Shown: positions 1 to 64,000 of the stretch, piece after piece
How positions within the stretch are numbered: the first letter of the stretch is position 1
How the letters are laid out: every line of letters begins with the position of its first letter
Assembly: GCF_964204645.1 (NCBI RefSeq)
Contig: NC_134026.1
Location: forward strand, 10,935,950 to 10,999,949
Direction: 5' to 3'
Source of the DNA: Tubulanus polymorphus
Taxonomy: Eukaryota > Animalia > Nemertea
Length of the DNA stretch: 64,000 nt
Position numbers and translations under genes: made by a program
Notes under the pieces: generated by a model
Told to the model about the DNA's origin: nothing
The model's input: the letters and a program-made list of their open reading frames with translations, nothing else
The model's database searches: none

Positions 1-180
1 GTTGATTATATAATTGCATCCCCTCAACTATTCCAATATATTGAAGGATTTGATATTTCAGAATTTGAGCCCCTCTTTTCTGATGTACATCAAGCTGTAA
101 TTTGTAACATTAAGGTGCAAGGAAAGTTAGTAACAGCAGAAAATAATATTTCTCGCCAGCGTGCAAAGCCATGGAGAAGT

Positions 181-678
181 AGAATTAAACATGTTCTTCC
201 TTTTGGTGTTCTTAAAAATTTATATTATTGTTTTTTCAATTCACATCTTGCATATGCAACTTTAATCTAGGGTAATTCATGTAATATTTACTTGGAACCC
301 TTATTTCGTCTCCAAAAGAAAGCAATTCGGGTAATAACACATTCTTTTTGGCTAGCGCATACATCTCCAATTTTCAAGAAATTAGAAATCTTAATATACG
401 ACATATACCAATTTCAGCTGTGCAATTTTGTCTTTAGTCAAATTAATCAAAACTTACCATCAATTTTCAATGAATTTTACTGTTTTAAAAACTCCATGAC
501 AGGGCGACCTTCCCGTCGCCCACTAAATTTAAAAGTGGAATATGCGAAATCTAACTTTAGAATGAAATCATTAAAAATCCAAGGTGCAAGATCCTGGAAC
601 TTCCTTCCCGGAAAACTCAAATCTTCGAAATCACGCCCTTACTTTAAAAAATGCTTTATCAATTACTTGGTCGCATAA
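181..678 (+). pseudogene. 3' fragment of a non-LTR retrotransposon (CR1/L2-group) ORF2, C-terminal to the RT domain
   Basis: Reads KHVLPFGVLKNLYYCFFNSHLAYATLI*GNS...LFRLQKKAIRVITHSFWLAHTSPIFKKLEIL...SLKIQGARSWN, typical of the post-RT region of CR1/L2 LINEs; in-frame stop at about 268-270. Confidence 0.75.
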
Positions 679-1045
679 TACTAATGCCCGTAACGTGGCC
701 GCCATTTTATCTGTATATATATGTAAAGGGTGATCCTTGTAACGAATGTGCGTGTGTGTGTAAGTGATTTTTTTTTAGTACAAATTAATTTTATTAAACA
801 AGTCAATGGTATACAAAATGAATACATGCTAAGGTCCAGAGGACATTACAAGCAATTACAATTATAATCGAAATTACAGTGACATTTGACGGTGATCAAA
901 AATTAATAAATGCACGTAAACTGATAATTACACTAAAGGATGATAATATTAATAGCAATGAGTTGTAACAATAAAAGTAATAATAATAATAAATAATAGT
1001 AAATGATAATAATAATGATAATAATGATAATGATGATTATTATCA

Positions 1046-4000
1046 TCAGTTTGAGATTCTTTGGTTCCTAGAAATGAATTTTGCAACAAGACAGATTACT
1101 GTCGAGTTTAAATCATAGTTATAAATGGAATTTCCAAAAAGTAGGAATTCGCATTTATTCAACATATTTAGTCTATTGAAATACGGAGGTAGTTGTAGGG
1201 AATCAAGCGAAGTGAGGAGGTTGCAAAAGTCATGATGGAGGAAAGGTTCTCGACACTGAAGAAGGAAATGTGTTGTCGATTGGATTTGGTTGTAGTAGGG
1301 GCAGTCAGGATCACTTACATCAACGAAATTATGAGAATAGAAATGAAATCTCAGGAAGAGGTCTACACGCAGACGATTAAGGCAGATTTCTTCATTTCGA
1401 TTGAGGTTTTTTATTATGGTTGAACTAAGAACATTGGAGTGGTATTTATTAAAGCAGGTTCTAGATTTGAAAAGGGAAAATGAATCACAGTTTTGAAGCT
1501 TTGGTTTAACATTATTCCAATGTTCCATAAGTTGAACAATGGGTGATCGCCTCATAAATGAAGAATAAGATGCTAGGATTCTAAAAGGTCGCTGCGTTCT
1601 AAGGGCACGAGGTTGGTTCTGGCCGCGTTATGGAAATTTGTGAAAATTGAATTTACGTATGGTGGGACAAACAAAGTATGGTTTTTCATTTTAAACATAT
1701 ACAGCAAATGCCGCTCTTTACGCCTGGCGGCTAGAGTTTGTCAGTTCAAAATATGCAGGACCTTATTAGTGTTTAAGCCGTGGATACAACCGGAGACAAG
1801 GATCGCAGCTCTGTAGTGAATCCTCTCCAGTTTGTTTAGATTAGAAGTAGAGGCTCCCTGGCAGATGATATCACAGTATTCAAAGTGAGGAGTTATAAAA
1901 GATTTATAGATTAATTCTAGATGACAAGATCTAAGTTTTCGGCTTAGCAGTTTCAGTGGATTTAGGAGTTTTTGAGTTTTAGTAACCAGATGTACGATGT
2001 GTTCATGAAAATTAAGGTTTTGATCAAGAATAAGGCCTAGGTGTTTGTGGGATTGCTTTGTAGGGATTATTTCCCCGTCGAAGATGAGATTAGCGTAGTT
2101 TGCAGTACCACGTTTCGTAAAGTTGATATTGCAACATTTGGACGGTTTGAATTGGAGCCGCCAGATTTTGGCCCAAGATTCAATCTCATTAAGGTCAGTT
2201 TGTAGGATTAAACTATTCAAATTTGGGTTTTGAGGATTGACTGGCATATAGATAGACGTATCGTCGGCATAAATAAAGGTATCACTGTTTAAACTGTCTG
2301 GTAAGTCATTTATATATAAATGGAATAACAGAGGCCCTAAGATAGATCCCTGGGGAACAGAGGTATTAACGTATCCGATGGGGGTAAGTTCAGAGAAGAT
2401 TCCATTCACTTTCACTTGGATTCGGCGATTAGATAAGTAGGAGGAGATAAGATCATGTATTTTGCCGTTAATTCCATATGCTTTTAGCTTGTGAAGTAAT
2501 AATTTATGAGGTAGTGTATCAAAGGCAGCTGATATGTCAAGAAAAGCCGCCCGAACATCAAGTACCTGTTCTAATTTGGCATTAATAAAGGCCGAAATAG
2601 ATAGTAGTTGGTCAGTAGTACTATGACCAGGAAGAAAACCTGACTGGTTTGAGAAAATTAAATTATTATTTATAACATGATTGTATATATTTTGACAAAT
2701 CAATCTTTCAAACAGTTTTGAAATGGTGCAGAGAAGAGAAATTGGTCGATAATTGTTAGGGTCATCACGAGCGTCCTTTTTATGGATTACTGAAACTTGA
2801 GCGATTTTCCATATATCATGAAAATTACTGCGATCGGCTAAAGTATTAAAGAGACATGCTAGCACTGGTGAAATGGCATTAGTAGACAATTTCAACATAC
2901 TATTAGTTATTCTGTCATGACCGGGCGATTTGTTGACATCAAGTTCTAGTATAAGTTTTCTAACGGAATCAGTGGCTATATGTGGCATGAATATATCGTG
3001 CGGGCTTCTATTTGCAAAGGGGGGCAAGGCATCAATTTTAGAGTTTGAGTGATATTTATCAGATATGATTCGGAGAAACACTTTTGCCTTTTCGCTTTCA
3101 GTATCGCACATGGTTGAAGTAGCAGGATCAATTATGCTAGGATTCTGAGATGAAAATTTATCTCCAAGAAAAGTTTTTAGCAAATGCCAATAGTCGCACT
3201 TGGTTTTTGACTAGTTTTCAAGCTTGTTTTTTTGCTTTGTTTATTAGAGAATTTACAATATTGGTTTGGGATTTGTATCGGTAATAGTTTGAAGCGTAGC
3301 CAGTAGTTTTAAAGCGCCTATGTAGCCTATTTCGGGTGTTCATGGCCTGTTTGACATAATCTTTCATCCACGGTTGGTCGTTAGATTTTATGTGCACTGA
3401 TCTATGCGGTACATCATAGGAGTAAATAGCAAATAGCGCATTTGTAAATGACTCAGCCAAACTGTTTGTGTCCAAAGTTTGAAAAATAGGATTCCAATCA
3501 AATTGTTCAATAGATTCGTTGAGGCGAGTAAATATCACAAGCATTATAGTTCCAGACTATTTTCCGTCTCGGTAGCGGTTTCGAGTTTTGAAACGCCGCA
3601 TTGATCAAAAGAGTACTATGATCGGTATAGCCGATAGGCATGGTCACTGAGCATTCATTAATGAGACTCGGAGAATCTGTAAAAAGTAGATCAATACAGC
3701 TGCTGGTGCTAGCTGTAACGCGGGTTGGAGAATGTACTATTTGAGAGAAAAAAAGATCACTGGCGATCTGATACAGTTCGCGGCCAGGTGTATCTGTAAC
3801 ATCGCTGTTGCACCATAGTGTATTTTTTGCATTGAAATCGCCTATAATATGTATAGAATTATTCAGTGGATTTATCTTTTTCTGTTCGTCACATATAATA
3901 GCTTTCATCGAATCAAAAAATCGCTTCCGTTCATTCGGAGGTTGTGAGGGGGATCTATAAGTGATACACAACAACATCGTTTTAAACTTTTCTTTGATAT

Positions 4001-4646
4001 TTAACCATATCGAGTGGTTACACTTAGAAATCAGATCATTTCTAACATAACAGATTAACGAGTCGTGATAATATAAAATTAATCCTCGATTATTTGGCGT
4101 ATAATACCCTATGGAGAAACCCTCTATTGTGAAGTCATCAAGTCTTGTTGAAATATCTCCAACTTCGCAAAGAGCAACAACTTTTGCTTTTGATTCAGTG
4201 ATACGGGATTTGAGATAATCGATACGTGTTCCATTGTCAGCAGTGATGCTTCTAATATTTGAAAATAAAATAGTAAGATCAGTTGTTGTCTCAGGACCAG
4301 GGTTGACTTCGACATCATTACATAGAAGTAAAATATAATAGCGTGTTTTATAGATATAAACTAAGTTTCCGCTACCCGGTAGTAGGATCACTGAAAAAAT
4401 AGCCAAAATAGTTAAGTAGATACTGCGTGAATTGTAAGTATGCTTGCTATTTGCTGCTAAGAATTTTACCCATGCATACACTATCAGACACCCAATCATA
4501 AAGCATGTGACTACCATAACAAATGATACTAACCGGACAAGTATAATAGGGATGCCGTCGGATAGAAATAGAGATAAGTATATGAAAAGCTTTAATAGTA
4601 AAGGCACGTACAGTCTTTTGTCAGGTGCATGTCTTACGCTAGCCAC
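1046..4646 (-). pseudogene. LINE ORF2 (APE endonuclease + reverse transcriptase), split by frameshifts and stops
   Basis: APE motifs in 3507-4646 (FSNIRS, ALCE, IIGDFNAK, IDLLFT, TDH); RT motifs in 1741-3183 (NYRPISLL, FLDISAAFDTL, VPQGSILGPLLF, YADD, HLGL); C-terminal Cys/His region in 1046-1555. Spread over four ORF fragments. Confidence 0.9.
4293..4316 (-). other. 2A-like ribosomal-skipping motif DVEVNPG|P upstream of the APE domain
   Basis: LLLCNDVEVNPGP matches the D(V/I)ExNPGP consensus; it follows a hydrophobic leader of about 110 aa and directly precedes the endonuclease. Confidence 0.8.
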
Positions 4647-5082
4647 AGCGGTGCAGATGGAGTTTTCAAGAAAAAAGAACCTATCCTAATTCGGTGATAT
4701 AAGTAACTAATTGGCATTACCCAATTCCCTTTCTCACTTCCGTAATTCCCTGCCTACATTATATTACAACGCTTTGAGTCTGAAAGAAAACATAACAAAA
4801 GGTAGAAATAAAAATGAAATATAAAGAAACCATATCACTGGAGGTTGTCGGTGGTGCCGTGGTGGAACATAAGTACAATAGTAGTAGTAGTAGCGGTGGT
4901 GCGCGCAAATATTTGAACAATTCGCTAGTTTTCGGTTTCTGGAGACGAGTCAGGTATGATTTCGGCAATCAATTTCAAAATATAACGGTCGCGCTCCTTC
5001 ACTTTGCGTGGTGATTTTGCGATGGCTACTAAGCCGAACAACTTAACCCTTTCCATTAACGATAACATTAAACGGCCGATAC

Positions 5083-5385
5083 TATGGTGGCTGATTCGGG
5101 CCATGTAATAAAAAAATCACAAACGTTACAAATTTTTTTTTGCGGACGCTTAAAAGTCGTTTTATTGCGCGATAAAACGAAAATTACCACGTTAAAACTA
5201 GAAATTACCGCGATAAAATAAGAAAAAGTCGTTTTATTGCGCGATAAAACGAGAAAAAGTCGTTTTATTGCGCGATAAAATGAGAAAAAGTCGTTTTATC
5301 GCGCGATAAAACGACTTTTAGGAGTCTGTAAAAAAAAATCGCACCATTTGTGATTTTTTTCACATGGCCCGAATCAGCCACCATA
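5083..5385. mobile_element. Non-autonomous TIR transposon (IS3EU-like MITE), copy 1
   Basis: TIR TATGGTGGCTGATTCGGGCCATGT...ACATGGCCCGAATCAGCCACCATA; 6-bp TSD CGATAC at 5077-5082 and 5386-5391; internal palindromic repeats of about 31 bp. TAY...RTA ends with a 6-bp TSD fit IS3EU. Confidence 0.85.
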
Positions 5386-5421
5386 CGATACCGTATTCCC
5401 TTTCATCGGAAAAACCGGAGA

Positions 5422-6315
5422 TCACTGAGTCGTCATGAATGGAGCGATACGCATAGGGGAACCTTGCATCAAGTAAGACGCCAGGGTTGGATCTGATCCT
5501 AGTGCCCCTTTGATGTCAGATTCGTTCTGACTGGTAAACAAATACGCCTTCATTTCGAAACGATCGACGACGGTAGTTTTAGACTGCACGAGTTCCGTGT
5601 CCTGAACGAGAAGTATATCTGCAACATCCGGTGATCCGGAAAAATCTGGTGGTTGAAGTTTGCCATTGACAAACAAATTATCACGGATCAAAGAAACTTT
5701 GTTGTTACGATCAGCCCGCAGCTGTTTGAATTTACTCAATTGGGCCGCAGCCCTGTCGTTAATCTCGTTAGGAAATTGATCTTTCACAAAGAAACTACTA
5801 CCTTTACGGTTTTTGCAGCAGCTCAAGACTTCTAACTTTCCTTTACGGGTAGTGAAGCGAACAACGATGGGCCTGCTTTTAGATGACCCTTTGCCCATTC
5901 GGTGGGCAACATCGATGACTATGCTGGTCTCCATTTTATCTCGCGGCACTTTCATGTTGTCTAACGAAGAAGTCGGTTGCTACTTTTCGACAATTTTCGC
6001 CAGTTTCCTCCTCCATGTTGAAAATGACTACGTTTTGTTGCATCGATCTGCGTTTAAGATCGATGTTTTCTTGGGAGAGCTGCTCGATTTTAAGCTCAGC
6101 GCGTTCGAGGCGCCTGTTCAATCCGTTAATCATGTCCAGAAGTTGGAATATTTGGTCATTGTTGGGGACTGTCGGCTGCAGGTCATTTTGCAGAGTACTG
6201 GTGCTGGAACTGAGTGACCGGACCGGGCGCTGAAATCTCTTTTTTTGTCCAGGCGTTTCATTTGTTGCTTTGGGTAGACATTTTCACGATTATGCCCAAC
6301 TAATAAAGGGGCCAA
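5422..6315 (-). pseudogene. LINE ORF1 (coiled coil + L1-type RRM), frameshifted
   Basis: RSMQQNVVIFNMEEETGENC and IDVAHRMGK...RPIVVRF...KDQFP are characteristic L1-type ORF1p motifs. Three ORF pieces; upstream of and co-oriented with the ORF2 at 1046-4646, so possibly the same element. Confidence 0.75.
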
Positions 6316-7643
6316 TGCGATCGAATCGACTGTGAATATCAGTACGGCTATGACTACCAGTACGAATGAGAAAATGGCGGAGCAGTATGACGAGGCAGTT
6401 TTAGAAATAATGGAAACTCAGGTTTTCCAGATTTCCAGAAACGATAACTCTAATTTTAACAAAGCTGGACTCGGAGGAACCAGAAAGTTATTGACGTTGC
6501 TTGGTACCTGTATAAAGTGACAATTATAGCAGCAATACCACCAATTATTTGATAATCACTCTCCGGCTTGACCACCGACCAGCTTAGTCCGCCATATTCA
6601 ATCCGTTTTGTGTAAGTGATGAGTCCATGTGAGAGTGATTGTTGATCGAGGGGTAAGGACACGTATAAGTCAACTTTTGACTTCTCTTTACTCCCCGCAC
6701 TATATATTGTTACTCTGAATATAATGTATATTGTGTCGATATTTTTGTAACAATTTATTTTGCAAATAAATTCATTCAAATTCATTCATTTTGTCACCGT
6801 AAATTTGGATTTCCAGTACGTCGATGATGAGCATATAAACGCCCGCAAAAAAAATCACTGTCGTACACTATACAGCTATGCGGGCGACCGGGTTTTAATT
6901 TTCATCAAAAAACGAGGATTGATGTTTTTTGATTTTCATTATGGATGCGGCATTTGACTTCCTTGAGAAACTAGGGTATTTCTTTGTGTGGCCTTATGCT
7001 GAGTTGGACGGCGGATTTTCGACTTTAGGATTCGAGTCGAGAGTTGAGTCCACTGTACTATCTAGCGTGGTTACCATGTTGTACCCCACGAGCCGTCGAA
7101 TCTGCTTTCCAGAGGCCTTTTAGAATATATTTGACAACCTGTCTATAAGGTGGTGCCGAAGTCGGATCGACGTTTTACGTCGGCACGATTCTTACGGTGA
7201 GTTATCGCTGGTAGGAATCGCGTCGAATATTCTCATAATCGTCACGATCAAACGTCACGTGAAACGGAAATCCTATTACGTTTCTATTCATATTTTCGCG
7301 TTTTTGTACCCGATACGGACTTTATACGGATACGCGATTCTGGCTGACGTCACGTTTCGTATTTACGCAATCTCGGCGCTTTTGGATTTTGTATGCGTTC
7401 GAATTCGGCGGTTGGATCGCGTTCTTATTTCCTTTCGCGTTTCTATGTTTTCAAGCGTCGAGGAATGAGGTCTCTGTGCCACCTGCTATCCCGCTAGATG
7501 GCGCGCGTATCAGTGCGACAACCCTGAAAATTGTAACTGAAAATTGTAGTGATCAATCTATCTTATTTTGTGTCTCTCCTGTATTTTATTTTTCTTTGTG
7601 TGATCTTTTTAAACCTCCGTATACTATCAATTTTAGTCAGGAG

Positions 7644-7687
7644 AATAAAGTTATATCTTATCTTATCTTATCTTATCTCTTATCTTA
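7644..7687 (+). repeat. AATAAA + (TATCT)n tail, probable 3' end of a truncated LINE
   Basis: aataaagttatatcttatcttatcttatcttatctcttatctta. Confidence 0.5.
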
Positions 7688-10403
7688 CCCTGAAAAATCT
7701 TACCCTGAAACCGATCACGCAATAGCTACGTAATTACCGTAGCAACACATGGTTCCCACAGTACAGGAAAATTGGATAGGGGAAAACTTGATTATGTTGA
7801 ATGATATTTTAAGTTTGGAAATACTTATTTGGGAATAAAGAAATTTTCCTTTAGTCAGGGAAATATTGGTTTGTTTGTTTGTTTGTTTAGCCAAAGGGAT
7901 ACTTTCTTCAGCTATTTTTCTTGATAATCACCTTTTTTAGCCGATCACCACAAAAACTGTACTATAATGATATCGGTTCATTTTTACGAAGGCCCCTTTT
8001 TCCAATTGGAAAAAATAGAGAATAACCCATGTACTATCAAACTTAGGAAAAAGTTGGGAATTACTAATTCATGTTATAACTGTGAGAACCATGGCAACAG
8101 CAAGATACAATGGAAGTGTTGAAAGTGATGGGTTCGCGCCCCCTTCCGTACTCCTACTAAATATCAACTGGCAACTAATTTAGCGCTGGAAGTATGATAT
8201 ATTCGAATGTGGCAACTGGTATAGCACTGGAACTCTAGATATCTTGAACTAATAAATACAAGTTTGTTAACGTTAAATGAAAACACTATATCCGTGTAAA
8301 AGCGAGAATGTTTTTACAGGTGTTTTTAACGCCATTTCCAAAAAGATAAATGACGATAGAAAATGTATAAAAAAATGGTTACGCCAATCCAACGGCATGT
8401 ATCAACAGCAATTTTAGTTGACATCAACATCTTTTCAAATAGAAATAACGTAGAAACGTAGAAATAATGTAACGAATTTCTCAACGTTTTTTCAAAGTTG
8501 AATTAAGGTTGTGTGTTAGTTGGGGCATAAATACTGTTAGAATTTTTTATATTTGTATATACATGTATTTTATACTCCTCTATTGTACAAAACCAACGAT
8601 GTAAAACAGTCTTTACGGAGAAAATAAAGGTACTTTAAATTGAATTTGGCGCCCACCTGTCTATGTTTCAAGCCAATCAGATGCTTTGTTTTTCACCGGC
8701 AGGTTCGCTCTATCAATACCACGCATCTGATTGGCTAGATCTTATGTATCGTAGCCGCTGAGCGGCAACCTGCCGGGCGAAGAAATCTTAGGCAGTGTAT
8801 TAGACCCGGCAATAAGGGCCAGGATTTGTGTTGGTGAAATATTCGATAATGATAATTGAAAATGATAATATTTATCAACAGAATTTGAACGGTTTTCTGC
8901 ACAACCAGTGTACAAGTACAAGAACAACAAGTACAAGTACGTATGATATGATATGATATATCTATCTGAGTGACATTATGTGTATGATTAGTTCACTTAC
9001 AATTCTTTAACACTCAACCCTCGTGCCTCGTGGGTTGATGGTATATCCAGGACTGAAAAGTCACCTCACATTGCGCATGTATCTGCGTAGGTTACAACAC
9101 GTATTTCTCGGTTCCGAGATATTATTGTTAACAAATACACACAGATCCTTAACAGCCAATTGTTTATCGGAAATCTATAGTGGATAAATAAACAACATCA
9201 ACACAAGGTATTTCTGTGATATTTTGAATCTATTTGCAGTTTAAATTTAGCGCCATTCTCGCAGGATTGTCAACCAACCCGGAGCGGAAGTAAAATCCAA
9301 GCCAGTTTACAAGCCCCTGATTACTCGTCTTTATTGTATCCGTATGAAGTCTAAGGTGAGTGTAAGCGATTGGTGTGTATGGTTTATTCCTTATGAATGC
9401 ATGGAGGGCCTTTAAATTGTGTGAGACGTTTATAACATTGAGAATCACTGCGATGGGTGTTAGGTCTGCGGTACCCGGTACGTACGCGCGCGCGACACCG
9501 ACACCGGCTTCCACTTCAAAAATTATGAAAAAAATATTAGAAATAATCGACATCTGATATACACCAAATATACCTCTAAAGAAATGTATTTATAGCGTCG
9601 GATATTGTGTCGAGAATTTCAGATCTTCCAACCACACAGGGGCCGTATCTCACACATCCTCGCTTGCTAGGGGTCCGGTATCGCTCCCGAACTCGCTTCC
9701 ACCAGCCCCTGGGAAAACCTATTCCTTATTGATCTCTTGCTGCTCATAATAGTTCGTGGCTCCACTTCGCGAGATACCGTATCTCTTCATATGTGGTTGA
9801 AATGAATTACCTAGAAAAACGTTTCTTTTTAGAAAATATTCTGGAAAGCAGGCCCATTTTTCCTGGAAAAAAAATATTCCTAAAATTGGTCGGGTCTGGT
9901 GTATGAACCAATTAAGTTGATTGACAAGCGCAGCTTCGCACCTCAATTTGTCGATGACGTCAGATAGAAACAATGACATTACCACGTGCGCATGCAAACA
10001 GACAAATGAGAAAAAAATATTTTGATACATACACGTATTTGAATAAGCGTAACAGAGATTCCTTTGACTTTTGATTAATTATTTTAATCTAAGCCAGCTA
10101 GTGGATGGAATAATTCAATAGTCTCCATATTTTATTCCACAAAGTCTCACATAATTTCTGCCGACCTTTATTATTCTGCGTATGATATTAGATTTTTCTT
10201 TATTTTTAGGATATGAACAGCAAAGAAACATTTGGCAGATACATTTCATGACTGTTCACACCTGAGTCGATATTTCATAATTTTCTGATGTAACTCAGTA
10301 TTGCTGAAGATGGCTATTGTTGAAACTTTGGAATAAACCTCAAGCTCAAGGAAACATTTTCGTACTTCCCCATCATTATTGTAGAATCTCGTTATATTAT
10401 CAT

Positions 10404-10496
10404 AGTAATTGGAATATCAGGGGTTCAGATCAGAGGACGAGAGGACGAGACACCACTCATCACCACAAGTAATTTTTTTTCCTAATAAATGGGAGA
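10404..10496 (+). repeat. Left TIR of the Polinton (93 bp)
   Basis: AGTAATTGGAATATCAGGGG...TTTTTTTTCCTAATAAATGGGAGA is the exact reverse complement of 27665-27757; includes the ATG at 10489. Confidence 0.97.
10473..10491 (+). promoter_or_regulatory. Poxvirus-late-like promoter T(n)-N5-7-TAAATG (representative copy)
   Basis: TAAATG at ATGs 10489, 12288, 12826, 13719, 14847, 16125, 17609, 18951, 19400, 19816, 20062, 20422, 21282 and 27672; TAAATAATG at 21213; upstream T5-T8 run in 12 of 15 genes. The motif is seen directly; promoter function is inferred. Confidence 0.75.
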
Positions 10497-10815
10497 TAGA
10501 AAAGCATTCTTAGCAACAATGAATAACAGAATTAAACCAACAAAAAAACAATTTGAAATAAAAAAGTTAGTTGATGTTACAAAAGAAATTGAACATAAAA
10601 TATTGAAATTAGAAAAGATAAAAACTAAATATGGAGAGAAAGTATCAGCTAATTTAAGCTACTGTAATGTTAGTACATCACGAGAATTTAAAGTGTTTTT
10701 ACCCGATAAATGGGTTTCATTGAGTACAGAGGAATTGAAAGATTTAGTAGGATTTAAAATAATATATCATGGGAAAAATGAAGACGGTCATCATGATTTG
10801 GAAATTGTTGATTAA
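10489..10815 (+). CDS. Polinton hypothetical protein (108 aa), start codon inside the left TIR
   Basis: Intact ORF preceded by T8-CCTAA-TAAATG like the other element genes; no domain recognised. Confidence 0.7.
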   Translation: MGDRKAFLATMNNRIKPTKKQFEIKKLVDVTKEIEHKILKLEKIKTKYGEKVSANLSYCNVSTSREFKVFLPDKWVSLSTEELKDLVGFKIIYHGKNEDGHHDLEIVD

Positions 10816-11919
10816 ATAAAAAATAAAAATAATGAATATCTAAAAATGACCTTAGTCGTTTTATAAACAACTACAATCATACAGTCAAACATCTGTTACA
10901 TGTTATTACAAGAGAGTGCTTCATTTGAATATTGATCGATCAAACAGGTGTTGCACAACGTTGTTGTTATATAATAAGCACGCAGTACTTACAACACACA
11001 CAAGCCAGTTAGCCGGCATTGAACTACCGCGTTTTCATTAGTTGCTGAAAGCGAGGTTTATTTAAATTAGATAGGCCGTGACGAAGGATAGTCATCATTC
11101 TCTCGTGATTAAAAGGAATATTTCAATGTTTTTACGGTAAGTTTTAGCAAAATTGCCCTATCCTCGACCTATCCTCGAGTTTTCAGGGGATAAGCATCCC
11201 ATTATTGAAAGGCGCCACGGGACGCTTATCCCCCGTCATTTCTACTTACACCCCCGGCGACCCACGTCAACCGGGATCTCCTTCAATGATTGGTAGAAAT
11301 CACATTATATTAAAGGCGCCTAATGTAATTTCTACCAATCTCGAAATTCGAAACCGAAGGAGAAACCCGGAGAGTGGACGAAGGTGCATTTTCAAAATGC
11401 CTCTGCTGGCCAGAGCTATTCCAGTGTTTGAATGAATTACCTTATATACTTAGCTAAAACACCTAAGTAAATGTTGTTGGTGCTAAAAAAATATGTGAAA
11501 TTTGAAATTATAAATTATTCCGAATGAAAAGAATATAAGAATGAAAACTGATAAATGAATTATGGATTTTTAACTTAATTATGATATAATTTTTAATCAA
11601 ATTAGTAATCAATTACTATGTTAATTGATTAACAAATTCAAATTCAAATTCAAATATTCATTTCAGCATACCCAGTGTTGTCATCTTTCAATTTAAGAAA
11701 AAACTAATAATAAGAAACGACTGTAATACAATATTCAAGTAAAAACAAAATAAATTAATAAAAATAATGAATATCTAGAATCCGAAATGACTTATCTGGA
11801 CAATTTAATTGCTCCGCATAGATGGTGCCATAAACGGCACCCACACAGTGATAGACAAAAGTAGTGAGATATTCAATTAATTAAAAAAAATTATTTTTTT
11901 TTGCTTTTTTTCTAAAATA

Positions 11920-12288
11920 TTAATCCATTTTTTTTATTATCAATTTTGGAATTTCAGAAGTACTTTCATTTTTGATAGCAGTTGGTTCAGAATTACTAAT
12001 ATCATGAATTTTATTTGATTTCTTATACCAATTACACCCAATCAAAATGAATACAATTACAAATCCAACTGTAAAATATAAATATTTATCAAATATTCTA
12101 CTATCAGAAGGAGTAGAAATAACAATATTTTCACCATTTTTATTAACATTTTTATTACTTATTTTTTCTTTTACAGCTTTTTTATATTCTTGTGATTTAA
12201 TTCCTAATTGTCGAGACCATTCAATTTGTTTCTGAGTTCTCGGTTTTTTCTTCACAGTTAATTCCTTCACTTCTTTCACCTCGCTCAT
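11920..12288 (-). CDS. Polinton small membrane protein (122 aa)
   Basis: TAAATG start; basic N-terminus and one hydrophobic segment (YLYFTVGFVIVFILIGCNW). Confidence 0.7.
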   Translation of the reverse strand: MSEVKEVKELTVKKKPRTQKQIEWSRQLGIKSQEYKKAVKEKISNKNVNKNGENIVISTPSDSRIFDKYLYFTVGFVIVFILIGCNWYKKSNKIHDISNSEPTAIKNESTSEIPKLIIKKMD

Positions 12289-12826
12289 TTATTATAGAAA
12301 TATTTTTACTTTCAATATTTGAAAATGTTATAACCCCAGTTGATAATAATGTCATAAATCCACCTAATTGAAATGATAAATATCCAATCCATTTATTTAA
12401 TTCAGTCATAACTAAATAATCATTTTTTAAATCGGAATATAATCTATTTTCATCTTCAATTGGTAGTATATAATTACATAATTTACTATAACCTTTTACT
12501 ACATTTTCTGATATCGCGTCATTAATTTTAGCTGTTCTCGCGGCTTCATAAATCTTAAATAATCTAATAATTTCAACTGATTTCATTGTATCTAATTCAT
12601 TATAAGTTAAATTTTTATCGACAAATTTTTTACATTTTCCAGATGCTATTAATATTTCTAATTGATGTTTGCAATAAAGATAATATTCATAATTATTATT
12701 TGTTGTAACATTATTTAAAACACCATCATCTGGAATTAGTTTGTTTTCTGTTATTCCTAAATCATCTAAAGTTTTTTCAATTGGAACATCACCATCTTTA
12801 GATTTTATTTTCTTTTCACCTCCCAT
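12221..12826 (-). CDS. Polinton hypothetical protein (201 aa)
   Basis: T7-GTTATA-TAAATG start; intact ORF in the minus-strand gene array. Confidence 0.75.
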   Translation of the reverse strand: MGGEKKIKSKDGDVPIEKTLDDLGITENKLIPDDGVLNNVTTNNNYEYYLYCKHQLEILIASGKCKKFVDKNLTYNELDTMKSVEIIRLFKIYEAARTAKINDAISENVVKGYSKLCNYILPIEDENRLYSDLKNDYLVMTELNKWIGYLSFQLGGFMTLLSTGVITFSNIESKNISIINERGERSEGINCEEKTENSETN

Positions 12827-12860
12827 TTATATAACAAAAAAATTAATTGTGTGATGTTGC

Positions 12861-13105
12861 AACTAGAATTTAACTAGAATGTAACTAGAATTCAACTAGA
12901 TTAACAAGCTTGTTGAAATATTGTTGTTTTTGTTTATTTCTAGTTAAATCTAGTTGATTTTTGTTTCAACTACTAACAACTAGAATTCAACTAGAATGTA
13001 ACTAGAATTAAACTAGATTAACAAGCTAGTTAAAATATTGTTAAATCTATTTGATTTTTGTTACAACTACCAATAACTAGAATTCAACTAGATTAACAAA
13101 CTAAT
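12861..13105. repeat. Intergenic array of AACTAGA(A)T units (about 11-bp period) with higher-order duplication
   Basis: About ten direct AACTAGA copies in three blocks plus inverted TCTAGTT copies, between the ATPase stop and the next gene. Confidence 0.85.
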
Positions 13106-13110
13106 TGAAT

Positions 13111-13719
13111 TTAAATAAATTCATATTTAAATGGGTGTTGTAATCTAAATAGTAATTTTGATCTTTTAATATTTTTCAACTTATCCATATATTCATTATG
13201 TAAATCATGTGGAATAATATCATTTTCCTCAAGTGCATTTTTCATCGATTTTCTATCTTTATTGTAGAATAAAACTAGAAATCTAATGTTTTCGCTAAAG
13301 TCTTTAACAATTGAATTATATTTTTGATTTAAAACCCAAGTTGTTATCCCAAAATGTCTCCCAGAGAAAGCTAAATAGCATAACTCACTTTCTCTAACTT
13401 TTGAATCATGTAGATTAGCACAATCATCTATAATGAATAATGTATTTGATCCTTTATAAATATCAATTGCTATTTTAATACAATTATCTAAATTTTCTTT
13501 TACTGTTTTAGGATCTAATATAATAAATTTATTATTCCTAGTAATATTTCTATCATAAGTTTGATTAAATTCATATGTTGGACAAAATAATACTATATTA
13601 TGAAAATAGTTTTCATAAACAGTTTCTAATAAATTTAATATAAAATAAGTTTTTCCACAATTTGTTACACCAGAAATTAACATATTATGAGGCTCAAATA
13701 TGAATAATTCCTTATTCAT
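13111..13719 (-). CDS. A32/FtsK-like genome packaging ATPase
   Basis: Walker A ISGVTNCGKT, Walker B LFIIDD, GRH motif and downstream NQ; next to integrase and capsid genes. Confidence 0.9.
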   Translation of the reverse strand: MNKELFIFEPHNMLISGVTNCGKTYFILNLLETVYENYFHNIVLFCPTYEFNQTYDRNITRNNKFIILDPKTVKENLDNCIKIAIDIYKGSNTLFIIDDCANLHDSKVRESELCYLAFSGRHFGITTWVLNQKYNSIVKDFSENIRFLVLFYNKDRKSMKNALEENDIIPHDLHNEYMDKLKNIKRSKLLFRLQHPFKYEFI

Positions 13720-14847
13720 TTATATATTTTTAATTTTACTTGATAATATCCATTCATTGAATTTATCTGGCCATCCAACCCATTTTACTAAAGAATATTT
13801 TTTTCTTTTAATAGTTTTTGTTTTTAATACTTTTTCAATTTTATATTCTTGTTCTAGATTTTCAGTAGTTAAACTTAATTCTTCTTCGTAAAAGTAGCCA
13901 TCAACTTCTTCACCATCTAAATCTTCTAATTTATAGACATATGGTTTTGTTGTTATTACCTTTTTTATTTTATATATTTCTCTAGTAAAATTTCGATCGT
14001 ATCCTTTATCAAATATCTTTTTATACTTAGAAATTCTAACATTTTGACCAACTTTAAATTTAGGTTCACCAAAATCATCTACAAGAAATGCTCCATATAA
14101 ATTATTCCAAACAATTTCAGCATTTTCAGGTTTTCTAGCATCAATAGGTTTCATTCCAATAGAAGAATGATAAGAATTATTATATCCTTCTATCAATTTT
14201 GGTAAAACATCAATCCATTTAAAAGTATTATTTGCTGTAAAATATTTCTACATTCTTGTTCTTAATGTTCTATTAAATCGTTCAACAACTGCTGCTTTTT
14301 TATCTGATTTTGTTGAAAAATATTTAATATTATGATTATCTAAGAGTTCATGAACAAGTGAATTATCAAACTCTTTTCCATCATCAAATTGTATTTTTTC
14401 TGGTTTTAGTTTATCATCCGAAAGAGATTTTCTTAAAACATTTGATGTTTGTTCAGCATCTTTTCTATAAAGTGGGAAGCTCCATACATAACGACTAAAA
14501 ATATCAATTATATTCAATAACCACCAATAATCATCATTATCTTTCTTAACATTTTTCATATCAATTAAATCTCCTTGCCACTGTTGATCTACATAACTTA
14601 CCATAGTTTTACGAGTTTTAGATTTTCTAACAATTTTTTTATGTGTTGTGTATGTTGGTTGTTCTAACATAAATTCATTTATATCTTTATATTTAATTAA
14701 ATTGTGTGGGATTATCTTATCTAATTTATCTTGTTTTACTTTACGCCATATATTTTTAGTAGAAGAATAAGCAACTGAACTCTCAGGGTTGTAATATAAA
14801 TTTCTTAAATATTGTTCTTTAGTATTAGGAGATTTTTTACCACCCAT
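13720..14847 (-). pseudogene. Retroviral-type (rve) DDE integrase with C-terminal chromodomain; one in-frame stop
   Basis: WQGDLIDM / IQFDDGKEF / VVERFNRTL triad; TAG at 14248-14250 is followed in frame by KYFTANNTFKWIDVLPKLIEGYNNSYHSSIG; chromodomain YKIEKVLK...YSLVKWVGWPDKFNEWI. Confidence 0.92.
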
Positions 14848-14877
14848 TTATATACGCTTAATTTTAACTTTATATTT

Positions 14878-16125
14878 CTAATATTGAATACTATCTAATT
14901 GTGAATTTACTATATTTAATTGTGCATCAGATATAATATAAATGTGCATTTTAAAATTTTTGATTCCTTTATTCTTTGTCATGAATAATTGTATTCCATC
15001 TTTAGTGTTCTGTAGTTTTTTCCCAGAACCATGTAATGAATTATCCTCTGTTGTTCTAAAATCTAACCATAATGCATATTTACTACCGGTATAATAATCA
15101 ATTTGATTAATATTACAATTTTCAAATGATTTTACTTTTTCATTCATAAAATGTTTTCTAATTTCTGGCCATTGATCTATCATTCTCATTCCTTGACAAA
15201 ATATTTTATTTGCTATTCCTTCGATAGTTATTTCTACTTTTGTTATTTCAGGATTATAATAATTATCAACATTTATTGCGCCATTAGTATATGTTGCAAT
15301 GGTAAAAAATATTAATATACCTTTAATAGATCTTCTTGGGAAGTTAATATTCTCATTAATTATTTCATCATTTGCATTAATAGTTACGGTTTTAAATTTA
15401 TCAATATAATCATATAATAATGAAAATCCTTGATTGTATTTAGTTTGAATTATACTTGAAATATTTTCATCAGTTACTGTATCATATTCTAAACATATAT
15501 TCGATAATTTATAACTCATATCTTTATTAACGCTAGATAATACAATTTCATTTACAGGAGCAAATGTTATTTCGAATATAACGTCTTCTTGAATTGCGTA
15601 TTTATATAAAGGTGCATTATTATTTATCAATTCAAAATCTAATGGAATTTTATATTTGCTTCCATATATACTTTTTATCAATTTATCTACAGCATTAGTT
15701 AATATTGCGCTATTAGCTTCTGATCTTAATTTATTTTGGTTTTCTGATTGGATGCCTTGAAATATCATATTATTTCTATTTTCTTTAGTTAACCATAAAT
15801 CTTTATAATGCATAAATAAATTATAATCATCTAATGAGAAAACTGTTTCCGGACCAATCTTTATTGTTAACTTTTTAATCAAATATCTTCCAACATTATC
15901 AACAACATAATTATTATTATTACCGATTACTTTTATATCGGCCGATAAATAAATACTATTTGGAACATAAAAAGTATTTTTTGTTAATCTAGGAATTCTA
16001 ACGTATAAAGTTTCATCGGGATTAATATTTGAAGGGTTATGAGTAATTATACGATGTGATCTTTCTGCTTTAATAGCATAAGATATTCTAGAAATCTTAG
16101 AAGGATTGATATAACTCCCACTCAT
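14878..16125 (-). CDS. Major capsid protein (double jelly-roll), Polinton type
   Basis: 415-aa beta-rich ORF (THNPSNINPDETLYVRIPRL...YKLSNICLEYD...ALWLDFRT...LHGSG...YIISDAQLNI) resembling invertebrate Polinton capsid proteins; size and context fit. Confidence 0.8.
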   Translation of the reverse strand: MSGSYINPSKISRISYAIKAERSHRIITHNPSNINPDETLYVRIPRLTKNTFYVPNSIYLSADIKVIGNNNNYVVDNVGRYLIKKLTIKIGPETVFSLDDYNLFMHYKDLWLTKENRNNMIFQGIQSENQNKLRSEANSAILTNAVDKLIKSIYGSKYKIPLDFELINNNAPLYKYAIQEDVIFEITFAPVNEIVLSSVNKDMSYKLSNICLEYDTVTDENISSIIQTKYNQGFSLLYDYIDKFKTVTINANDEIINENINFPRRSIKGILIFFTIATYTNGAINVDNYYNPEITKVEITIEGIANKIFCQGMRMIDQWPEIRKHFMNEKVKSFENCNINQIDYYTGSKYALWLDFRTTEDNSLHGSGKKLQNTKDGIQLFMTKNKGIKNFKMHIYIISDAQLNIVNSQLDSIQY

Positions 16126-16145
16126 TTATTTAACAAAAAAATTAA

Positions 16146-17609
16146 TTATTTATTTTTTATTATGTTTACTAACCCAAAAATAATTGCACTTACAACTGTA
16201 ATTAAAAATAAAATAATATGTTCAGCAGCAAAGTTAATAATGTTTCCTGCAGATTTCAATATAAAACCAACAATTGATGCAATAACTCCTGGTAAAGCTG
16301 CAGCAGATTTCTTTGATAGTTCCCATAAATATTTTGCTAATTTCTTTAAACCATCTTTAACTTTATCTTGTATAGAATTATTATCATTCGGGGGTTTATC
16401 CGGTTTATTGGGAGTGGGAGTAGATTTCAAAGCATTTGATATAGCTAAACCAATTGTTGTAAATAACATAGTTACAGCTGTTAGAATTGAAAGAATTGTT
16501 ATTCCTTCTAACTTAAATAATAATTTTATTCTATCTTTCAATGATATTTCAGAATTTGGTTTTATTAGATATCTTTTAAAAACATCTTTTAACCTTTTAA
16601 AATTATTACCATATTCTTTTAATAATATATCTCTTTCTTCTTTCTGTAATTCTATATTATATTTTAAATCATCAATTTCTTTTTCTAAACGTAATTCTTT
16701 TTGCCTATATTCTATTTCTTCAATAACTTTATTATCTCTATCTAATTTCAATTGTTCTATTTCTTCATTTTTATCAGTTAATTCTTTTTCTAAAGTTCTA
16801 ATTTTAAAATCTATTATACTTTTATCATGTGCAATTTTATCAGATGCAAGCCTTATACTAATAATCTCTCTAATTGCTTTATCAGAAAATATATTTAAAT
16901 TTTCTAATTCTTGATCTGTTGCATCAAGTAATCCCTTCGGTAAAATTTTTTCAGTTTGAACTTCTCTTGAATTAGGTCTACTAGTTTTGGAATTAATAAC
17001 TTCTTTAGTAATTGTTTCTGTTTCTAAATTTTCATTAATTATCTTAAAAAATTTAGCATTTCTTTGTTTAAATTCTTTAAAATTAACAGTTCTTTCTTTT
17101 TTTGTAACATCAGTTATAACATCATTATTGATTTTCTTAATTCTAGATGGTTCTAATAAATTAGAAGTTGATTGTGTTATTATTTTATCGTTACTTTTAA
17201 TATTTAAAATAATAAAATAATAGTCGCCTTTCAATTTCCAATAATAAACGCCATTTAAATATTTCAAATCTTTTGCCAATTTATCCATACCTTTATCTGT
17301 TATATTGAAACCAGATTCTTTTAATATTGGTTTAAATTCATCAGTAATTTCATCATAATTTAATTCTTTATTTATTAAACCTGGGACTAAATTTTCAGCA
17401 CGTATTTTCGATCTAGCTCCTTTAATATATTCATTTGTTGATTGTGGTTTAGAACCAGGAACAACTTCGGGTGTATTTAAATTAGAATTATATGCTGTTT
17501 TATTATCATTACTATAACTTGTTTCACTAAAATCAAGTGGTTGTTCATCACTTATACCAGGTTCATCTAAAGGATCCACCAATGGAAAACCTTCTCCACC
17601 TTCTGCCAT
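16146..17609 (-). CDS. Coiled-coil protein with C-terminal hydrophobic/amphipathic helices (487 aa), putative virion membrane protein
   Basis: Long E/K-rich heptad region, then GITILSILTAVTMLFTTIGLAI, a Pro-rich linker, AAALPGVIASIVGFIL and HIILFLITVVSAIIFGLV. Confidence 0.8.
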   Translation of the reverse strand: MAEGGEGFPLVDPLDEPGISDEQPLDFSETSYSNDNKTAYNSNLNTPEVVPGSKPQSTNEYIKGARSKIRAENLVPGLINKELNYDEITDEFKPILKESGFNITDKGMDKLAKDLKYLNGVYYWKLKGDYYFIILNIKSNDKIITQSTSNLLEPSRIKKINNDVITDVTKKERTVNFKEFKQRNAKFFKIINENLETETITKEVINSKTSRPNSREVQTEKILPKGLLDATDQELENLNIFSDKAIREIISIRLASDKIAHDKSIIDFKIRTLEKELTDKNEEIEQLKLDRDNKVIEEIEYRQKELRLEKEIDDLKYNIELQKEERDILLKEYGNNFKRLKDVFKRYLIKPNSEISLKDRIKLLFKLEGITILSILTAVTMLFTTIGLAISNALKSTPTPNKPDKPPNDNNSIQDKVKDGLKKLAKYLWELSKKSAAALPGVIASIVGFILKSAGNIINFAAEHIILFLITVVSAIIFGLVNIIKNK

Positions 17610-17625
17610 TTACATAATAAAAAAA

Positions 17626-18951
17626 TTAAAATTTAAAATATAATATTCCTCCGATTACAATTCCTATATAAGTAAAAGCTAATTTAGTATTTTCATGGTA
17701 TTTATTATCATTATCAGTTTTAATTATATCATGTTGAATATTATCAGTTTTAATATTTTCTGTAGTATTGGAATCTTTTATTTTGGAATCATTATTTAAT
17801 TTGATATTATTAGTTTTAGTTTCAGTTGATTGAATGTGTTTTTTATTTTTTTCACCTTCCATTAATTTTGGAGCAGTGATAATCTTTTTATTTATATCAT
17901 TCAATCCAAATGAATTATTTATTGTTGCAGTTTTAATTAGATTATTATAACCAATTATATTTCCCATCTTTAATACTAAATCATTAGAAATAATAAATAG
18001 ATTAGGGCCTATACAATAATTTAATCTAATATGTGATTTATCTAAATAATTTTGATATCTTACAATGTTTTCTGGAATCGATCTATTTTTATCATTATGA
18101 ATTGAATCTTCAAATAATACTTTGAATTGTTTCTGCGCATCAAATGAAGTGTTATCATTTCCAATTATTGGGGATCTTGTTTCAACTTGCGCACCTAGAA
18201 TACATATCAAATAAGTTCTAATAGATTGATTTATTCTTTGTATTCCAGCTTTAGTAAAACCTTCACTATTTTCTAAAATGAAATTAACCCAACCATTATT
18301 GTTTTGTTGTTGTATATTATTATAATATTTTGGTAATTCATTCCAATTTAGTGTTCTTATATCTGAATTTGTCATTATTTTTCCAAATTCTTTAGTATAT
18401 AATATTCCTAATCCACCCATTGTTCCAATTTTTGCTCTAAAATCTTTATTTGAATTAATATTAAATTCATTACATATTTTATAAAACTTAGAAAAATTAA
18501 TATTATTATTCAATTCTTTAAAATATTTTGAACCTGGTAAAGGACATTCTAATTCATCTAATATTAATTTTATTTGAAAATATGTATGAAATCTAAAAAG
18601 TGATAACATCAATGGTAAACTTGGTTTGTTTAAATGATCATTCCAACTAATTCCACATCCTGTTGTTGCGCAATAAACAGCGAAATTTAATTGGTTCTGC
18701 CAATACTTCATATTAGATTTTGATAACCATTGTTTTGCCTCATTTAAATTTTTGAAATTAATTGTATACACATGAAATATATTTTCCATCTTTACATGAA
18801 AATTATTACTTTCAGTAACATAAATATATAAATCAATTAATGAATTTAAAACTTCATTTCTATATGTAATATCTTTATTAAAATCTATTGCTGGAATATT
18901 ATATTTAATTGATTTATTATATTGGAAAGCTTTTGGAAAACTATCGACCAT
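17626..18951 (-). CDS. Polinton hypothetical protein with C-terminal membrane anchor (441 aa)
   Basis: Intact ORF with TAAATG start, WQNQLNFAVYCATTGCGIS motif and terminal hydrophobic segment LAFTYIGIVIGGILYFKF. Confidence 0.8.
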   Translation of the reverse strand: MVDSFPKAFQYNKSIKYNIPAIDFNKDITYRNEVLNSLIDLYIYVTESNNFHVKMENIFHVYTINFKNLNEAKQWLSKSNMKYWQNQLNFAVYCATTGCGISWNDHLNKPSLPLMLSLFRFHTYFQIKLILDELECPLPGSKYFKELNNNINFSKFYKICNEFNINSNKDFRAKIGTMGGLGILYTKEFGKIMTNSDIRTLNWNELPKYYNNIQQQNNNGWVNFILENSEGFTKAGIQRINQSIRTYLICILGAQVETRSPIIGNDNTSFDAQKQFKVLFEDSIHNDKNRSIPENIVRYQNYLDKSHIRLNYCIGPNLFIISNDLVLKMGNIIGYNNLIKTATINNSFGLNDINKKIITAPKLMEGEKNKKHIQSTETKTNNIKLNNDSKIKDSNTTENIKTDNIQHDIIKTDNDNKYHENTKLAFTYIGIVIGGILYFKF

Positions 18952-18967
18952 TTATATAACTAAAAAA

Positions 18968-19400
18968 TTAATAATTTATTAATTCTTTTAATAATTTATC
19001 TTGTTCTTCAACTGTTATATGACCATTTAAACTTATGATATAATCTAGTGTGTTCTTTAATTTATTAATTTCTTTTATATTAGTTTTAATTTTTTCTTTA
19101 TTACTTTTTATATTTAATTTTGAACTTATACCGGTTAAAACACTTGAACTTAATCCTAACACACCAATTGATATAGCTAAAGGTGTTAATGGACTGAATA
19201 TTGCTAAAATGTTATTACAGAACTAATTGTAACCGAACCACTTATAATCAAATAATATATAATTTTACTTTTTAAATATTTTTTCTTTTTAACTTTTAAG
19301 TCACTTTCAAATTCTAATATTTGTTTTCTAAATATGTTTTTAATTTAGTTTTATTTATATCATGAGGAATAATATCAATACTATCAACTTTATCTTCCAT
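18968..19400 (-). pseudogene. Small membrane protein gene with two frameshifts
   Basis: Starts MEDKVDSIDIIPHDINK at T8-GCTAAA-TAAATG (ATG 19400); single-base losses in A/T runs near 19320 and 19207 would join it to the 18968-19162 ORF; two hydrophobic segments. Confidence 0.65.
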
Positions 19401-19424
19401 TTATTTAGCAAAAAAAATTACTAA

Positions 19425-19816
19425 TTAGTAAAACTTATAAGCAACAAATATAACAATAACTGTTCCACCTAAAATCCAAATTATTTCATATTTCTGTTGT
19501 TCTTTACTTGGGGTATAATAATCTGATAATGTAGGTTTGTATAGATGTAATTTTTCTTTATTTGTTACGGCGTTATATAATCTCTATGTGAGATCTTCTG
19601 ATCATATAATTCTTTATTGATGTAATCCATATAGTTTTGTCGTTTTTCTCTATATTCTTCTGCAGCTTTATTGTATTTCTCTAACGCTAAGTTATGTCTT
19701 CTTTGTTCTCCTAATGAACTATTTTTATCAATATGCTTAAATAAATAACCACCACCAGTAAATGCTAAAGCGTTAACAATTGCCGATCCTATAATAGTTA
19801 TAATTGCAGAAGCCAT
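19425..19816 (-). pseudogene. Small membrane protein gene, frameshifted near 19580
   Basis: MASAIITIIGSAIVNALAFTGGGYLF...RRHNLALEKY continues in another frame as KPTLSDYYTPSKEQQKYEIIWILGGTVIVIFVAYKFY*. Confidence 0.7.
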
Positions 19817-19840
19817 TTATTTAGCAAAAAAATTATGCAT

Positions 19841-20062
19841 TTATATAGGAGGAATATATTTTTGTTTTTCCAAATAATCAATTGTTAAATTAGATAAAGT
19901 AACTGCTAACGTTAATTTTAAAATATCATTTATATCAAATCTATCAACATTAACACTTCCCATTTTGAATACTTTTTTTAATACCATTGAATAACCAACA
20001 GTTCCAACTGATAGTAAGGCGCCATTATATAATCCAGTTATTATCCACTTATTATCACTCAT
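19841..20062 (-). CDS. Small hydrophobic Polinton protein (73 aa)
   Basis: T7-GATAAA-TAAATG start, coupled to the stop of the upstream gene; ends DYLEKQKYIP. Confidence 0.7.
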   Translation of the reverse strand: MSDNKWIITGLYNGALLSVGTVGYSMVLKKVFKMGSVNVDRFDINDILKLTLAVTLSNLTIDYLEKQKYIPPI

Positions 20063-20422
20063 TTATTTATCAAAAAAATTACTATCATCAAAATATTTAG
20101 TTATCTTATTTATGATTAATTCAACATTTATTTCATTACTACTTTGATGATTATCATATATTTCAATTATTATTTTTTTAATATCATCGATGATAAAATC
20201 TTCATCTAATTCATAAAATCTTAAAGATTCTCTAATTAAATTAGTAATCTTTTCTATATTTAAAGTTTCTTTATCTATTGTTGTTTCATACTCAAATGTT
20301 GTTTCATTAGAAAATGTAATATTTTTGATGTGTGTAATTACATCATTAATGTTAAATTTCATTTCTTTCTCACGTTTAAAATCAAACCCAAAACATATGC
20401 TCGGCCCAACAGTTATATTCAT
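20063..20422 (-). CDS. Polinton hypothetical protein (119 aa, acidic)
   Basis: T6-CACTATA-TAAATG start; ATGA overlap with the minor capsid stop. Confidence 0.65.
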   Translation of the reverse strand: MNITVGPSICFGFDFKREKEMKFNINDVITHIKNITFSNETTFEYETTIDKETLNIEKITNLIRESLRFYELDEDFIIDDIKKIIIEIYDNHQSSNEINVELIINKITKYFDDSNFFDK

Positions 20423-21213
20423 TTATATAGTGAAAAAATTACTCTTACATTACTCATGCATTTACATCTTATAACTAATTCATATATCACAGGAAAGTTA
20501 TTCAAATCAATTAAATATCCATTATGATTTCTTATTTCTAATTTAAAATTATTAAATTTAGGAATGCATGGTTTGAAATCACATTCAGTTAAATTATAAT
20601 TTATTTGAGTTCCAAATTGTTTAACATTTTTCAGCGGTAAAATATTTAATATACTAGAATTACAAATTGTATATTTAGTTGCTTCGAATGTTTTTGTAGG
20701 CTCGATTAAATTGCAATAAATATAAAAGTGTGTAAAAGGTATTATATTTGAATTACCATCTACGTTTCCTGTAACAGTATCTGGTGCAATTCCTAACAGT
20801 TTAGCTAATGGTTTTTTTACCATAAATGCATGTTGACTTTCATCATATACCTTTATTTTAATTTTATTTGTGCTATCACTTTTTATAAATCTAATTAAAG
20901 ATTTATCTTCTCTTCTAATTTTCAACGGTGCTCTTCGATTAATTTCTTGAGCTAATGTTTCTAAATTATATAATCCTGGTTTTAGAATTATATGAAACCA
21001 TTTATTTACATTTCCATTATGAATTAAAAAAGTATTATCTTCAATAGTTTTATCCGTTATATTATAAAAAGAATTACATAAACTTATATTAACTAATTTT
21101 AAATCTACACAATTTTTATATTCTCTATCTAATTGTACTAGTAAATTATGAGATTTATAATTTGTAAGTTTTCTAGAATCAACAAATATTCTGTATTCCT
21201 TTAATTCTACCAT
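20419..21213 (-). CDS. Minor capsid protein (penton, single jelly-roll)
   Basis: IFVDS...LKLVNISLCNSFYNI...PGLYNLETL...FYIYCNLI...LEIRNHNGYLIDLNNFPVIYELVIR pattern typical of Polinton/virophage pentons. Confidence 0.75.
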   Translation of the reverse strand: MVELKEYRIFVDSRKLTNYKSHNLLVQLDREYKNCVDLKLVNISLCNSFYNITDKTIEDNTFLIHNGNVNKWFHIILKPGLYNLETLAQEINRRAPLKIRREDKSLIRFIKSDSTNKIKIKVYDESQHAFMVKKPLAKLLGIAPDTVTGNVDGNSNIIPFTHFYIYCNLIEPTKTFEATKYTICNSSILNILPLKNVKQFGTQINYNLTECDFKPCIPKFNNFKLEIRNHNGYLIDLNNFPVIYELVIRCKCMSNVRVIFSLYK

Positions 21214-21281
21214 TATTTATAACATAAAAAAATTACCGCTCATCACTAAAAATTAATTTTAATAAAATTTTTCCTTAATAA

Positions 21282-22598
21282 ATGGATGAGAAGATAGCAT
21301 GCGAAATTTGTGGTGAACTTCTAAGAAAAAGCAATATGGCTCGACATATGAAAAAACATGATGAAAATTATAAACCCCCTAAAATAAACTGTCCAAAATG
21401 TAATAAATTATTCTCAAGAAATTATGTTAAAAAACATTCAGAGAAGTGTAGAATTAATGGCGCAACGGCTAATGTTGATAGTAATGAAAGTAATAGTAAT
21501 TCTGCTGAAGTTGAACCTGAAGTTATTTGGAAAAGACCTTTCTTATTCTATGATAAGGATAATATAAAAGATCATTTCTGTGAGCCTTGTCGAATAAAAT
21601 ATAGCCCTGAAAATATAGAAGATTGGGAGAATCATCAATTTCGTAAAGTACATATAGATAAAATTTCTAATAAATTTGAAACTGAATTTAATGAAAGAAA
21701 AAATAATTTATTAGAAAAAATAAAATATGAGAAAACGTTACCAGATAATGAAGAAACAGTTGAAAAGTTAGAAAAACAATATAATGAATTAACAAGAAAA
21801 ACATATTATTGTAAATATTGTAAATTGATTATTACAACAAGTAATTCAAATCTACATAATAGAACAATAAAACATAAAGAAAACGTAAGAAAATACCAAG
21901 AGCTTAATGAAGATCTACTACCAATAAATTATAAACAAAAATGCCCACAATGTATTTATGCGACCTTAAGGCAAGAAGGTACTGTGTTATTTTGTAATGA
22001 ATGTGGATGGCAAAAGAATTTATTGGGTGAAGAAAAAACTAGAGATTTTCTCATAGATCCAAAATTAAATTATCTAGATGAAATATTTAAAATATTTTCT
22101 ATGGAAGATCATACACCAGAATATATGCAATGGCTTGAAAAAATGAAAATAATAGAAAATAAAAATGGTGAAATAACTAAAAAAGATATTATAAAAACAA
22201 TTATTCCACCAACATTTAACACAAAACAAAAGAAAATGTATTTATATTTATTATTTAACGATTATTATGAAAAACCTAAATTAACAGAAGAAGATATGGA
22301 AAATATAAAGAAAATATTCAAACAAATATTAATGTATCATTTGGAAAATAGAATAACAGATTCAATAAATTATGAATTCTTTTTAAATAAGATTGTAAAT
22401 TATTTAAACCTAGATATTATAATTCCATTTGATGAATTAACAAACAAAAAGAAACAAAGAGAGCGAGATGAAATGTGGAACAAGATAGAACTTTATTTAA
22501 ATGAGAAAAATGGAATGGAAGAAGAACCTGAACAATTAAATGAAAATGAAGAAGCCAATAGTGATTTCGAGTATGATGATATTGATTTTATGTTTTAA
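21282..22598 (+). CDS. Zinc-finger protein with C-terminal VLTF3 (poxvirus A2)-like late transcription factor domain
   Basis: N-terminal C2H2-type fingers (CEIC...H, CPKC, CEPC...H, CKYC...HNRTIKH); Zn ribbon CPQC...EGTVLFCNECG; then KLNYLDEIF, PKLTEEDMENIKKIFKQI, SINYEFFLNKI and RERDEMWNKI, matching the VLTF3 family motif order as recalled. Confidence 0.7.
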   Translation: MDEKIACEICGELLRKSNMARHMKKHDENYKPPKINCPKCNKLFSRNYVKKHSEKCRINGATANVDSNESNSNSAEVEPEVIWKRPFLFYDKDNIKDHFCEPCRIKYSPENIEDWENHQFRKVHIDKISNKFETEFNERKNNLLEKIKYEKTLPDNEETVEKLEKQYNELTRKTYYCKYCKLIITTSNSNLHNRTIKHKENVRKYQELNEDLLPINYKQKCPQCIYATLRQEGTVLFCNECGWQKNLLGEEKTRDFLIDPKLNYLDEIFKIFSMEDHTPEYMQWLEKMKIIENKNGEITKKDIIKTIIPPTFNTKQKKMYLYLLFNDYYEKPKLTEEDMENIKKIFKQILMYHLENRITDSINYEFFLNKIVNYLNLDIIIPFDELTNKKKQRERDEMWNKIELYLNEKNGMEEEPEQLNENEEANSDFEYDDIDFMF

Positions 22599-25500
22599 TG
22601 ACCATAAGGTAATGTTTTTATACCATCATCTAAAATATGCCTTTTATCATCAAATGGATTTAAACTAGTTTTTTCAACTTCATTAATGTACATCTCGTGA
22701 TTTTCTGATCTTAAACAATTCATTTTATTTTTCATAACAATTGATTTATATAAACACTTTATATAATCTTGAAATTCTATATGTTTATCAACCACATGTT
22801 TTGTTATTCCTTTTAACTTTTTAGCTTCATGATCTTTTGTTCTATAACTATACATTTTACTTCTTATCCCAACGAATTCAATCATTTCATCACCCCCTAA
22901 TTCATCTTTAAACTTACCAGGAATCTTTTTATTATCATTGCTAAATAGTTCATGATCTTTGGGATAATTGCTAAATTCAAAATAATGTTTTAATGTTTTT
23001 AAGTCTTTTGTTATGTCATTTGTCTTGATTTTTAGTATGTACGCATCCGTATTGACTGCTATTAATGGAAATCCACAGTTAAATGTACCATCTTCAGTTG
23101 ATAAATCATAAACATAATCTGTTGGGTTATATATTTCAAATAAATCTTTAACTTCTTCTGTTAACTCATTTTCTACATGGCTTAAATTAAAACAATTTGG
23201 TTTAGATTTAATCAATCCAATATTCATATTAAAACCTAATGAATTGCATAATATATTCAATCCTGATATAGCAACTTTTCCTTTTTGAGCTAAAGATATT
23301 GTTTTGCGGTTTTTGAAACTTTTTGAACCATCTGCGGCATAGAATCCAATGAAGAACCATTTTCTTAAATTATTTTTTGCATTTAATACATAATCTGGCG
23401 CTATTTTTTCTTTAGTTGAAGTATTACTTTTCACTATTGCATGAATATAGAATTCATTATATTATATTTTATAGCAAAATCTTTAGGATTATTTACAAGT
23501 ATTCTATAAACTGCTGTTGATTTCATAACATCCATGATTCTAAATGTTTTATGTGAATAAACTTCTTCGCAAAATTTCTTTATTCTTTCTAATGATTTTA
23601 AGTCTTGATTGCATAAATACCAACAATATTTATTACCCCAAACATATTTATACACACCTGCTGAACCATCTCCCATGAAAAATCCTTTGATAAAATATTC
23701 TTTTTCTTCTAATGTTTCGGGTTCTATATTATAAATATTATCAATAATTTCATCAAATGACATATGATTCATTCTTTGGAAAAATCTTTTATGCAATAAT
23801 TCATCTCCAATTTTTATATCAGTTGGTTTTATTTCATCACCAATTCGTTTAATTAAACTATGATCTTCTGTAACATCTACAAATCCTAATTTAGTTCTAA
23901 CTATAGATTTTCTTATTTGTTTTATGCCTAATAATATTCTTTAATTTTTTCCATCCATTTCTTGTCCAAACATCCATTAAACCATTTATTTGTATTAATT
24001 CTTTTTCTCCATATGAAATATAACATTCATTTTGTTTTGGAATTATTTCTGAAATTCTTCTTACCAATATTTTATTATTACATTTTAATAATATTGGGGT
24101 GTCAGCTGTTACAGAATCAAAATATAATATTTCAATATGCTTTTCCCCAAAAAGTGGTTGTAAAACATTTTAATAAAAATCATACATTAATAATTTTGAT
24201 ACTTCTAAAACAGTCGAACCAATAAATATAGGTTTATTAAATTTCATTGATGTTCTTTTTAATTTAACTGCTGTTAAATAATCTTCAAATCTTTTATTTC
24301 CTAAATGTCTAGGACTTGATTGTAAATGTCTTAATCTTTCAGAATTATTTACTAATTCAATATCATTTCTATTTCTAATATTTTCACATGTTTTACCATA
24401 AAAACTATTATTCATTAATTTGAAGAAATCTTTTTCAAAATCTGTTTTTGATATTGTTCTCTGTTGAGTATTGAAATCTATATATTTTTCTAACCACTTC
24501 GATTGATTAAATTCAATATATCTATGTACTTTCTTTAATTTCATTCCTTGTTTTAGATAAAATTTTAACATTCTATAATGAACAATATAATTGTATTTAT
24601 TATTTTGAGTAAGTATTAATTTTTCTGTAAAAACATGATCTTTCGGTTTTATTTTCTTCTGGTATTCACTTAAATAACTATCATCTACAGTTAAATGTTC
24701 TGGGCAATAAGGTAAGTTTCTTGTTTTAAACTTTATATTTTCAGGATATTCTAAATCAACTACAAAGAAATAACCAATTGGTGCTTCATCTTTTAAACTC
24801 GCAATTGCGCTTTCCCAATCAGTTTTATCACCATTTTCAACTTCTGTTAATATAAAATTTTTATATGGTTGAGGTTGCATCATTGCCCAACCATATAAAT
24901 TATTGGCGTCAATATATAATAATTTATATTCATCATTTGCTTTAAAATACCTATCTCCCATAACACCACTAATTCCACCTCTAATTGATTTTTCAAATAA
25001 TAAAACCATATCTGGTTCTTTTAATAAATCTAATTCTACATTTGTATATTTTAAACCACATTGCCAGGTTAAACCAGGACTTGAATAATAATAACAAGGA
25101 TCAACATTAAAATGATTCAAATTAACTTCTCTAAATTTTTCAAATATGTCAGCTAATATCATAACATCTGATTTTAAATATAAATCAACTAATTCGCCAT
25201 GATTTTTCATCTTAAAATGGTTCCAAATATTTAATGTTCTATTAAAAACTTCGTCTTTCACATACTCCTCTTTTAATTGATCATAAAATTGATCTTTTAA
25301 TAATTCTGTTACATTAAAATCATTGTGTGTTTTATAAAATGAATAAGGAATTGCGCCTTTATATCTCAATAATTTAAAATCTTGTTCATTTGGATAATAA
25401 TATTGAGTTATAACAAAATCATTATCAACTAAACTTTTTGATAAATTATCTAATGAACTTGCTAGAAATCTATAAGAATCTAAAAATCTAATGCAACCAA

Positions 25501-27672
25501 ATTGAAATGAAATATAATTTTCAGATGTTTTAGCTAATAGTTTAAAATCATATTTTCTTACATTTGCTTCATTCATTATATTCTTCTATTGCATTATATT
25601 CTTCTATTTCTTGATTAATTGCGCCCAATTTTCCCGATAATTGTTTTATAAATAGATGGGTATCATAGCCTGATAAATTATGAAATAATATTGGTACGAA
25701 ATTAACTTTCTTAGCTTGTAAATTGCAATCTTCATGAGCAGCTCCACGATATTTTGAATTCAAATGATCATGATCTCTAACTTTTTTATCAAATGAATAA
25801 AAACGTTTTTCACAATAACAACAATGAGTTGCATAATTAAAATCAATTTTATCTTCTTTTGTCATAACTATTCTTTTATTTTTGTTTAATAATTTTGCAA
25901 AATCACTTTCTAATTCAATCATTTTATAACAAAAATCATTAACTACATTTTCACCTCTAAAAGAAATATATTGACTTTCATATAATTCAGGATAATTTGA
26001 TTTTATATAAATTCCATAAGCAGCAGCTCTTTGATGAACTTTTTTAATTGTATTTATAATTGGCGGGTCTTGTATTGTGTCTTCATTTAATTCATTTCCT
26101 TTATCCATTGATTTTAATAATTGCTTTTTGTTATATATTTCTTTTCTATCTTGATCAGTTAATTCTTTATTCAACGATTCAAAATCCCCATAAATTACAA
26201 ATGGAACAATATTCTTAAATTTATGATTAGTAAATTTCAATTTATAATCTTTTTCTGTTGGCATTATTAATTAACAAAAATCTTTATTATCACATAATTC
26301 TTTATGTTTTAGTAACGCATTCTCAGTCATAAATTTAGATAAACATTTTCTACATAGATAAATTTTATTATGATGATCACTTTCTGTTCTAAAGAATAAA
26401 TCAATTTGTTTTAACCACATATAATGTTCATTTTCATCTTTTTTTGTAATATAACAAATCTATAGCATTTTCATCATCATAATATTCTGTTAAATATAAA
26501 GCTTCCAATGTATAATCTTTAATATTTTCACCTTTTGTCTTTGGTAATTGCATTAATTCGAATACATTTATTTTTAAATTATTAACTTTTTCTATTTTAG
26601 GAATCATTTTTATAGTTACTGGATATTGATCAATTTTATATAATGTTTCATATTTCCGATAATCTGTTATTCTACAAACATTTTCCTGTGTTGGATGTAA
26701 GCAACTAATAATTGACCATAGAAAACATTTATTATCTTCATTTTGAATATTTATTACTGCTTTTGTTGTAAATGGTAATTTAATATAAGATGATGCTTTA
26801 ATATCCTTTTCTGTTGTAAAGTTTGAATCATTTTTAAACATTTTATTACTTTTTGATGTTTTATTTCTTTTTGTATTATAAACGTTTAAATCTAAATATA
26901 TAATTTCATTCAATGTTAAGCCAGAACCCTCAAAATATCTTTCTTCAATATGACGTTTAAATTCATTTAATATTTTTTCTAACTTCTCTTTTATTTGCGT
27001 TTTTGAAATTATTTCTTCAGAGAGTGTTTGAATATTATAATTCATTTTTTCTTCTGACTTTATAAAACTTACTTTCCCAGAGATACTAATTTTTGGATAT
27101 TCAACATCTGTTATCAAATCTAGTATTTTTTCTATTATTTCATTAAATTTACTATAATCTTCCATTGTTTTTCCTTTAAAGAATCTAAATATAATAGCTG
27201 CAGGACCAATTTTACTATGTAATGTTTCTAAAATTTCAATTGTATCTTTTATTTCTAGTGAATCAATATAATTTCTAACATTTTCCATGTAAGGTTTATT
27301 TGAAATGGATTTAGTTTTTGAAGTTGGTTTTTTTACTTTTTGAGGTTTATCATCAAAATAATCTTTTCCTAAAACATTATTACTCAAATTTTGGTGGTGT
27401 TTTTGTGATTCGAGATGTCTATTATAATTCCTTTTTACTATAAATTCATTACAAACTTCACATTTTATTTCATCCACATTCATATTTTCTAATCGTTCTT
27501 TTCTTTCATTGGAATTTTCTGGGGTTTCAAAATCTATTACATTTTTTATATGATTTGCAGTTTTTTCATGTCGTGTTTTATTAGATGTATCGACGTATTT
27601 TTTACAATATTGGCAATAATATTGATTTTTATTAACATTATTGTTTTCTGGCTGGTGTTCATTCTCTCCCAT
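22595..27672 (-). pseudogene. pPolB: Protein-primed family B DNA polymerase (N-terminal Zn fingers, OTU-like region, exonuclease with HNH/EndoVII insert, polymerase), intein-containing, disrupted
   Basis: ExoI VIYGDFES, ExoII FHNLSGYD, ExoIII YLKSDV, motif A YIDANNLYGWAM, motif B KLMNNSFYGK, motif C YFD|TDA split by the intein, then GKFKDE, SKMY, KLKGI, FDDKR. Lesions: frameshifts near 26440, 25575, 23903 and 23445; in-frame stops at about 26271-26273 and 24170-24172. Confidence 0.95.
23051..24115 (-). mobile_element. Intein with LAGLIDADG homing endonuclease (about 355 codons) in pPolB motif C
   Basis: N-junction ILYFD|SVTADTPILLK (block A); block B VDVTEDHSL; two LAGLIDADG helices FIKGFFMGDG and FFIGFYAADG; blocks F/G YVYDLSTEDGTFNCGFPLIAVN|TDAY. 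Removing it restores YFDTDA. Confidence 0.93.
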
Positions 27673-27757
27673 TTATTAGGAAAAAAAATTACTTGTGGTG
27701 ATGAGTGGTGTCTCGTCCTCTCGTCCTCTGATCTGAACCCCTGATATTCCAATTACT
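27665..27757 (-). repeat. Right TIR of the Polinton (93 bp)
   Basis: Exact inverted copy of 10404-10496; contains the pPolB ATG (27672); followed by TSD TATCAT. Confidence 0.97.
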
Positions 27758-28419
27758 TATCATCACAGCACTGATATAGTGTTTTATCAATCTTGTTACG
27801 TGGCTACATTCAATTTATTTAATAAATCTTTTTGTCCTTTACTCGAGTTTTCCAGTGGTTACAACTTGGTTCACTTATTTGCATCATCTAACCACCAATG
27901 ATAAGTCTTTAAGCTGACTCCTGAAATGGAATAATCTTGACTAAACCTTGATTGGTTACTAAGTTCTATTCACACATCGATGACTGAATTACTAGTTTGC
28001 CAATCTATGTAACTATTCCTAATAAGACTGCTTCTTCGAACCTCGGGACTCTAAAGTCCTCTTGTTTTTTTACAATTTTCCTTTTGATATGCTAACCGGC
28101 ATGATCAGTTGATACAATTGCTGCCCGGGTACTGTTTAGTAAAAGCACCGTACCTAATTAGTATTCAACTCACTGACTTTAAGTTATGAACTGAACCTGA
28201 GTAACCACAGTCGTCTGAGTACTATAAACTGGAAGTATTTCCCACACATGGCTTCTAAAATCATCATTATGATATTTTTAGAAATGTCTTGAGTCAGGTT
28301 TTTTCTTGACTCCTATAAAGTGACACTCATTCTGCTTTCGAAAAACCCTTGTCTTGAAGACAATTTCCAAAACTACCTACCGCCGTGTCCAATCATCATT
28401 TTCTATCGTATGCCGTTTC

Positions 28420-28900
28420 TATCCTATCAAACGTGTAGTTTCTACGTGGCTAAACGATCACCTTGACACGAATGGCCTTTGCAAATTGAACCAAATCTGC
28501 TTATTAGTCAGGCTATTGCACAGCGTCAACTGTAGTACATGTCCGAAACGATATTTTGATGGCAATCGACCAGGGCGCATAGTGTAGCAGGAGTGGTTAT
28601 GTTGGAGTTGACTGCCACTTTGTGCTATTGACCATAACACTTGCTTGCTCGTTTAAAACATCGCATCGGTACATCAGGTACTTAATTGTTAATACGAAAT
28701 GAAAAGATCCTATTTATCAATCGTAATCAAATGTTTGCACTGGCGAATCTACTTCTGACCCTGTAGGGTTCATACCTAGAACCCCTATTGTACAACACCC
28801 TATTGGGATATAAGCAGACAGTTCAATATTGATTTTCATTTTTATGCTAATGATTTGCAGTTGTACCTAACATGATGAAGATTAAACCCAAGGTTGATGA
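28420..28900 (+). pseudogene. Highly degenerate L2/CR1-type RT remnant
   Basis: Decayed RT motifs across frames (…AIDHNT…LARLKHRIGTSG…; FHFYANDLQLY resembling YADDxQLY); no continuous ORF. Confidence 0.5.
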
Positions 28901-29189
28901 AACTTCTGCGCAGAATACTCTCCAACTTTTAGTATGTTAATCTGAAGCACTGGATGGATTTCTTAAAGGTGAATGGAGAAGTAACCCGAGTTTTCAATAA
29001 TGGTAATCCATCACAGGTCACGAAGCGCTCATATTTTGATTTAGATCTATATGATTCCATTACCATGCCTGTTCATTCTATCAGAAACCTTAGTTGTTGT
29101 TTGTGGTGCCTATCAAATTCGCATGCAATTTTCGGGGAGGTCCCATTGTCTTTCACGCTCTAGCAGTAATAAATCTTAGCAGTAATAAA

Positions 29190-30036
29190 GGACGATTCCC
29201 TCTTTTAATTACCATTAAGAGCAGAATGCTTAATTTCTGGAGAAACCTGTTGAATACTAACAAATTATCACCGTATGTGTATAAAACCCTGTACCGTCAC
29301 TCTTTAACTGACAGAAACACTAGTAAATGGCTTCATAAGAAATGTTCTAGAAACGAATGGGTTGGGCGAAATATGGTATACACAGAATACCCCAAACTTA
29401 AATATTTTTGCTTCCACCGTAAGGCAACGCTTAACAGATCAGTTTATCCAACTTTGGCACGAATCCCTAAACAACTCTAACACAGCTATATATTATAAAC
29501 ATTTCAAAAGTGAATGGGGCTTTGGAGAATACCTCACCACATTACCATCGGACCTAAGAATAATTTTCTACCGCTTTCGTTGCTCAAACTACAAATTACC
29601 CATAGAAACCGGAAGATACAATCGAACCCCCGGGGAGGAAAGAATTTGTAGTCTCTGTGACACTGAAGAAGATTTTGGGGACGAATTTCATCAGGTCATA
29701 AAATTCCCTTTTTTCCGAAACATCCGCACTAAATCGTTAAAACAATTTTTCAGAACTAGACCAAGCGTTTACAAATTTACTCAACTAATGAAAACTAAAG
29801 GGAAACTTAATCAACTCGCCAAATTTATCAAAACTGCTTCTAAATTTCTCTAGACCATTTTTGTTGTTGTATGTATTTTGATATTGTATCGGTATGTGCA
29901 TGTGCGTCTATGTATGTTAATTATCTGTTAATTGCGAACCGCATTAATTATTGTAATTGTTATAGATTTTGATGTTGTTTTTGTGCTCTAAGCAATTGTA
30001 TTTTTGTCGAGCAATAAATCATATTCTATTCTATTC
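29190..30036 (+). mobile_element. 5'-truncated LINE 3' end (ORF2 C-terminus, 3' UTR, short repeat tail)
   Basis: GRFPLLITIKSRMLNFW...RFRCSNYKLPIETGRY...ERICSLC...GDEFH; AATAAA at about 30013 followed by (TATTC)n. Confidence 0.8.
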
Positions 30037-30779
30037 AATGTTATCTTTCTATTTTCTATAATTATCACAGGGTCGATATACCGAATTCCAGTCGTCTCGA
30101 GCGTATATTTTTGCAACAGAAACGACCCTTAGACATATTTGGATGAAAAGGCCAAGCGCCCTAGCTGCTTGACGTTTATAATATACAAAACATAAAAATT
30201 AGAAATGTCAAAAACGCCCTAGCTGTTTTTTTACGTATACAAAAAACCCATTACAAACTTATTAACTAATATTTAGACAATGATATTATAAACATAAAAT
30301 CATAAAATTATGGCCATAACGCCCTAGCTGTTTTGACCTAGTTATGGAGATGAATAATACAGAGTTACGTAATATTAAGATGAAGTCAAACGCCCTAGCT
30401 GTTTGAAGTAATTAATTAATGAGTTAATACGCCAAAGTGGGCTCAGAAAATGCCACCAATTCGAAAGGTGCTAAGGAAGGGGATGGTGGGTGGCAAAACG
30501 TAACCTTTCACGCTCGGGATGCGGAAGAGAAAGGAACTTGTACTCAACAGTGATTGGCTGAGAGAACAAAGAGATATTGGCGGCGCCACCAGCTGGAGGC
30601 GCCTGGCAAAGCGCTCGGTTCGTTTCGGTCGCAAAAATGTTGATGAGCAATCGTTACTCGCCCATCTCTTGTTTTACGCCAGGAAGTGTTACTTTGAAAA
30701 CAGACTTACGTTTCAATATAGGAGATTACTAATCTGATTTGGAATCAGCGAATTGAACGATCTAGACCCATAGCATGCA

Positions 30780-31050
30780 GAGTGTGATGTGCTGGAGAAC
30801 AGTGTGAAGATAAGAGATACACGCATTCGCATAAAATACGCTCGCGCTCATCGTATTGGCAGGTTTAAAACAGGACAACCCAAGCCATTATAGTCATGTT
30901 CCAGTACTACCCAGAAAGTGAAGAGGTATTGGCTAAACGTAAAGTGCTCTTGAGAGAGTATCGCAGCAAGTGGATTCGAGAGCAACGCAAAAGGTACAAC
31001 GGTGTCGTGAAAGAATTATCAGATGCGAAAGATTTCACTTCGTCCGTGAG
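30780..31050 (+). pseudogene. Degenerate LINE ORF1 fragment
   Basis: IRIKYARAHRIGRFKTGQPKPIIVMFQYYPESEEVLAKRKVL matches the RAHRxG...PIIVxF ORF1p motif. Confidence 0.55.
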
Positions 31051-34000
31051 GAACTCAATGTGAAAAACAAACCAAATACTGGTAATATCGAGAGCAGGAA
31101 GCGTCAATGCGACATTGAAATAACCGATACGCAAAATAACTGGACAATAGCTGCAATTAGCGCGCCCATTAGCGCGGTAACATATAGGAAACAGAACTCA
31201 GAAATTGCAACCCAAGTCGGGCGTGACACCGATGATTTGGAAAATACTAGTTCTGAAAGCGATGAAAATATCAGCGTACTTTATTCTGCAAAAGGCACTT
31301 GCCGTCCGTACTTAACAAACCGACAGAAATGAACCGCGTAAAGGATAATGCCGGAAATAATAGCAATCAAATAGACCCTTAAATTATCTTTCGTTAGCAT
31401 TAAAGGCCTGTTTAGCAGGAGATCTAGAACCAGGAGAAGTTTTCTATGCTTTTCTTAGAAAAAAAACTCCCAGAATTTCCCACGCATGACTCCCGGAATT
31501 AATTGTAATTTTCCTATGGTTTAGTTGTATCAGCCGTGAGTAAAGAGTGTGAGTTATGGAGTCTAATAAAACAAACGAAGTTGTAGAGAATTGTATTGAA
31601 GTTTTTACAAATCTCTCGTGCGAGCAAAACAAGTCACCCAAACTGTTTTGTTAATGGTGAGTTCGGTACTATACAGAACAGTAACAGTAACAGTACTGTT
31701 ACAGTAACTGTCAGTCTTACTGTTACTGTCAATACGAATGATCTCCACTTGTTTTTCCGAATGATCAAAATTAAGCGGGAGTCAGTCAATTTATACTTTC
31801 AGTTTCCTTCCTATCAATTACTCTACTATTTCTTGTATGTATTAAGATGCTTTGAAAAAAATATTTCTTTGACAATAAGTTCATTATTATTTCTAATAAT
31901 AAAAATGATAATAAATAATGATAACATCTATTTTCTTTTATAGCGTTACTCTACTAATAATTGCTGCGCTTTACAATACTGACAATAAGACTTTTTAGTA
32001 AAAAGATATCAGAAATACACGAATACGGAAATACGTTACAGAAACGCGTTTGCGATTTGGATAGTTAAAATAGAGACGCATGTGCGACTTTGTGTTTGTT
32101 GAATTTGGTGCCTCGGCCAGAACCACCAAGAAGCTTAATTCGAAGCGATACTTTCGTCTGCTCTATTTCCTAGCATACCGGTACATGCTTTCATTCATGT
32201 CATTCCATGTTTCACAACGACGCATTATGGTGCAATATCAGGTTAACTGCCTGAAATTGCAACAACGACTGTTCATGGAATAATATACCCGGTAGTCGTA
32301 TAATATCTGCTAAGGTCACGTGTAGAAATTTCCTTATCGGGCATTTCTGGTTTCTCTCAACATCGACAATTATATCCTGTTGTTTATTTGGCCTTTGATA
32401 AAAAGTATTTTAACATTTCATTCTCGTGTCAGAAAAACAGTTTTCTTATTTCACCTTCGTGTTTTCAACACAATTTTTCAATAGAAAATTATTTTTCATA
32501 TGTCCGTCTTGATTTTCAATCTGTTATCTTGTTAAAGTTATGTTCATCTCAATTTCAATTTTATTATTTGCAAAAAAAGTGAGTTCTTTTTCAGTTCACC
32601 CATCATTTGAATAAAATTACCTATTTCAACGCTTTTTCAAAACCTTTTTTTCTGCAGTCCTTCCGAGGTTTCCGATGTGGAAAATACTCAAATAATTAAG
32701 AATTGATAAAATTAATCTCTATTTTTTCCCAGTTCCTTCTCTTTCTAAAACGCCTATTACAGAGTTTTTTTAATTTCATTTTTTTCCTTTCACCCTTTCA
32801 CTTTTTTCTTGAAAAAATGCTTACTCCAAATGATTAAAAAGGGCCTTATGAGCGATTAGTTTTTGCTTACCTGTTCGTGGTCTCTCGCTACGTGCCCATT
32901 GCTTTTGTATTAGGTCAATTAATTTCATGAAACTTGCACCGTGCCTCTTTGTACTGTCACCAGTCAATTCTTCACCTCTGCTCGGGGAAATTATGTTACA
33001 ACATTAGGCCAAACAAAGAAGAAACCTTGTTTCTAATTTATACATGGAGTAAACCCGCAGCTAACGTGCTAAACACCGATCAACGACAAAATCGACCTTA
33101 ACAGGAGTAAAGGATCCTGCTGTCATTGCAAAACTTGCATGCCAGTGCATAGTAGGTTGATTCGCGCTATTCGGCACCCAATTTTAAACAAATGAAATCG
33201 TTATGCGGTTATACCATTCAAATTGACTCGTCCGGCGAGTTTTTATTTTCGTCATATAAAGAAGAATGTATTATTTCTAAGCCAAGCGGGCAACATTTTA
33301 TTTTTACGATTTTTACCGTTAATTAATCCGACCGGGAATGAAAAACAAGGTATATTTTTGTTTGGCCTTATATAATGGTTCATTTCAAATCGTTTTCGCA
33401 CTGTTGATGGGGGACTGTATGTGTTCATTCCATTTTCGTTCCAATGCAATGCTGCAAAATGCATTGATAATCAAACCAACTAGAAATAGAGACAAGTTAT
33501 TTCATGATAGAAAATTGTACTACTCGATTATAGATTATGCAATGTTATATGATGGAAACTCTCGTCGGGAACCGGAAAATGGATCGTTAAAAATTGTTTG
33601 CTAAATAGTGAACAGTTTTATCACGATATTATGAAAGGTTAGGTTCTTTTTCATCGTTGATTTCAAAACGGTATGTGATAAAATAGTTATTGTGGATACA
33701 TGTATGACAAAATACAAAGGACGTCGATTAATTAATAGACGATCATATACTATTGATATCGGCTGCAATCATCGACTATTCAAGGTCATTTCGGGCAACT
33801 GCATTTTAGGTTGTTTTATTTTTATTTTCAAAAAACACATGTTCATACATTATCCATTTTACTCAGCAGGCTATAGAATGAACCATAACAACTAAACTGA
33901 ATCATCCTGTGGAGATAATCCTAAACATTTGAACAATGGTAATACCATTTGTAACAAAGTACAAATATATCATGACTGAGAAAAATCCACAAACTTCGCT

Positions 34001-34845
34001 GAAGTTTGGCCAACACCTTACCAGACCTCGTATGAACTGAGCTAGGTTCTGGGTTCAAATAAGTGGGCTCATTCTCACATTTCTTCAGATGCGCTGGATT
34101 CTAAAGATATGCCTCTTAGACACCTCTTTCTGGGGAGTGACTCCTTTCTCGTCCGTACTAACCACAACTATAGTTTGCTTCGCATACCTGGGTATAAGTT
34201 CATGTTTCCTTGATTATCCAATCTCCCAGCTGAATTTCACATTGAAGCGCATTTCTCCGATTATCAGCGTAATCCTTGCCATTCTGCTTTTGTTCACTGC
34301 CTTTGTCTTTCAGCGATTGATCGTCGTCCGTAAATTCGGCACTACATAATACCGGCATAATCTACATCCCTCGTGAAAACGTTAACTTCGCGGAAGAAAC
34401 CCCGGTAGACTCGCGAGGAGTCGAATTATACGCGAGTAGAAAACTTATTGAGTTCACAGTCCTTACCTTCAGCGTGTGCGATCTTCATTATACATTTGAT
34501 TGATTTTGTATATAGTGTTAACTAACAATGAATCCCAGTTTGGTCCCGGAAAAATAGGTAGTAGAGTACCGGTCTATAAAACCGCACCTTGAAAAATATC
34601 AATTATTTCAGAAAATACCTCCTACAGTATCCAAGAGTTACACCCAGGCTAGCCATTAAATTCATTAACAGCCTCGTAGTACCTGTTTTAACTTATGGCT
34701 GCCAAATATGGGGCTTCAAGGAACAAAGAAAACTGGAGAGAATCCCTCTCAAATTTTATAAATATCTCGGCTCAACTCCAGAACAGGTAAAAGTAGATCT
34801 GCCCAGGCTGAGTACATAGCACGTATTCTTCCGCGAGCCAGGTAG

Positions 34846-35188
34846 CCGACCTGTTTTACTCGTCGACAATTCCGACGATTTAGAATTGCCCACCTATTAT
34901 ACTCGTCGATAATTCCGACGATTTAGAATTGCCCACCTATTTTACTCGTCGACAATTCCGACGATTTAGAATTGCCAACCTATATTACTCGTAGACAATT
35001 CCGACGATTTAGAATTGCCGACCTATTTTACTCGTCGACAATTCCGACGATTTAGAATTGCCGACCTATTTTACTCGTCGACAATTCCGACGATTTAGAA
35101 TTGCCGACCTATTTTACTCGTCGACAATTCCGACGATTTAGAATTGCCGACCTATTTTACTCGTCGACAATTCCGACGATTTTAAATT
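34846..35188 (+). repeat. 43-bp tandem array (about 8 units); inverted array of about 6 units at 36049-36310
   Basis: Unit GCCGACCTATTTTACTCGTCGACAATTCCGACGATTTAGAATT; mirrored in copy B (about 36913-37173 and 38034-38376). Confidence 0.95.
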
Positions 35189-35270
35189 GGCACACGGTCC
35201 TTCATCCCAGCCATTTTATATCAGGGTAATCCACACAAACACCCAGCCCCTCGATCCATTGATATCTTGT

Positions 35271-35980
35271 TTGCGTGGATTACCCTTGAATAAAGTGGCT
35301 GGGATCGAGGGGCTGGGTGTGTGCGTGGATTACCCTGATATAATGTGGCGCGGATCGAGGGGCTGCGTGTGTGCGTGGATTACCCTGATATAATGTGGCT
35401 GGGATCGAGGGGCTGCGTGTGTGCGTGGATTACCCTGATATAATGTGGCTGGGATCGAGGGGCTGCGTGTGTGCGTGGATTACCCTGATATAATGTGGCT
35501 GGGATCGAGGGGCTGTGTGTGTGCGTGGATTACCCTGATATAATGTGGCTGGGATCGAGGGCTGTGTGTTTGCGTGGATTACCCTTAAATAAAGTGGCTG
35601 GGATCGAGGGGCTGCGTGTTTGCGTGGATTACCCTTGAATAAGGTGGCTGGGATTGAGGGGCTGTGTTTTTGCGTGGATTACCCCTGATATAAAGTGGCT
35701 GGGATCGAGGGGCTGTGTGTGTGCGTGGATTACCCTGATATAAAGTGGCTGGGATCGAGGGGCTGTGTGTGTGCGCGGATTACCCTGATATAAAGTGGCT
35801 GGGATCGAGGGGTTGTGTGTTTGCGTGGATTACCCTTGAATAAGGTGGCTGGGATCGAGGGGCTGTGTGTTTGCGTGGATTACCCTTGAATAAGGTGGCT
35901 GGGATCGAGGGGCTGGGTGTTTGTGTGGATTACCCTGATTTAAAATGACTGGGATGAAGGACCGTGTGTAGATTACCCTT
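35271..35980 (+). repeat. 50-bp tandem array (about 14 units)
   Basis: Unit GTGGCTGGGATCGAGGGGCTGTGTGTGTGCGTGGATTACCCTGATATAAT; one inverted unit at about 35191-35256; mirrored at about 37243-37950. Confidence 0.95.
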
Positions 35981-36836
35981 TATAGATACAAACTGCAATC
36001 GGCATCAAGTGGCCGTGTCGTTGCTTGAAAATTTATCTTCCCTTCAACAATTCTAAATCGTCGGAATTGTCTACGAGTAAAATAGGTCGGCAATTTAAAA
36101 TCGTCGGAATTGTCGACGAGTAAAATAGGTCGGCAATTCTAAATCGTCGGAATTGTCTACGAGTAAAATAGGTCGGCAATTCTAAATCGTCGGAATTGTC
36201 GACGAGTAAAATAGGTCGGCAATTCTAAATCGTCGGAATTGTCGACGAGTAAAATAGGTCGGCAATTCTAAATCGTCGGAATTGTCGACGAGTAAAATAG
36301 GTCGGCAATTAGAAACCGAACCACTCACTTCATTAAAGAAAATCCTCCACGATGGAACTATATTGACTATATTGACCTATTCTGGAGTTGGGAGTTAAAC
36401 GCTCAACACCTGATAATTTTGTATTTAGTTAAATTGGTCAATATCCGATATATATATCCAGCAAAGAATGTTAATTGTGAAATACTGGCTTAATATACCG
36501 GTACTTAAAACGAAACCCGAGAAACTAACTAAGCTGAAGTACAATCAAATGTTAGATGATATCATACGCGATCACCGTGTAATTAATTGGGCTTCTTCGG
36601 TTAGAGATCTATTGAATGGCCTAGGATATGGCCAATTCTGGTTAGACCAGCAAGTTGACAATGAAAAGTGGTTTCTGCACTCAATCGAGGTTAGAATGCT
36701 TGATCAGTTCAAACAGCAATGGCATACTTTTCTTTTTAGAAAACTCATCTAAGGCCAAATACCTTCGTGAATTTAAGAAGGGAGTAATCTATGAATCATA
36801 TCTAGATTTACCTAAGGAGGTACGCACAAGGATTGC

Positions 36837-38453
36837 GGTTCAACTCCAGAATAGGTCAATATAGTTCCATCGTGGAGGATTTTCTTTAATGAAGTGAGTG
36901 GTTCGGTTTCTAATTGCCGACCTATTTTACTCGTCGACAATTCCGACGATTTAGAATTGCCGACCTATTTTACTCGTCGACAATTCCGACGATTTAGAAT
37001 TGCCGACCTATTTTACTCGTCGACAATTCCGACGATTTAGAATTGCCGACCTATTTTACTCGTAGACAATTCCGACGATTTAGAATTGCCGACCTATTTT
37101 ACTCGTCGACAATTCCGACGATTTTAAATTGCCGACCTATTTTACTCGTAGACAATTCCGACGATTTAGAATTGTTGAAGGGAAGATAAATTTTCAAGCA
37201 ACGACACGGCCACTTGATGCCGATTGCAGTTTGTATCTATAAAGGGTAATCTACACACGGTCCTTCATCCCAGTCATTTTAAATCAGGGTAATCCACACA
37301 AACACCCAGCCCCTCGATCCCAGCCACCTTATTCAAGGGTAATCCACGCAAACACACAGCCCCTCGATCCCAGCCACCTTATTCAAGGGTAATCCACGCA
37401 AACACACAACCCCTCGATCCCAGCCACTTTATATCAGGGTAATCCGCGCACACACACAGCCCCTCGATCCCAGCCACTTTATATCAGGGTAATCCACGCA
37501 CACACACAGCCCCTCGATCCCAGCCACTTTATATCAGGGGTAATCCACGCAAAAACACAGCCCCTCAATCCCAGCCACCTTATTCAAGGGTAATCCACGC
37601 AAACACGCAGCCCCTCGATCCCAGCCACTTTATTTAAGGGTAATCCACGCAAACACACAGCCCTCGATCCCAGCCACATTATATCAGGGTAATCCACGCA
37701 CACACACAGCCCCTCGATCCCAGCCACATTATATCAGGGTAATCCACGCACACACGCAGCCCCTCGATCCCAGCCACATTATATCAGGGTAATCCACGCA
37801 CACACGCAGCCCCTCGATCCCAGCCACATTATATCAGGGTAATCCACGCACACACGCAGCCCCTCGATCCGCGCCACATTATATCAGGGTAATCCACGCA
37901 CACACCCAGCCCCTCGATCCCAGCCACTTTATTCAAGGGTAATCCACGCAAACAAGATATCAATGGATCGAGGGGCTGGGTGTTTGTGTGGATTACCCTG
38001 ATATAAAATGGCTGGGATGAAGGACCGTGTGCCAATTTAAAATCGTCGGAATTGTCGACGAGTAAAATAGGTCGGCAATTCTAAATCGTCGGAATTGTCG
38101 ACGAGTAAAATAGGTCGGCAATTCTAAATCGTCGGAATTGTCGACGAGTAAAATAGGTCGGCAATTCTAAATCGTCGGAATTGTCGACGAGTAAAATAGG
38201 TCGGCAATTCTAAATCGTCGGAATTGTCTACGAGTAATATAGGTTGGCAATTCTAAATCGTCGGAATTGTCGACGAGTAAAATAGGTGGGCAATTCTAAA
38301 TCGTCGGAATTATCGACGAGTATAATAGGTGGGCAATTCTAAATCGTCGGAATTGTCGACGAGTAAAACAGGTCGGCTACCTGGCTCGCGGAAGAATACG
38401 TGCTATGTACTCAGCCTGGGCAGATCTACTTTTACCTGTTCTGGAGTTGAGCC
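36837..38453 (-). mobile_element. Non-autonomous TIR transposon (Merlin-like), copy B; complete, 1,617 bp
   Basis: 19-bp TIRs GG(T/C)TCAACTCCAGAA(T/C)AGG; 8-bp TSD AGGATTGC at 36829-36836 and 38454-38461. GG...CC ends with an 8-bp TSD fit Merlin; the superfamily is inferred. Confidence 0.88.
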
Positions 38454-38924
38454 AGGATTGCAAGGTTTAGATGTTCTAGTTATGATCTTTTAGTCGAAAC
38501 TGGACGCTGGGCCAGACCTAAGATACCTTATAATAATCGTATTTGCGGATGTTGTAATCTGAATGAAATTGAGGACGAGTGCCATTTTGCTTTTATATAT
38601 CCTGTATACTCTGGCTTAAGACTAAGTTATATATCGAGAACCTACTGGACAAATCCGTACAAAAAAAATTCATCCACTTAATTTCACTAGTAAACTATAC
38701 AAACTTTCCACTTTTCTTAGGAAAGCCTTTAATATCCGTCTTCAACTATTAAATGGGTAATCTGAATATGTACAGTGTGACCACATATTATGCCATGTAT
38801 GTATGTCATAAATCTATGCGCAAAGGCTTTTAATTACCTTTGGTATATTATGTATTTAATGTATTTATATACTTGAATTATCGTCATGTATCCGCCATAC
38901 AGTATTAAGTAATAAAGAAGTTTG

Positions 38925-39280
38925 TTTCTATGCGCCATTTTGTGGCGGTCCCTCGAAATCCCATTTGTTGCGATGAATTGCGCTCATTTTTAAAACATAA
39001 GTTTAGATTGAATATCATATAGTTCTGCAGCCCCTTGCTCGATGAACTTAAGATATACAGCATTTTAAAGGAAATGAATTGCAGGTATTTGCTGGCGATT
39101 CTTGGAATTTTTGAACGCAACAATTGAGAACAGTGACGATGTGAAATCAAGGACTGCAAATAACCCTCTTTAACCTCTGTGAAAATTGGAAATATAGCTT
39201 TAAGAGATAGCCTACTTAGATATTTTAAAATTAATAAATATTGCGATTTCTTTTCCGTGCGGTTAAGATATGCGGTCCTC
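38925..39280 (+). repeat. Interspersed repeat; diverged second copy at about 45405-45770
   Basis: Shared GCGCCATTTTGTGGCGGTCCCTCGA...GAACGCAACAATTGAGAACAGTGACGATGTGAAA at both loci. Confidence 0.8.
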
Positions 39281-39815
39281 GGTTTCACATCGGCACTGTT
39301 CTCAGAAACCACGGGTGATTTTCAAACGTAGAACTTCCTACTTATTAGTATCGAGATGGAATAACCGAAAACGAATAATCATAACCCGAATTTGTTTCTT
39401 CGACTGCGTTCGCGCTTTGGCGATACGACTTATCATCATATAGTTTTTCAATTTACAACATTTAACATTTCGCAGTGTCAAATTTCAGAACGCTTCCGAC
39501 GCGACGCAGATTTGCCGGACACGACTAATTTCGGAAGACGGCCCAGTTAACCGCAACGGTAAAAAACAAATTAGGGAACTCTTGAAAGGACTCGAATGCA
39601 TCTTGGACATTCATCCCAGCGGAGTGTAGCAGCAAACCTGTACAGCGGATTTAACCCCTTTCCCTTCCACGTGATATTGAAAAGCCTTACGTCACCTCAG
39701 CGCCTTGCACGTAAAATCGCCTTTGCAATATAACTGTTGGATCGGTGCGACGTCCATCTTTCCAGATTTCAGTTCAATTGGTAATACAGATAATAAACAT
39801 TCTAATACCTCGTCG

Positions 39816-41582
39816 CAATAAACCATTTTACAGTTGCTAGCCGCCATTTTGTTAGGGTACTTTTGTCCTGTATTGTTGGGTCATTTTTTTCTCTTTTTTA
39901 ATAACTATCCGTGATGCGTGTTATATCATATTTCATCTGTCCCTGGATGGATTTTGACAGTTTCAGCAACATTCAAACCGTGTGAATCTCTAGATTTCAG
40001 TTATGTAAAAATCATTTCTAATATTTGCAACAATGCGACATGGGAGCGATATATAAATCGGTGGTCAGTTTTTGCCGTGCGCATAAAAATCCAGGGTACT
40101 GAACTTTGAAGTTCGTTATTTTCAGAAATAAGTTTCCAAAAAATCCAAACATTTCAAGAACTGTGCGCATAAACGTCCCCTTTCAGGTGAACTTTAAAAT
40201 TTTCAGATATCTTGCCAAGTTTTTATCCTATGGCTCTTTAACTGCAGCGCGTGTATTGTCATTCCGAGATTCGGCGCCATTTTCTTTGCGTGTATTTCAG
40301 TATATGAGTGTTATTTTTTCACTTTCACTACACTTGTCTCCACGGAAAATGGTTTTAATTGTTGGTATGTGTATCATTTTTTAAATATTACGGCATTAAT
40401 ACTGTATTCCGTTCTCCGGCGCTAGTTCGTAATGGCTGTAATGGTAACCGCTTTTACGGCAGGCAGAGGCTTACGTACATGCACCCAAGAAAACCCAAAT
40501 TATCACTCATTTGTTGTAAATGCAATCCACACACTACTTGCGTTTTTGTGATGGTAGATGTCACTTTTTACTTTTTATCAACTGTGTCTGACATTCAGAC
40601 TTGAAACTTGATATATCACCACCAAAACAAGAAAACGTTTTCTTATATTTTCTTCCCGATCTAATCGATCTTTTGTGTACTTAATAGAAAGTATTCATAG
40701 AAAGTAGCTGAATATTTCCCCCACCCCATATGTACAGCTTTTTGACCACTTCTCCATCCATCTAATTTCAGTAGATAGTGTAAATTGATTAATGGACTAC
40801 TGATTTAAATGGTCATCATACTCGATTTTGAGTGTTATATTTCTTTACTTCTACCATCTCAATATATGCCTATTCTCTTCCCGCGCGCAACTTCGAATGG
40901 GCACGTGATCAAAATACCGCTCAGTCTCTGTTGCTGAAACTGGTCAGAAAAATCCTTCAAACCCCAACCTCTCTAATGTCTTCGATCTATTATATTGTAT
41001 AACTAACGTAATATTAACACCTGATACACATACCAACAATTAAAACCATTTTCCGTGGAGACAAGTGTAGTGAAAGTGAAAAAATAACACTCATATACTG
41101 AAATACACGCAAAGAAAATGGCGCCGAATCTCGGAATGACAATACACGCGCTGCAGTTAAAGAGCCATAGGATAAAAACTTGGCAAGATATCTGAAAATT
41201 TTAAAGTTCACCTGAAAGGGGACGTTTATGCGCACAGTTCTTGAAATGTTTGGAATTTTTGGAAACTTATTTCTGAAAATAACGAACTTCAAAGTTCAGT
41301 ACCCTTGATTTTTATGCGCACGGCAAAAACTGACCACCGATTTATATATCGCTCCCATGTCGCATTGTTGCAAATATTAGAAATGATTTTTACATAACTG
41401 AGAACTAGAGATTCACACGGTTTGAATGTTGCTGAAACTGTCAAAATCCACCCAGGGACAGATGAAATATGATATAACACGCATCACGGATAGTTATTAA
41501 AAAAGAGAAAAAAATGACCCAACAATACAGGACAAAAGTACCCTAACAAAATGGCGGCTAGCAACTGTAAAATGGTTTATTG
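39816..41582. repeat. Long inverted repeat: 561-bp arms (39816-40376 and 41022-41582) with a 645-bp spacer
   Basis: Arms are near-identical reverse complements, as the mirrored ORF calls 39918/41480 and 40106/41292 show; no TSD found. Confidence 0.9.
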
Positions 41583-43152
41583 TGGTGTCATGGTTGGGCC
41601 AAATTCATCGATACAGGTCTTTGATACAATGTAGTATAGATTTCAACCTTATTTTCATGAAAATTAAATGAACATGTATTTAATTCTTTTGATAATGTAA
41701 ATTCTAAATCTAAATTGTTGCGAAAATCTAAATGCATCTGGATTAGAGAATTGAATTAAGATCGCGAAGGTTTTTCATTACTTGCTAGGGAGGCTGCTTT
41801 GATATTGCTTGCTGTCATATTATGACCGACCCACTGCAGGAAGCATGATTTTGTTGCTGACACATCTTTTGTCTGCTCCTCCATTGCTTTTATATGGAAG
41901 GGAGGCGCGAATTTATGTTGAAACATACTCTTTTGGTTTACGAAATTTGATTAATTAGGTTGCAGTTCAATAGATTAATGCCGAAAAAGAATAGGTCAAG
42001 ATTACTGAAATAATTCCAGGCTTCAAGTTACCTGAAAAATCGTTTTTTTTACATTTTATTTGTGACAGAATATCTTCAGCTTGCGAAATAGATTTCACCA
42101 GCTCGAGCACTAAACGACAAAAATGCAATGGGGTCAATGCCAAATCCGTTTCTTCCAGCGTGAAATATTTCACTCGCGTTAGTTGACTACAACAATCTCT
42201 AACAGGAACTTCATGGTGCGTCAGGAACCAAGCCGGTCGTCTTATAATTATCAGTGTTAAGAAATTACTGCGAGGAGCTTATCCCGAAAGCGGTCGCAGG
42301 AACAAAATTCCTAAACCACTGCACGCACCATTCAACCAAGGGCATTGGGGTAAGACACTGGATCTGCTGATTCGAGAAGCTGAAGGTTTTCTGTTACAAA
42401 TGGAAACAACCGAAAGCTGCATATATGGTCATCGGTGGCATACAAAGCAGCATGTATCACGTTTCTATTCTATCACAGTGTGCGTCATGCCGATATGATT
42501 TTCGTGCCGTTGTTTGTGCTAGGCAAACTCTAAGGGGTGTACTGACGTGCGATTGAGTCAATGGAAATACCGAACAATCCAATTTCAAAATCAATTCCGT
42601 GTCTCACGTTACAAAATGAAATGCGACAGAATAATTAGCGTCTTCACAGGGAATCCGCAGCAACACACAGTCATTCTGCCGAATGAACATCGTTTCACAT
42701 TTTCCGATTGAAGTACTCAAAACATTCTGATCCGTGTAATTTCATTTTTTGAAGACGAGAACATTATACCCTGATTTACAAATCACCAGCATCACATGGT
42801 ACAGCAACGCCAGTAATTACGTTTCAGGGATTATCCCTTCCGTCAAACAAACGATTGCACGTCAAGTGAAAGTGATATATTCCCCCGAGTGAGATAAAGC
42901 TTTTTATGCTACATTGACATTTAACCGTGAACATCGTGGACAGTCTTGGCATATATGGTTACATTGTAAAATGTAAAACGGCGCGGGTGTTTATATCGGG
43001 ACATTATATCCAAGCATTCTGCAGACATTATCATATATATTGGTATATTGTATACCGAAACACAGGCAAAAATAATAAACCACCTTAACTTGAAATTGCG
43101 CTTCTTTTTACTCATTTTACAAGAATAGGCGTATGATACGTATATACCTCAG

Positions 43153-43255
43153 GACCCAGTTCCACAGTCGTGAGTTAAGATTTGACTCTGAAACATTGAA
43201 AATGAACTAATCTTAACTCAGAGTTAACTCTAATTCACAACTGTGAAACTGGGCC
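43153..43255. mobile_element. Short MITE (PIF/Harbinger-like); related copy at about 56137-56230
   Basis: TIR GACCCAGTTCCACAGT / ACTGTGAAACTGGGCC flanked by a CAG duplication. Confidence 0.65.
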
Positions 43256-43790
43256 CAGGTAATTATACAATTGCTGAGAAACAATCCATTAAAAACCATT
43301 ATTTTGTATCGTGTCGTTTTGTGTACCGAACGACGATATTATACCAATCTCCGGGAGCCAACTCCATATTCCAAACGTATGTACACCATATCCTGATCCT
43401 GAAACACTGGTCTTACTTTAAAGACTGGTGTTAGGAACCAGCCGCTTTAACTGGCTGGTCCAATCCACCTAGTCCATGGAATCACCCTATGCATAACGTA
43501 TAAGCATTTTGACGGAAGATGCATATATCTAGGCCCTGGAAACGGAAGCTTTAATAAATTACAATTTCAGACACGAGTAGACATGCGCGATTTGTTGTGT
43601 GTACATACGTATATATAGAGAGCAGGGGCCGGCGGCAAAAACAAATAGACTTTACCATCGATCAGATAAAAGACAATATTAATGAAAAATTGAATGTATA
43701 TATCATTGCTTTCGTTGTGCGTTGATTACGAAGAATGTGATTATGATAACTTCTTCTGGGCAAACCATGCAGAAATCAGTACATTCAATA

Positions 43791-43838
<48 letters not shown>

Positions 43839-43840
43839 CG
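43791..43840 (+). repeat. (GCAC)n microsatellite
   Basis: About 12 perfect units. Confidence 0.95.
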
Positions 43841-46800
43841 GACACTTAATTAATAACCAAATCGTATTCAACTGGTAAAATGGGTCAATAAAAACTCTTA
43901 TTGCCGATTTTGATCTAAAAATAGGAATTATCTCCCTATTCATTTGATTAATTAGTATAGAATAGTTTTGGATTGATTTGCTTTGATTTTGTGTCCCTTA
44001 CAAACCCACAACAGCTACCGGAAACAAAACAGGGGGTTTGATTTCGATATCGGAAATCGAAAAACAGTACAGACATAGTTGAGTGATCTACAGCCGAGCT
44101 AAATGGGTGGTGGGGGTTAATGTCTGCACGCTATGATTCTTGAGATTTTTAGATTAGAATAACATGATTTACTGAGCTTTTCACCAGATTGCCCCCAAAC
44201 AAATAGCCGCACGATTATCATTTTAATGTTGGTTTACAAGAGATACTGTGCATACAGTTCGAATTTTATAGGAATATTTTATGGGAATATCCGAATCTCC
44301 TTCCGAGAGGGTTTTTCAACTTGCCTTTTCATTTGCATTGAGTTTCTCAAGGGCCGAGTGTAGGCCTATATCTTATCATACGATTAGGTTTAGAGTAGCA
44401 ATTTCCTGTGAGAGGAGTTCCAATGATGAAATCCAGTCCAGGAGTCCAGGAGTTCTGCCACAATATTATTGCCCATGCCTAAACGTAGAATCAGGGCAGA
44501 GATTTGATTTAATGATACAGCCATTTCTTAGGTGGAATGCGCTTCAGGAAGTCTACAGCAAGAACTTAACAGATTTCCCATTGCAGCATTTTCTCCGTGG
44601 ATTTTAGGCCTATTCGTATTTAGATATGTAAGAGGGACACAAGCTTAATCCACGTCTCGAAGGAAATGTCAGTAAATCTTCTTCGTCGCATATCTCGAAG
44701 CCATGGCCTTACGAGGTTGACTGCAAGAGCTCATCAGTCTTGTTTTGTATGTATCTTGTGAGCGCTGCTGGCAAGAGAAATCCATCAAATTAGGCCCTTT
44801 TTGTTAAATCGATCGTGCAAGCTGAAACTGTCGTCGACCACGCTCCACAGCGAAACAGATTTTATTTATGAAATACTGGTAACGGATATGCCAGATATGA
44901 TCATTGATTGATTGACTGACGAGATGAATCTTTCCAATTTCAACCTAAAATTCTACGATTGCAATTACGCAGCACAAGAATTTATATCTTTGTTTCCGTT
45001 TCTTGTTCGAATGTGTCCATGTACAGCGGAGCCCTGGAGCAAAATAAAGCAATAAAAGGAAGAGATGCATCGTCAAAAAACACCCACATATATATATCTT
45101 ATTGCATATTTGAAGTGATATAACTACTTCTGCTGGAACTATTTAATGCTATAATGAACTTGAGCCGTCACTATTTTTGATACTCGGGACAGTATTTAGT
45201 AGGCCTATCGAAAATACATTAAAATATGAAACTCAAAGAAATTTTCTCGATTTAGAAAAATGTTTACTTACTATTTAGATTGCATCAATATCTGATAGCT
45301 ATGCATGTCTTCTCGTGATGTATTTCTTTTCACCGATAGGCTAACTATAGACTTTATGATAGGCCCACTATAGAATAATCTCGGTCCAATTATTAATTGT
45401 CACGTTAATAACGAAGATTTTCCAGATTCTAGGCGCCATTTTGTGGCGGTCCCTCGAGGTCCCCATTGTTGCGATAATTTGCGCTCATTTTTTAAACATA
45501 AGTTTAGGTTAAATGTCATATAGCTCTGCAGTCCCTGGCTCGATGAACTTAATTTATACACAATTTTAAAGGAAATGAAATGCAGAAAATTGTTGGTGAT
45601 TCTTGGATTTTTCGAACGCAACAATTGAGAACAGTGACGATGTGAAACCAAGGACCGCATATCCTAACCGTGCGTTAATGAAATCGCGATATTTATCAAT
45701 TTTGAAATATCTAAGTATCTCTAAAAGCTATATTTCCAATTTTTACCGAGGCTAAATAGGGTTATTTGCAATTTGGGCCTGCGTTGGAATTTTTTGAATA
45801 TCTTTCCTGACGACTGATCTGTAACATGAATGAATTTGAGATTACGCGCCAAAGGGGTCTTACACAATGCACCACCATTTCACTGAACATTGAGATTTGC
45901 GACAATTATATGGTAATAATTTAAGTTGACCGTAATGAAAACTGTTTTTTGAAGGGTGCATCGTAATAAATAGTGGGTGATCAGTGACGGTTAGAGAGAA
46001 ATGCGACGGTAACGTAAATATACAATTACCATAAAACTAATGTCGTCCGTTGATAAAGTACATGCGTGTTGTGAAGTGGATGTGCAATGCTCAAGGCCAC
46101 CGTGGGGACTAGGAAGTGAGATAAAACCGACATAGCGATATTAGGTTTTTCTGCTTATTTGCACAAAACCCAATTGTAATTCTCCTAATCATAAATATAC
46201 TTCTCACACTATACTTTCGTACTTGAAATATATGTCCTATCAAATTCGACTAATCGCAGCTTCTCAGCGTATTACATGAATGCTGACAAAATGTATAACA
46301 GTCTCCGGGAACGCGTAGATCTTCTAAACGAATGGCCGTTCTTATTTTAACTCGCAAAAATTCCCGTCTTCTTATTCTACCTGGCGAAAACATAGGTGCT
46401 ATGATTACCGAGAACAAATAATTTTCATAAAATACGTTATCGTGCCAATTCGACTAATGATAACTAGCAAACATTATTCTAAATGCTGATAGAAATATAC
46501 GTACCAATCTGCCATAAATGCGTCACGTCCTTAAAAAAACACGCTACAATTCTGACATAGGTCATATAGATGCCGATCATTCAAACGCGCTAGGCGCGTA
46601 GCCTATATCGTCCCTCATCGTTCAATTCAATTCGATTCATAATTCATTGATTTTGTTGATTTAGTGCTTATTGTTATCGCTGATGTACAATTTAAAAATA
46701 TTCAAATACATTTGATATATTTAATAAAACAATCTCTTTCCTAGATCGAATAAAACACGAATATCATATAATTCATCTTATCTCAAAATAAATGTCGGGT

Positions 46801-48410
46801 CAATTCCTATTCTATCAATTCTTATTCTGATTACGTAAGTGCGGTTTCAAAGCTGAATCATATGATACGTGGATATAGTGGTGCCACATCAGGTTCGAAT
46901 GCCGATACTGCAACATTTAGTGTTTTTATCACTTCATTTTGAATAGCTTGGCGTGACTGCGCAGAAAACCCGATATTGCTGCTCTGCAGCTATATTTTGT
47001 TTTTTATTTCTAATCAGTAGTTTATAGATATCAATAGCCTTTTTGCGACCTAATAGAACGGCCCTTTTGGAAAGCTGCCTATGGGCTTGTATGCAAATGA
47101 TTTGTATTCGCAAAAGGACGTGGCAGTACAGTCAATGGGCTCATTATAAAATATCCCGTTTTTGGAGTTCCCTATGACAACGAATTACGTCTGAATCAAT
47201 AAGATATACGATTGAATCTTTTCCCAACTACTTGAGATTATTTGGATTATCTTTTTTTTCTCATCCGTACGATAAAATATGATATTTTTGATATTGAATA
47301 TTTCCTTTGGATAAGATATTACGTTATTAAGTTGATAAATACTCTGCAAACCACCCACACTTGATAATCATCAAATCCAATTGCCATATCATGTCGATCG
47401 GTCCATGAATTACTGGGTTACACCAAGCGTTACCACAGCCTCCCTGGAGATTCTCATGCCAGTTGAAGAAAAGATACACTTACTAACGGTGATGGAAAAT
47501 CATGGTTCCCTCTACAGCGACCTTCATCAGTTGTAAGGCACACTTAAACCTTAAACTGTGCACTTGTCTTCATAATGTAACAACCTATTTCGTTAACATT
47601 TAGATTGGCTTGGTTTCAAATTTGAGTAATAAAGATGATTACTCCAAGGTTCGACCACCGATTGCCCGAGATATTTCTCCTGTTGAAGCTACATACAATA
47701 TCAAAAGTTATGATTAGGCACTCCCTTAATTGTCGCGATGTCCACCTTCCAAACAATCCCCGTGCAAAAAGGGTGAAGCCTAACGCAGAGACACTAAAGC
47801 CACCGTGTTTACTTTACGTTATTATTCCATTCATCAATTAGATGCTTCGTTTACATAAATATGCCTGGCTACGGGATGAGCTATGTTTTCCTTTTCCTAC
47901 CGAAGCAGTGCATGGAATAACAAGCTATCATTAGATAAACTCCCTTGGGATTTGGTATATCATCATGGATTGTTGCGATAACCTTTTTCAAAATATATCG
48001 GATACATTTACATGTCTGATATGCCTGTGGAAGTGTAAATAATTCAGTGCGCTTCGATCAGCATTTGATTAAAGAATATATCCCTTTGAGACATCACCGG
48101 CTCTGGTATGAATCATGAATTGTATCAAAATGCTAAATGTGCTTGTTCCAACCCCCAGTTAGTTAGTATTAGGCAGTAAACAGTCCAGGCCAGTAACCTA
48201 AATATAAAAGTGTGCGCTGTAGATGATTTAATTGTGATAAACTGATTCACGCCTTTTTGTAGTTCAGAGCATTGTTCTCAGGCAGGTAACAAAATCTCGA
48301 TCGTTGATGATTATTATCAAAAACTTATCTTATGTAATTTTCTAATATCAACCACGACTGGATATCCAAACAATCCGCTGTACCTGCACGCGACAAATTC
48401 TACGTTGGCA

Positions 48411-48680
48411 TTGCTTACTGATGGCACGGCCTCTTTTGCTGCTATATCTTACACAGTACGTGAATTGCAAAAAAATCTGTCATCTATTTTCAAAGCATGC
48501 ATTGGTTTTTCTTACTGGCAATACAGTCTCTATTTGCTGCTCTTGCACAGCACGTGGATTGAGCAAAATCAGTTATTTTCAAATCCTGCAATGGATTTGC
48601 TTACTGGCGGTGCGGTCTCTTCGTTGCTATATCTTACACAGCACGTGAAATGAGCATAAATCAGTAATCTATTTTTCGGC
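48411..48680 (+). repeat. Degenerate tandem repeat, about three units of roughly 90 bp
   Basis: Recurring CTTACTG...TGCT...CTT(A/G)CACAG(T/C)ACGTG...AAATC...TATTTT blocks. Confidence 0.6.
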
Positions 48681-51600
48681 TTGATAGAATCTCGCTAGCG
48701 GTGGATAAGTAAACGAAAACATTATCATGAGACTGAATAGTGTCTGATCGTCAGTGTTTATATCTTAGATCATCCGCACGACTGGGCAGTAAAATGGATT
48801 ACCAAGCTAAGCCCCTACCGAGATAATGGTTATTTAGGTAAGATATACTATATTACATGCATTATCTAGTCAGTGGCCACACGACGATGAGAGGAAAGGA
48901 ATATAATTCAAGAAGGAATAAGGAATGGCTTTTGGTTACAATGTGCATGTATATATAGTATTGCCTATTTGTTATTTCCATGTGAGAAAACGAATATTCC
49001 TTTCACATATTCTTAATTATTATTTATTATACAAGTTTATTTCTTTACTAAAGAGATACAATACAGAAATACAGAAATTCGACTTTGTATGCAAGACGTG
49101 AACGGTAGCCTGCGATTTCACATCAGGCGACAGATTTGTATCACTAGAGGAATTACACGCTAACACAAATTATTTCATTGTCAAGTCTTGGTTTTTACTC
49201 GGATGCATACCGGTACTTAATCTACGATAAATGGTACATTCAAGCAGTACATTGTACATAGTCTACGGTAGTACGTTGCTTAGCACATTGCTGCACATCT
49301 CGGGAAAATCCGATAATATTTTATTCTCATTCGAGCGAAAAGACCAACAGCGTTAGTAGTGAATCCTGACAGGAAATGTGTGATCTCTGATAAAATGTGA
49401 TCTAGTGTATAATTAGGATTTAATACTATTTCGCAGAAAACCCTATTGATGTTCCCCAGACTAATGTGGACCCTATTTTTCAGAGACGGATTTATGAAAT
49501 CTATGTGAGATTTACCAAATGTAGGTACACATGAATACTTCGCAGGGATTTTTGATGATCTCTTTGGTGATCTCTTTCGCCCACCATTGTGTTGAACTTT
49601 TTGAAAATTCTGGAATCGAAAAATGTCCCCTTTATCTTTCAGATTTCATATTCTCACGCACACGAAAGTTATCCGTAACAACCTGTAGCTAAAGCTAAAA
49701 TGTTTTGTTGGGCGCCCTTCAGCGAAACACCGTTTAAGCCATAGGGGTAAAATATGGACACCCAAATTATTGAAATGAGATTTTCTCTCTGAGCTAACCA
49801 TGGGAGCTAGAAAAGTGGATGCAATTATGAACAGTAGCTCTTGACTAGACGCTTGTAATGAAGTATCATTTGATTGGGTGGCTATAATGGTTCTCCAGAA
49901 GCGCCACTTACAAAACATAATTCTCTTATCACAAAACTTGGTAAAAAGGTACATAAAAATGTCATCCAGCTTAATTCATTAAATTTCCGCTAGGGGACTT
50001 TAAAGCGCAAGCACTGAATATTCGTTTATCTTGAAACTATTTTGACTGAGCTTGGTGCACCAGGTTAGTAGCCCATATTGATCATCATCTAGTATATGTA
50101 TTGGCCCCTTGATGGCACTGCAAAATAGAGCCGCATTTGATCAACTAATCAATAACGATTTCAAATATATTTTGTACGCTTGATCTTACGGCCAGAAGGG
50201 TAGAAAGCCCGTTATCAGCTAGTTTTCGCCTCAAAACCTCATTGCAATTCTATAACACTATTGTTATTATTAGGGTTTTCTGCCGCTTTCGCAAAAATCC
50301 TATTGTAAACCTGCGATTATCAATTTTCATTTTGGGGATTTCAGCTTAAAATCAGCAGCGAAGTTGTACTTACAATCTATGTTCATTTTGCTAGTGGTTT
50401 CAACTTTCTAGGCCTACTGTTTGGGCGCTATATGGCGCAAATACGGCTACCCATATTTTTTTAAAGGAGGTTTTTTGGCTTCTAGCTCCTAAAACAAGAG
50501 ATAGAATAGTGGATCCAATTGCGTTCAGAAGCCTTTTATTTACTGTTTTCCACGAGCGCCACCTAAAAAACGTAAAAAAAACTGATCTACTAATTTGGAT
50601 AAAGGGAATTCGATGAAAATTGATACAAACATACCTAGTATTCAAAGACAAGCAACACTACACTAGTTCTTACTTTGACCACTAGGGGCGTAAATCTTAT
50701 TTCAGCATCGGTTTCTCATATGTAATTCAGTAGCTTTTATTACACAAATAACAAATAACAAAATTTCGGATATGATATAGGTACATATTCATATGTGAAA
50801 CATGCCATCAGGCATAGTTCGTACAATTGCCACAAGGGGTTGTACTGTGAAACTGTATCTTCGATATTGTAAAAACTATTTTGACTTGGTTTAAAGTCTA
50901 TCTTCCTTTAATTAGGTCACTTTAGATCTACAAATACTCCGACTGTATTTCGATGAATTGACGTTACACAAGCAATGTTGAGCCGTCAACACCACAAATT
51001 CAAATCCAGTCAAACCATCGACAATTTTTCCTTTATTTCCGAACGTTTCTTTATTCCTTCTTCATTATAAACAAGCGCTATTCGGCGTTCTAGGAAAACT
51101 CCGCTTCGTAATCAATTTGAATTCAATTTTGTAAATTTATTTCACACATTCGCTAGCGGGATTCATGATAATTTGAAGAGTGAAGAAACCATCTTTTTTC
51201 CTACAGTATATTACCAAAGTAAGTTCCTTAAATATCTGGGTTTTAATAGAAAAAATAAGTGTAGGCTTACATTTCCGAGTGTCACCCAATTGGAGGGGGT
51301 TGGTTTTTAATTGTACATATGGCGTTTTATTAGTAAAATGAAATAGAACCTTTTGATGAAATATTCCGTTATGTTTGTGTAACGACATGGGGGTCGCAGC
51401 GACCTTAAACATAAACCAGTTACTTGCCTACCGATTCGACCGGCAATCAGCCTACCTTCGACCGTGTTCGCATTCGCTGAATCAAATAAAATATGTCAAG
51501 CTGTAGAAAAAGAAAGCTGAAAGAAAATCTGATGATACGCCTTCCACGAAAGTCAAACGCTAAATAAGGTGAGCTTATACCCTAATTTATCGACGGAGCA

Positions 51601-53003
51601 TGGTTATCGATTCGATAATGTTCTGTTGATTATTGAAAGTGAAGTAACATTATCCAGCTGATAGACCGATTATCAATGGTTTAGAAAAACGCGAATGCAT
51701 CATAAATTCAACTTATTCAATTACCATTTGACAGCAGATCGTTATCTATTGCGCGATTATATTTCTTTACATATTCGCCTATTTTACAAATAAACATATG
51801 TACATCGACTGACGAGAAGCGGCAATTTATTGCATGCAGAATTCGATTGAGAAGCTATTTTTGTATACTCTGATTTTCACTTTGATACTTTGATATACTG
51901 ATAAAGAAATAGTTGCACAAAATAAGCTTACATTTGAATACATATATTCAACCTGGAGTCATTAGTTTCTCATTCTTGTGCACAATGTTGACGATGAAAA
52001 GCATTTTAGCGCCAATGTTGGGTAAATAGATTGGAAAATCAAATGATAAATATAGTTGCAATGCAGCGATAATGGGTTTCCTGCACAGCCCGACTATGCT
52101 ATTCAGAATAACAGAAATTATTATTATAAATTGTAGAAAATTGAAATACATGTCATTGACAGGATTCGAACCTAATGTGGCACAACAAACGCGTCAACGT
52201 AGTTTGAGTAATCATACTGATTACTCCAAGATTGAATTGACCAGGCATTTATTTTGGCATTCAAACATTATGATTATCATATCGCTATTCAAGAACTCGA
52301 TCTGTTCTATCAATAACTCATTCTGGTGTCATTACGCTGAACAAAGTAACAGAGATAAGTGCATCACTTATGTTTTATTATTTGATTTAAGATATGAAAT
52401 TTTGTTGATGTAGATCGGCGATAAAAATAAGTACTAAATCAATCAATGAGTTATAAATTGAGTTGGTTCGGGCCACTGTTGATATTGGCTTTAACGGAAT
52501 ACCAATGGATAACATCGATATCGACAAACCATGATATTCAACACGCGTATGAATTTCAAACCTTTTCTAGTGAAAGTTTCTGTAGTCTAATAAAATGGCA
52601 GTGACTCTCAGCTATTAGAATGAAACATACCTTGTGTTCTCTCCACTTGTATTTGCAGAACCTGGTGGTTTATATTGTACGATCAAGCTCAAATCTACTT
52701 TTCTTCAAAAACAAGTTGTCAGTAAATTCCAAGGTTGTTGGTTACATCGTGTTAGGATCTCTCGGAAACAATTACCCAAGTTTCAATTACAATCAAATCC
52801 ATATGGGCAAACAAGTACGCTAATGAACTACCATGATAGTCATTGCAAACTTATCAAAGTGTTATGTCGATCATGTTGAGTAACTCCGTACGCGAGACGA
52901 AAGAATCAGATGTTTTATGGTAAGATGCAAGATCGGTCAAAGAGTGTTTTCTCTTTGTTGGCTGTTCTCGACCATTTCGCTTCATTTGTTTGACACCGAA
53001 ATC

Positions 53004-53443
53004 TATGGTGGCTGATTCGGGCCATACTAAAAAATTTATCTGTACGGCTAAAGCAACGATACAAATTTTTCACATTGCCCGTTTTTTGGTTTTCTCGCGC
53101 GAGAATTCAAAACATTTTGGTTTTCTCGCGCGAGAATTCAAAACATTTTGGTTTTCTCGCGCGAGAATTCAAAAAATTTTGGTTTTCTCGCGCGAGAACT
53201 CAAAAAGTTTGGTTTTCTCGTGCGAGAATTAAAAACTTTTGGTTTTCTCGCGCGAGAAAACTTAACATTTTGGTTTGAAAAATTTTTCTGACTGGCTAGA
53301 AGCTGGATAGAAATTTTTTACAATGGCCCATTTTTTTGTTTTCCTGCGCGAGAAAAGCAAAAAAGGGCCACTGTGAAAATTTTTTTATCGTTGCTCTAGC
53401 CGTACAGAAATTTTTTTTAGTATGGCCCGAATCAGCCACCATA
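53004..53443. mobile_element. IS3EU-like MITE, copy 2
   Basis: Same TIR start TATGGTGGCTGATTCGGGCCAT; 6-bp TSD GAAATC at 52998-53003 and 53444-53449; about six internal 31-bp repeats (TTTTGGTTTTCTCGCGCGAGAATTCAAAACA). Confidence 0.88.
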
Positions 53444-53452
53444 GAAATCTGC

Positions 53453-53775
53453 AGCCGGGCGTAGGTCGACCTTGCGACGCAACGCGATCGTCGCGTTGCG
53501 TCGCATGTGGGGTCGTAAGTCGGTTGCAACGCAATTGTCAGCGACTGTGTGCGACTAGTTTCTGCCAATCGCAAGAGCGCGTAAGTCGGTTGCGACGGTC
53601 GCGTCTCGTCGCAGAAAGTAGAACATGTGCGACTCACTGCGACTGGGGTCGCTGGCAGTCGCAACCCGTCGCTGGCAGTCGCAAGGTAGCGTAGGTCGGT
53701 GGGTCGTTGCGACGCGATCGTCGCTGACGGTCGCAGTGAGTCGCAAGCCGTCGCAAGGCCGATCTACGCCCGGCT
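53453..53775. mobile_element. GC-rich MITE with TIRs of about 27 bp (Harbinger-like)
   Basis: AGCCGGGCGTAGGTCGACCTTGCGACG...CGTCGCAAGGCCGATCTACGCCCGGCT; interior rich in TGCGAC/GTCGCA; TSD unclear. Confidence 0.7.
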
Positions 53776-56700
53776 TAGTTTTCCAAATGTGATTATTGTG
53801 GATATTGTTATGTGTTGAAATGGAAAATATTTCGAAACATGATAACCTATGTAGAGTATTAAAATGTGAACGCACTCTCTAATTAGGCTCGAGCTAGACT
53901 TTGTAGTTAATGAGCCGAATAGGCCAATTTAATCACGAATAGATACAATGGAACTTCGTCACAGCGTACTTGTTACAGAAACACGGGGACCAGAAAATAC
54001 AAAATGTTTTCAATTTGACTTTCCACATTGTGCAATAATCCTAATAATCACCGTAACCAAATTCAAATCTTGCACGTGACCCTGATTTGGAGATTCTCAG
54101 AGCCGTCCTTTTTTAATCAACTTATAAATGACTTCACTAACAAATAAACGATCCACACGCGATGTCCTTCGGCATTTATATAGATATTCGCAGCAGTACT
54201 AGATTTCCGCCGGTGTTGTCAGTGATTTTAAGTTTAGAATAGGATAGACAGTGAATAGAATCTATTGGTTCAGGGTTATGCGTATTTCTGTCAGATTTTC
54301 ACATCTCGTTTAGAAGGTTTTAGTTGTCGAATCTGGTAGAATGAATGATATGTGAGAAAAAGTGGAAAATATACTATACATGTAATAATGATCAACAGAA
54401 TTACACGAGGAAGTAGAAAACCCTAATAACATAAAATAAGTAATAAAAGTCAAAACTAGCAAGCAGGTGTTCATTCATCGGTGGCTACAGTAACAAGGTG
54501 TGTGTACCTGAGGTTTACATACGCCATTTTATATATGCCTGTACCTGAAGTGTGACGTCAAGGTAGGCTATATGCTACGTCGGGAAACCTTAAATATAGC
54601 ACAGCTACGAATTCTGACGGGTTCGAACGATTGAATGTTAATCCATCAATGGAAACCTAAGGATATGAGGCTCGGATATTGTAATAAGGAAAAGTAAGAC
54701 TGTTATAAGAACCAAGATAAATAGAGGATAATTATAAGATCAACCGTTCGGATGATTGATGAGAACGAAGGCCGGCGTGGAAAGTGGATAGCCCCAACGG
54801 ACAACCCAACACAACACTGGGTGATTGCAAAATAGTGCAGCAACACTGACTTTGAATTTTGTTGACCGAAAATAAATCGATGCAAACGTAAGTACAGAAT
54901 ACCCGCTGCGGCCAATAAAACGGGCTTAAATGTGATTTACCCACATTGAAGAACTATTCAGACAAAATATCTATTGGCTAAGCTGTTTACAATTTCATTT
55001 GAAATATGAGAAGATTTAACACAATGACATAGTGTCCGTTCCACTGAACTTATCATGAGAAGGAAGAACCAATCATTTCAATGAGATTTTGTCCTTAATA
55101 TAGACTAGGTGTCGCGTTGGTTTATTTATTGAATAAATGGATTTAGAGAAGTAAGATAAGTATGGTGGGAAACACAAGCAAAAGAACATTCAATAAAATG
55201 GGTATCGGCACCGCTACTGGAAGTGAGGATTCCAAGGACAAAAAAAGTTACGCCAGTAGTAGATAAAAAGAATATTCGCAGCTCTGTTCACTTTTCGCCC
55301 ATTAAACAAGGTATTGATTTCGTGTGGCTTTACATCTATTTGACGATTTGACCGCTTGGTTTGTGTGGGTACCAGTACCTCAATCGCATAATGGCCGACG
55401 TAATTCCAGGGTAGTGCAAGCCTGACTGTAATAAAATGCGACAGACCTTGGAGTTATCATTCTGATAACTCCAAAGACAGACACACATCCTCTAATAATC
55501 CTGCTATGGGTGTGTGCCGTTGAAAAGTAAGTAGTTTATATACATTTTGTTGATAGCGTTGTGGGGAAAAGCACGAGGCTCCCTGTCAAAAATCGATATT
55601 TTTCTGCTATCCTACCTGCACGGCAACCTAGTCCGATAGATAGACGGGTTAGTAACACTGTTTAATCGGAGAGTGTCTGGAGAATATTATGATGTTAAAC
55701 TAGGTGGTCCAGTGACACTATGCACACTTAGGAAATGCTCAACTATCTGACAATTGCAATATTCACGCCACCTGGTAAGTATATACTGAAAGCAATGACC
55801 TCGAAACTCACAAATCATATGTTATGAGCTTCAACTTTGCAATCGATTGTATTTACCAAATATGCATATGTACCAATATAAATAGACAAATTGTATATGA
55901 TTCAATATCTAATCCCTTGGTAGTAAGAACAAAACATTGGGTGGTCCCAAATTCCATTTGAGGAGATGTATCCTACGACCGTGCTCATAACAATAAAATA
56001 TCAAGACTATAAGTTAAAACCTGTTGATATTTTCCTTAAAAAACCTTTATCATCCTAAGAATGAGGACTGATGACACTAAAATGGCCGATAATTGCGTGA
56101 TAATTGACTGATCGCAAACCCCGCTGATACGCTCAAGGGTCCAGTTCCACAGTTGTGAATAAACTGTGAGTTAACTCATTGAAAATGAGCTAACTTTAAC
56201 TCAGAATTAACTCTAACTCACAACTGTGGGATCAAGATCTCTTTTCGAAGATTACCCATCACAAATTTCAATCAAAAATGGCGAACTGTTAAGAAGCTAC
56301 AGGTCTCAGAATTCAGGCCAAAATTGACCTTCTTTTGTTCTCAAAAAGGTCACAGGGTAGTCATCTTGAGTTCGATCGACCCAATTCTTCTTTTGCTGAT
56401 GGGCCTGTGGGGGATACAGATATGTATGAAAGATCAAGATAATTTATCAAAGTGTCTTCAAAATCTCCCTTTGAAAACTTCCGAAATGTGTAAAAAGTGC
56501 TTATTCTAGCGAACAACACTGGCTGCGAGTCGGCCCTGACGACGTGCCTATGGTAGATAGATGTTTAAACTAAATATCAAGACAATTCATTGAAGTCTCT
56601 TCAAAACCCTCCAAAATAACTGAATTCCATCTAAATAACTGAATTCCGGCCCAAAAGTGAACGCAATAGCCCGCTTGGACTTAATTCCCATAGTGAGCTA

Positions 56701-57086
56701 AAATGCATGTGGAATCAATCCGAAGAAAGTATATTCTAGGGAATTTCCTTGCCTCCGCAGTCTATCCCCACTCAATAACAAATAAATCCGTTTATACACC
56801 GAAAAGGTTTAATAAGTTACTAGTAAAGATCACATTTCCACTAGTTTTCAGTGACCATCGAACAATGAAAAAAAGGCAAAATTTTCTTGAACATTTTCTA
56901 GTTTTGATTTCATAGATCAAATGAAATGATTTATGGGTTTTAGACAGAATCACTATAAACATCTTCCATTAATAGGCACACAAAAACGAATACGATGATC
57001 ATAGAAAAGTTATTAAATAATATTGACAGAAAAATATTTAAAAAAAAACTATAGAATATCACTACGATCCAGCAGCTTACAATCAA

Positions 57087-57614
57087 TTACACATCTTCGT
57101 TTGGTATCTTATCCAATAGCCAACCATCTTTTACTCCTTTCATCTTCTTTATATTAATCTTTAGTAAGGTTTTTCGTTCGTGAAGTAAATGCCTCTGATT
57201 GAGGTATTCTTCGTAGTAGCGTTCCTCGTCTAAAGGGTCGTAATTTTGGTGTCTTCGAAAGTGTAAAACCAAAACGATCATAACAAACGCATAAAATCCC
57301 AAAATGGCTGCAATATAGATGATCTTACTAGTATCATCAGAGATGCTGTATGATGTTGCAGACTGCGCGGAATGTTTAACTACGAATTTGAAACTACTTT
57401 CGCTGAATGTTGCCGAGCTGTTGTCATTCAAGACAACTTTCCTAGCCGTTGCAGGCTCAATTCGATCACTTAATCCATTAATCCAGGCGTCCTCGGAACG
57501 CAATTGAATCGTAGCGTTTAATACCTCCGTAATACGAACGGGTGCGTGTAACGATACATTGCTGGTGGATGGTATTCGAAAATTGTCGACTGATGACATG
57601 TTTGACAAATTCAT
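57087..57614 (-). CDS. Probable host single-exon, single-pass membrane glycoprotein (175 aa), KCNE-like topology
   Basis: First ATG at 57614 (the ORF track start is GTG); several N-x-S/T sequons in the N-terminal part, one TM segment IIYIAAILGFYAFVMIVLVLHF, basic stop-transfer RRH, then DEERYYEEYL; no transposon features; TA-rich tract at about 57745-57760. Confidence 0.6.
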   Translation of the reverse strand: MNLSNMSSVDNFRIPSTSNVSLHAPVRITEVLNATIQLRSEDAWINGLSDRIEPATARKVVLNDNSSATFSESSFKFVVKHSAQSATSYSISDDTSKIIYIAAILGFYAFVMIVLVLHFRRHQNYDPLDEERYYEEYLNQRHLLHERKTLLKINIKKMKGVKDGWLLDKIPNEDV

Positions 57615-58603
57615 CGTTTCACCTTCACGATATCGCTGCTGTATCGTCAAAGGCGATAAATGCACGTTGCTATTCTATCTGATGCGATTTCTTTTCTTTA
57701 TAGTTTGCAATATACGAACTAGCGAATTACGCGCGGCTATGATGTATATATACATATAACGCAAGTTTCACACGTGCCTTTACTAAGCGAACGTTTTTAT
57801 TCCTTACCTAAAAATCCCAATAACATACGTACGTAATAGACTTAGATTGTCGAAAACCATTTTTTCGAATACGTGTTAATGTAATTTATACATTACGATC
57901 CTTCGAGCAAATCTGCCGGCACTTGGCATTCGTAGAAATTAATTGACGGCAAAATATACGAAGAAACTGACTTCGACTAGACGTCCTTTCACGTTGAGCA
58001 ACAGTTATTGACTGCGAATGCGCTAACGGACAACTCACGTAGCGTAATAAGGTGCTTGTTCTCCAGGTCTCGCGGTCGCGTCATCGCATCCCACTGCAGC
58101 AATATTTCAACAACCAACGCTGCGATACATTTTTATGAAGGTCGTGGTTAATAGCTGTAACCGCGAAATATACTAGGCAACTGCAACTGCTACTAAATGC
58201 CAACGAGTTTCCGTGACGGAAGGTCCTAGTCTTGTGTAATGATAGTTTATTTCAAAAAGGAGTTCATTTTTCTCAGTAAGCGTGACTGTCATTTTTCAAG
58301 AGGGCAAATCTAAAACGGAAATAACTTAAATGCGTCCTTGACCAGGCCCCGATACGGCAAAATCATCTTTCAAGATGTATGACGGTGCTCTGTGAATATC
58401 ATTTAGCAAGTTGTTTACCAACTTTTTTAAACTTGGAAAAATTGTTTCGCTGTCTCATCCAATTCTTTTTCCAAGCCCGCTTGGAAATCAAAATTTGCTC
58501 ATCTTTCAAGAAGGACGTATAAAGTGTCACCATGCATCTATGATTAACATTGGGTTGAATCATATTCATGGGTTACTTAGAGTTATCGCCTTTCTAACAT
58601 ATG

Positions 58604-59621
58604 CAGGGGCGGATCTAGGATTTTTCAAAGGAGGGGGGGGGGGTTGGCTGACAAAAAAACGTAATGAAGCGACAGTGACCAGCGAGCCGCGCAGCGGCGA
58701 AGTCCGATCCGGCCCTTTCCTTTGGAATAACATCAGTGAAAATCTAAAAAACCTGGAAAACCCTAAGAAATTATAGAAAGCAACTTTTTGCTTGATTATA
58801 TCATATAGTTATTCGAACTAAAATTATTGTTTTTTAAATATTACAGAAAACAACTGGCTCATTAAATGATTACATCTTAATCAAGCTGTTATCATAGTTT
58901 ACTTTGTTTGCATTTTGTGTGTTAAGGGTTGACTGTGAGCATATTTTTTTCTTTATTGCATTTCTCTTTTTTTCTTTTCTCTTTTGAGGGACCTGTTTTA
59001 TACAAACTATTCCTTAGTTTCTACAGGCCCCTTCAGGTCTAATTTACTGTATTTTGTATTATGCTTTGTACACTATGCTGTAAATTATATTTGAAAAATA
59101 AAGTGTTCAAGTGTTCAACTTTTTCAAACATTTGTGATCATAATTTGTCATCATCGTACTGGTTGGGAAAGTGACCGTTTACCGGATACATATGCGTATA
59201 CGGCTTAGCGGAATGGCTGGAGATGCACGAACTTAATGATTGCTCGTAGCATATACGTATACGGCGTCAGTCGCAACGCTATGATAGTTCTGATTCCAAG
59301 GCAGCTAAGTAACATTCTTATTTCATCTTCTTAATTCAACAAACAGTGGGAGTTATAAGAAATGCTACATAAGTCGATGCGAAAAGATATCTGATCTTGC
59401 GCTTTAACATGCTTGATCGTGAAAAACTGGCGCGCTTTTACAAGGGAGAATTTGATACATCATCCAAGTCAAGCATAACCAGCTAGACTTCCAAAGTCTA
59501 CCGAACTGCTGTGACGATAAGATATAGGCTATTTACACGATAAAGCCCCTTATTAGGACATTTTTGGAAGGCATTTGAGGGAGTGGCTAGCCACCCTATT
59601 CACCCCCTAGATCCGCGCCTG
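58604..59621. mobile_element. hAT-like non-autonomous element, probably with nested sequence
   Basis: TIR CAGGGGCGGATCTAGG / CCTAGATCCGCGCCTG; TSD not cleanly preserved. Confidence 0.55.
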
Positions 59622-59835
59622 ATATACTGATGTTTTGAGTCTCTACCTTCAAATATCCATGAATCTAAAGAGCTCATCTTGTTCAAATGTCCGATCTGCT
59701 ATGTCCGATCTGCTATTTTCATTCAGTATATATCACTAAAATTAAGAAATACGTTTACGATGCGAAAGTCCTGAGGATCCCGCATACAGTTGTCCAGTCG
59801 TACTTTACGCTACACAATCCACAGATTCACCTGAG

Positions 59836-60837
59836 TTAACCCTTTCAATACCACATAGTGTCTCCACTGCTGTACCGGAGGGAATTTAGGGGTTTATAGG
59901 GGTATATTTGAAACTTCATAGAATAGTTACCAAGGTATCTGACACAGAAAATTTATATAGCACGTTGTTGATGACTTTTGGGCCAACAATTTAGACATAA
60001 ATAATTTGGATATAAGTGAACTTGAGGTCAAGGTCACATACTCTAAGATGGCTGCCATGAAAAAAATTCACGAAAAAGTTTCTGATAAACTGCTCTGTCT
60101 CCCAGAAAAATGCACTGATCTATTCAATTCCAACTGAAATTGTATGCCATATATCCTAACTTTATGTAGTAAAAACTTCAAAGCAATAGAACAACTAGAA
60201 AATTTATTTTTCCACTCATTTACCAACTTCTCCACCGATATGTCGGAAGGCCGGATGTAAGGGATTTCATTGGGGTATAATTTCAGGCCTCAGAAAATTG
60301 TTACCTATGTATTTGACACTGATACATTGTATACCATGGTGTTCATTGGGCTTACAAATAAGACAAATTATTTGAATATATGTCACCTTGAGGATGGACA
60401 GTTTCTAGTTCTTCATTATTGTTATTGGTGTCCGTTGCCATGACTACCGTATCAACAGGGTCTAAAAAATTGTCACTGATTTCATTTTCATCATCAAAAT
60501 CATTGCCAGCAATATAAACCTAGTTTCTGACTAAGTCACATCATCTGAACTGCTGCTGTCATATTCGTTGTCACTCTCAATTTGTTCACTACCAAATTCC
60601 AAGTCACCAGCATCACTGTCAGCATCATATACGAGCTGCTGAACCGTTTCACCCAGTCAAATTGTTTTTTTCATGGCTGTTGCCATCTTTGATTTTATGC
60701 AGATGGCAGCACCGGCTGATACTGATAGATATGCCCTTCTAGAAGAAGGGTTAAGTGATACCGTATCACATACGGTATGGGTATGCTAGCTTGTCAATTT
60801 GTACCGTATGCCATACGGTAGTGGTATTGTATGTTAA
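59836..60837 (-). mobile_element. Degenerate non-autonomous piggyBac-like element
   Basis: TTAA-CCCTTTCAATACCAC at left, GTGGTATTG...TTAA at right; minus-strand acidic remnant (YDADSDAGDLEFGSEQIESDNEYDSSSSDD) resembling a piggyBac transposase N-terminus. Confidence 0.55.
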
Positions 60838-63794
60838 AGCGCCTCATAAATATTAAACCAAATACTAGTGACAGTGTTAGGAATCCCTAGCCCAGTACAA
60901 AATCCCCATTCGGCAGACAGGTTTTTTTCAATCCCTATGGATTAGCCGAGAGAGGGTACAATTGACCATTGCGCTCACCACATATCCTATTGCAACAAAA
61001 TCGGATCTGCGATAATTCTTAATTAAGATAAGTTGCAGTAATTTTTGAGATAACTGCTTGTAGGCTGCTGTAGTACATACGCAGTTTTCATGATTTTGCT
61101 CTCAACAGACCTCCTAAACCCACCAAATAATTCTACGCGTACATGCAGATTCAAATATCAATAGAATTATCGATATCAATTTGTACTCACCTTTAAGGTA
61201 TATATTTTTAGAAGAGATTTGGAAAATCACTATTTCTTATATGCATTTGATTGATGTAAATTGGCTAGTCAGAATATTGTATATATTGTATATATTCAAG
61301 AACATACGTCACATTTAATTCGTTAAGATAACACGGTGTTTACTGCTAAGAGAAGTTGACATCGCTGCAAGCCTTTCTTTTTATTGCAGTCAATATAAAA
61401 CATAAAAAGCCTATACGGGCTTAGGAAATATTGCGGGAATTGTGTAATAATTTATGTTCCCTGCACAATTTCATAACAAACAACACTTGTTTGGAGTATT
61501 TCCATTTCCAATTGTTTTTACGACAATGAAGTTTCTTCCGTCTCTCTACCGTAGTTTAGATAGCCAGATGATATTGAATGATATTTCTAAAAGCGGAATC
61601 TGAAGATGAAAGGGTTGTGTGAGGAAAATTCTCATATTTTGAGTTTTCATTTTCGAGTGAGCATGGAATTTCTTCGTAACAATAAGAAGCTTATCAAAAT
61701 GGTGCGCCAGTTCAAAGTACCGTTAGGGCATTAGGGCCGGGGGTCAAATATGGGTACCCCAATTCTTAAAGTTGGGTCTTTTCACCGAGCTCCTAGCTAA
61801 CCTTAAAAGATTGAAAAGCAATTGTAATGGCGTTTTGTCAGCCTTGATTAATTAATTCATGCTCAGTTAATAGTAATTTCATATATGGAGAATAATGAGT
61901 TCCGAACGCATACCCTGCCATAAACTGAACTTGAGTTGAGTGAACCTGAAAAGATACCTTCGATACCCAGTCGATGTCACCTCAAAAAATGCAATCCAAT
62001 AACATTTCTGGTTTCTTAGGTACGACTGTCGAGAAACAGCCCCTGAATTACGATCGTGATGATCAATTTAAAATCATTGGCAGCGTGATTGTTAATTGAT
62101 TCCGAGACTTCATGAAATCAATCGATTCGGAAACGTTTTCAGCGTGTAAGTGGAATCAAGGTGAAGGCAGTGTGCACGAGTAAACTGTCGTATGTAATGA
62201 TTACAGGATGGCGGTATATAGAATTGCTCCCGTTCAGATCACATACTTTGTACCTCATAGCCGAAAGTTACCTCATGTCAGCAGTGGTAGTATATCATCA
62301 TTTGTTCTGTTCTTGCTGATTTTGCAACACAAACACAGCTGATGATGAAAATAATTTAAGTAAAAAATTATATGTTGCCGTGAGTGCGACTATGCTCTCA
62401 CTAACCCATGAAACGTTATCTGCTGAACTAAACTGGAATAGACACAAAACTAAAATGGTGAGGTTCGGTTGTTACCCATTTGAATCATCTTTATACCCCA
62501 ATAGACGGGAGTAAAGACCAAATCGCCCAGTGTGTCCGGGCCTTAAGGTAGCGTATATTTGGCATCGATCCTTGATAATTGAAACAAGTACGTATGTTAT
62601 AGGGTATAGAACGACTCTTTAAACTGTCTATAAATTTAACTTATTATTTCAACGATATACATGTACATGGAGTATATAATCTTGCAGACTCGTCAAGAAC
62701 TGCAACCTTTAAACTGCGTTGGTTGAATTGGTCCTTAGCAGTGTCTTACCATAAACTGCATCAGCAATGACGCACGTCTCAGGTGTTTCCATTGCCATTT
62801 CATCAGTGGAAATGGCCTCCAGTTATGATTATGAAACAAAGTGAATCAAAATTCGAGTATCGCATAATGAGAATGTAGCCCTTAATGTCACAGTTATATA
62901 TGACTCAACATCAAACTTATTTTCAAAGCATAATACAGAACAATAAAACATAGGATATATCATCGCTTAAACTGATTGTAATAATTTAGGATTATCTTTT
63001 TAAAAAGTTGATAGACGATCTTTCTGTCACCCATGATATAGCTACAGCGATGGGTACCTAGAATTTGCTATTTTTTAAAATCTCAATAGAGTGGATTACC
63101 CCGGAAAAGGGGGCACGTAGTTTCCGTAATTTCAAATTAGCCGTTACAATTAGCCGTTGCTTCTTATCGCTATTACTAACATAGGATTGCTTAAAAGATC
63201 GCCAGGGAAATTAAATTGATGAGGGTTAGGGGTTTAAAGCAGCAATTGATATGTTAATGAGCGATTGATCAAAGGAAATAGTTTACTGTCGCAGAATGGT
63301 TGAACGATGTTCACACATTATATATTACCGTGGAACCATCAGTCATGCGTTTCATTGGATTGTATATGTTCTAGCAACAAGTACGATCCAGTCGCCAGGG
63401 TTCTTGATGACCTTTTCATCCTGCGGGGCATGAAGCCATAACATGATCTTATTACAAAATCTCATCAACCATGATGTGCTTCACAGGTAAGTATTCTCAT
63501 CTCTGGTTGATGTGAGCTTATAGTCAAAATGTAGATAACGAATGATCTAAGAATTGTCCGCTGAGTATCCCCTAAACGCACCAACTCATTTTTACATCAA
63601 CAGTCTAGTCTACGTAAAAAGCAGCAAAACCTATCGATTTGGTACGTATATATTTTTGCTCGAATAATAAACTTTTTTATCGGACTGTTCTTTTAAACAA
63701 ACTGCGACGAATTCTTGAACATGGTTAACTTCAAATTGGAGGCTTCCTTTGAAAGAATGATATTTTTCTTCAATATTGTTTCGATTTGAATGTA

Positions 63795-63966
63795 CAATCA
63801 ACCCGCGATCGGCCCTCCCATATACCCCAACCCCGCCTACCGCCAGGTTTTCTCAACGTACATCTCTATACAAATACATGGTAAAACACCCCCAATATAC
63901 CATCCACATCGGTGCAGAACGATTTTGGCGGTATAGAAAGTATGGTGGTATATCGGGGGTTGACTG
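63795..63966. mobile_element. Tc1/mariner-like MITE
   Basis: TA|CAATCAACCCGCGAT...ATCGGGGGTTGACTG|TA; imperfect TIRs with TA flanks. Confidence 0.55.
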
Positions 63967-64000
63967 TACATTCGACTTGTCATGTTCGATGATCAAATTT

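Follow-up and report, generated by a model that had tools for sequence, protein, structure and literature searches.

Mavericks or Polintons (Polintoviricetes; adintoviruses, PMC8502044) are integrated elements with terminal inverted repeats, a 6-bp target-site duplication, a DNA polymerase B primed by a protein (pPolB), an rve integrase with a chromodomain, an A32-type packaging ATPase and a double jelly-roll capsid. Mavirus, which accompanies CroV, and Gezel-14T, which accompanies PgV, also integrate, combine pPolB with rve, lack an RNA polymerase and carry one promoter motif before nearly all of their genes, and virophages are known to have late promoters in common with their helper (PMC6428243). 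In animals, Polinton-like viruses of ~12 kb present in entomopoxvirus occlusion bodies have been proposed as poxvirus hyperparasites (Barth et al. 2024, PMC11296320), and VLTF3 homologs occur in Polinton-related genomes of corals (PMC11131425) and in the Zephyr Polinton-like viruses (bioRxiv 10.64898/2026.06.19.733378). Both the presence of VLTF3 in polintoviruses and that of Polinton-like viruses in entomopoxvirus preparations are thus already published. The words "promoter", "transcription" and "TAAAT" are absent from the entomopoxvirus study and the word "promoter" from the main texts of the other two, and the promoter signature described below did not appear in the literature searched. Vaccinia late and intermediate promoters consist of a T-rich core, a spacer of 5-7 nt and TAAAT(G) (PMC5294985), while the yeast pGKL linear elements generate poly(A) leaders by slippage at TAAA initiators; both vaccinia and the pGKL elements encode their own RNA polymerase.

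The element analyzed here lies in a 64,000-nt window of the genome of the nemertean Tubulanus polymorphus and is a Maverick/Polinton virus in integrated form, no longer intact (Table 1). It spans 17,354 bp, of which 90% is coding, and it is AT-rich, with a GC content of 24% against ~37% in its flanks. Its perfect terminal repeats each contain the T-run/TAAATG sequence together with the ATG of one terminal gene, and its gene set is that of 66 outgroup Polinton loci. The repeats, target-site duplication, capsid, packaging ATPase, integrase and pPolB described in an earlier note on this DNA were all recovered, with Pfam and a capsid fold search used for the genes, but the "complete element" of that note holds for the layout of ends and genes and not for their state, as a six-frame map reveals 10 breaks across four genes, six of them in PolB and one in the integrase. 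The copy is hence unable to replicate or integrate by itself. Similarly, the reported near-zero intergenic space applies to 10 of the 14 gaps, which are no longer than 30 nt or overlapping, the rest being gaps of 1104, 284 and 68 nt and one 68-nt overlap. Among 24 scanned pieces of the element, Pfam revealed no RNA polymerase, as had been claimed, no VLTF2 or clamp, and no protease family, including the adenovirus-type cysteine protease that marks group 1 Polintons. We therefore take the element to belong probably to Maverick/Polinton group 2, an assignment based on the missing protease, not on reference sequences.

Table 1. Features of the element and its borders, with positions counted from the first nucleotide of the window.
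Feature	Position	Strand	Basis
Left target-site duplication, TATCAT	10398..10403	.	sequence
Left terminal inverted repeat, 93 nt, with T8-N5-TAAATG and first-gene start	10404..10496	+	
108-aa gene, no family; TAAATG start; L003 homolog 72% identical	10489..10815	+	
Non-coding segment flanked by 24-nt direct repeats; two strong hairpins	10822..11780	.	
122-aa gene, hydrophobic stretch, clade-conserved; TAAATG start	11920..12288	-	
201-aa conserved gene; TAAATG start	12221..12826	-	
Intergenic degenerate repeats, direct and inverted	12860..13110	.	
A32-type packaging ATPase, frame open; TAAATG start	13111..13719	-	PF04665 (Pox_A32), E=1.9e-12
rve integrase with chromodomain; in-frame stop 14248-14250; TAAATG start	13720..14847	-	PF00665, E=1.3e-10
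Major capsid protein, double jelly-roll, frame open; TAAATG start	14878..16125	-	fold search
487-aa coiled-coil/hydrophobic protein, kept across related Polintons; TAAATG start	16146..17609	-	
Conserved protein of 441 aa, no family; TAAATG start	17626..18951	-	
Two-membrane-helix gene, two frameshifts; TAAATG start	18968..19400	-	
Small hydrophobic conserved gene, one frameshift near 19570; TAAATG start	19425..19816	-	
73-aa hydrophobic conserved gene; TAA of TAAATG is the preceding gene's stop	19841..20062	-	
119-aa gene; L003 homolog 66% identical; TAAATG start	20063..20422	-	
Probable minor capsid protein, 264 aa, conserved; starts TAAATAATG	20419..21213	-	
Zinc-finger protein, C-terminal zinc ribbon and VLTF3 domain, frame open; TAAATG start	21282..22598	+	
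Protein-primed PolB gene, broken	22595..27672	-	PF03175 (DNA_pol_B_2), E=3.5e-17
Intein, LAGLIDADG remnant, in polymerase motif C; two frameshifts of its own	23051..24115	-	
Right terminal inverted repeat, 93 nt	27665..27757	-	
Right target-site duplication, TATCAT	27758..27763	.	

In the fold search, the model predicted for the capsid protein (pLDDT 87) hit capsids of the double jelly-roll type (E ~1e-17), with virophage capsids at ranks 32 and 48 and 10-11% identity. The element thus falls outside the virophage class (Lavidaviridae/Virophaviricetes), since its capsid relatives are Polintons and it has no maturation protease, although it displays the virophage-like trait of a large-virus-type promoter motif before most genes without an RNA polymerase of its own. 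The minor capsid protein is a probable assignment from size, position and conservation, and profile searches with it gave no significant match. In the non-coding segment, for which Rfam gave no match, the two hairpins (11186-11233 and 11288-11340; z -6.7) have the loop word AAAGGCGCC in common. The two-membrane-helix gene has a homolog in a related locus, L003, with a weak SLATT match below cut-off (E=1.3e-3). Outside the element, a flanking open reading frame at 57090-57674 could be assigned no name.

The element departs from described Mavericks/Polintons in its TAAATG starts with T at -3, its VLTF3 gene and its intein, and in that no cysteine protease was detected. The element-wide T-run/TAAATG starts of the earlier note are borne out: TAAATG is present at 14 of 15 gene starts (the remaining one reads TAAATAATG), against a background of 50 among 680 ATGs (P ~2e-15), and at 11 starts a T-run ends 5-7 nt upstream, a spacing that matches the vaccinia late-promoter layout. 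The pattern of five or more T, 4-9 nt and TAAATG occurs 13 times in the element versus 1.6 expected (maximum of 8 in 300 simulations), and not once in 46.6 kb of flank.

The capsid has 924 homologs, and 83 loci gathered by pattern scans served as the comparison set for the motif. TAAATG precedes 55 of 64 ORFs in 15 loci of the clade, whose capsids (14 rows) form a group with an SH-aLRT of 98, versus 5/389 in the 66 outgroup loci and 1/50 in 14 outgroup loci that are AT-rich. At orthologous starts the motif is seen in 28/32 clade cases and in 0/133 outgroup cases (0/30 in the low-GC outgroup), and the base at -3 is T in 29/32 clade cases, while the outgroup retains the Kozak purine in 30/30 low-GC and 93/103 high-GC cases. 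Clade loci at 36-44% GC still carry TAAATG. The motif is therefore independent of AT content, takes the place of the Kozak purine at -3, and is confined to one capsid clade. A second Polinton lineage, L085, which has a different ATPase, shows TAAATG at 7/7 starts. Several clade loci are near-duplicates, so that independent elements number about ten. TTTTTNT is depleted only slightly more in the clade (observed/expected ratio 0.41-0.51) than in outgroups (0.61-0.68), and AATAAA is depleted in neither. Clade and outgroup could not be told apart by codon-shuffle tests of these two words and of splice donors.

VLTF3 is a TFIIB-like factor, and the VLTF3-like protein by which the earlier note had agreed to be judged was recovered, residues 214-423 matching PF04947 above the cut-off of 25 when the domain was isolated (E=5.9e-6, 26.5 bits), with an Atlas score of 0.96 and 28/30 hits in PF04947 clusters. 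The whole protein and three homologs gave no PF04947 match in Pfam, a word-indexed search found no match, and a PDB profile search returned zinc fingers only; a model predicted from the single sequence had low confidence (pLDDT 48), and a fold search with it gave nothing significant, several VLTF3 entries being among the 50 listed. By its matching N-terminus, L003 appears to have a VLTF3 domain gene too; this locus also encodes a deoxynucleoside kinase. No poxvirus RNA polymerase subunit was seen in 20 accessory ORFs. The factor has previously been reported in polintoviruses (PMC11131425), and mriyaviruses, which keep VLTF2/3 without an RNA polymerase, are thought to be nuclear and to use host Pol II (PMC11253617), making VLTF3 a weaker clue to pox dependence. 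The intein, also advanced as a clue, does sit in PolB motif C, between D and TD (YFD|S...N|TD; Ser start, Asn end, then Thr), and has large-virus kin, but these kin are Pol-delta-like and not poxviral. The same junction words appear in most of 42 intein homologs, a set that includes five topoisomerase/gyrase proteins. Other Polinton polymerases hold the nearest relatives, followed by Pol-delta-like ones, and both non-Polinton intein-bearing polymerases tested (2/2) are closest to Pol delta, not to the vaccinia type. The intein is optional in the clade, as member L008 has none, and it may have arrived through other Polintons.

Scans of IMG/VR with VLTF3, the kinase and the promoter pattern yielded no virus with pervasive TAAATG starts. 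The pattern scan gave 63 loci, none helper-like (best TAAATG count 4/8), no loci came up with the capsid, ATPase or VLTF3 as query, and the L003 kinase returned one 37% match with TAAATG before 1/16 ORFs. Three large-virus loci, which we take to be phycodnavirus-like, and one 299-kb contig use TAAATG at 4 of 10-14 starts, indicating that poxviruses are not alone in using this word. Regarding copy number, run X1 at first seemed to contain element DNA in thousand-fold excess, a figure discarded because it came mostly from summing overlapping contigs; single contigs gave ~3,600-4,600 where unique flank gave 36-38, close to the ratio seen among raw reads in X7, and the family numbers tens to about a hundred copies.

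Poxvirus-type late starts on its genes make it likely that a pox-type viral RNA polymerase is borrowed, and we consider it probable that working relatives of this copy are satellites that depend for transcription on the RNA polymerase of a pox-type DNA virus infecting the same cell. It is very improbable that TAAATG is no promoter and serves translation instead, by stop-then-start along long read-through messages, or arises from AT pressure: genes are tightly packed and two of 14 TAA triplets are true stop-start abutments, but the other 12, including those inside both terminal repeats, end no preceding gene, the upstream T-run keeps a fixed spacing, and the AT-rich outgroups lack the motif. 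An autonomous nuclear element, whose own VLTF3 would steer host Pol II to T-run/TAAAT sites, is an unlikely reading, favored by the mriyavirus precedent, the open VLTF3 frame of this copy and a copy number more easily reached without a helper. Nonetheless, the VLTF3 gene itself starts with TAAATG, leaving nothing to start the loop, VLTF2 and clamp are absent among the scanned pieces, and T at -3 with no room for a 5' UTR fits leaders made by slippage better than the scanning usual for Pol II messages. Dependence on a different helper, be it a large DNA virus outside the pox type or a linear plasmid of the cytoplasm, with a TAAA-type initiator, strikes us as rather improbable. The intein shared at the same site with Pol-delta-like polymerases, the TAAAN initiators used with slippage by yeast linear elements (PMC6211774), the partial TAAATG use of other large viruses and the fact that no marine-invertebrate poxvirus was found in the literature searched would all suit it, but ASFV, mimivirus and CroV are reported to have other late motifs, the T-run spacing is that of vaccinia, and the intein is optional in the clade.

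For a pox-type helper, as the earlier note had proposed, count the missing RNA polymerase, the VLTF3 domain, the clade-confined, AT-independent motif replacing the -3 purine and its recurrence in L085, with virophage promoters (PMC6428243) and entomopoxvirus-associated viruses (PMC11296320) as precedents. Against it count the IMG/VR scans, which revealed no helper, the Pol-delta-like intein kin, VLTF3 in presumably nuclear viruses devoid of RNA polymerase, the small TTTTTNT difference, undepleted AATAAA, TAAATG in other large viruses and the near-duplicate loci, as well as coral polintoviruses transcribed in colonies, with no helper reported and promoter type not given. Under the pox-type model, the element would enter the cytoplasmic factory of a helper-infected cell as linear DNA and rely on its own protein-primed polymerase to be copied there. 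Transcription by the helper polymerase would initiate within the AAA of TAAAT, with slippage adding a poly(A) leader, whereby T at -3 would be tolerated and a 5' UTR unneeded. Every gene, polymerase and integrase included, would be "late", as in mavirus; the element's VLTF3, itself late-promoted, could not start the cycle and would instead draw the helper's polymerase to element promoters, and packaging and reinsertion of the genome would fall to capsid, ATPase and integrase.

The element differs from mavirus and Gezel-14T in its Polinton-type capsid, its likely animal host and a pox-type motif in place of TCTA or AAAATTGA. The entomopoxvirus-associated viruses, which have a protease and no rve, are tied to poxviruses by occlusion bodies, whereas the element is tied to them by its promoter, with no helper in hand. 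A bolder proposal, which we hold to be doubtful, is that at least two marine-animal Polinton lineages, with all genes rewired to poxvirus late promoters, are integrating satellites of undiscovered invertebrate pox-type viruses, and that their many chromosomal copies would be reactivated by infection and hold the helper in check as a mavirus-like inherited defence; this antiviral part, drawn by analogy with mavirus, claims the most and has the least support. The clade-wide switch to poxvirus late initiators provides a sequence marker that would sort Polintons by lifestyle, and bears on the expression of Polintons in animals and on their possible need for a helper virus. If the pox-type reading is true, it would imply pox-type viruses in hosts without recorded ones.

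Fourteen of the 15 genes of the Polinton element begin at TAAATG and the remaining one at TAAATAATG; TAA precedes only 50 of the 680 ATGs across the element (P about 2e-15). A T-run ends 5–7 nt upstream in 11 of the 14 TAAATG starts, which bears out the T-run/TAAATG pattern that the earlier note had described throughout the element. Vaccinia late promoters are described as a T-containing core followed, after 5–7 bp, by TAAAT(G/A) (PMC5294985), and salmon gill poxvirus is reported to retain TAAATG at conserved genes (PMC4542343). TAAATG promoters are nowhere described for Polintons in the literature searched, which comprised main texts and few subscription papers.

Features of the Polinton element and of its flanks (window coordinates)
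Feature	Position	Description
Polinton element	10404-27757	17,354 bp, 24% GC, 90% coding
Terminal inverted repeats	both element ends	perfect, 93 nt; TATCAT outside each
Non-coding segment inside element	10822-11780	between 24-nt direct repeats
Double jelly-roll capsid	14878-16125	415 aa; fold from 46 homologs, pLDDT 87, matches double jelly-roll capsids
VLTF3-like gene	21282-22598	
Intein	23051-24115	in PolB motif C
LINE remnant	1049-4685 (-)	endonuclease and reverse transcriptase
Tandem arrays	5137-5314; 53084-53298	short; 31-nt CGCG-rich repeats
Inverted repeat	34764-38458	1,604 nt, perfect, of 43- and 50-nt minisatellites; foldback-type element
Second inverted repeat	39816-41582	569 nt
Open frame	57090-57674 (-)	195 codons, one membrane helix; possibly host exon; no match in Pfam or PDB

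Pfam identifies the packaging ATPase as A32-type, the integrase as rve with a chromodomain and the polymerase as protein-primed PolB; together with the repeats, the target-site duplication and the capsid fold, these bear out the Polinton hallmarks previously listed, and one further gene probably encodes the minor capsid protein. Pfam scans of 24 pieces of the element detected no RNA polymerase, in agreement with the earlier reading, and no cysteine protease. Nor did 20 accessory ORFs yield a poxvirus RNA polymerase subunit. The non-coding segment carries two strong hairpins with a common loop word, AAAGGCGCC (z -6.7), has a read depth similar to that of the remaining element and finds no match in Rfam or the fetched loci. 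Flanking GC is about 37%, and from the element family and these flanks we infer an animal host. The description of the element as complete holds for the layout of its ends and genes, but not for its reading frames, since a six-frame map places six breaks in PolB (four frameshifts, two stops), a single stop in the integrase, and frameshifts in the genes at 18968-19400 (two) and 19425-19816 (one). This copy is unable on its own to replicate or integrate. Several of its breaks show differing sequence in reads from sister copies and hence look private to it. Raw DNA reads (run X7) reach depths of about 160–870 across the element vs about 7 on unique flank, indicating a family of tens to about a hundred copies, and a joint skipping the whole element, found in one contig of run X1 and four X7 reads, indicates that the insertion is polymorphic in the species. 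Run X1 also holds an 83-kb contig, unusual against the short host contigs, that possibly derives from a symbiont or from a large virus.

The identification of a VLTF3-like factor stood: the C-terminal 210 residues of the protein exceed the Pfam cut-off for PF04947, and the domain scores 0.96 against VLTF3 clusters in Atlas. The protein has only three homologs among 1.84 billion representatives, none matching PF04947 when searched as whole proteins; the start of one (P0158) resembles the truncated last ORF of locus L003. Because the domain itself matches none of the 83 fetched loci, VLTF3 is linked to the capsid clade of the element through two elements only. In L003, a close relative, a deoxynucleoside kinase gene (10343-10981; PF01712, E=1.7e-31) adjoins the VLTF3-type gene. 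VLTF3 is already known in polintoviruses (PMC11131425), Zephyr PLVs (bioRxiv 2026.06.19.733378) and mriyaviruses without RNAP (PMC11253617).

Among 42 homologs of the intein, the closest (up to 63%) lie in Polinton-type polymerases or fragments thereof, most others occupy the same site in RNA-primed PolBs, and five are topoisomerase/gyrase proteins; clade member L008 has no intein. Two RNA-primed PolBs tested have Pol delta as their nearest solved structure. Large DNA viruses encode Pol-delta-like RNA-primed PolBs. The intein marks contact with large-virus-type polymerases, but it does not point to poxviruses.

Alignment of capsid homologs provided 80 metagenome loci (best 80 of 232) and three genome loci, and a quick tree built from 65 capsid rows, with partial and stop-containing matches excluded, groups the window with 13 loci in one clade (SH-aLRT 98). 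TAAATG stands at 55 of 64 ORF starts in 15 clade loci, representing about ten independent elements since some loci are near-duplicates, vs 5 of 389 in 66 outgroup loci, with L015 (0/2) and L060 (0/4) kept apart. That the motif merely reflects translation or base composition is very improbable, as AT-rich outgroup loci (n = 14) carry it at 1 of 50 ORFs. At orthologous starts (L015 placed in the clade), TAAATG occurs in 28 of 32 clade vs 0 of 133 outgroup cases. Of the 32 clade starts, 29 have T at position -3, whereas a purine occupies it in all 30 low-GC outgroup cases and in 93 of the 103 high-GC ones. The Kozak rule calls for a purine at -3, which the clade has therefore given up. This loss makes sense if transcription starts within AAA and a poly(A) leader arises by slippage, a mechanism described in both vaccinia and the linear elements of yeast (PMC6211774). 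The motif is present in more than one lineage, because a 9-kb viral contig (L085, 1-9034), a second Polinton lineage, starts all 7 of its ORFs at TAAATG, despite an ATPase without match to that of the window and a polymerase on a separate branch; its integrase clusters, on long branches, with the clade and with outgroup locus L051. That integrase bears a long N-terminal extension, which we take to be protease-like.

The observation itself (element, start motif, VLTF3 and intein) is confirmed, and its helper-virus interpretation is partly supported: clade-wide TAAATG, T at -3 and VLTF3 favor the proposed virophage-style parasite of a pox-like virus, but IMG/VR scans with VLTF3, the kinase and the promoter pattern found no helper. 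Neither early terminators nor polyadenylation signals told clade and outgroup apart when tested. Other large viruses carry TAAATG at a minority of starts, and polintoviruses of corals are expressed in colonies for which no helper is reported (PMC11131425). Steering of host Pol II by the element's VLTF3 is an unlikely explanation, and a non-pox helper seems less likely still. Mobilization in baculovirus-infected cells has been described (Starrett et al., PMC8502044). Polinton-like hyperparasites of poxviruses have already been proposed (Barth et al., 2024, PMC11296320), in an article whose text never mentions promoters; related sources are PMC11071308, the egovirus preprint and bioRxiv 2026.10.13.758929. 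Mavirus is a model for the proposed cycle, including its unsolved step of waking the nuclear copy (bioRxiv 068312; PMC6428243; Gezel-14T). With moderate confidence, we regard working members as most likely satellites of a pox-type virus, in which all element genes would be late and transcribed by the helper polymerase from replicated DNA, and the element's VLTF3 may serve as an amplifier.

Follow-up and report, generated by a model that had tools for sequence, protein, structure and literature searches.

A late-promoter-like start motif and a predicted VLTF3 gene in one lineage of Polintons

Which RNA polymerase would read the genes of a Polinton when nearly all of its start codons lie in a motif resembling a poxvirus late promoter is the question raised by a locus in Tubulanus polymorphus. 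The window (the whole 64,000-nucleotide stretch analyzed) contains a Maverick/Polinton-type element (Table 1), likely in the chromosome of an animal. The features of Polintoviricetes found were perfect 93-bp terminal inverted repeats (TIRs) with a 6-bp target-site duplication (TATCAT at 10398-10403 and 27758-27763), a DNA polymerase B of the protein-primed type (pPolB) plus an rve integrase, both broken, and a double jelly-roll capsid protein with an A32-like ATPase. The GC content was 22-26% in the element versus 35-42% in the flank. Because several genes are broken, the copy in the window is likely dead, and any functional reading applies to its family.

The capsid protein had zero sequence matches in the PDB and was recognized by its fold. 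The pPolB gene contains an insert that is presumably intein-like by its motifs; a Pfam search of the insert returned no match. Among the ORFs scanned, sequence profiles (Pfam and NCBIfam) gave zero matches to a single jelly-roll penton or an adenain-like protease, the latter described as typical of Polinton group 1 only (2026 preprint). The gene labeled as penton in the original prediction had DUF5901 as its sole profile match (E = 0.003), which does not confirm that label. No RNA polymerase gene was recognized by profile searches of 19 ORFs and 17 proteins, several ORFs being still unnamed, and the element thus has the "no own RNA polymerase" trait of a virophage-like satellite among the ORFs scanned. 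DNA not covered by genes amounted to only 1,104 and 284 bp, and an Rfam search of the element for structured RNA gave zero matches.

Table 1. Features of the element, with window positions
Feature	Positions	Strand	Evidence or remarks	Start motif
Polinton/Maverick-type element	10404..27757	.	17,354 bp; decayed, with broken frames (inspected) in integrase, pPolB, and two small genes	
Left TIR	10404..10496	+	Contains start codon of 108-aa gene	10470-10491
108-aa ORF	10489..10815	+	Lead: phi29-type single-strand DNA-binding protein; Atlas nearest named cluster PF17427, score 0.88, weak; no Pfam match	In left TIR
122-aa gene	11920-12288	-		12286..12307; TAAATG without run of at least five Ts; A/T tract in register
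201-aa gene	12221-12826	-		Full, 12824..12845
A32-like packaging ATPase	13111..13719	-	Pfam PF04665, E = 1.9e-12	TAAATG, without T-run
Retrovirus-like integrase with chromodomain, broken	13720..14847	-	Pfam rve (PF00665), E = 1.3e-10; Chromo, E = 7.7e-5	TAAATG, without T-run
Double jelly-roll major capsid protein, 415 aa	14878..16125	-	AlphaFold2 pLDDT 88.5; Foldseek to PBCV-1 capsid, E = 6e-18	Full, 16123..16144
487-aa gene	16146-17609	-		Full, 17607..17628
441-aa gene	17626-18951	-		Full, 18949..18970
Small broken gene	Start 19400	-	144-aa unbroken relative in locus L003	Full, 19398..19420
Small broken membrane-protein gene	Start 19816	-		Full, 19814..19835
73-aa gene		-	TAA of motif doubles as stop of 119-aa gene	Full, 20060..20081
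119-aa gene		-		Full, 20420..20441
264-aa gene ("penton" of original prediction)	20419-21213	-		Variant, 21211..21235 (T7, TAAAT-AATG)
438-aa protein with predicted VLTF3 domain	21282..22598	+	N-terminal zinc fingers; C-terminal VLTF3 (poxvirus A2-like late transcription factor), about aa 210-420	T5, 21264..21284; divergent from 21213
Protein-primed DNA polymerase B	22595..27672	-	Several pieces; Pfam PF03175, E = 3.4e-17, on piece 24170-25576; insert presumably intein-like	In right TIR
Right TIR	27665..27757	-	Contains start codon of pPolB	27670-27691, identical to that of left TIR

The original prediction held that nearly every gene starts with a T-run, a short spacer, and TAAATG. A recount over its own set of 15 starts bore out the counts, with TAAATG at 14/15, the variant TAAATAATG at the putative penton gene, and a run of at least five Ts 4-8 nt upstream in 12/15; the five motif examples it quoted were exact in letters and coordinates. 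The starts are not all independent, since the motif shared by the two terminal genes (10489, plus strand; 27672, minus strand) lies within the 93-bp TIR, leaving 14 independent starts, with TAAATG at 13/14 and a T-run plus TAAAT(AAT)G at 11/14. The T-run, spacer, and TAAATG stood, but the motif as described was too short, as TAA precedes the T-run in 10/14. The starts at 12288, 13719, and 14847 have no T-run yet stay in register, with A at -15 and T at -11 each in 13/13; T at -10 was found in 12/13 window starts, and the spacer was 5-7 nt.

TAAATG was strongly enriched at starts relative to the other ATGs of the element (13/14 versus 36/665; Fisher's exact test, P = 4e-15), as were the T-run plus TAAAT(AAT)G (11/14 versus 2/665) and the long form with TAA before at least five Ts (10/14 versus 0/665). 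The 665 control ATGs include the remaining ORFs (internal fragments of disrupted genes, shadows on the antisense strand, and short ORFs), from all of which except one 50-aa ORF TAAATG was absent. The pattern TAATTTTTTN{4,8}TAAATG matched the window 10 times versus 0.02 expected (100 shuffles), and the motif was absent from the 46.6 kb of flank. The motif is therefore confirmed as real and beyond chance.

The proposal that the T-run doubles as a terminator found no support, the T-tract accompanying starts and not free gene ends. That it serves chiefly to terminate the upstream gene as a poly(T)/TTTTTNT signal, with only TAAATG belonging to the start, is highly improbable. African swine fever virus transcripts do end at poly(T) (PMC7163114), one T8 run with no start behind it follows the end of the 122-aa gene, and TTTTTNT is depleted in coding strands (11 observed versus 36 expected in the clade of related loci described below; 6 versus 13 in the window). 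However, runs of at least seven As are depleted as well (23 versus 55), T-runs are avoided in other Polintons too (observed/expected, 0.52-0.67), and T-runs front genes with nothing upstream. Of the 32 clade gene ends behind which no next start is listed, 9 are followed by five Ts, 3 of which do precede an unlisted TAAATG start, versus 219/734 template-strand windows. The T-tract was also considered as a splice acceptor and rejected, as no AG follows it.

Across Polinton loci, the motif occurred at 42/52 gene starts in 16 close-relative loci versus 1/249 in 61 others, and in the others at 0/46 starts below 40% GC and 0/19 at 31% GC or less. In a capsid tree, 14 rows of a 15-row group (SH-aLRT, 99) were motif positive. 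Clade starts (n = 55) had T at -9 in 89% and T at -10 in 78%, versus 32% of 92 non-start TAAATG sequences; T at -10 was present in 37/47 clade starts. Loci of 35-44% GC (L006-L008) and loci differing in gene order carry the motif. Relatives with capsid identity as low as 50% still have it despite shifts in GC and shuffled genes, and it also stands before accessory genes, among them kinases and HNH nucleases. No relatives were found in IMG/VR by capsid or by VLTF3 alignment, and three matches in prokaryote assemblies were without the motif. The motif is a trait confined to one Polinton lineage.

This distribution bears on whether the signal is one of translation or gene packing, with TAAATG a stop-start junction, or a start context favored where DNA is AT rich, and the T-tract a leader. 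A at -3 and G at +4 (42/58) match the eukaryotic start context, the TAA is an upstream stop in 2/12 minus-strand starts (for the A32-like ATPase, that of the integrase), and an ATGA overlap occurs once. The other 10/12 minus-strand starts are not stop-start junctions, though, and the motif stands before terminal and divergent genes, is missing from equally AT-rich Polintons (the 0/19 above), and keeps a tract-to-TAAAT distance that scanning does not need to be fixed. This explanation is improbable.

The lineage data also bear on the motif as a relic, left by an ancestor that depended on a helper or by exchange with a giant virus, in a lineage that later spread by host machinery. The window copy is decayed, and VLTF3 in Polintons has been interpreted as giant-virus gene exchange (PMC11131425). 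Retention of the motif to 50% capsid identity, through shuffling and GC shifts and on accessory genes, argues for selection during divergence and leaves a relic with little probability.

The ORF at 21282-22598 is predicted, from profile and model evidence, to encode a VLTF3-type late transcription factor, possibly of poxvirus type. The VLTF3 domain, identified here as new in this ORF, matched Pfam PF04947 when aa 210-420 were searched (26.6 bits versus a cutoff of 25; E = 5.8e-6), and a whole-ORF search missed it. The traits of the VLTF3/Pox A2 family are present, namely, a profile score above the curated cutoff and, in the predicted model, a zinc ribbon followed by a helical domain. Pox_VLTF3 was named in 28/30 Atlas matches (0.96). 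Foldseek matched the model to cowpox VLTF3 (E = 6.7e-6), and the best four fold matches comprised three named poxvirus VLTF3 proteins (ranks 1, 2, and 4) and one unnamed. As to a poxvirus versus a Megaviricetes type, the lead of poxvirus proteins (E = 6.7e-6 to 5.8e-5) over other VLTF3 (1.5e-4) was small, about 3- to 20-fold in E. A PDB fold search gave nothing reaching an E of 0.001. Three homologs (P0121-P0123) came from the 50% library and none from the 90% collection; as whole proteins, the three were unmatched to PF04947 at an E of 0.01. Locus L003 carries a gene whose 5' end matches P0121 (63/66 residues). Since a profile of the domain had no match among 80 Polinton loci, most of them partial, VLTF3 may be an accessory gene.

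A vaccinia late promoter requires A1, A2/VLTF3, G8, and the viral RNA polymerase. Its features are a T-rich core with a conserved T at -10, a spacer of 5-7 bp, and TAAAT overlapping the ATG (PMC11980589 and PMC5294985). The element shares this T and spacer length, has TAAAT overlapping the ATG (13/14, plus one TAAAT-AATG), and encodes an A2/VLTF3-like domain. Unlike in vaccinia, one promoter type fronts nearly all genes, polymerase and integrase included, TAA precedes the T-tract, and no RNA polymerase, A1, or G8 was recognized, the likeness being one of sequence. The proposed promoter-type element with vaccinia-late architecture is supported by the register, lineage-wide retention, and the VLTF3 gene, but the label "poxvirus" is too narrow from the motif alone.

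Given pox-late-type starts and a predicted VLTF3 gene, a coinfecting large DNA virus likely supplied the RNA polymerase that transcribed the element. The motif would then be a compact late-type promoter, read by the polymerase of a coinfecting large DNA virus, a helper of the Nucleocytoviricota (possibly pox-like), with the element's VLTF3 probably aiding recruitment of that polymerase to the element's genes; this is judged to have a slightly better than even chance. Transcription would start on the AAA of TAAAT, and slippage would produce a 5' poly(A) leader and no other leader. Each gene would be its own transcription unit, so that genes could be shuffled along with their signal. The element's family would be a virophage-like satellite of the helper, entering the host chromosome by its own integrase. 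A cytoplasmic polymerase reaching an integrated copy is a difficulty for the helper reading, as is the retention of VLTF3 in viruses without an RNA polymerase, mriyaviruses and ariadnaviruses, which are probably nuclear (PMC11253617 and 10.64898/2026.08.29.747986).

That retention favors the view that the motif is a promoter for host RNA polymerase II in the nucleus, with VLTF3 as a TFIIB-like zinc-ribbon/helical factor that retargets the enzyme and no helper necessary. The integration of the element into a chromosome points the same way, as do weak, nonsignificant TFIIB and RAP94 chains among the PDB fold rows. Against it, the motif is in all 14 positive clade rows, and VLTF3 was seen only in the window and L003 (loci partial); the motif also fronts the VLTF3 gene, leaving it no evident early promoter; and the ATG lies within the putative initiator with no leader left, which fits the slippage-made leaders of viral polymerases. 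The 12.8 kb of coding strand also holds 67 AATAAA without depletion, other Polintons being likewise undepleted. Reading by polymerase II is accordingly rated unlikely, though with an appreciable chance. Two further arguments were set aside: tight head-to-head gene spacing, as Polintons without the motif have such pairs too, and avoidance of AATAAA or splice donors, which does not discriminate nucleus from cytoplasm, AATAAA content being alike in this lineage and others.

Dependence on a helper has parallels in virophages and Polinton-like viruses. Sputnik, mavirus, and Gezel-14T have promoters in common with their helpers, late promoters for mavirus/CroV and Sputnik/mimivirus and an early promoter for Gezel-14T/PgV (10.1101/2022.07.28.501842). 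Like the element, these are small, encode a capsid but no RNA polymerase, and place one helper-type signal before many genes. Unlike the element, they infect protists and use Imitervirales motifs, whereas the element uses the TAAAT type, shares 30-75% capsid identity with Polinton-type loci, and sits in an apparent animal chromosome. In animals, the entomopoxvirus-associated AHEV_PLV1/2 and CBEV_PLV1 are proposed poxvirus hyperparasites of about 12 kb with capsid and replication genes (PMC11296320); their capsids are described as highly divergent and ungrouped (2026 preprint). The words "promoter," "TAAAT," and "motif" are absent from the main text of PMC11296320. Coral polintoviruses (PMC11131425), mriyaviruses, and ariadnaviruses resemble the element as small or integrated DNA viruses with VLTF3 and without an RNA polymerase, and "promoter" is absent from the main texts of PMC11131425, PMC11253617, and 10.64898/2026.08.29.747986.

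A further likeness is to the linear virus-like elements pGKL1/2 of the yeast cytoplasm, of about the same size as the element and with a TAAA-type initiator. These are not known to encode a capsid or an integrase. Their TAAAN initiator yields 5' poly(A) leaders by slippage, and, unlike the element, they bring an RNA polymerase and a capping enzyme of their own, with an upstream element resembling poxvirus early promoters (PMC6211774).

Animal Polintons have so far yielded no virions (2026 preprint). A one-motif-per-gene signal together with a late transcription factor in one lineage makes their transcription and helper dependence directly testable, and the motif can serve as a tag in the search for such Polintons as well as for their helper. 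More specifically, but tentatively and with some doubt, the lineage may consist of integrated satellites of an unseen poxvirus-like invertebrate virus, with a pox late promoter per gene and a VLTF3 that captures the helper's late machinery. If so, the promoter would predict helper dependence among endogenous Polintons, as well as the type of helper, and a pox-like helper would point to poxvirus relatives in hosts without described ones. If host polymerase II reads the motif, the lineage would offer a minimal system for the role of VLTF3 in polymerase-less viruses.

A search by motif in viral contigs identified no helper among the 120 stretches listed, giving scattered single matches, 12/120 at an ORF start; two large viral records had 16 and 10 looser matches and were without VLTF3. 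The late-promoter motif did not prove to be a poxvirus-only trait among large DNA viruses: TAAATG starts numbered 37/124, 75/338, 86/337, and 37/330 in non-pox giant-virus-like loci (22-30% in three sets). Because such starts are also common there, the helper need not be a poxvirus. In one group of these giant-virus-like loci (L245-L275), T at -10 was present in 61/86.

TAAATG was present at 13 of 14 gene starts in the decayed Polinton, compared to 36 of the 665 other ATGs of the element (P = 4e-15). A run of at least five T's followed by TAAAT(AAT)G was found at 11 of the 14 starts and at 2 of the other ATGs, and the TAA-T5+ form at 10 starts and none of the 665. Ten motif matches were observed versus 0.02 expected in shuffled sequence, and the T run with TAAATG had no match in 46.6 kb of flank. 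The original prediction, which placed nearly all of 15 gene starts behind poxvirus-late-type promoters and proposed comparison with shuffles and with internal ATGs, was exact in its quoted examples; the starts number 14 independent ones, not 15, since two of them share a terminal repeat, which contains the motif as well as both terminal start codons. With the T of TAAAT as reference, A stood at -15 in all 13 TAAATG starts (three of which lack a long T run), T at -11 in all 13, and T at -10 in 12. In vaccinia late promoters, the T ten bases upstream of TAAAT is described as conserved (PMC11980589), and a T-containing core is placed 5 to 7 bp away from TAAAT(G/A), a sequence overlapping the transcription start (PMC5294985). 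The motif is very probably a promoter.

Capsid homologs numbered 924, and the best 80 of 174 related metagenome stretches were used. Genes were counted from their first ATG if the 5' end was closed and BLASTP matched them to an element gene. By this fixed rule, TAAATG occurred at 42 of 52 gene starts in the 16 loci whose capsids were at least 50% identical (the clade) versus 1 of 249 in 61 other loci (L075, L078, and L080 being counted separately), where it was absent from all 46 starts at GC below 40% and from all 19 at GC of 31% or less. Of the 10 misses in the clade, four came from interior fragments of broken genes, and in three TAAAT lay 1 to 3 bases earlier; a second, independent caller counted 47 of 55. 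Gene order varied among L001, L003, L005 to L013, and the window, accessory genes of the clade (deoxynucleoside kinase and HNH-like nucleases, two of the latter with weak Pfam matches) also lay behind the motif, and on the minus strand TAA doubled as an upstream stop at only 2 of 12 starts. This pattern across AT-rich loci and gene orders, with the few stop junctions, argues that AT content and gene packing are not the explanation.

A quick capsid tree of 67 rows, from which 14 loci with capsid pieces below 300 amino acids were excluded (including L027 and L071, clade members by identity only), placed the window in a 15-row group (SH-aLRT, 99) with 14 motif-positive rows, and a separate 42-row group had none. 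The motif label changed 4 times on the tree versus a shuffled mean of 15.2, a contrast inflated by near-copies. Three distant Polintons (L075, L078, and L080; capsids 32 to 34% identical) carried TAAATG at 12 of 13 starts, mostly without the T run; these lie outside the 15-row group, so the trait may have arisen repeatedly or undergone several losses. The signal in the element is real and lineage-wide.

The original prediction also allowed the T runs a terminator role, which was not borne out: of 32 clade gene ends for which no next start was listed, 9 (3 of them with an unlisted start) were followed by T5, versus 219 of 734 template-strand windows (coding strand, 49/734); in the window, 2 of 5 free gene ends were. 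TTTTTNT was depleted in coding strands (clade, 11 observed versus 36 expected; window, 6 versus 13, or 8 versus 15 with other trimming), as were runs of at least seven A's (23 versus 55), and the T-run depletion trend was present but weaker in motif-less Polintons. The T tract goes with gene starts. Two other candidate discriminators were rejected: tight head-to-head genes were seen both with and without the motif, and AATAAA depletion was found in neither motif-bearing nor motif-less Polintons.

Scanning viral contigs for the motif led to two giant-virus-like records, and scores were taken for 120 loci surrounding relatives of these records, several of them on contigs labelled GVMAG. With one caller, TAAATG opened 37/124, 75/338, 86/337, and 37/330 unique starts in L204 to L216 (apparently iridovirus-like, from their genes), L217 to L244, L245 to L275, and L276 to L323 (which may include other viruses), respectively, counts that may be raised because the sets were found through a motif match; at other ATGs it stood at roughly 0 to 6% in most loci. 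T at -10 accompanied 13/37, 38/75, 61/86, and 15/37 of these starts versus 37/47 in the Polinton clade, and TT at -10/-9 accompanied 10, 17, 26, and 7 versus 33/47. In L204 to L275, which are non-pox, giant-virus-like contigs, 22 to 30% of genes opened with TAAATG, often as AATAAATG, possibly a shared late initiator. On these counts, the TAAAT initiator is common to many large DNA viruses; the T-tract register is nearest to the published vaccinia pattern although not exclusive to it. African swine fever virus, whose initiators are TATA or TANA and whose terminators are poly(T) (PMC7163114), is a poorer fit, and salmon gill poxvirus genes carry TAAATG in the annotation (PMC4542343).

By Pfam, the genes of the element include an A32-like ATPase, an integrase (rve, with chromodomain), and a protein-primed PolB. 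Its capsid protein is a double jelly-roll (model pLDDT, 88.5), with the PBCV-1 capsid as the best-scoring fold in the PDB (E = 6e-18). The broken genes are those of the integrase and the polymerase and two small ones. Family scans recognized no RNA polymerase gene among its ORFs, several of which remained unnamed. A somewhat favored reading is that a helper polymerase reads the motif; that the helper is specifically pox-like is doubtful. The polymerase would be supplied by a co-infecting Nucleocytoviricota virus, for which Sputnik, mavirus, and Gezel-14T offer precedent (10.1101/2022.07.28.501842), would initiate on AAA, and would then slip to give a poly(A) leader, as demonstrated in vaccinia and yeast pGKL elements (PMC6211774); each gene would be a portable unit.

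The main rival, that host polymerase II steered by VLTF3 reads the motif, is raised by polymerase-less mriyaviruses and ariadnaviruses that retain VLTF3 (PMC11253617, 10.64898/2026.08.29.747986) and is considered unlikely.

The 438-aa VLTF3-type ORF of the element gave no more than zinc fingers when scanned whole, but residues 210 to 420 matched Pox_VLTF3 above the Pfam cutoff (26.6 bits, E = 5.8e-6); 28 of 30 Atlas hits fell in that family (score, 0.96). Its model (pLDDT, 79.5; four sequences) best matched cowpox VLTF3 (E = 6.7e-6), an entomopoxvirus late factor (1.1e-5), an unnamed protein (1.4e-5), and Melanoplus entomopoxvirus VLTF-3 (5.8e-5), followed by an exonuclease (1.2e-4) and, from 1.5e-4, by VLTF3 of other giant viruses; no solved structure matched at E of 0.001 or better, with RAP94 and TFIIB chains among the weak rows. 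Three homologs were found, none matching PF04947 as whole proteins and one identical at 63 of 66 positions to a cut gene at the L003 end; the domain was detected in none of the 80 Polinton loci, mostly partial. Some Polintons with VLTF3 are already published (PMC11131425, citing a 2016 review).

With a helper polymerase as the favored reader, the signal would be a lineage-wide variant of helper-promoter sharing. Searches of the main texts of openly accessible papers returned no paper on such a promoter in Polintons. Among the papers listed, "polinton," "promoter," and "TAAATG" co-occurred only in one on a protist virophage (PMC6510173); "promoter," "TAAAT," and "motif" were absent from the main text of an entomopoxvirus-associated Polinton-like virus paper (PMC11296320), and "promoter" from the available text of adintovirus (PMC8502044), egovirus (10.1101/2024.03.23.586382), and 2026 framework (10.64898/2026.06.19.733378) papers.

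Features of the window and of close relatives (L numbers, metagenome loci)
Feature	Location	Strand	Description
Polinton element	10404-27757		17,354 bp; 93-bp perfect terminal inverted repeats, TATCAT 6-mer on either side
VLTF3-type ORF	21282-22598		438 aa
Region without clear gene	10816-11919		1.1 kb, 32% GC; holds a direct repeat of 24 nt (10822, 11757) and an inverted repeat of 20 nt (11288/11321); possibly inserted into the element
Repeat array	12815-13125		three imperfect copies of a 97-117-nt unit of ACTAGAAT-type words, between ATPase end and next promoter
Intein-like insert in pPolB gene	~23070-24110	minus	broken homing-endonuclease-like ORF at 23434-23772
LINE-type remnant	1046-4685	minus	flank; endonuclease and reverse transcriptase
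Inverted repeats	34764-38458; 39816-41582		flank; large, near-perfect; arms 1,604 and 569 nt
Deoxynucleoside kinase genes	L003:10340-10981; L007:2895-3377		Pfam dNK, E ~1e-31; L003 gene head-to-head with VLTF3-type gene
HNH-like nuclease genes	L001:5568-6083; L007:1717-2448; L008:3289-4023; L027:2278-2898		TAAATG starts, variable positions

The insert in pPolB had no Pfam match and is presumably intein-like, from its motifs. GC was 22 to 26% in the element versus mostly 35 to 42% in the flank. There, a LINE-type reverse transcriptase and a weak match to an animal potassium-channel subunit (E = 0.014, below cutoff) make an animal host likely, and the large inverted repeats are possibly foldback elements or assembly artifacts.

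Follow-up and report, generated by a model that had tools for sequence, protein, structure and literature searches.

A finger-extended, A2-like VLTF3 encoded by an integrated Polinton with poxvirus-late-type gene starts

Results

A Polinton with defined borders

The window analysed here, a stretch of 64,000 nucleotides of Tubulanus polymorphus DNA, contains a Polinton/Maverick-type element (Table 1) with a GC content of 24%, against roughly 35-40% in the host context. Firstly, the element has the borders of a Polinton/Maverick, namely terminal inverted repeats (TIRs) and a 6-bp target site duplication (TSD). Secondly, it has the corresponding genes: Pfam recognized a protein-primed DNA polymerase B (pPolB), an rve integrase and a packaging ATPase. 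The zinc-finger-VLTF3 gene lies inside this bounded element and is thus Polinton-encoded, as an earlier reading of the letters (the initial annotation) had claimed. In this copy, pPolB is split into several pieces and the integrase is interrupted by a stop, which may reflect decay or an assembly error. A 415-aa ORF, which we take to be the probable major capsid protein, found no match in Pfam, PDB sequences or PHROG; for this ORF and for a 264-aa ORF, presumably the minor capsid protein or penton, the libraries gave nothing beyond a weak DUF5901. Related polymerase contigs carry relatives of the 264-aa ORF that are close to it in size (best E 1.8e-6). A maturation protease was sought in the window with two protease-like sequences taken from related loci, and no match resulted; divergent or broken forms are possible. 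No RNA polymerase gene was found by Pfam among the annotated ORFs of the element. No A1 homologue was found within the window either, and the rest of the late factor set therefore appears to be absent from the element.

The YxDTD catalytic motif of pPolB houses an intein-like insert (23051-24115, minus strand) with Ser as its first residue and Asn as its last before Thr, two LAGLIDADG-like motifs and weak Pfam matches only (Intein_splicing, E 0.038; LAGLIDADG_3, E 0.0027). An intein in animal nuclear DNA is unusual, and the polymerase of a close relative, contig L004, is without the insert. Between the ATPase gene and a 201-aa gene lies a non-coding stretch of degenerate repeats of 97-117 bp (12815-13125). 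The host flank holds a broken LINE-like retroelement with endonuclease and reverse transcriptase ORFs (1046-4517, minus strand), a 1,604-bp perfect inverted repeat with 43-bp and 50-bp tandem arrays and a 487-bp spacer (34764-38458), and a further 569-bp inverted pair (39816-41582).

Table 1. Features of the element and of the VLTF3 gene (positions within the window)
Feature	Position	Strand	Basis and details
Polinton/Maverick-type element	10404..27757	.	17,354 bp; TIRs, TSD and gene content
Left TIR	10404..10496	+	93 bp, begins AGT, 100% identical to right TIR
Right TIR	27665..27757	-	T-tract and TAAATG here are the polymerase gene start
TSD TATCAT, 6 bp	10398..10403 and 27758-27763	+	Sequence
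A32-like packaging ATPase	13111..13719	-	Pfam Pox_A32, E 1.9e-12
rve integrase with chromodomain	13720..14847	-	Pfam, E 1e-10; stop at 14248 in this copy
415-aa ORF, major capsid protein candidate	14878..16125	-	Resemblance
264-aa ORF, minor capsid/penton candidate	20419..21213	-	Resemblance
Poxvirus-late-type promoter-like site of VLTF3 gene	21268..21284	+	T-run 21268-21272, T at -10
Zinc-finger-VLTF3 gene	21282..22598	+	Intact 438-aa ORF, no internal stop
Fingers 1-2, classical-like tandem	21300..21449	+	Pfam zf-C2H2 on finger 1, E 8e-6; spacing
Fingers 3-4, U1/matrin-like	21579..21875	+	Pfam zf-U1 on finger 4, E 1.6e-7
C4 zinc ribbon of VLTF3, CxxC-x13-CxxC	21942..22004	+	Alignment with poxvirus A2
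Helical VLTF3 domain, possibly cyclin-box-like as in TFIIB	22053..22511	+	Profile and model; Pox_VLTF3 on residues 330-404
Protein-primed DNA polymerase B (pPolB)	22595..27672	-	Pfam PF03175, E 3e-17; two N-terminal U1-like fingers

Four zinc fingers precede the VLTF3 domain

The zinc-finger-VLTF3 gene is the sole long plus-strand gene of the element; it is convergent with the polymerase gene and diverges from the penton-like gene across a common 68-bp gap. Its ORF is intact and contains the motifs quoted in the initial annotation. The four N-terminal C2H2-like fingers described there are also present, but not all of them belong to that class: finger 1 is C2H2 (C7-x2-C-x11-H-x3-H26) and finger 2 is C2HC (C37-x2-C-x11-H-x3-C56), while fingers 3 (C100-x2-C-x14-H-x5-H124) and 4 (C177-x2-C-x11-H-x5-H198) have the H-x5-H arrangement of U1/matrin-like fingers and are separated by a predicted helical stretch. 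Fingers 1-2 match CTCF weakly (E 6e-5). The fingers are followed by the VLTF3 ribbon (C221-x2-C-x13-C-x2-C241-G), and the C-terminus is an acidic tail (D/E at 12 of the 30 final residues). Sequence-specific DNA binding by the predicted fingers is doubtful, because there are 11 rather than 12 inter-ligand residues and two fingers are U1/matrin-like. Fingers of this kind are, as a rule, associated with RNA, and those two could have RNA rather than DNA as their ligand.

The pPolB of the same element has N-terminal fingers, the first of which shares 38% identity over 39 aa with finger 4 (pairwise E 2e-6); the ligand spacing of finger 4, C-x2-C-x11-H-x5-H, is found again in the polymerases encoded by the window, by L004 and by a second contig, L002. 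The fingers were thus most probably joined to VLTF3 within Polintons, which had fingers of their own to draw on. A full HMMER scan of a library of 1.8 billion proteins returned only three relatives (P0001, P0002 and P0003). P0001 and P0002 have a four-finger and ribbon layout identical to that of the window protein; P0001, which also carries long unrelated insertions and a long tail, is encoded on L004, whose 6.5 kb also include an intact polymerase gene, convergent with the VLTF3 gene as in the window. P0003 is a 281-aa Polinton-type VLTF3 relative that has no fingers and starts at the zinc ribbon. Word-index protein searches gave no match, whether the full protein or a three-row domain alignment was the query, and nothing was confirmed among viral contigs scanned with VLTF3 alignments, the capsid candidate and the L004 polymerase.

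The C-terminal domain is a full-length VLTF3 closest in score to poxvirus A2

We confirmed that residues 209-411 of the ORF are a full-length VLTF3. Queried alone, residues 211-413 matched Pox_VLTF3 in Pfam (E 5.8e-6; 26.6 bits against a cut-off of 25); Pox_VLTF3 was not reported when the full-length protein was queried, and Pfam A2L_zn_ribbon gave no score on residues 211-413. The C4 ribbon occupies the position that it has in A2: among 13 rows aligned with poxvirus A2, three cysteines are invariant and the fourth is conserved in at least 90%. Pox_VLTF3 clusters came at the top of the ESM-feature neighbours (0.95-0.96). We modelled the domain from a three-row Polinton-type alignment (pLDDT 81, pTM 0.68), the single-sequence model being unusable (pLDDT 38). 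In a Foldseek search of viral structures, ranks 1, 3 and 4 were the VLTF3 proteins of cowpox and of two entomopoxviruses (E 9e-6 to 6e-5; cowpox, E 9.4e-6, TM 0.62 over 202 columns) and rank 2 was an unnamed poxvirus protein, with many other VLTF3s of nucleocytoplasmic large DNA viruses (NCLDV) lower down. Among solved structures, neither the PDB sequence search nor Foldseek against PDB gave a significant match to the VLTF3 domain, and no A2 structure was among the solved sequences searched. The VIA neighbours were TFIIB, cyclins and ORC6, at Z scores of 6-7.6 (middling, being below 8) over about 90 residues, that is, a single repeat. Thus the VLTF3/A2-like identity is upheld by Pfam above its cut-off, by the four poxvirus proteins that head the Foldseek ranking and by an end-to-end alignment with A2; the first two comparisons were those that the initial annotation had proposed for this domain.

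We then placed the domain among viral VLTF3s. Searching with a motif of the window protein gave 69 viral loci, and a chordopoxvirus A2 is encoded at 38 of them. All 38 align over nearly the whole domain (E 1e-10 to 1e-15), and among the 1,317 ORFs of these loci only A2-sized proteins matched the element; the remaining 31 loci gave no VLTF3 match. Because this set had been selected by motif, we added a contrast set of megavirus-type VLTF3s obtained with another motif, in which 69 of 118 ORFs were kept as long enough and ribbon-bearing. The Polinton profile scored 28 poxvirus A2 proteins at 37.9-55.2 bits, against at most 34.1 bits (median 17.1) for the 69 megavirus-type proteins, and reciprocal trimmed profiles gave 37.5 bits for the pox and 17.3 bits for the megavirus-type. 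The trimmed domain is of similar length in Polinton-type VLTF3 (199-205 aa) and poxvirus A2 (201-204 aa). A weak profile match in another contig, L209, proved to be the L209 integrase.

A 25-row tree was built from 4 Polinton-type, 13 pox and 8 megavirus-type sequences, with no entomopoxvirus, asfarvirus or egovirus rows. Each of the three groups occupies its own branch; the tree is unrooted and its branches are long. The Polinton VLTF3s form a long branch of their own (support 85/74) outside the chordopoxviruses, at about 20-25% identity, and are not nested inside chordopoxvirus A2, as the 13 pox rows split from the 4 Polinton-type rows (99/99). The path from the Polinton rows is shorter to the pox than to the megavirus-type rows, in so far as an unrooted long-branch tree lacking entomopoxvirus, asfarvirus and egovirus rows can tell. 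In the comparison with NCLDV VLTF3, the Polinton VLTF3 scores nearer to poxvirus A2 than to megavirus-type VLTF3, but it branches outside both. The Polinton branch is long and lies outside the chordopoxviruses, which gives no support to a recent acquisition from a known poxvirus; such a capture from a chordopoxvirus is ruled out by this branch, and the GC3 of the gene (0.155) is near that of the element's other genes. Set against poxvirus A2, with which it shares a collinear C4 ribbon and helical domain (PF08792 and PF04947), conserved residues and the top fold matches, the Polinton protein has about 210 extra N-terminal residues, the four fingers and the acidic tail, and no A1 partner gene nearby.

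Element genes start at poxvirus-late-type sites

The VLTF3 gene starts with TAAATG, which overlaps its ATG (21279-21284). According to PMC11980589, the vaccinia late promoter has TAAAT, in most cases continued by the G of the start codon, and a T that is conserved at -10. We found TAAATG at 14 of 15 gene starts of the element, that of VLTF3 included, against 36 of 665 other ATGs (p 3e-16). These 15 starts were chosen by hand: polymerase and integrase fragments were excluded, and a short broken ORF at 19400, noticed through the motif, was included; an automatic count that kept the fragments gave 11 of 17. The sole start among the 15 without TAAATG is that of the 264-aa penton-like gene (TAAATAATG). 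A T is present at -10 in 13 of the 14 TAAATG starts of the element against 14 of the 36 other TAAATG sites, and the T-tract is richer at the former (p 1e-5). The element starts thus have the layout of poxvirus late promoters, TAAAT(G) over the start with a T at -10 in a T-rich run. In the left TIR, a T-tract and TAAATG are directed inward into a 108-aa ORF (10489-10815), and both TIRs hold a full promoter-like site plus the first codons, so that each end of the element would drive a gene inward. The polymerase start of L004 is also near the end of its own element.

None of 20 host-flank ORFs starts with TAAATG. Of 25 related polymerase contigs, only L002 (7/7) and L004 (2/2) are wired in this way, and TAAATG counts in the remaining 23 are 0-2. 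Chance arising from AT-richness was rejected as its source, as the background is 5.4% and two related contigs that are also AT-rich have 1 of 11 (L205) and 2 of 8 (L199) TAAATG starts. L002 (positions 1-9034), an IMG/VR Polinton-like contig of 38% GC, is a more distant pox-wired element with a probable protease-integrase fusion and no VLTF3 within the 9 kb covered. In yet another related polymerase contig (L194:2228-14105), starts are mostly AAAAATG (10 of 16 AAATG, 1 TAAATG), a signature that may reflect another helper. Among the related polymerase contigs, which are partial, VLTF3 was found only in L004, which is kin to the window element. The co-occurrence of VLTF3 with TAAATG, proposed in the initial annotation, therefore holds in part: the window element (14/15) and L004 (2/2) have both, whereas L002 is wired without VLTF3 in its 9 kb. 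Counted by element, both VLTF3-bearing elements with context are wired against 1 of 24 without VLTF3 (p 0.009, the two being kin). As for poxviruses, none of the A2 genes at 38 loci starts with TAAATG, unlike the Polinton VLTF3 gene. A2 genes are classed as intermediate (PMC11980589), and TAAATG is also present at intermediate pox genes, as in 8 of the 12 candidate A1 starts listed.

Such starts could be read without a helper. In that case, a finger-guided TFIIB-like protein would bring the nuclear RNA polymerase II of the host to the element, and TAAATG would be an initiator belonging to the element, acquired along with VLTF3 in an ancient exchange with poxvirus ancestors. This would agree with a ribbon and cyclin-like fold resembling the N-terminal half of TFIIB, with the deep branch of the Polinton VLTF3s and with the retention of VLTF3 by mriyaviruses, small giant-virus relatives of 35-45 kb (PMC11253617). 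We nevertheless consider it quite unlikely, for three reasons. The factor's own gene lies behind the same start, and the factor could therefore not bootstrap itself; the wiring exists without VLTF3 in the 9 kb of L002 and apparently in about half of the copies of the window family (see below); and, with initiation on the ATG itself, transcripts would have no 5' leader, a feature more in keeping with poxvirus polymerase slippage than with RNA polymerase II.

The VLTF3 gene is an optional cassette under purifying selection

We assessed family copies through sequencing reads of the same species label. Read depth over the VLTF3 gene is 11-24 times that of the right flank, and the element as a whole is far deeper than this flank, so the element belongs to a multi-copy family. 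Depth is about 670 just left of the VLTF3 gene, about 270 across it and about 510 to its right (0.40-0.52 of the adjoining element DNA), and loose-ended reads pile up at both borders of the cassette (336 at 21214 and 253 at 22623). From the drop in depth and these loose ends, it follows that in about half of the family copies the VLTF3 cassette is absent from the slot or less than 80% alike; what separates the penton-like gene from the polymerase end is different DNA in these copies. Since L002 is, in addition, wired without VLTF3 in its 9 kb, the gene is dispensable or replaceable. Where present, it is under purifying selection across copies: the 40 best-supported rows of 183 list 26 differences within the ORF, of which 12 are synonymous against 5.7 expected (p 0.005) and none creates a stop. 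The ORF indels listed there comprise a 15-base deletion, a group of three close insertions adding 12 bases in all and, within the final codons, a deletion of 2 bases.

An optional cassette, a finger that matches the N-terminal fingers of the polymerase, and a relative, P0001, with long unrelated insertions and a long tail would all suit a VLTF3 domain taken as cargo from a shared factory and exapted for a finger-mediated nucleic-acid task, such as RNA binding, replication or help in packaging, with no direct role in initiation. The ribbon cysteines, an NY-x-F motif and a terminal tryptophan helix are, however, conserved with A2 over a great distance, and wiring accompanies VLTF3 in both kin elements against 1 of 24 without it; we regard this explanation as unlikely too.

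Discussion

We propose that a finger-extended A2-type factor, encoded by an optional cassette, plugs into the late machinery of a poxvirus-type helper and amplifies transcription of the element, a reading that we hold tentatively, as quite possible if a little short of probable. The helper's late machinery would first read the TAAATG sites of the element, as CroV is thought to do for mavirus, and would also transcribe the VLTF3 gene itself. Because this gene starts at a late-type site, unlike poxvirus A2 genes, a positive feedback loop would form. The ribbon and the cyclin-like domain would act on the helper polymerase in a TFIIB-like way. The fingers, probably acquired from those already present in the Polinton, would hold the factor on the DNA or RNA of the element and thereby favour initiation there. 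The late-type promoter wiring of an element with neither an A1 homologue nor an RNA polymerase gene suggests helper dependence, and we infer that the element would be a virophage-like dependent of a poxvirus-type helper. VLTF3 would not be the starter and fits an amplifier better, as its gene lies behind the same late-type start and is absent from many copies.

Recruiting and blocking of the helper are indistinguishable from sequence. As a dominant-negative decoy, a diverged A2 would compete for the helper late complex and damp helper late genes, a role that would fit an endogenous antiviral element. The promoter wiring would be the same as for an amplifier, and a gene behind a late-type start would be expressed only once helper late transcription runs; the identity to A2 of only about 20-25%, the bulky N-terminal fingers and the purifying selection across copies would suit a decoy as well. 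Yet all element genes use the same late-type starts, so that a general late block would hurt the element. Moreover, decoys are often truncated, whereas this protein keeps the entire ribbon and helical core in the order seen in A2. We therefore think a decoy unlikely. As for the amplifier reading in its fullest form, it would make this endogenous Polinton lineage virophages of poxvirus-type viruses, with their own finger-fused, TFIIB-like A2 that redirects the helper RNA polymerase in a self-amplifying loop; this is conceivable, but on the unlikely side.

Several known systems share parts of this arrangement. Mavirus and the virophages are likewise small integrating DNA viruses with pPolB, rve integrase and helper-type late promoters, all mavirus genes carrying the CroV late promoter (PMC6723459). 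There, however, the helper supplies the late factor (PMC6723459), whereas the Polinton carries its own and its implied helper is poxvirus-like. Polinton-like elements (PLVs) associated with entomopoxviruses have been proposed as poxvirus hyperparasites, but came from occlusion bodies (PMC11296320), whereas the window element is integrated; the main text of that paper mentions no VLTF, promoter or transcription. Adintoviruses or Alpha-PolB Polintons share the PF03175-type pPolB, rve integrase, packaging ATPase and TIRs (PMC8502044); a maturation protease gave no match in the window copy with the two queries used.

The presence of VLTF3 in Polintons is already known, and the novelty implied for it in the initial annotation was overstated. 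VLTF3 in polintoviruses is in print in PMC11131425, which credits Krupovic and Koonin 2016; there, a subgroup of the integrated Polintons of stony corals has a VLTF3 homologue among its accessory genes, as the window element has. The section on these elements proposes nothing beyond gene exchange with giant viruses and is silent about a pox-type affinity, fused fingers or promoters; such a fusion might be reported in the supplements. VLTF3-bearing PLV clusters are noted in 10.64898/2026.06.19.733378, and in the available part of PMC8502044 VLTF appears only in a figure legend, in a section on non-animal datasets. A 2024 paper, by contrast, stated that VLTF3 homologues were undetectable outside Nucleocytoviricota (PMC11253617). 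In the portions of PMC5499653, PMC10748475, PMC11161782 and 10.64898/2026.10.13.758929 available to a term search, VLTF is absent. Among the literature matches listed, no paper combines TAAATG and polinton, and no title or abstract start concerns pox-type promoters or finger-fused VLTF3 in Polintons. We thus found no prior report of the pox-type affinity, the finger fusion or the promoter wiring; these element-wide late-type starts, the affinity and the fusion appear to be new, together with the status of the gene as an optional cassette.

Whether integrated Polintons replicate self-sufficiently or with a helper virus is a long-open question. Late-type starts together with a poxvirus-type late factor name a class of helper and make the question testable with poxvirus transcription assays. 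VLTF3 serves as a hallmark of Nucleocytoviricota, and since Pfam misses the full-length protein, such a divergent VLTF3 matters both for the use of this marker and for the question of where the poxvirus late machinery came from. In addition, the natural finger fusion hints at how A2 might be targeted to DNA. If the helper reading is true, the promoters of the element would point to unsampled poxviruses of the host lineage.

Follow-up and report, generated by a model that had tools for sequence, protein, structure and literature searches.

The family B DNA polymerase (PolB) inteins of Mimivirus, other Nucleocytoviricota and archaea occupy position III (pol-c), the YGD|TDS-type site in motif C (PMC549080, in the portion of the text available). 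The intein described here resembles them in its motif C site, its Ser1, Asn and Thr+1 residues, its length of about 350 aa and its LAGLIDADG endonuclease, and the insertion site matches position III, as the earlier note on this DNA had proposed. Unlike those of the viruses and archaea, it is hosted by a protein-primed PolB (pPolB, PF03175), which belongs to an integrating element, a Polinton, and is not significantly similar to their polymerases. The Polinton inteins form a clade of their own on a long stem. Intein-bearing viral polymerase genes have also been endogenised in eukaryotic nuclei, as in the Klebsormidium, Tetrabaena and labyrinthulid cases (PMC10710043). However, as far as the available text goes, those are presented in connection with giant-virus insertions in algae and protists, and the main text does not contain the word 'polinton', whereas the carrier in the present case is a Polinton that occurs in multiple copies, some containing the intein and others without it. 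The nuclear inteins of fungi and protists (VMA1/PI-SceI, Prp8) share the Hint plus LAGLIDADG architecture, with PI-SceI itself among the fold matches given below, but they sit in host genes; the accessible part of the 2018 survey that describes them counts 0 inteins in Metazoa (PMC5784728). Nuclease domains inside pPolBs are known in the form of HNH, VSR and endonuclease VII inserts (10.1101/2023.08.22.554363, PMC11071308). In contrast to the present case, the available portions of these sources describe no Hint domain or splice junction for them, and place them outside motif C; they have been suggested to derive from intein invasions (PMC11071308, available text). The element in question has both, a weakly matching endonuclease VII-like insert (PF02945) and a complete intein. 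The word 'intein' does not occur in the nematode pPolB paper (10.1101/2023.08.22.554363), and in the accessible portions of PMC12220804, PMC5718144 and PMC4104785 inteins are treated generically or not in connection with pPolBs. A literature search, thin on subscription journals, found no published intein in any Polinton or protein-primed PolB. The intein in question is genuine and belongs to a known allele family; for its class of host, no described case was found.

The window, i.e. the whole stretch of 64,000 nucleotides that was analysed, contains a Polinton of 17.35 kb (10404 to 27757) with a GC content of 23-25%, compared with about 38% in the flanks. The hallmarks of such elements are present. 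Terminal inverted repeats of 93 nt, starting with AG on the left (10404..10496, plus strand) and ending with CT on the right (27665..27757, plus strand), are 100% complementary and lie within a 6-bp target-site duplication, TATCAT (10398..10403, second copy 27758-27763, plus strand). Between them are found a pPolB, a retroviral-type integrase with a chromodomain (13720..14847, minus strand; PF00665 E 1.3e-10, PF00385 E 9e-5) containing one internal stop, and an A32-like packaging ATPase (13111..13719, minus strand; PF04665 E 1.9e-12). The ORF at 14878..16125 (minus strand) is a probable double jelly-roll major capsid protein, as a lead only: its Atlas look-alikes (0.97-0.98) are all viral, a minority of them with Capsid_N, Capsid_NCLDV or DJR families, and Pfam and PHROG searches of this candidate gave no match. 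Neither a minor capsid protein nor an adenoviral-type protease was named by any Pfam match among 20 ORFs. An intact multi-zinc-finger ORF of 438 aa (21282-22598, plus strand) opposes the pPolB and is the sole long plus-strand gene of the element. The non-coding gap that separates the ATPase from the 12826 ORF contains three imperfect direct repeats of about 100 nt (12815-13125).

The pPolB is encoded on the minus strand. Its N-extein (24116..27672) comprises a Zn finger, the endonuclease VII-like insert (PF02945 E 0.0017), an exonuclease, polymerase motifs A and B and the YFD of motif C. Its match to PF03175 (E 3.5e-17), within an element bounded by terminal repeats and a target-site duplication, bears out the identification of the host gene as a Polinton pPolB. 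The C-extein (22595..23050) starts at Thr+1, the TD of motif C, and is 44-48% identical to the C-exteins of P0002, P0004, P0005 and P0123. The N-extein is broken near 26439, at 26271-26273, near 25577 and at 24170-24172. Given these several breaks and the stop in the integrase, the window copy of the element is dead.

The insert occupies 23051..24115 of the minus strand (1,065 nt, 355 codons in length) and splits motif C between YFD and TD (YFD|S...N|TD). ILYFD runs to 24116, SVTADTP starts from 24115, and the insert ends with GFPLIAVN at 23051, followed by TDAY. It encodes a Hint domain and a two-motif LAGLIDADG endonuclease. Block A with Ser1 (SVTADTP, 24095..24115; TIGR01445 E 0.0016) was recognised by sequence and block B with TxxH (TEDH, 23860..23871) by sequence and in alignment A1, both on the minus strand. 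Each of the LAGLIDADG motifs, GFFMGDG (23665..23685, minus strand) and GFYAADG (23327..23347, minus strand; PF14528 E 0.0027), keeps its acidic residue. Blocks F and G (23051..23116, minus strand) have Asp in F, no F-block His, a penultimate Val and a terminal Asn, and are one residue shorter than in most of the family. Ser1, TxxH, terminal Asn and Thr+1, the class 1 intein residues, are thus all present, and these coordinates and motifs, the penultimate Val included, are by sequence as previously annotated. It had also been claimed that a stop and two frameshifts hide the intein. The frameshifts, near 23900 and 23458, are indeed inside the insert, which reads as three frame pieces; the stop (24170-24172), however, is in the N-extein, 18 codons upstream of the insert. 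Single pieces of the window intein give matches below threshold (TIGR01445 E 0.0016, PF14890 E 0.038, PF14528 E 0.0027, PI-PkoII E 0.008), and all of these weak matches agree on an intein/LAGLIDADG identity. With X placed at the breaks, it aligns over its full length to the P0281 intein (60% identity) and to the other Polinton inteins (40-48% identity).

Homologue searches revealed 18 pPolB clusters with an insert at the same junction (P0001-P0011, P0013, P0070, P0113, P0281, P0283, P0288, P0295), five of which, from other assemblies, are full-length, unbroken pPolB plus intein proteins (P0001, P0281, P0283, P0288, P0295). P0002 scores 42.4 bits against Intein_splicing (PF14890, cut-off 35.8), 34.2 against PF14528 and 28.4 against PF05204. 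The PF14890 cut-off is also passed by P0283, so that a Hint domain is recognised in intact relatives, with the fold in agreement, whilst the window pieces alone remain below threshold. An AF2 model of the P0002 intein, built from a 6-row alignment, has a pLDDT of 78.6 and finds as its best fold matches the endonuclease-bearing inteins TliVMA, PI-PkoII and PI-SceI (E 4e-15 to 3e-12) together with PhoVMA, with TM values of 0.46-0.67 for the four. The top viral fold matches are PolBs of a phycodnavirus, Pandoravirus and Megavirus, and the LAGLIDADG domain of the Polinton inteins matches I-DmoI and PI-PkoII. TxxH is kept in 10 of the 11 complete Polinton inteins. Relatives above Pfam cut-offs, the motifs and the precise empty alleles described below all uphold the earlier call of a LAGLIDADG intein. 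It is very probable that the insert is a broken class 1 LAGLIDADG intein between the motif C Asp and Thr of a Polinton pPolB, whose intact sisters likely splice and have likely spread by cutting intein-free copies. Several of the relatives lie on contigs of 100-760 kb. On L033, the contig of P0013, the reading frame can be followed across two stops as far as a complete intein terminus and the C-extein, and for this reason L033 was taken to be another decayed intein-bearing copy. A pattern search for the junction DNA gave no real match among five in viral contigs and one among 17 in metagenome contigs (L033).

With an E-value threshold of 1e-30, a profile search retrieved 832 representatives. 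Among the top 150, nearly every one is an RNA-primed PolB or a topoisomerase whose junction is similar, and none is a recognisable pPolB; P0222, an extein-less fragment within the same 150, is close to the Polinton group. Most of the intein relatives sit in giant-virus-like PolBs, a label that rests on NCLDV capsid genes for three reference records and on BLAST similarity to these for the others. The viral class of P0146 and P0016 derives from polymerase similarity alone, and searches of the loci around these two found nothing. The family also occurs in T4-like gp43 (PHROG 262; P0012, P0015, P0016), in an archaeal-type PolB and in an ADP-ribosylglycohydrolase (P0024), where its GGD|S...N|TD site mimics the PolB motif. 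Members were further seen in type II topoisomerases (L009 and others). Many giant-virus-like PolBs (P0129-P0143 and others) have a second, related intein in motif B, about 50 residues upstream, and a few have two inteins back to back in motif C. Among cultured phages there was one weak match, to the middle intein piece.

In a tree of 56 rows hand-picked from 324 (LG+G4, no mixture model), nine Polinton inteins form one clade (100/99) on a long stem, within a group of 48 rows (98/96) dominated by giant-virus-like rows. This nesting, together with the abundance of giant-virus-like relatives, points to a direction from giant virus to Polinton. Alternatively, the intein was donated by a T4-like phage or by an archaeal-type PolB, or it originated in the Polinton lineage. 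The difference would be one of route only, and we regard this alternative as unlikely, though likelier than the others considered. T4-like gp43 inteins are about as near to the window intein (37% identity) as the best of the giant-virus-like PolB inteins (38-39%, range 33-39%). The named relatives that were returned, with no Mimivirus sequence among them, are Mimiviridae sp. ChoanoV1, 40% identical to the P0001 intein, and Megavirus courdo11, a fold match of 29% identity. Moreover, a one-residue deletion near the C-terminus, found in 89 of 310 rows, is shared by all complete Polinton inteins, the T4-like inteins and a clade with ChoanoV1. The tree gives no support for joining these deletion bearers, and AU tests of three alternative sisters of the Polinton clade rejected none (p = 0.35, 0.14, 0.48), the T4-like arrangement having p = 0.14. 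However, the weak placement of T4-like inteins as sister of the Polinton inteins in a first tree (65/88) did not hold with more rows, and in the more widely sampled tree the T4-like rows fall within the deletion-bearing clade of giant-virus-like inteins (98/91 and 98/84). Most of the 89 deletion rows are in giant-virus-like PolBs. A eukaryotic virus and a Polinton also share a cell. We retain a giant virus as the most likely donor. As T4-like gp43 inteins nest among those of giant-virus-like PolBs, the phage gp43 inteins (P0012, P0015, P0016, P0152, P0279, P0385) suggest a transfer between eukaryotic viruses and phages.

Intein and extein trees were compared, as earlier proposed. Across eight related pPolBs the intein identity (43-77%) tracks the extein identity (39-81%), with r = 0.94 for 28 pairs that are not independent, and the unrooted topologies match. 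The intein thus appears to have diverged in step with a single pPolB lineage, within which polymerase identity drops to about 40%, and its entry would accordingly be old. The exception is P0001, whose extein is only 19-22% identical to the others whilst its intein is 44-50% identical and nests beside those of the window and P0281 (98/90), a mismatch that implies a jump between pPolB lineages. These comparisons indicate that the intein entered a single time and at an early date, diverged together with the polymerase, and on one occasion jumped into an unrelated pPolB lineage. The earlier note had proposed a transfer between an NCLDV PolB and this pPolB. The relatives are mostly giant-virus-like, in keeping with that proposal, but a recent move into the pPolB copy of the window is at odds with the co-divergence. 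The intein would instead have entered an endonuclease-VII-type pPolB lineage once, long ago, from an RNA-primed viral PolB, most likely of a giant virus, and then co-diverged with it, with at least one later jump between that lineage and the unrelated one of P0001.

Reads were mapped to the region at 80% likeness for runs X5, X1, X2 and X3 (4 of the 10 listed), comprising raw reads (X5) and contig runs (X1, X3) from two studies, one of them possibly the source of the window assembly. In X5, position 23050 is joined directly to 24116 in 40 reads, which leave out exactly 1,065 nt. A further 44 reads (5, 29 and 10) have the same net absence of 1,065 nt with a few other letters at the joint. Loose read ends accumulate at 23041 (109 reads) and 24116 (100 reads), and depth falls from about 420-730 just outside the insert to about 140-270 within it. 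Because reads skip exactly 23051-24115, the boundaries of the insert are right to the base. The exact skip is not listed in contig runs X1 and X3. Intein-free sister copies, which the earlier note had suggested looking for, therefore exist as precise empty alleles in reads of the same species. From the fall in depth roughly one third of the mapped copies contain the intein, a rough figure since the conserved extein may draw reads of more distant families. Most reads differ from the window copy at each of its breaks, so these breaks are largely private to it.

Following splicing, the endonuclease of the free intein would cut the empty motif C coding site, and repair would copy the intein in, between co-resident or co-replicating Polintons. 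The retention of nuclease residues and the co-residence of empty alleles favour such homing over passive inheritance. It is nonetheless conceivable, if improbable, that the intein splices but no longer homes, having entered long ago and been inherited with the polymerase ever since, the empty sisters being separate subfamilies or precise losses. The co-divergence described above fits inheritance without homing too, as in the eight pPolBs intein and extein have diverged to almost the same extent, and the GC content of intein (0.25) and extein (0.23-0.25) is alike. The intein-free reads may also represent sister subfamilies with a site that escapes recognition by the endonuclease. Against this, all 11 of the complete Polinton inteins, some of them as little as about 40% identical, have retained the two LAGLIDADG acidic residues, an improbable outcome in the absence of selection. 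Moreover, no mini-intein (endonuclease-free) was found in Polintons, and P0001 points to a jump between lineages. Homing in the intact sisters remains the preferred reading.

Motif C is a catalytic motif of the polymerase, and an unspliced precursor could hardly polymerise. Splicing would consequently be under selection, as the unspliced polymerase would be without its active site. By analogy with known intein chemistry, an acyl shift at Ser1, aided by TxxH, would be followed by attack of Thr+1 and then by cyclisation of Asn in the absence of either C-terminal His, ligating YFD to TD and restoring motif C. The state of these histidines was scored in the 310 of 324 collected rows that could be scored, the rows being related and not independent. 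His is present in both block F and the penultimate position in 162/310 and in neither in 135/310 (126 with Lys), leaving 13/310 with one only; most of the 135 His-less inteins sit in unbroken PolB frames. The penultimate residue of the complete Polinton inteins is Val in the window, Lys in P0001, Ser in P0281 and His in the other eight, placing the window and P0001 in the His-less class. A Val in place of His would fit a subfamily with neither C-terminal His. As it was found once among 310 inteins, however, the Val could be decay in the window copy. According to the available text of the sources, neither C-terminal His is always required for splicing and about 5% of functional inteins differ at the penultimate His (PMC4031507), and phage inteins without the penultimate His are reported to splice (PMC5050341). 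The His-less subfamily offers a new set for the study of splicing chemistry.

A reading without splicing, in which a Hint-endonuclease domain, domesticated or unable to splice, has been fused to the polymerase in the manner of the HNH and VSR inserts of pPolBs, is very improbable. Hint-free HNH and VSR inserts do occur in pPolBs (10.1101/2023.08.22.554363, available text), and the window and P0001 inteins lack both C-terminal His. However, here it is the catalytic motif itself that is split, Ser1, TxxH, Asn and Thr+1 are kept, and the empty alleles are precise. That the insert is an assembly chimera or contaminating giant-virus DNA can practically be dismissed: many relatives come from environmental assemblies, but the terminal repeats and target-site duplication match, the flanks are non-viral, raw reads from a second study span the intein and both junctions, and the same insert is found at the same site in other pPolB lineages.

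A broader picture is offered more tentatively, as one that falls a little short of probable. Polintons in animal genomes would harbour a working, homing intein of giant-virus origin that entered once, has cycled between filled and empty states in animal cells for a very long time, has jumped between pPolB lineages and splices without either C-terminal His. Filled and empty alleles of a multi-copy nuclear element make intein homing testable in a probable animal genome. The locus adds sequence evidence that Polintons and large DNA viruses exchange genes, and is an example so far missing for the published guess that the nuclease inserts of pPolBs came from inteins. It would also mark Polinton families in which translation and replication must be frequent enough for selection to maintain the splicing and nuclease residues.

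The gene starts of the element share a motif. TAAATG is found at 14 of 15 of them, against 50 of 680 of all ATGs in the element, mostly after a T-run (10489, 12288, 12826, 13719, 14847, 16125, 17609, 18951, 19400, 19816, 20062, 20422, 21282 and, for the pPolB, 27672). A T-run followed by TAAATG occurs 13 times in the element and never in 46.6 kb of flank; 100 simulated sequences contained 1.8 on average and at most 5. The motif is also part of both terminal repeats. TAAAT is a transcription start element of poxviruses (PMC4542343, available text), and the Polinton starts resemble the poxvirus late start element. One hypothesis is that a large cytoplasmic virus acts as helper during replication of the element and would thereby provide a route for transfer. 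No relative carried a poxvirus name, and abutting stop and start codons could be the source of a few TAAATG cases.

The flanks, which probably belong to an animal chromosome, are gene-poor. They contain a LINE retrotransposon in several pieces, with endonuclease and reverse transcriptase (1046-4685, minus strand), and a single-exon ORF (57087-57674, minus strand) for a small single-pass membrane protein with a weak KCNE-like match (PF02060 E 0.014, below cut-off), which is possibly a host gene. No diagnostic host gene or RNA was found in the flanks by Pfam searches of 7, 20 and 49 flank ORFs or by PDB and Rfam searches. Beyond the element, a 3.7-kb palindrome (34764-38458), made of 43-nt and 50-nt tandem arrays, has arms of 1,604 nt that are 100% complementary, and a second foldback with arms of 569 nt is found at 39816-41582.
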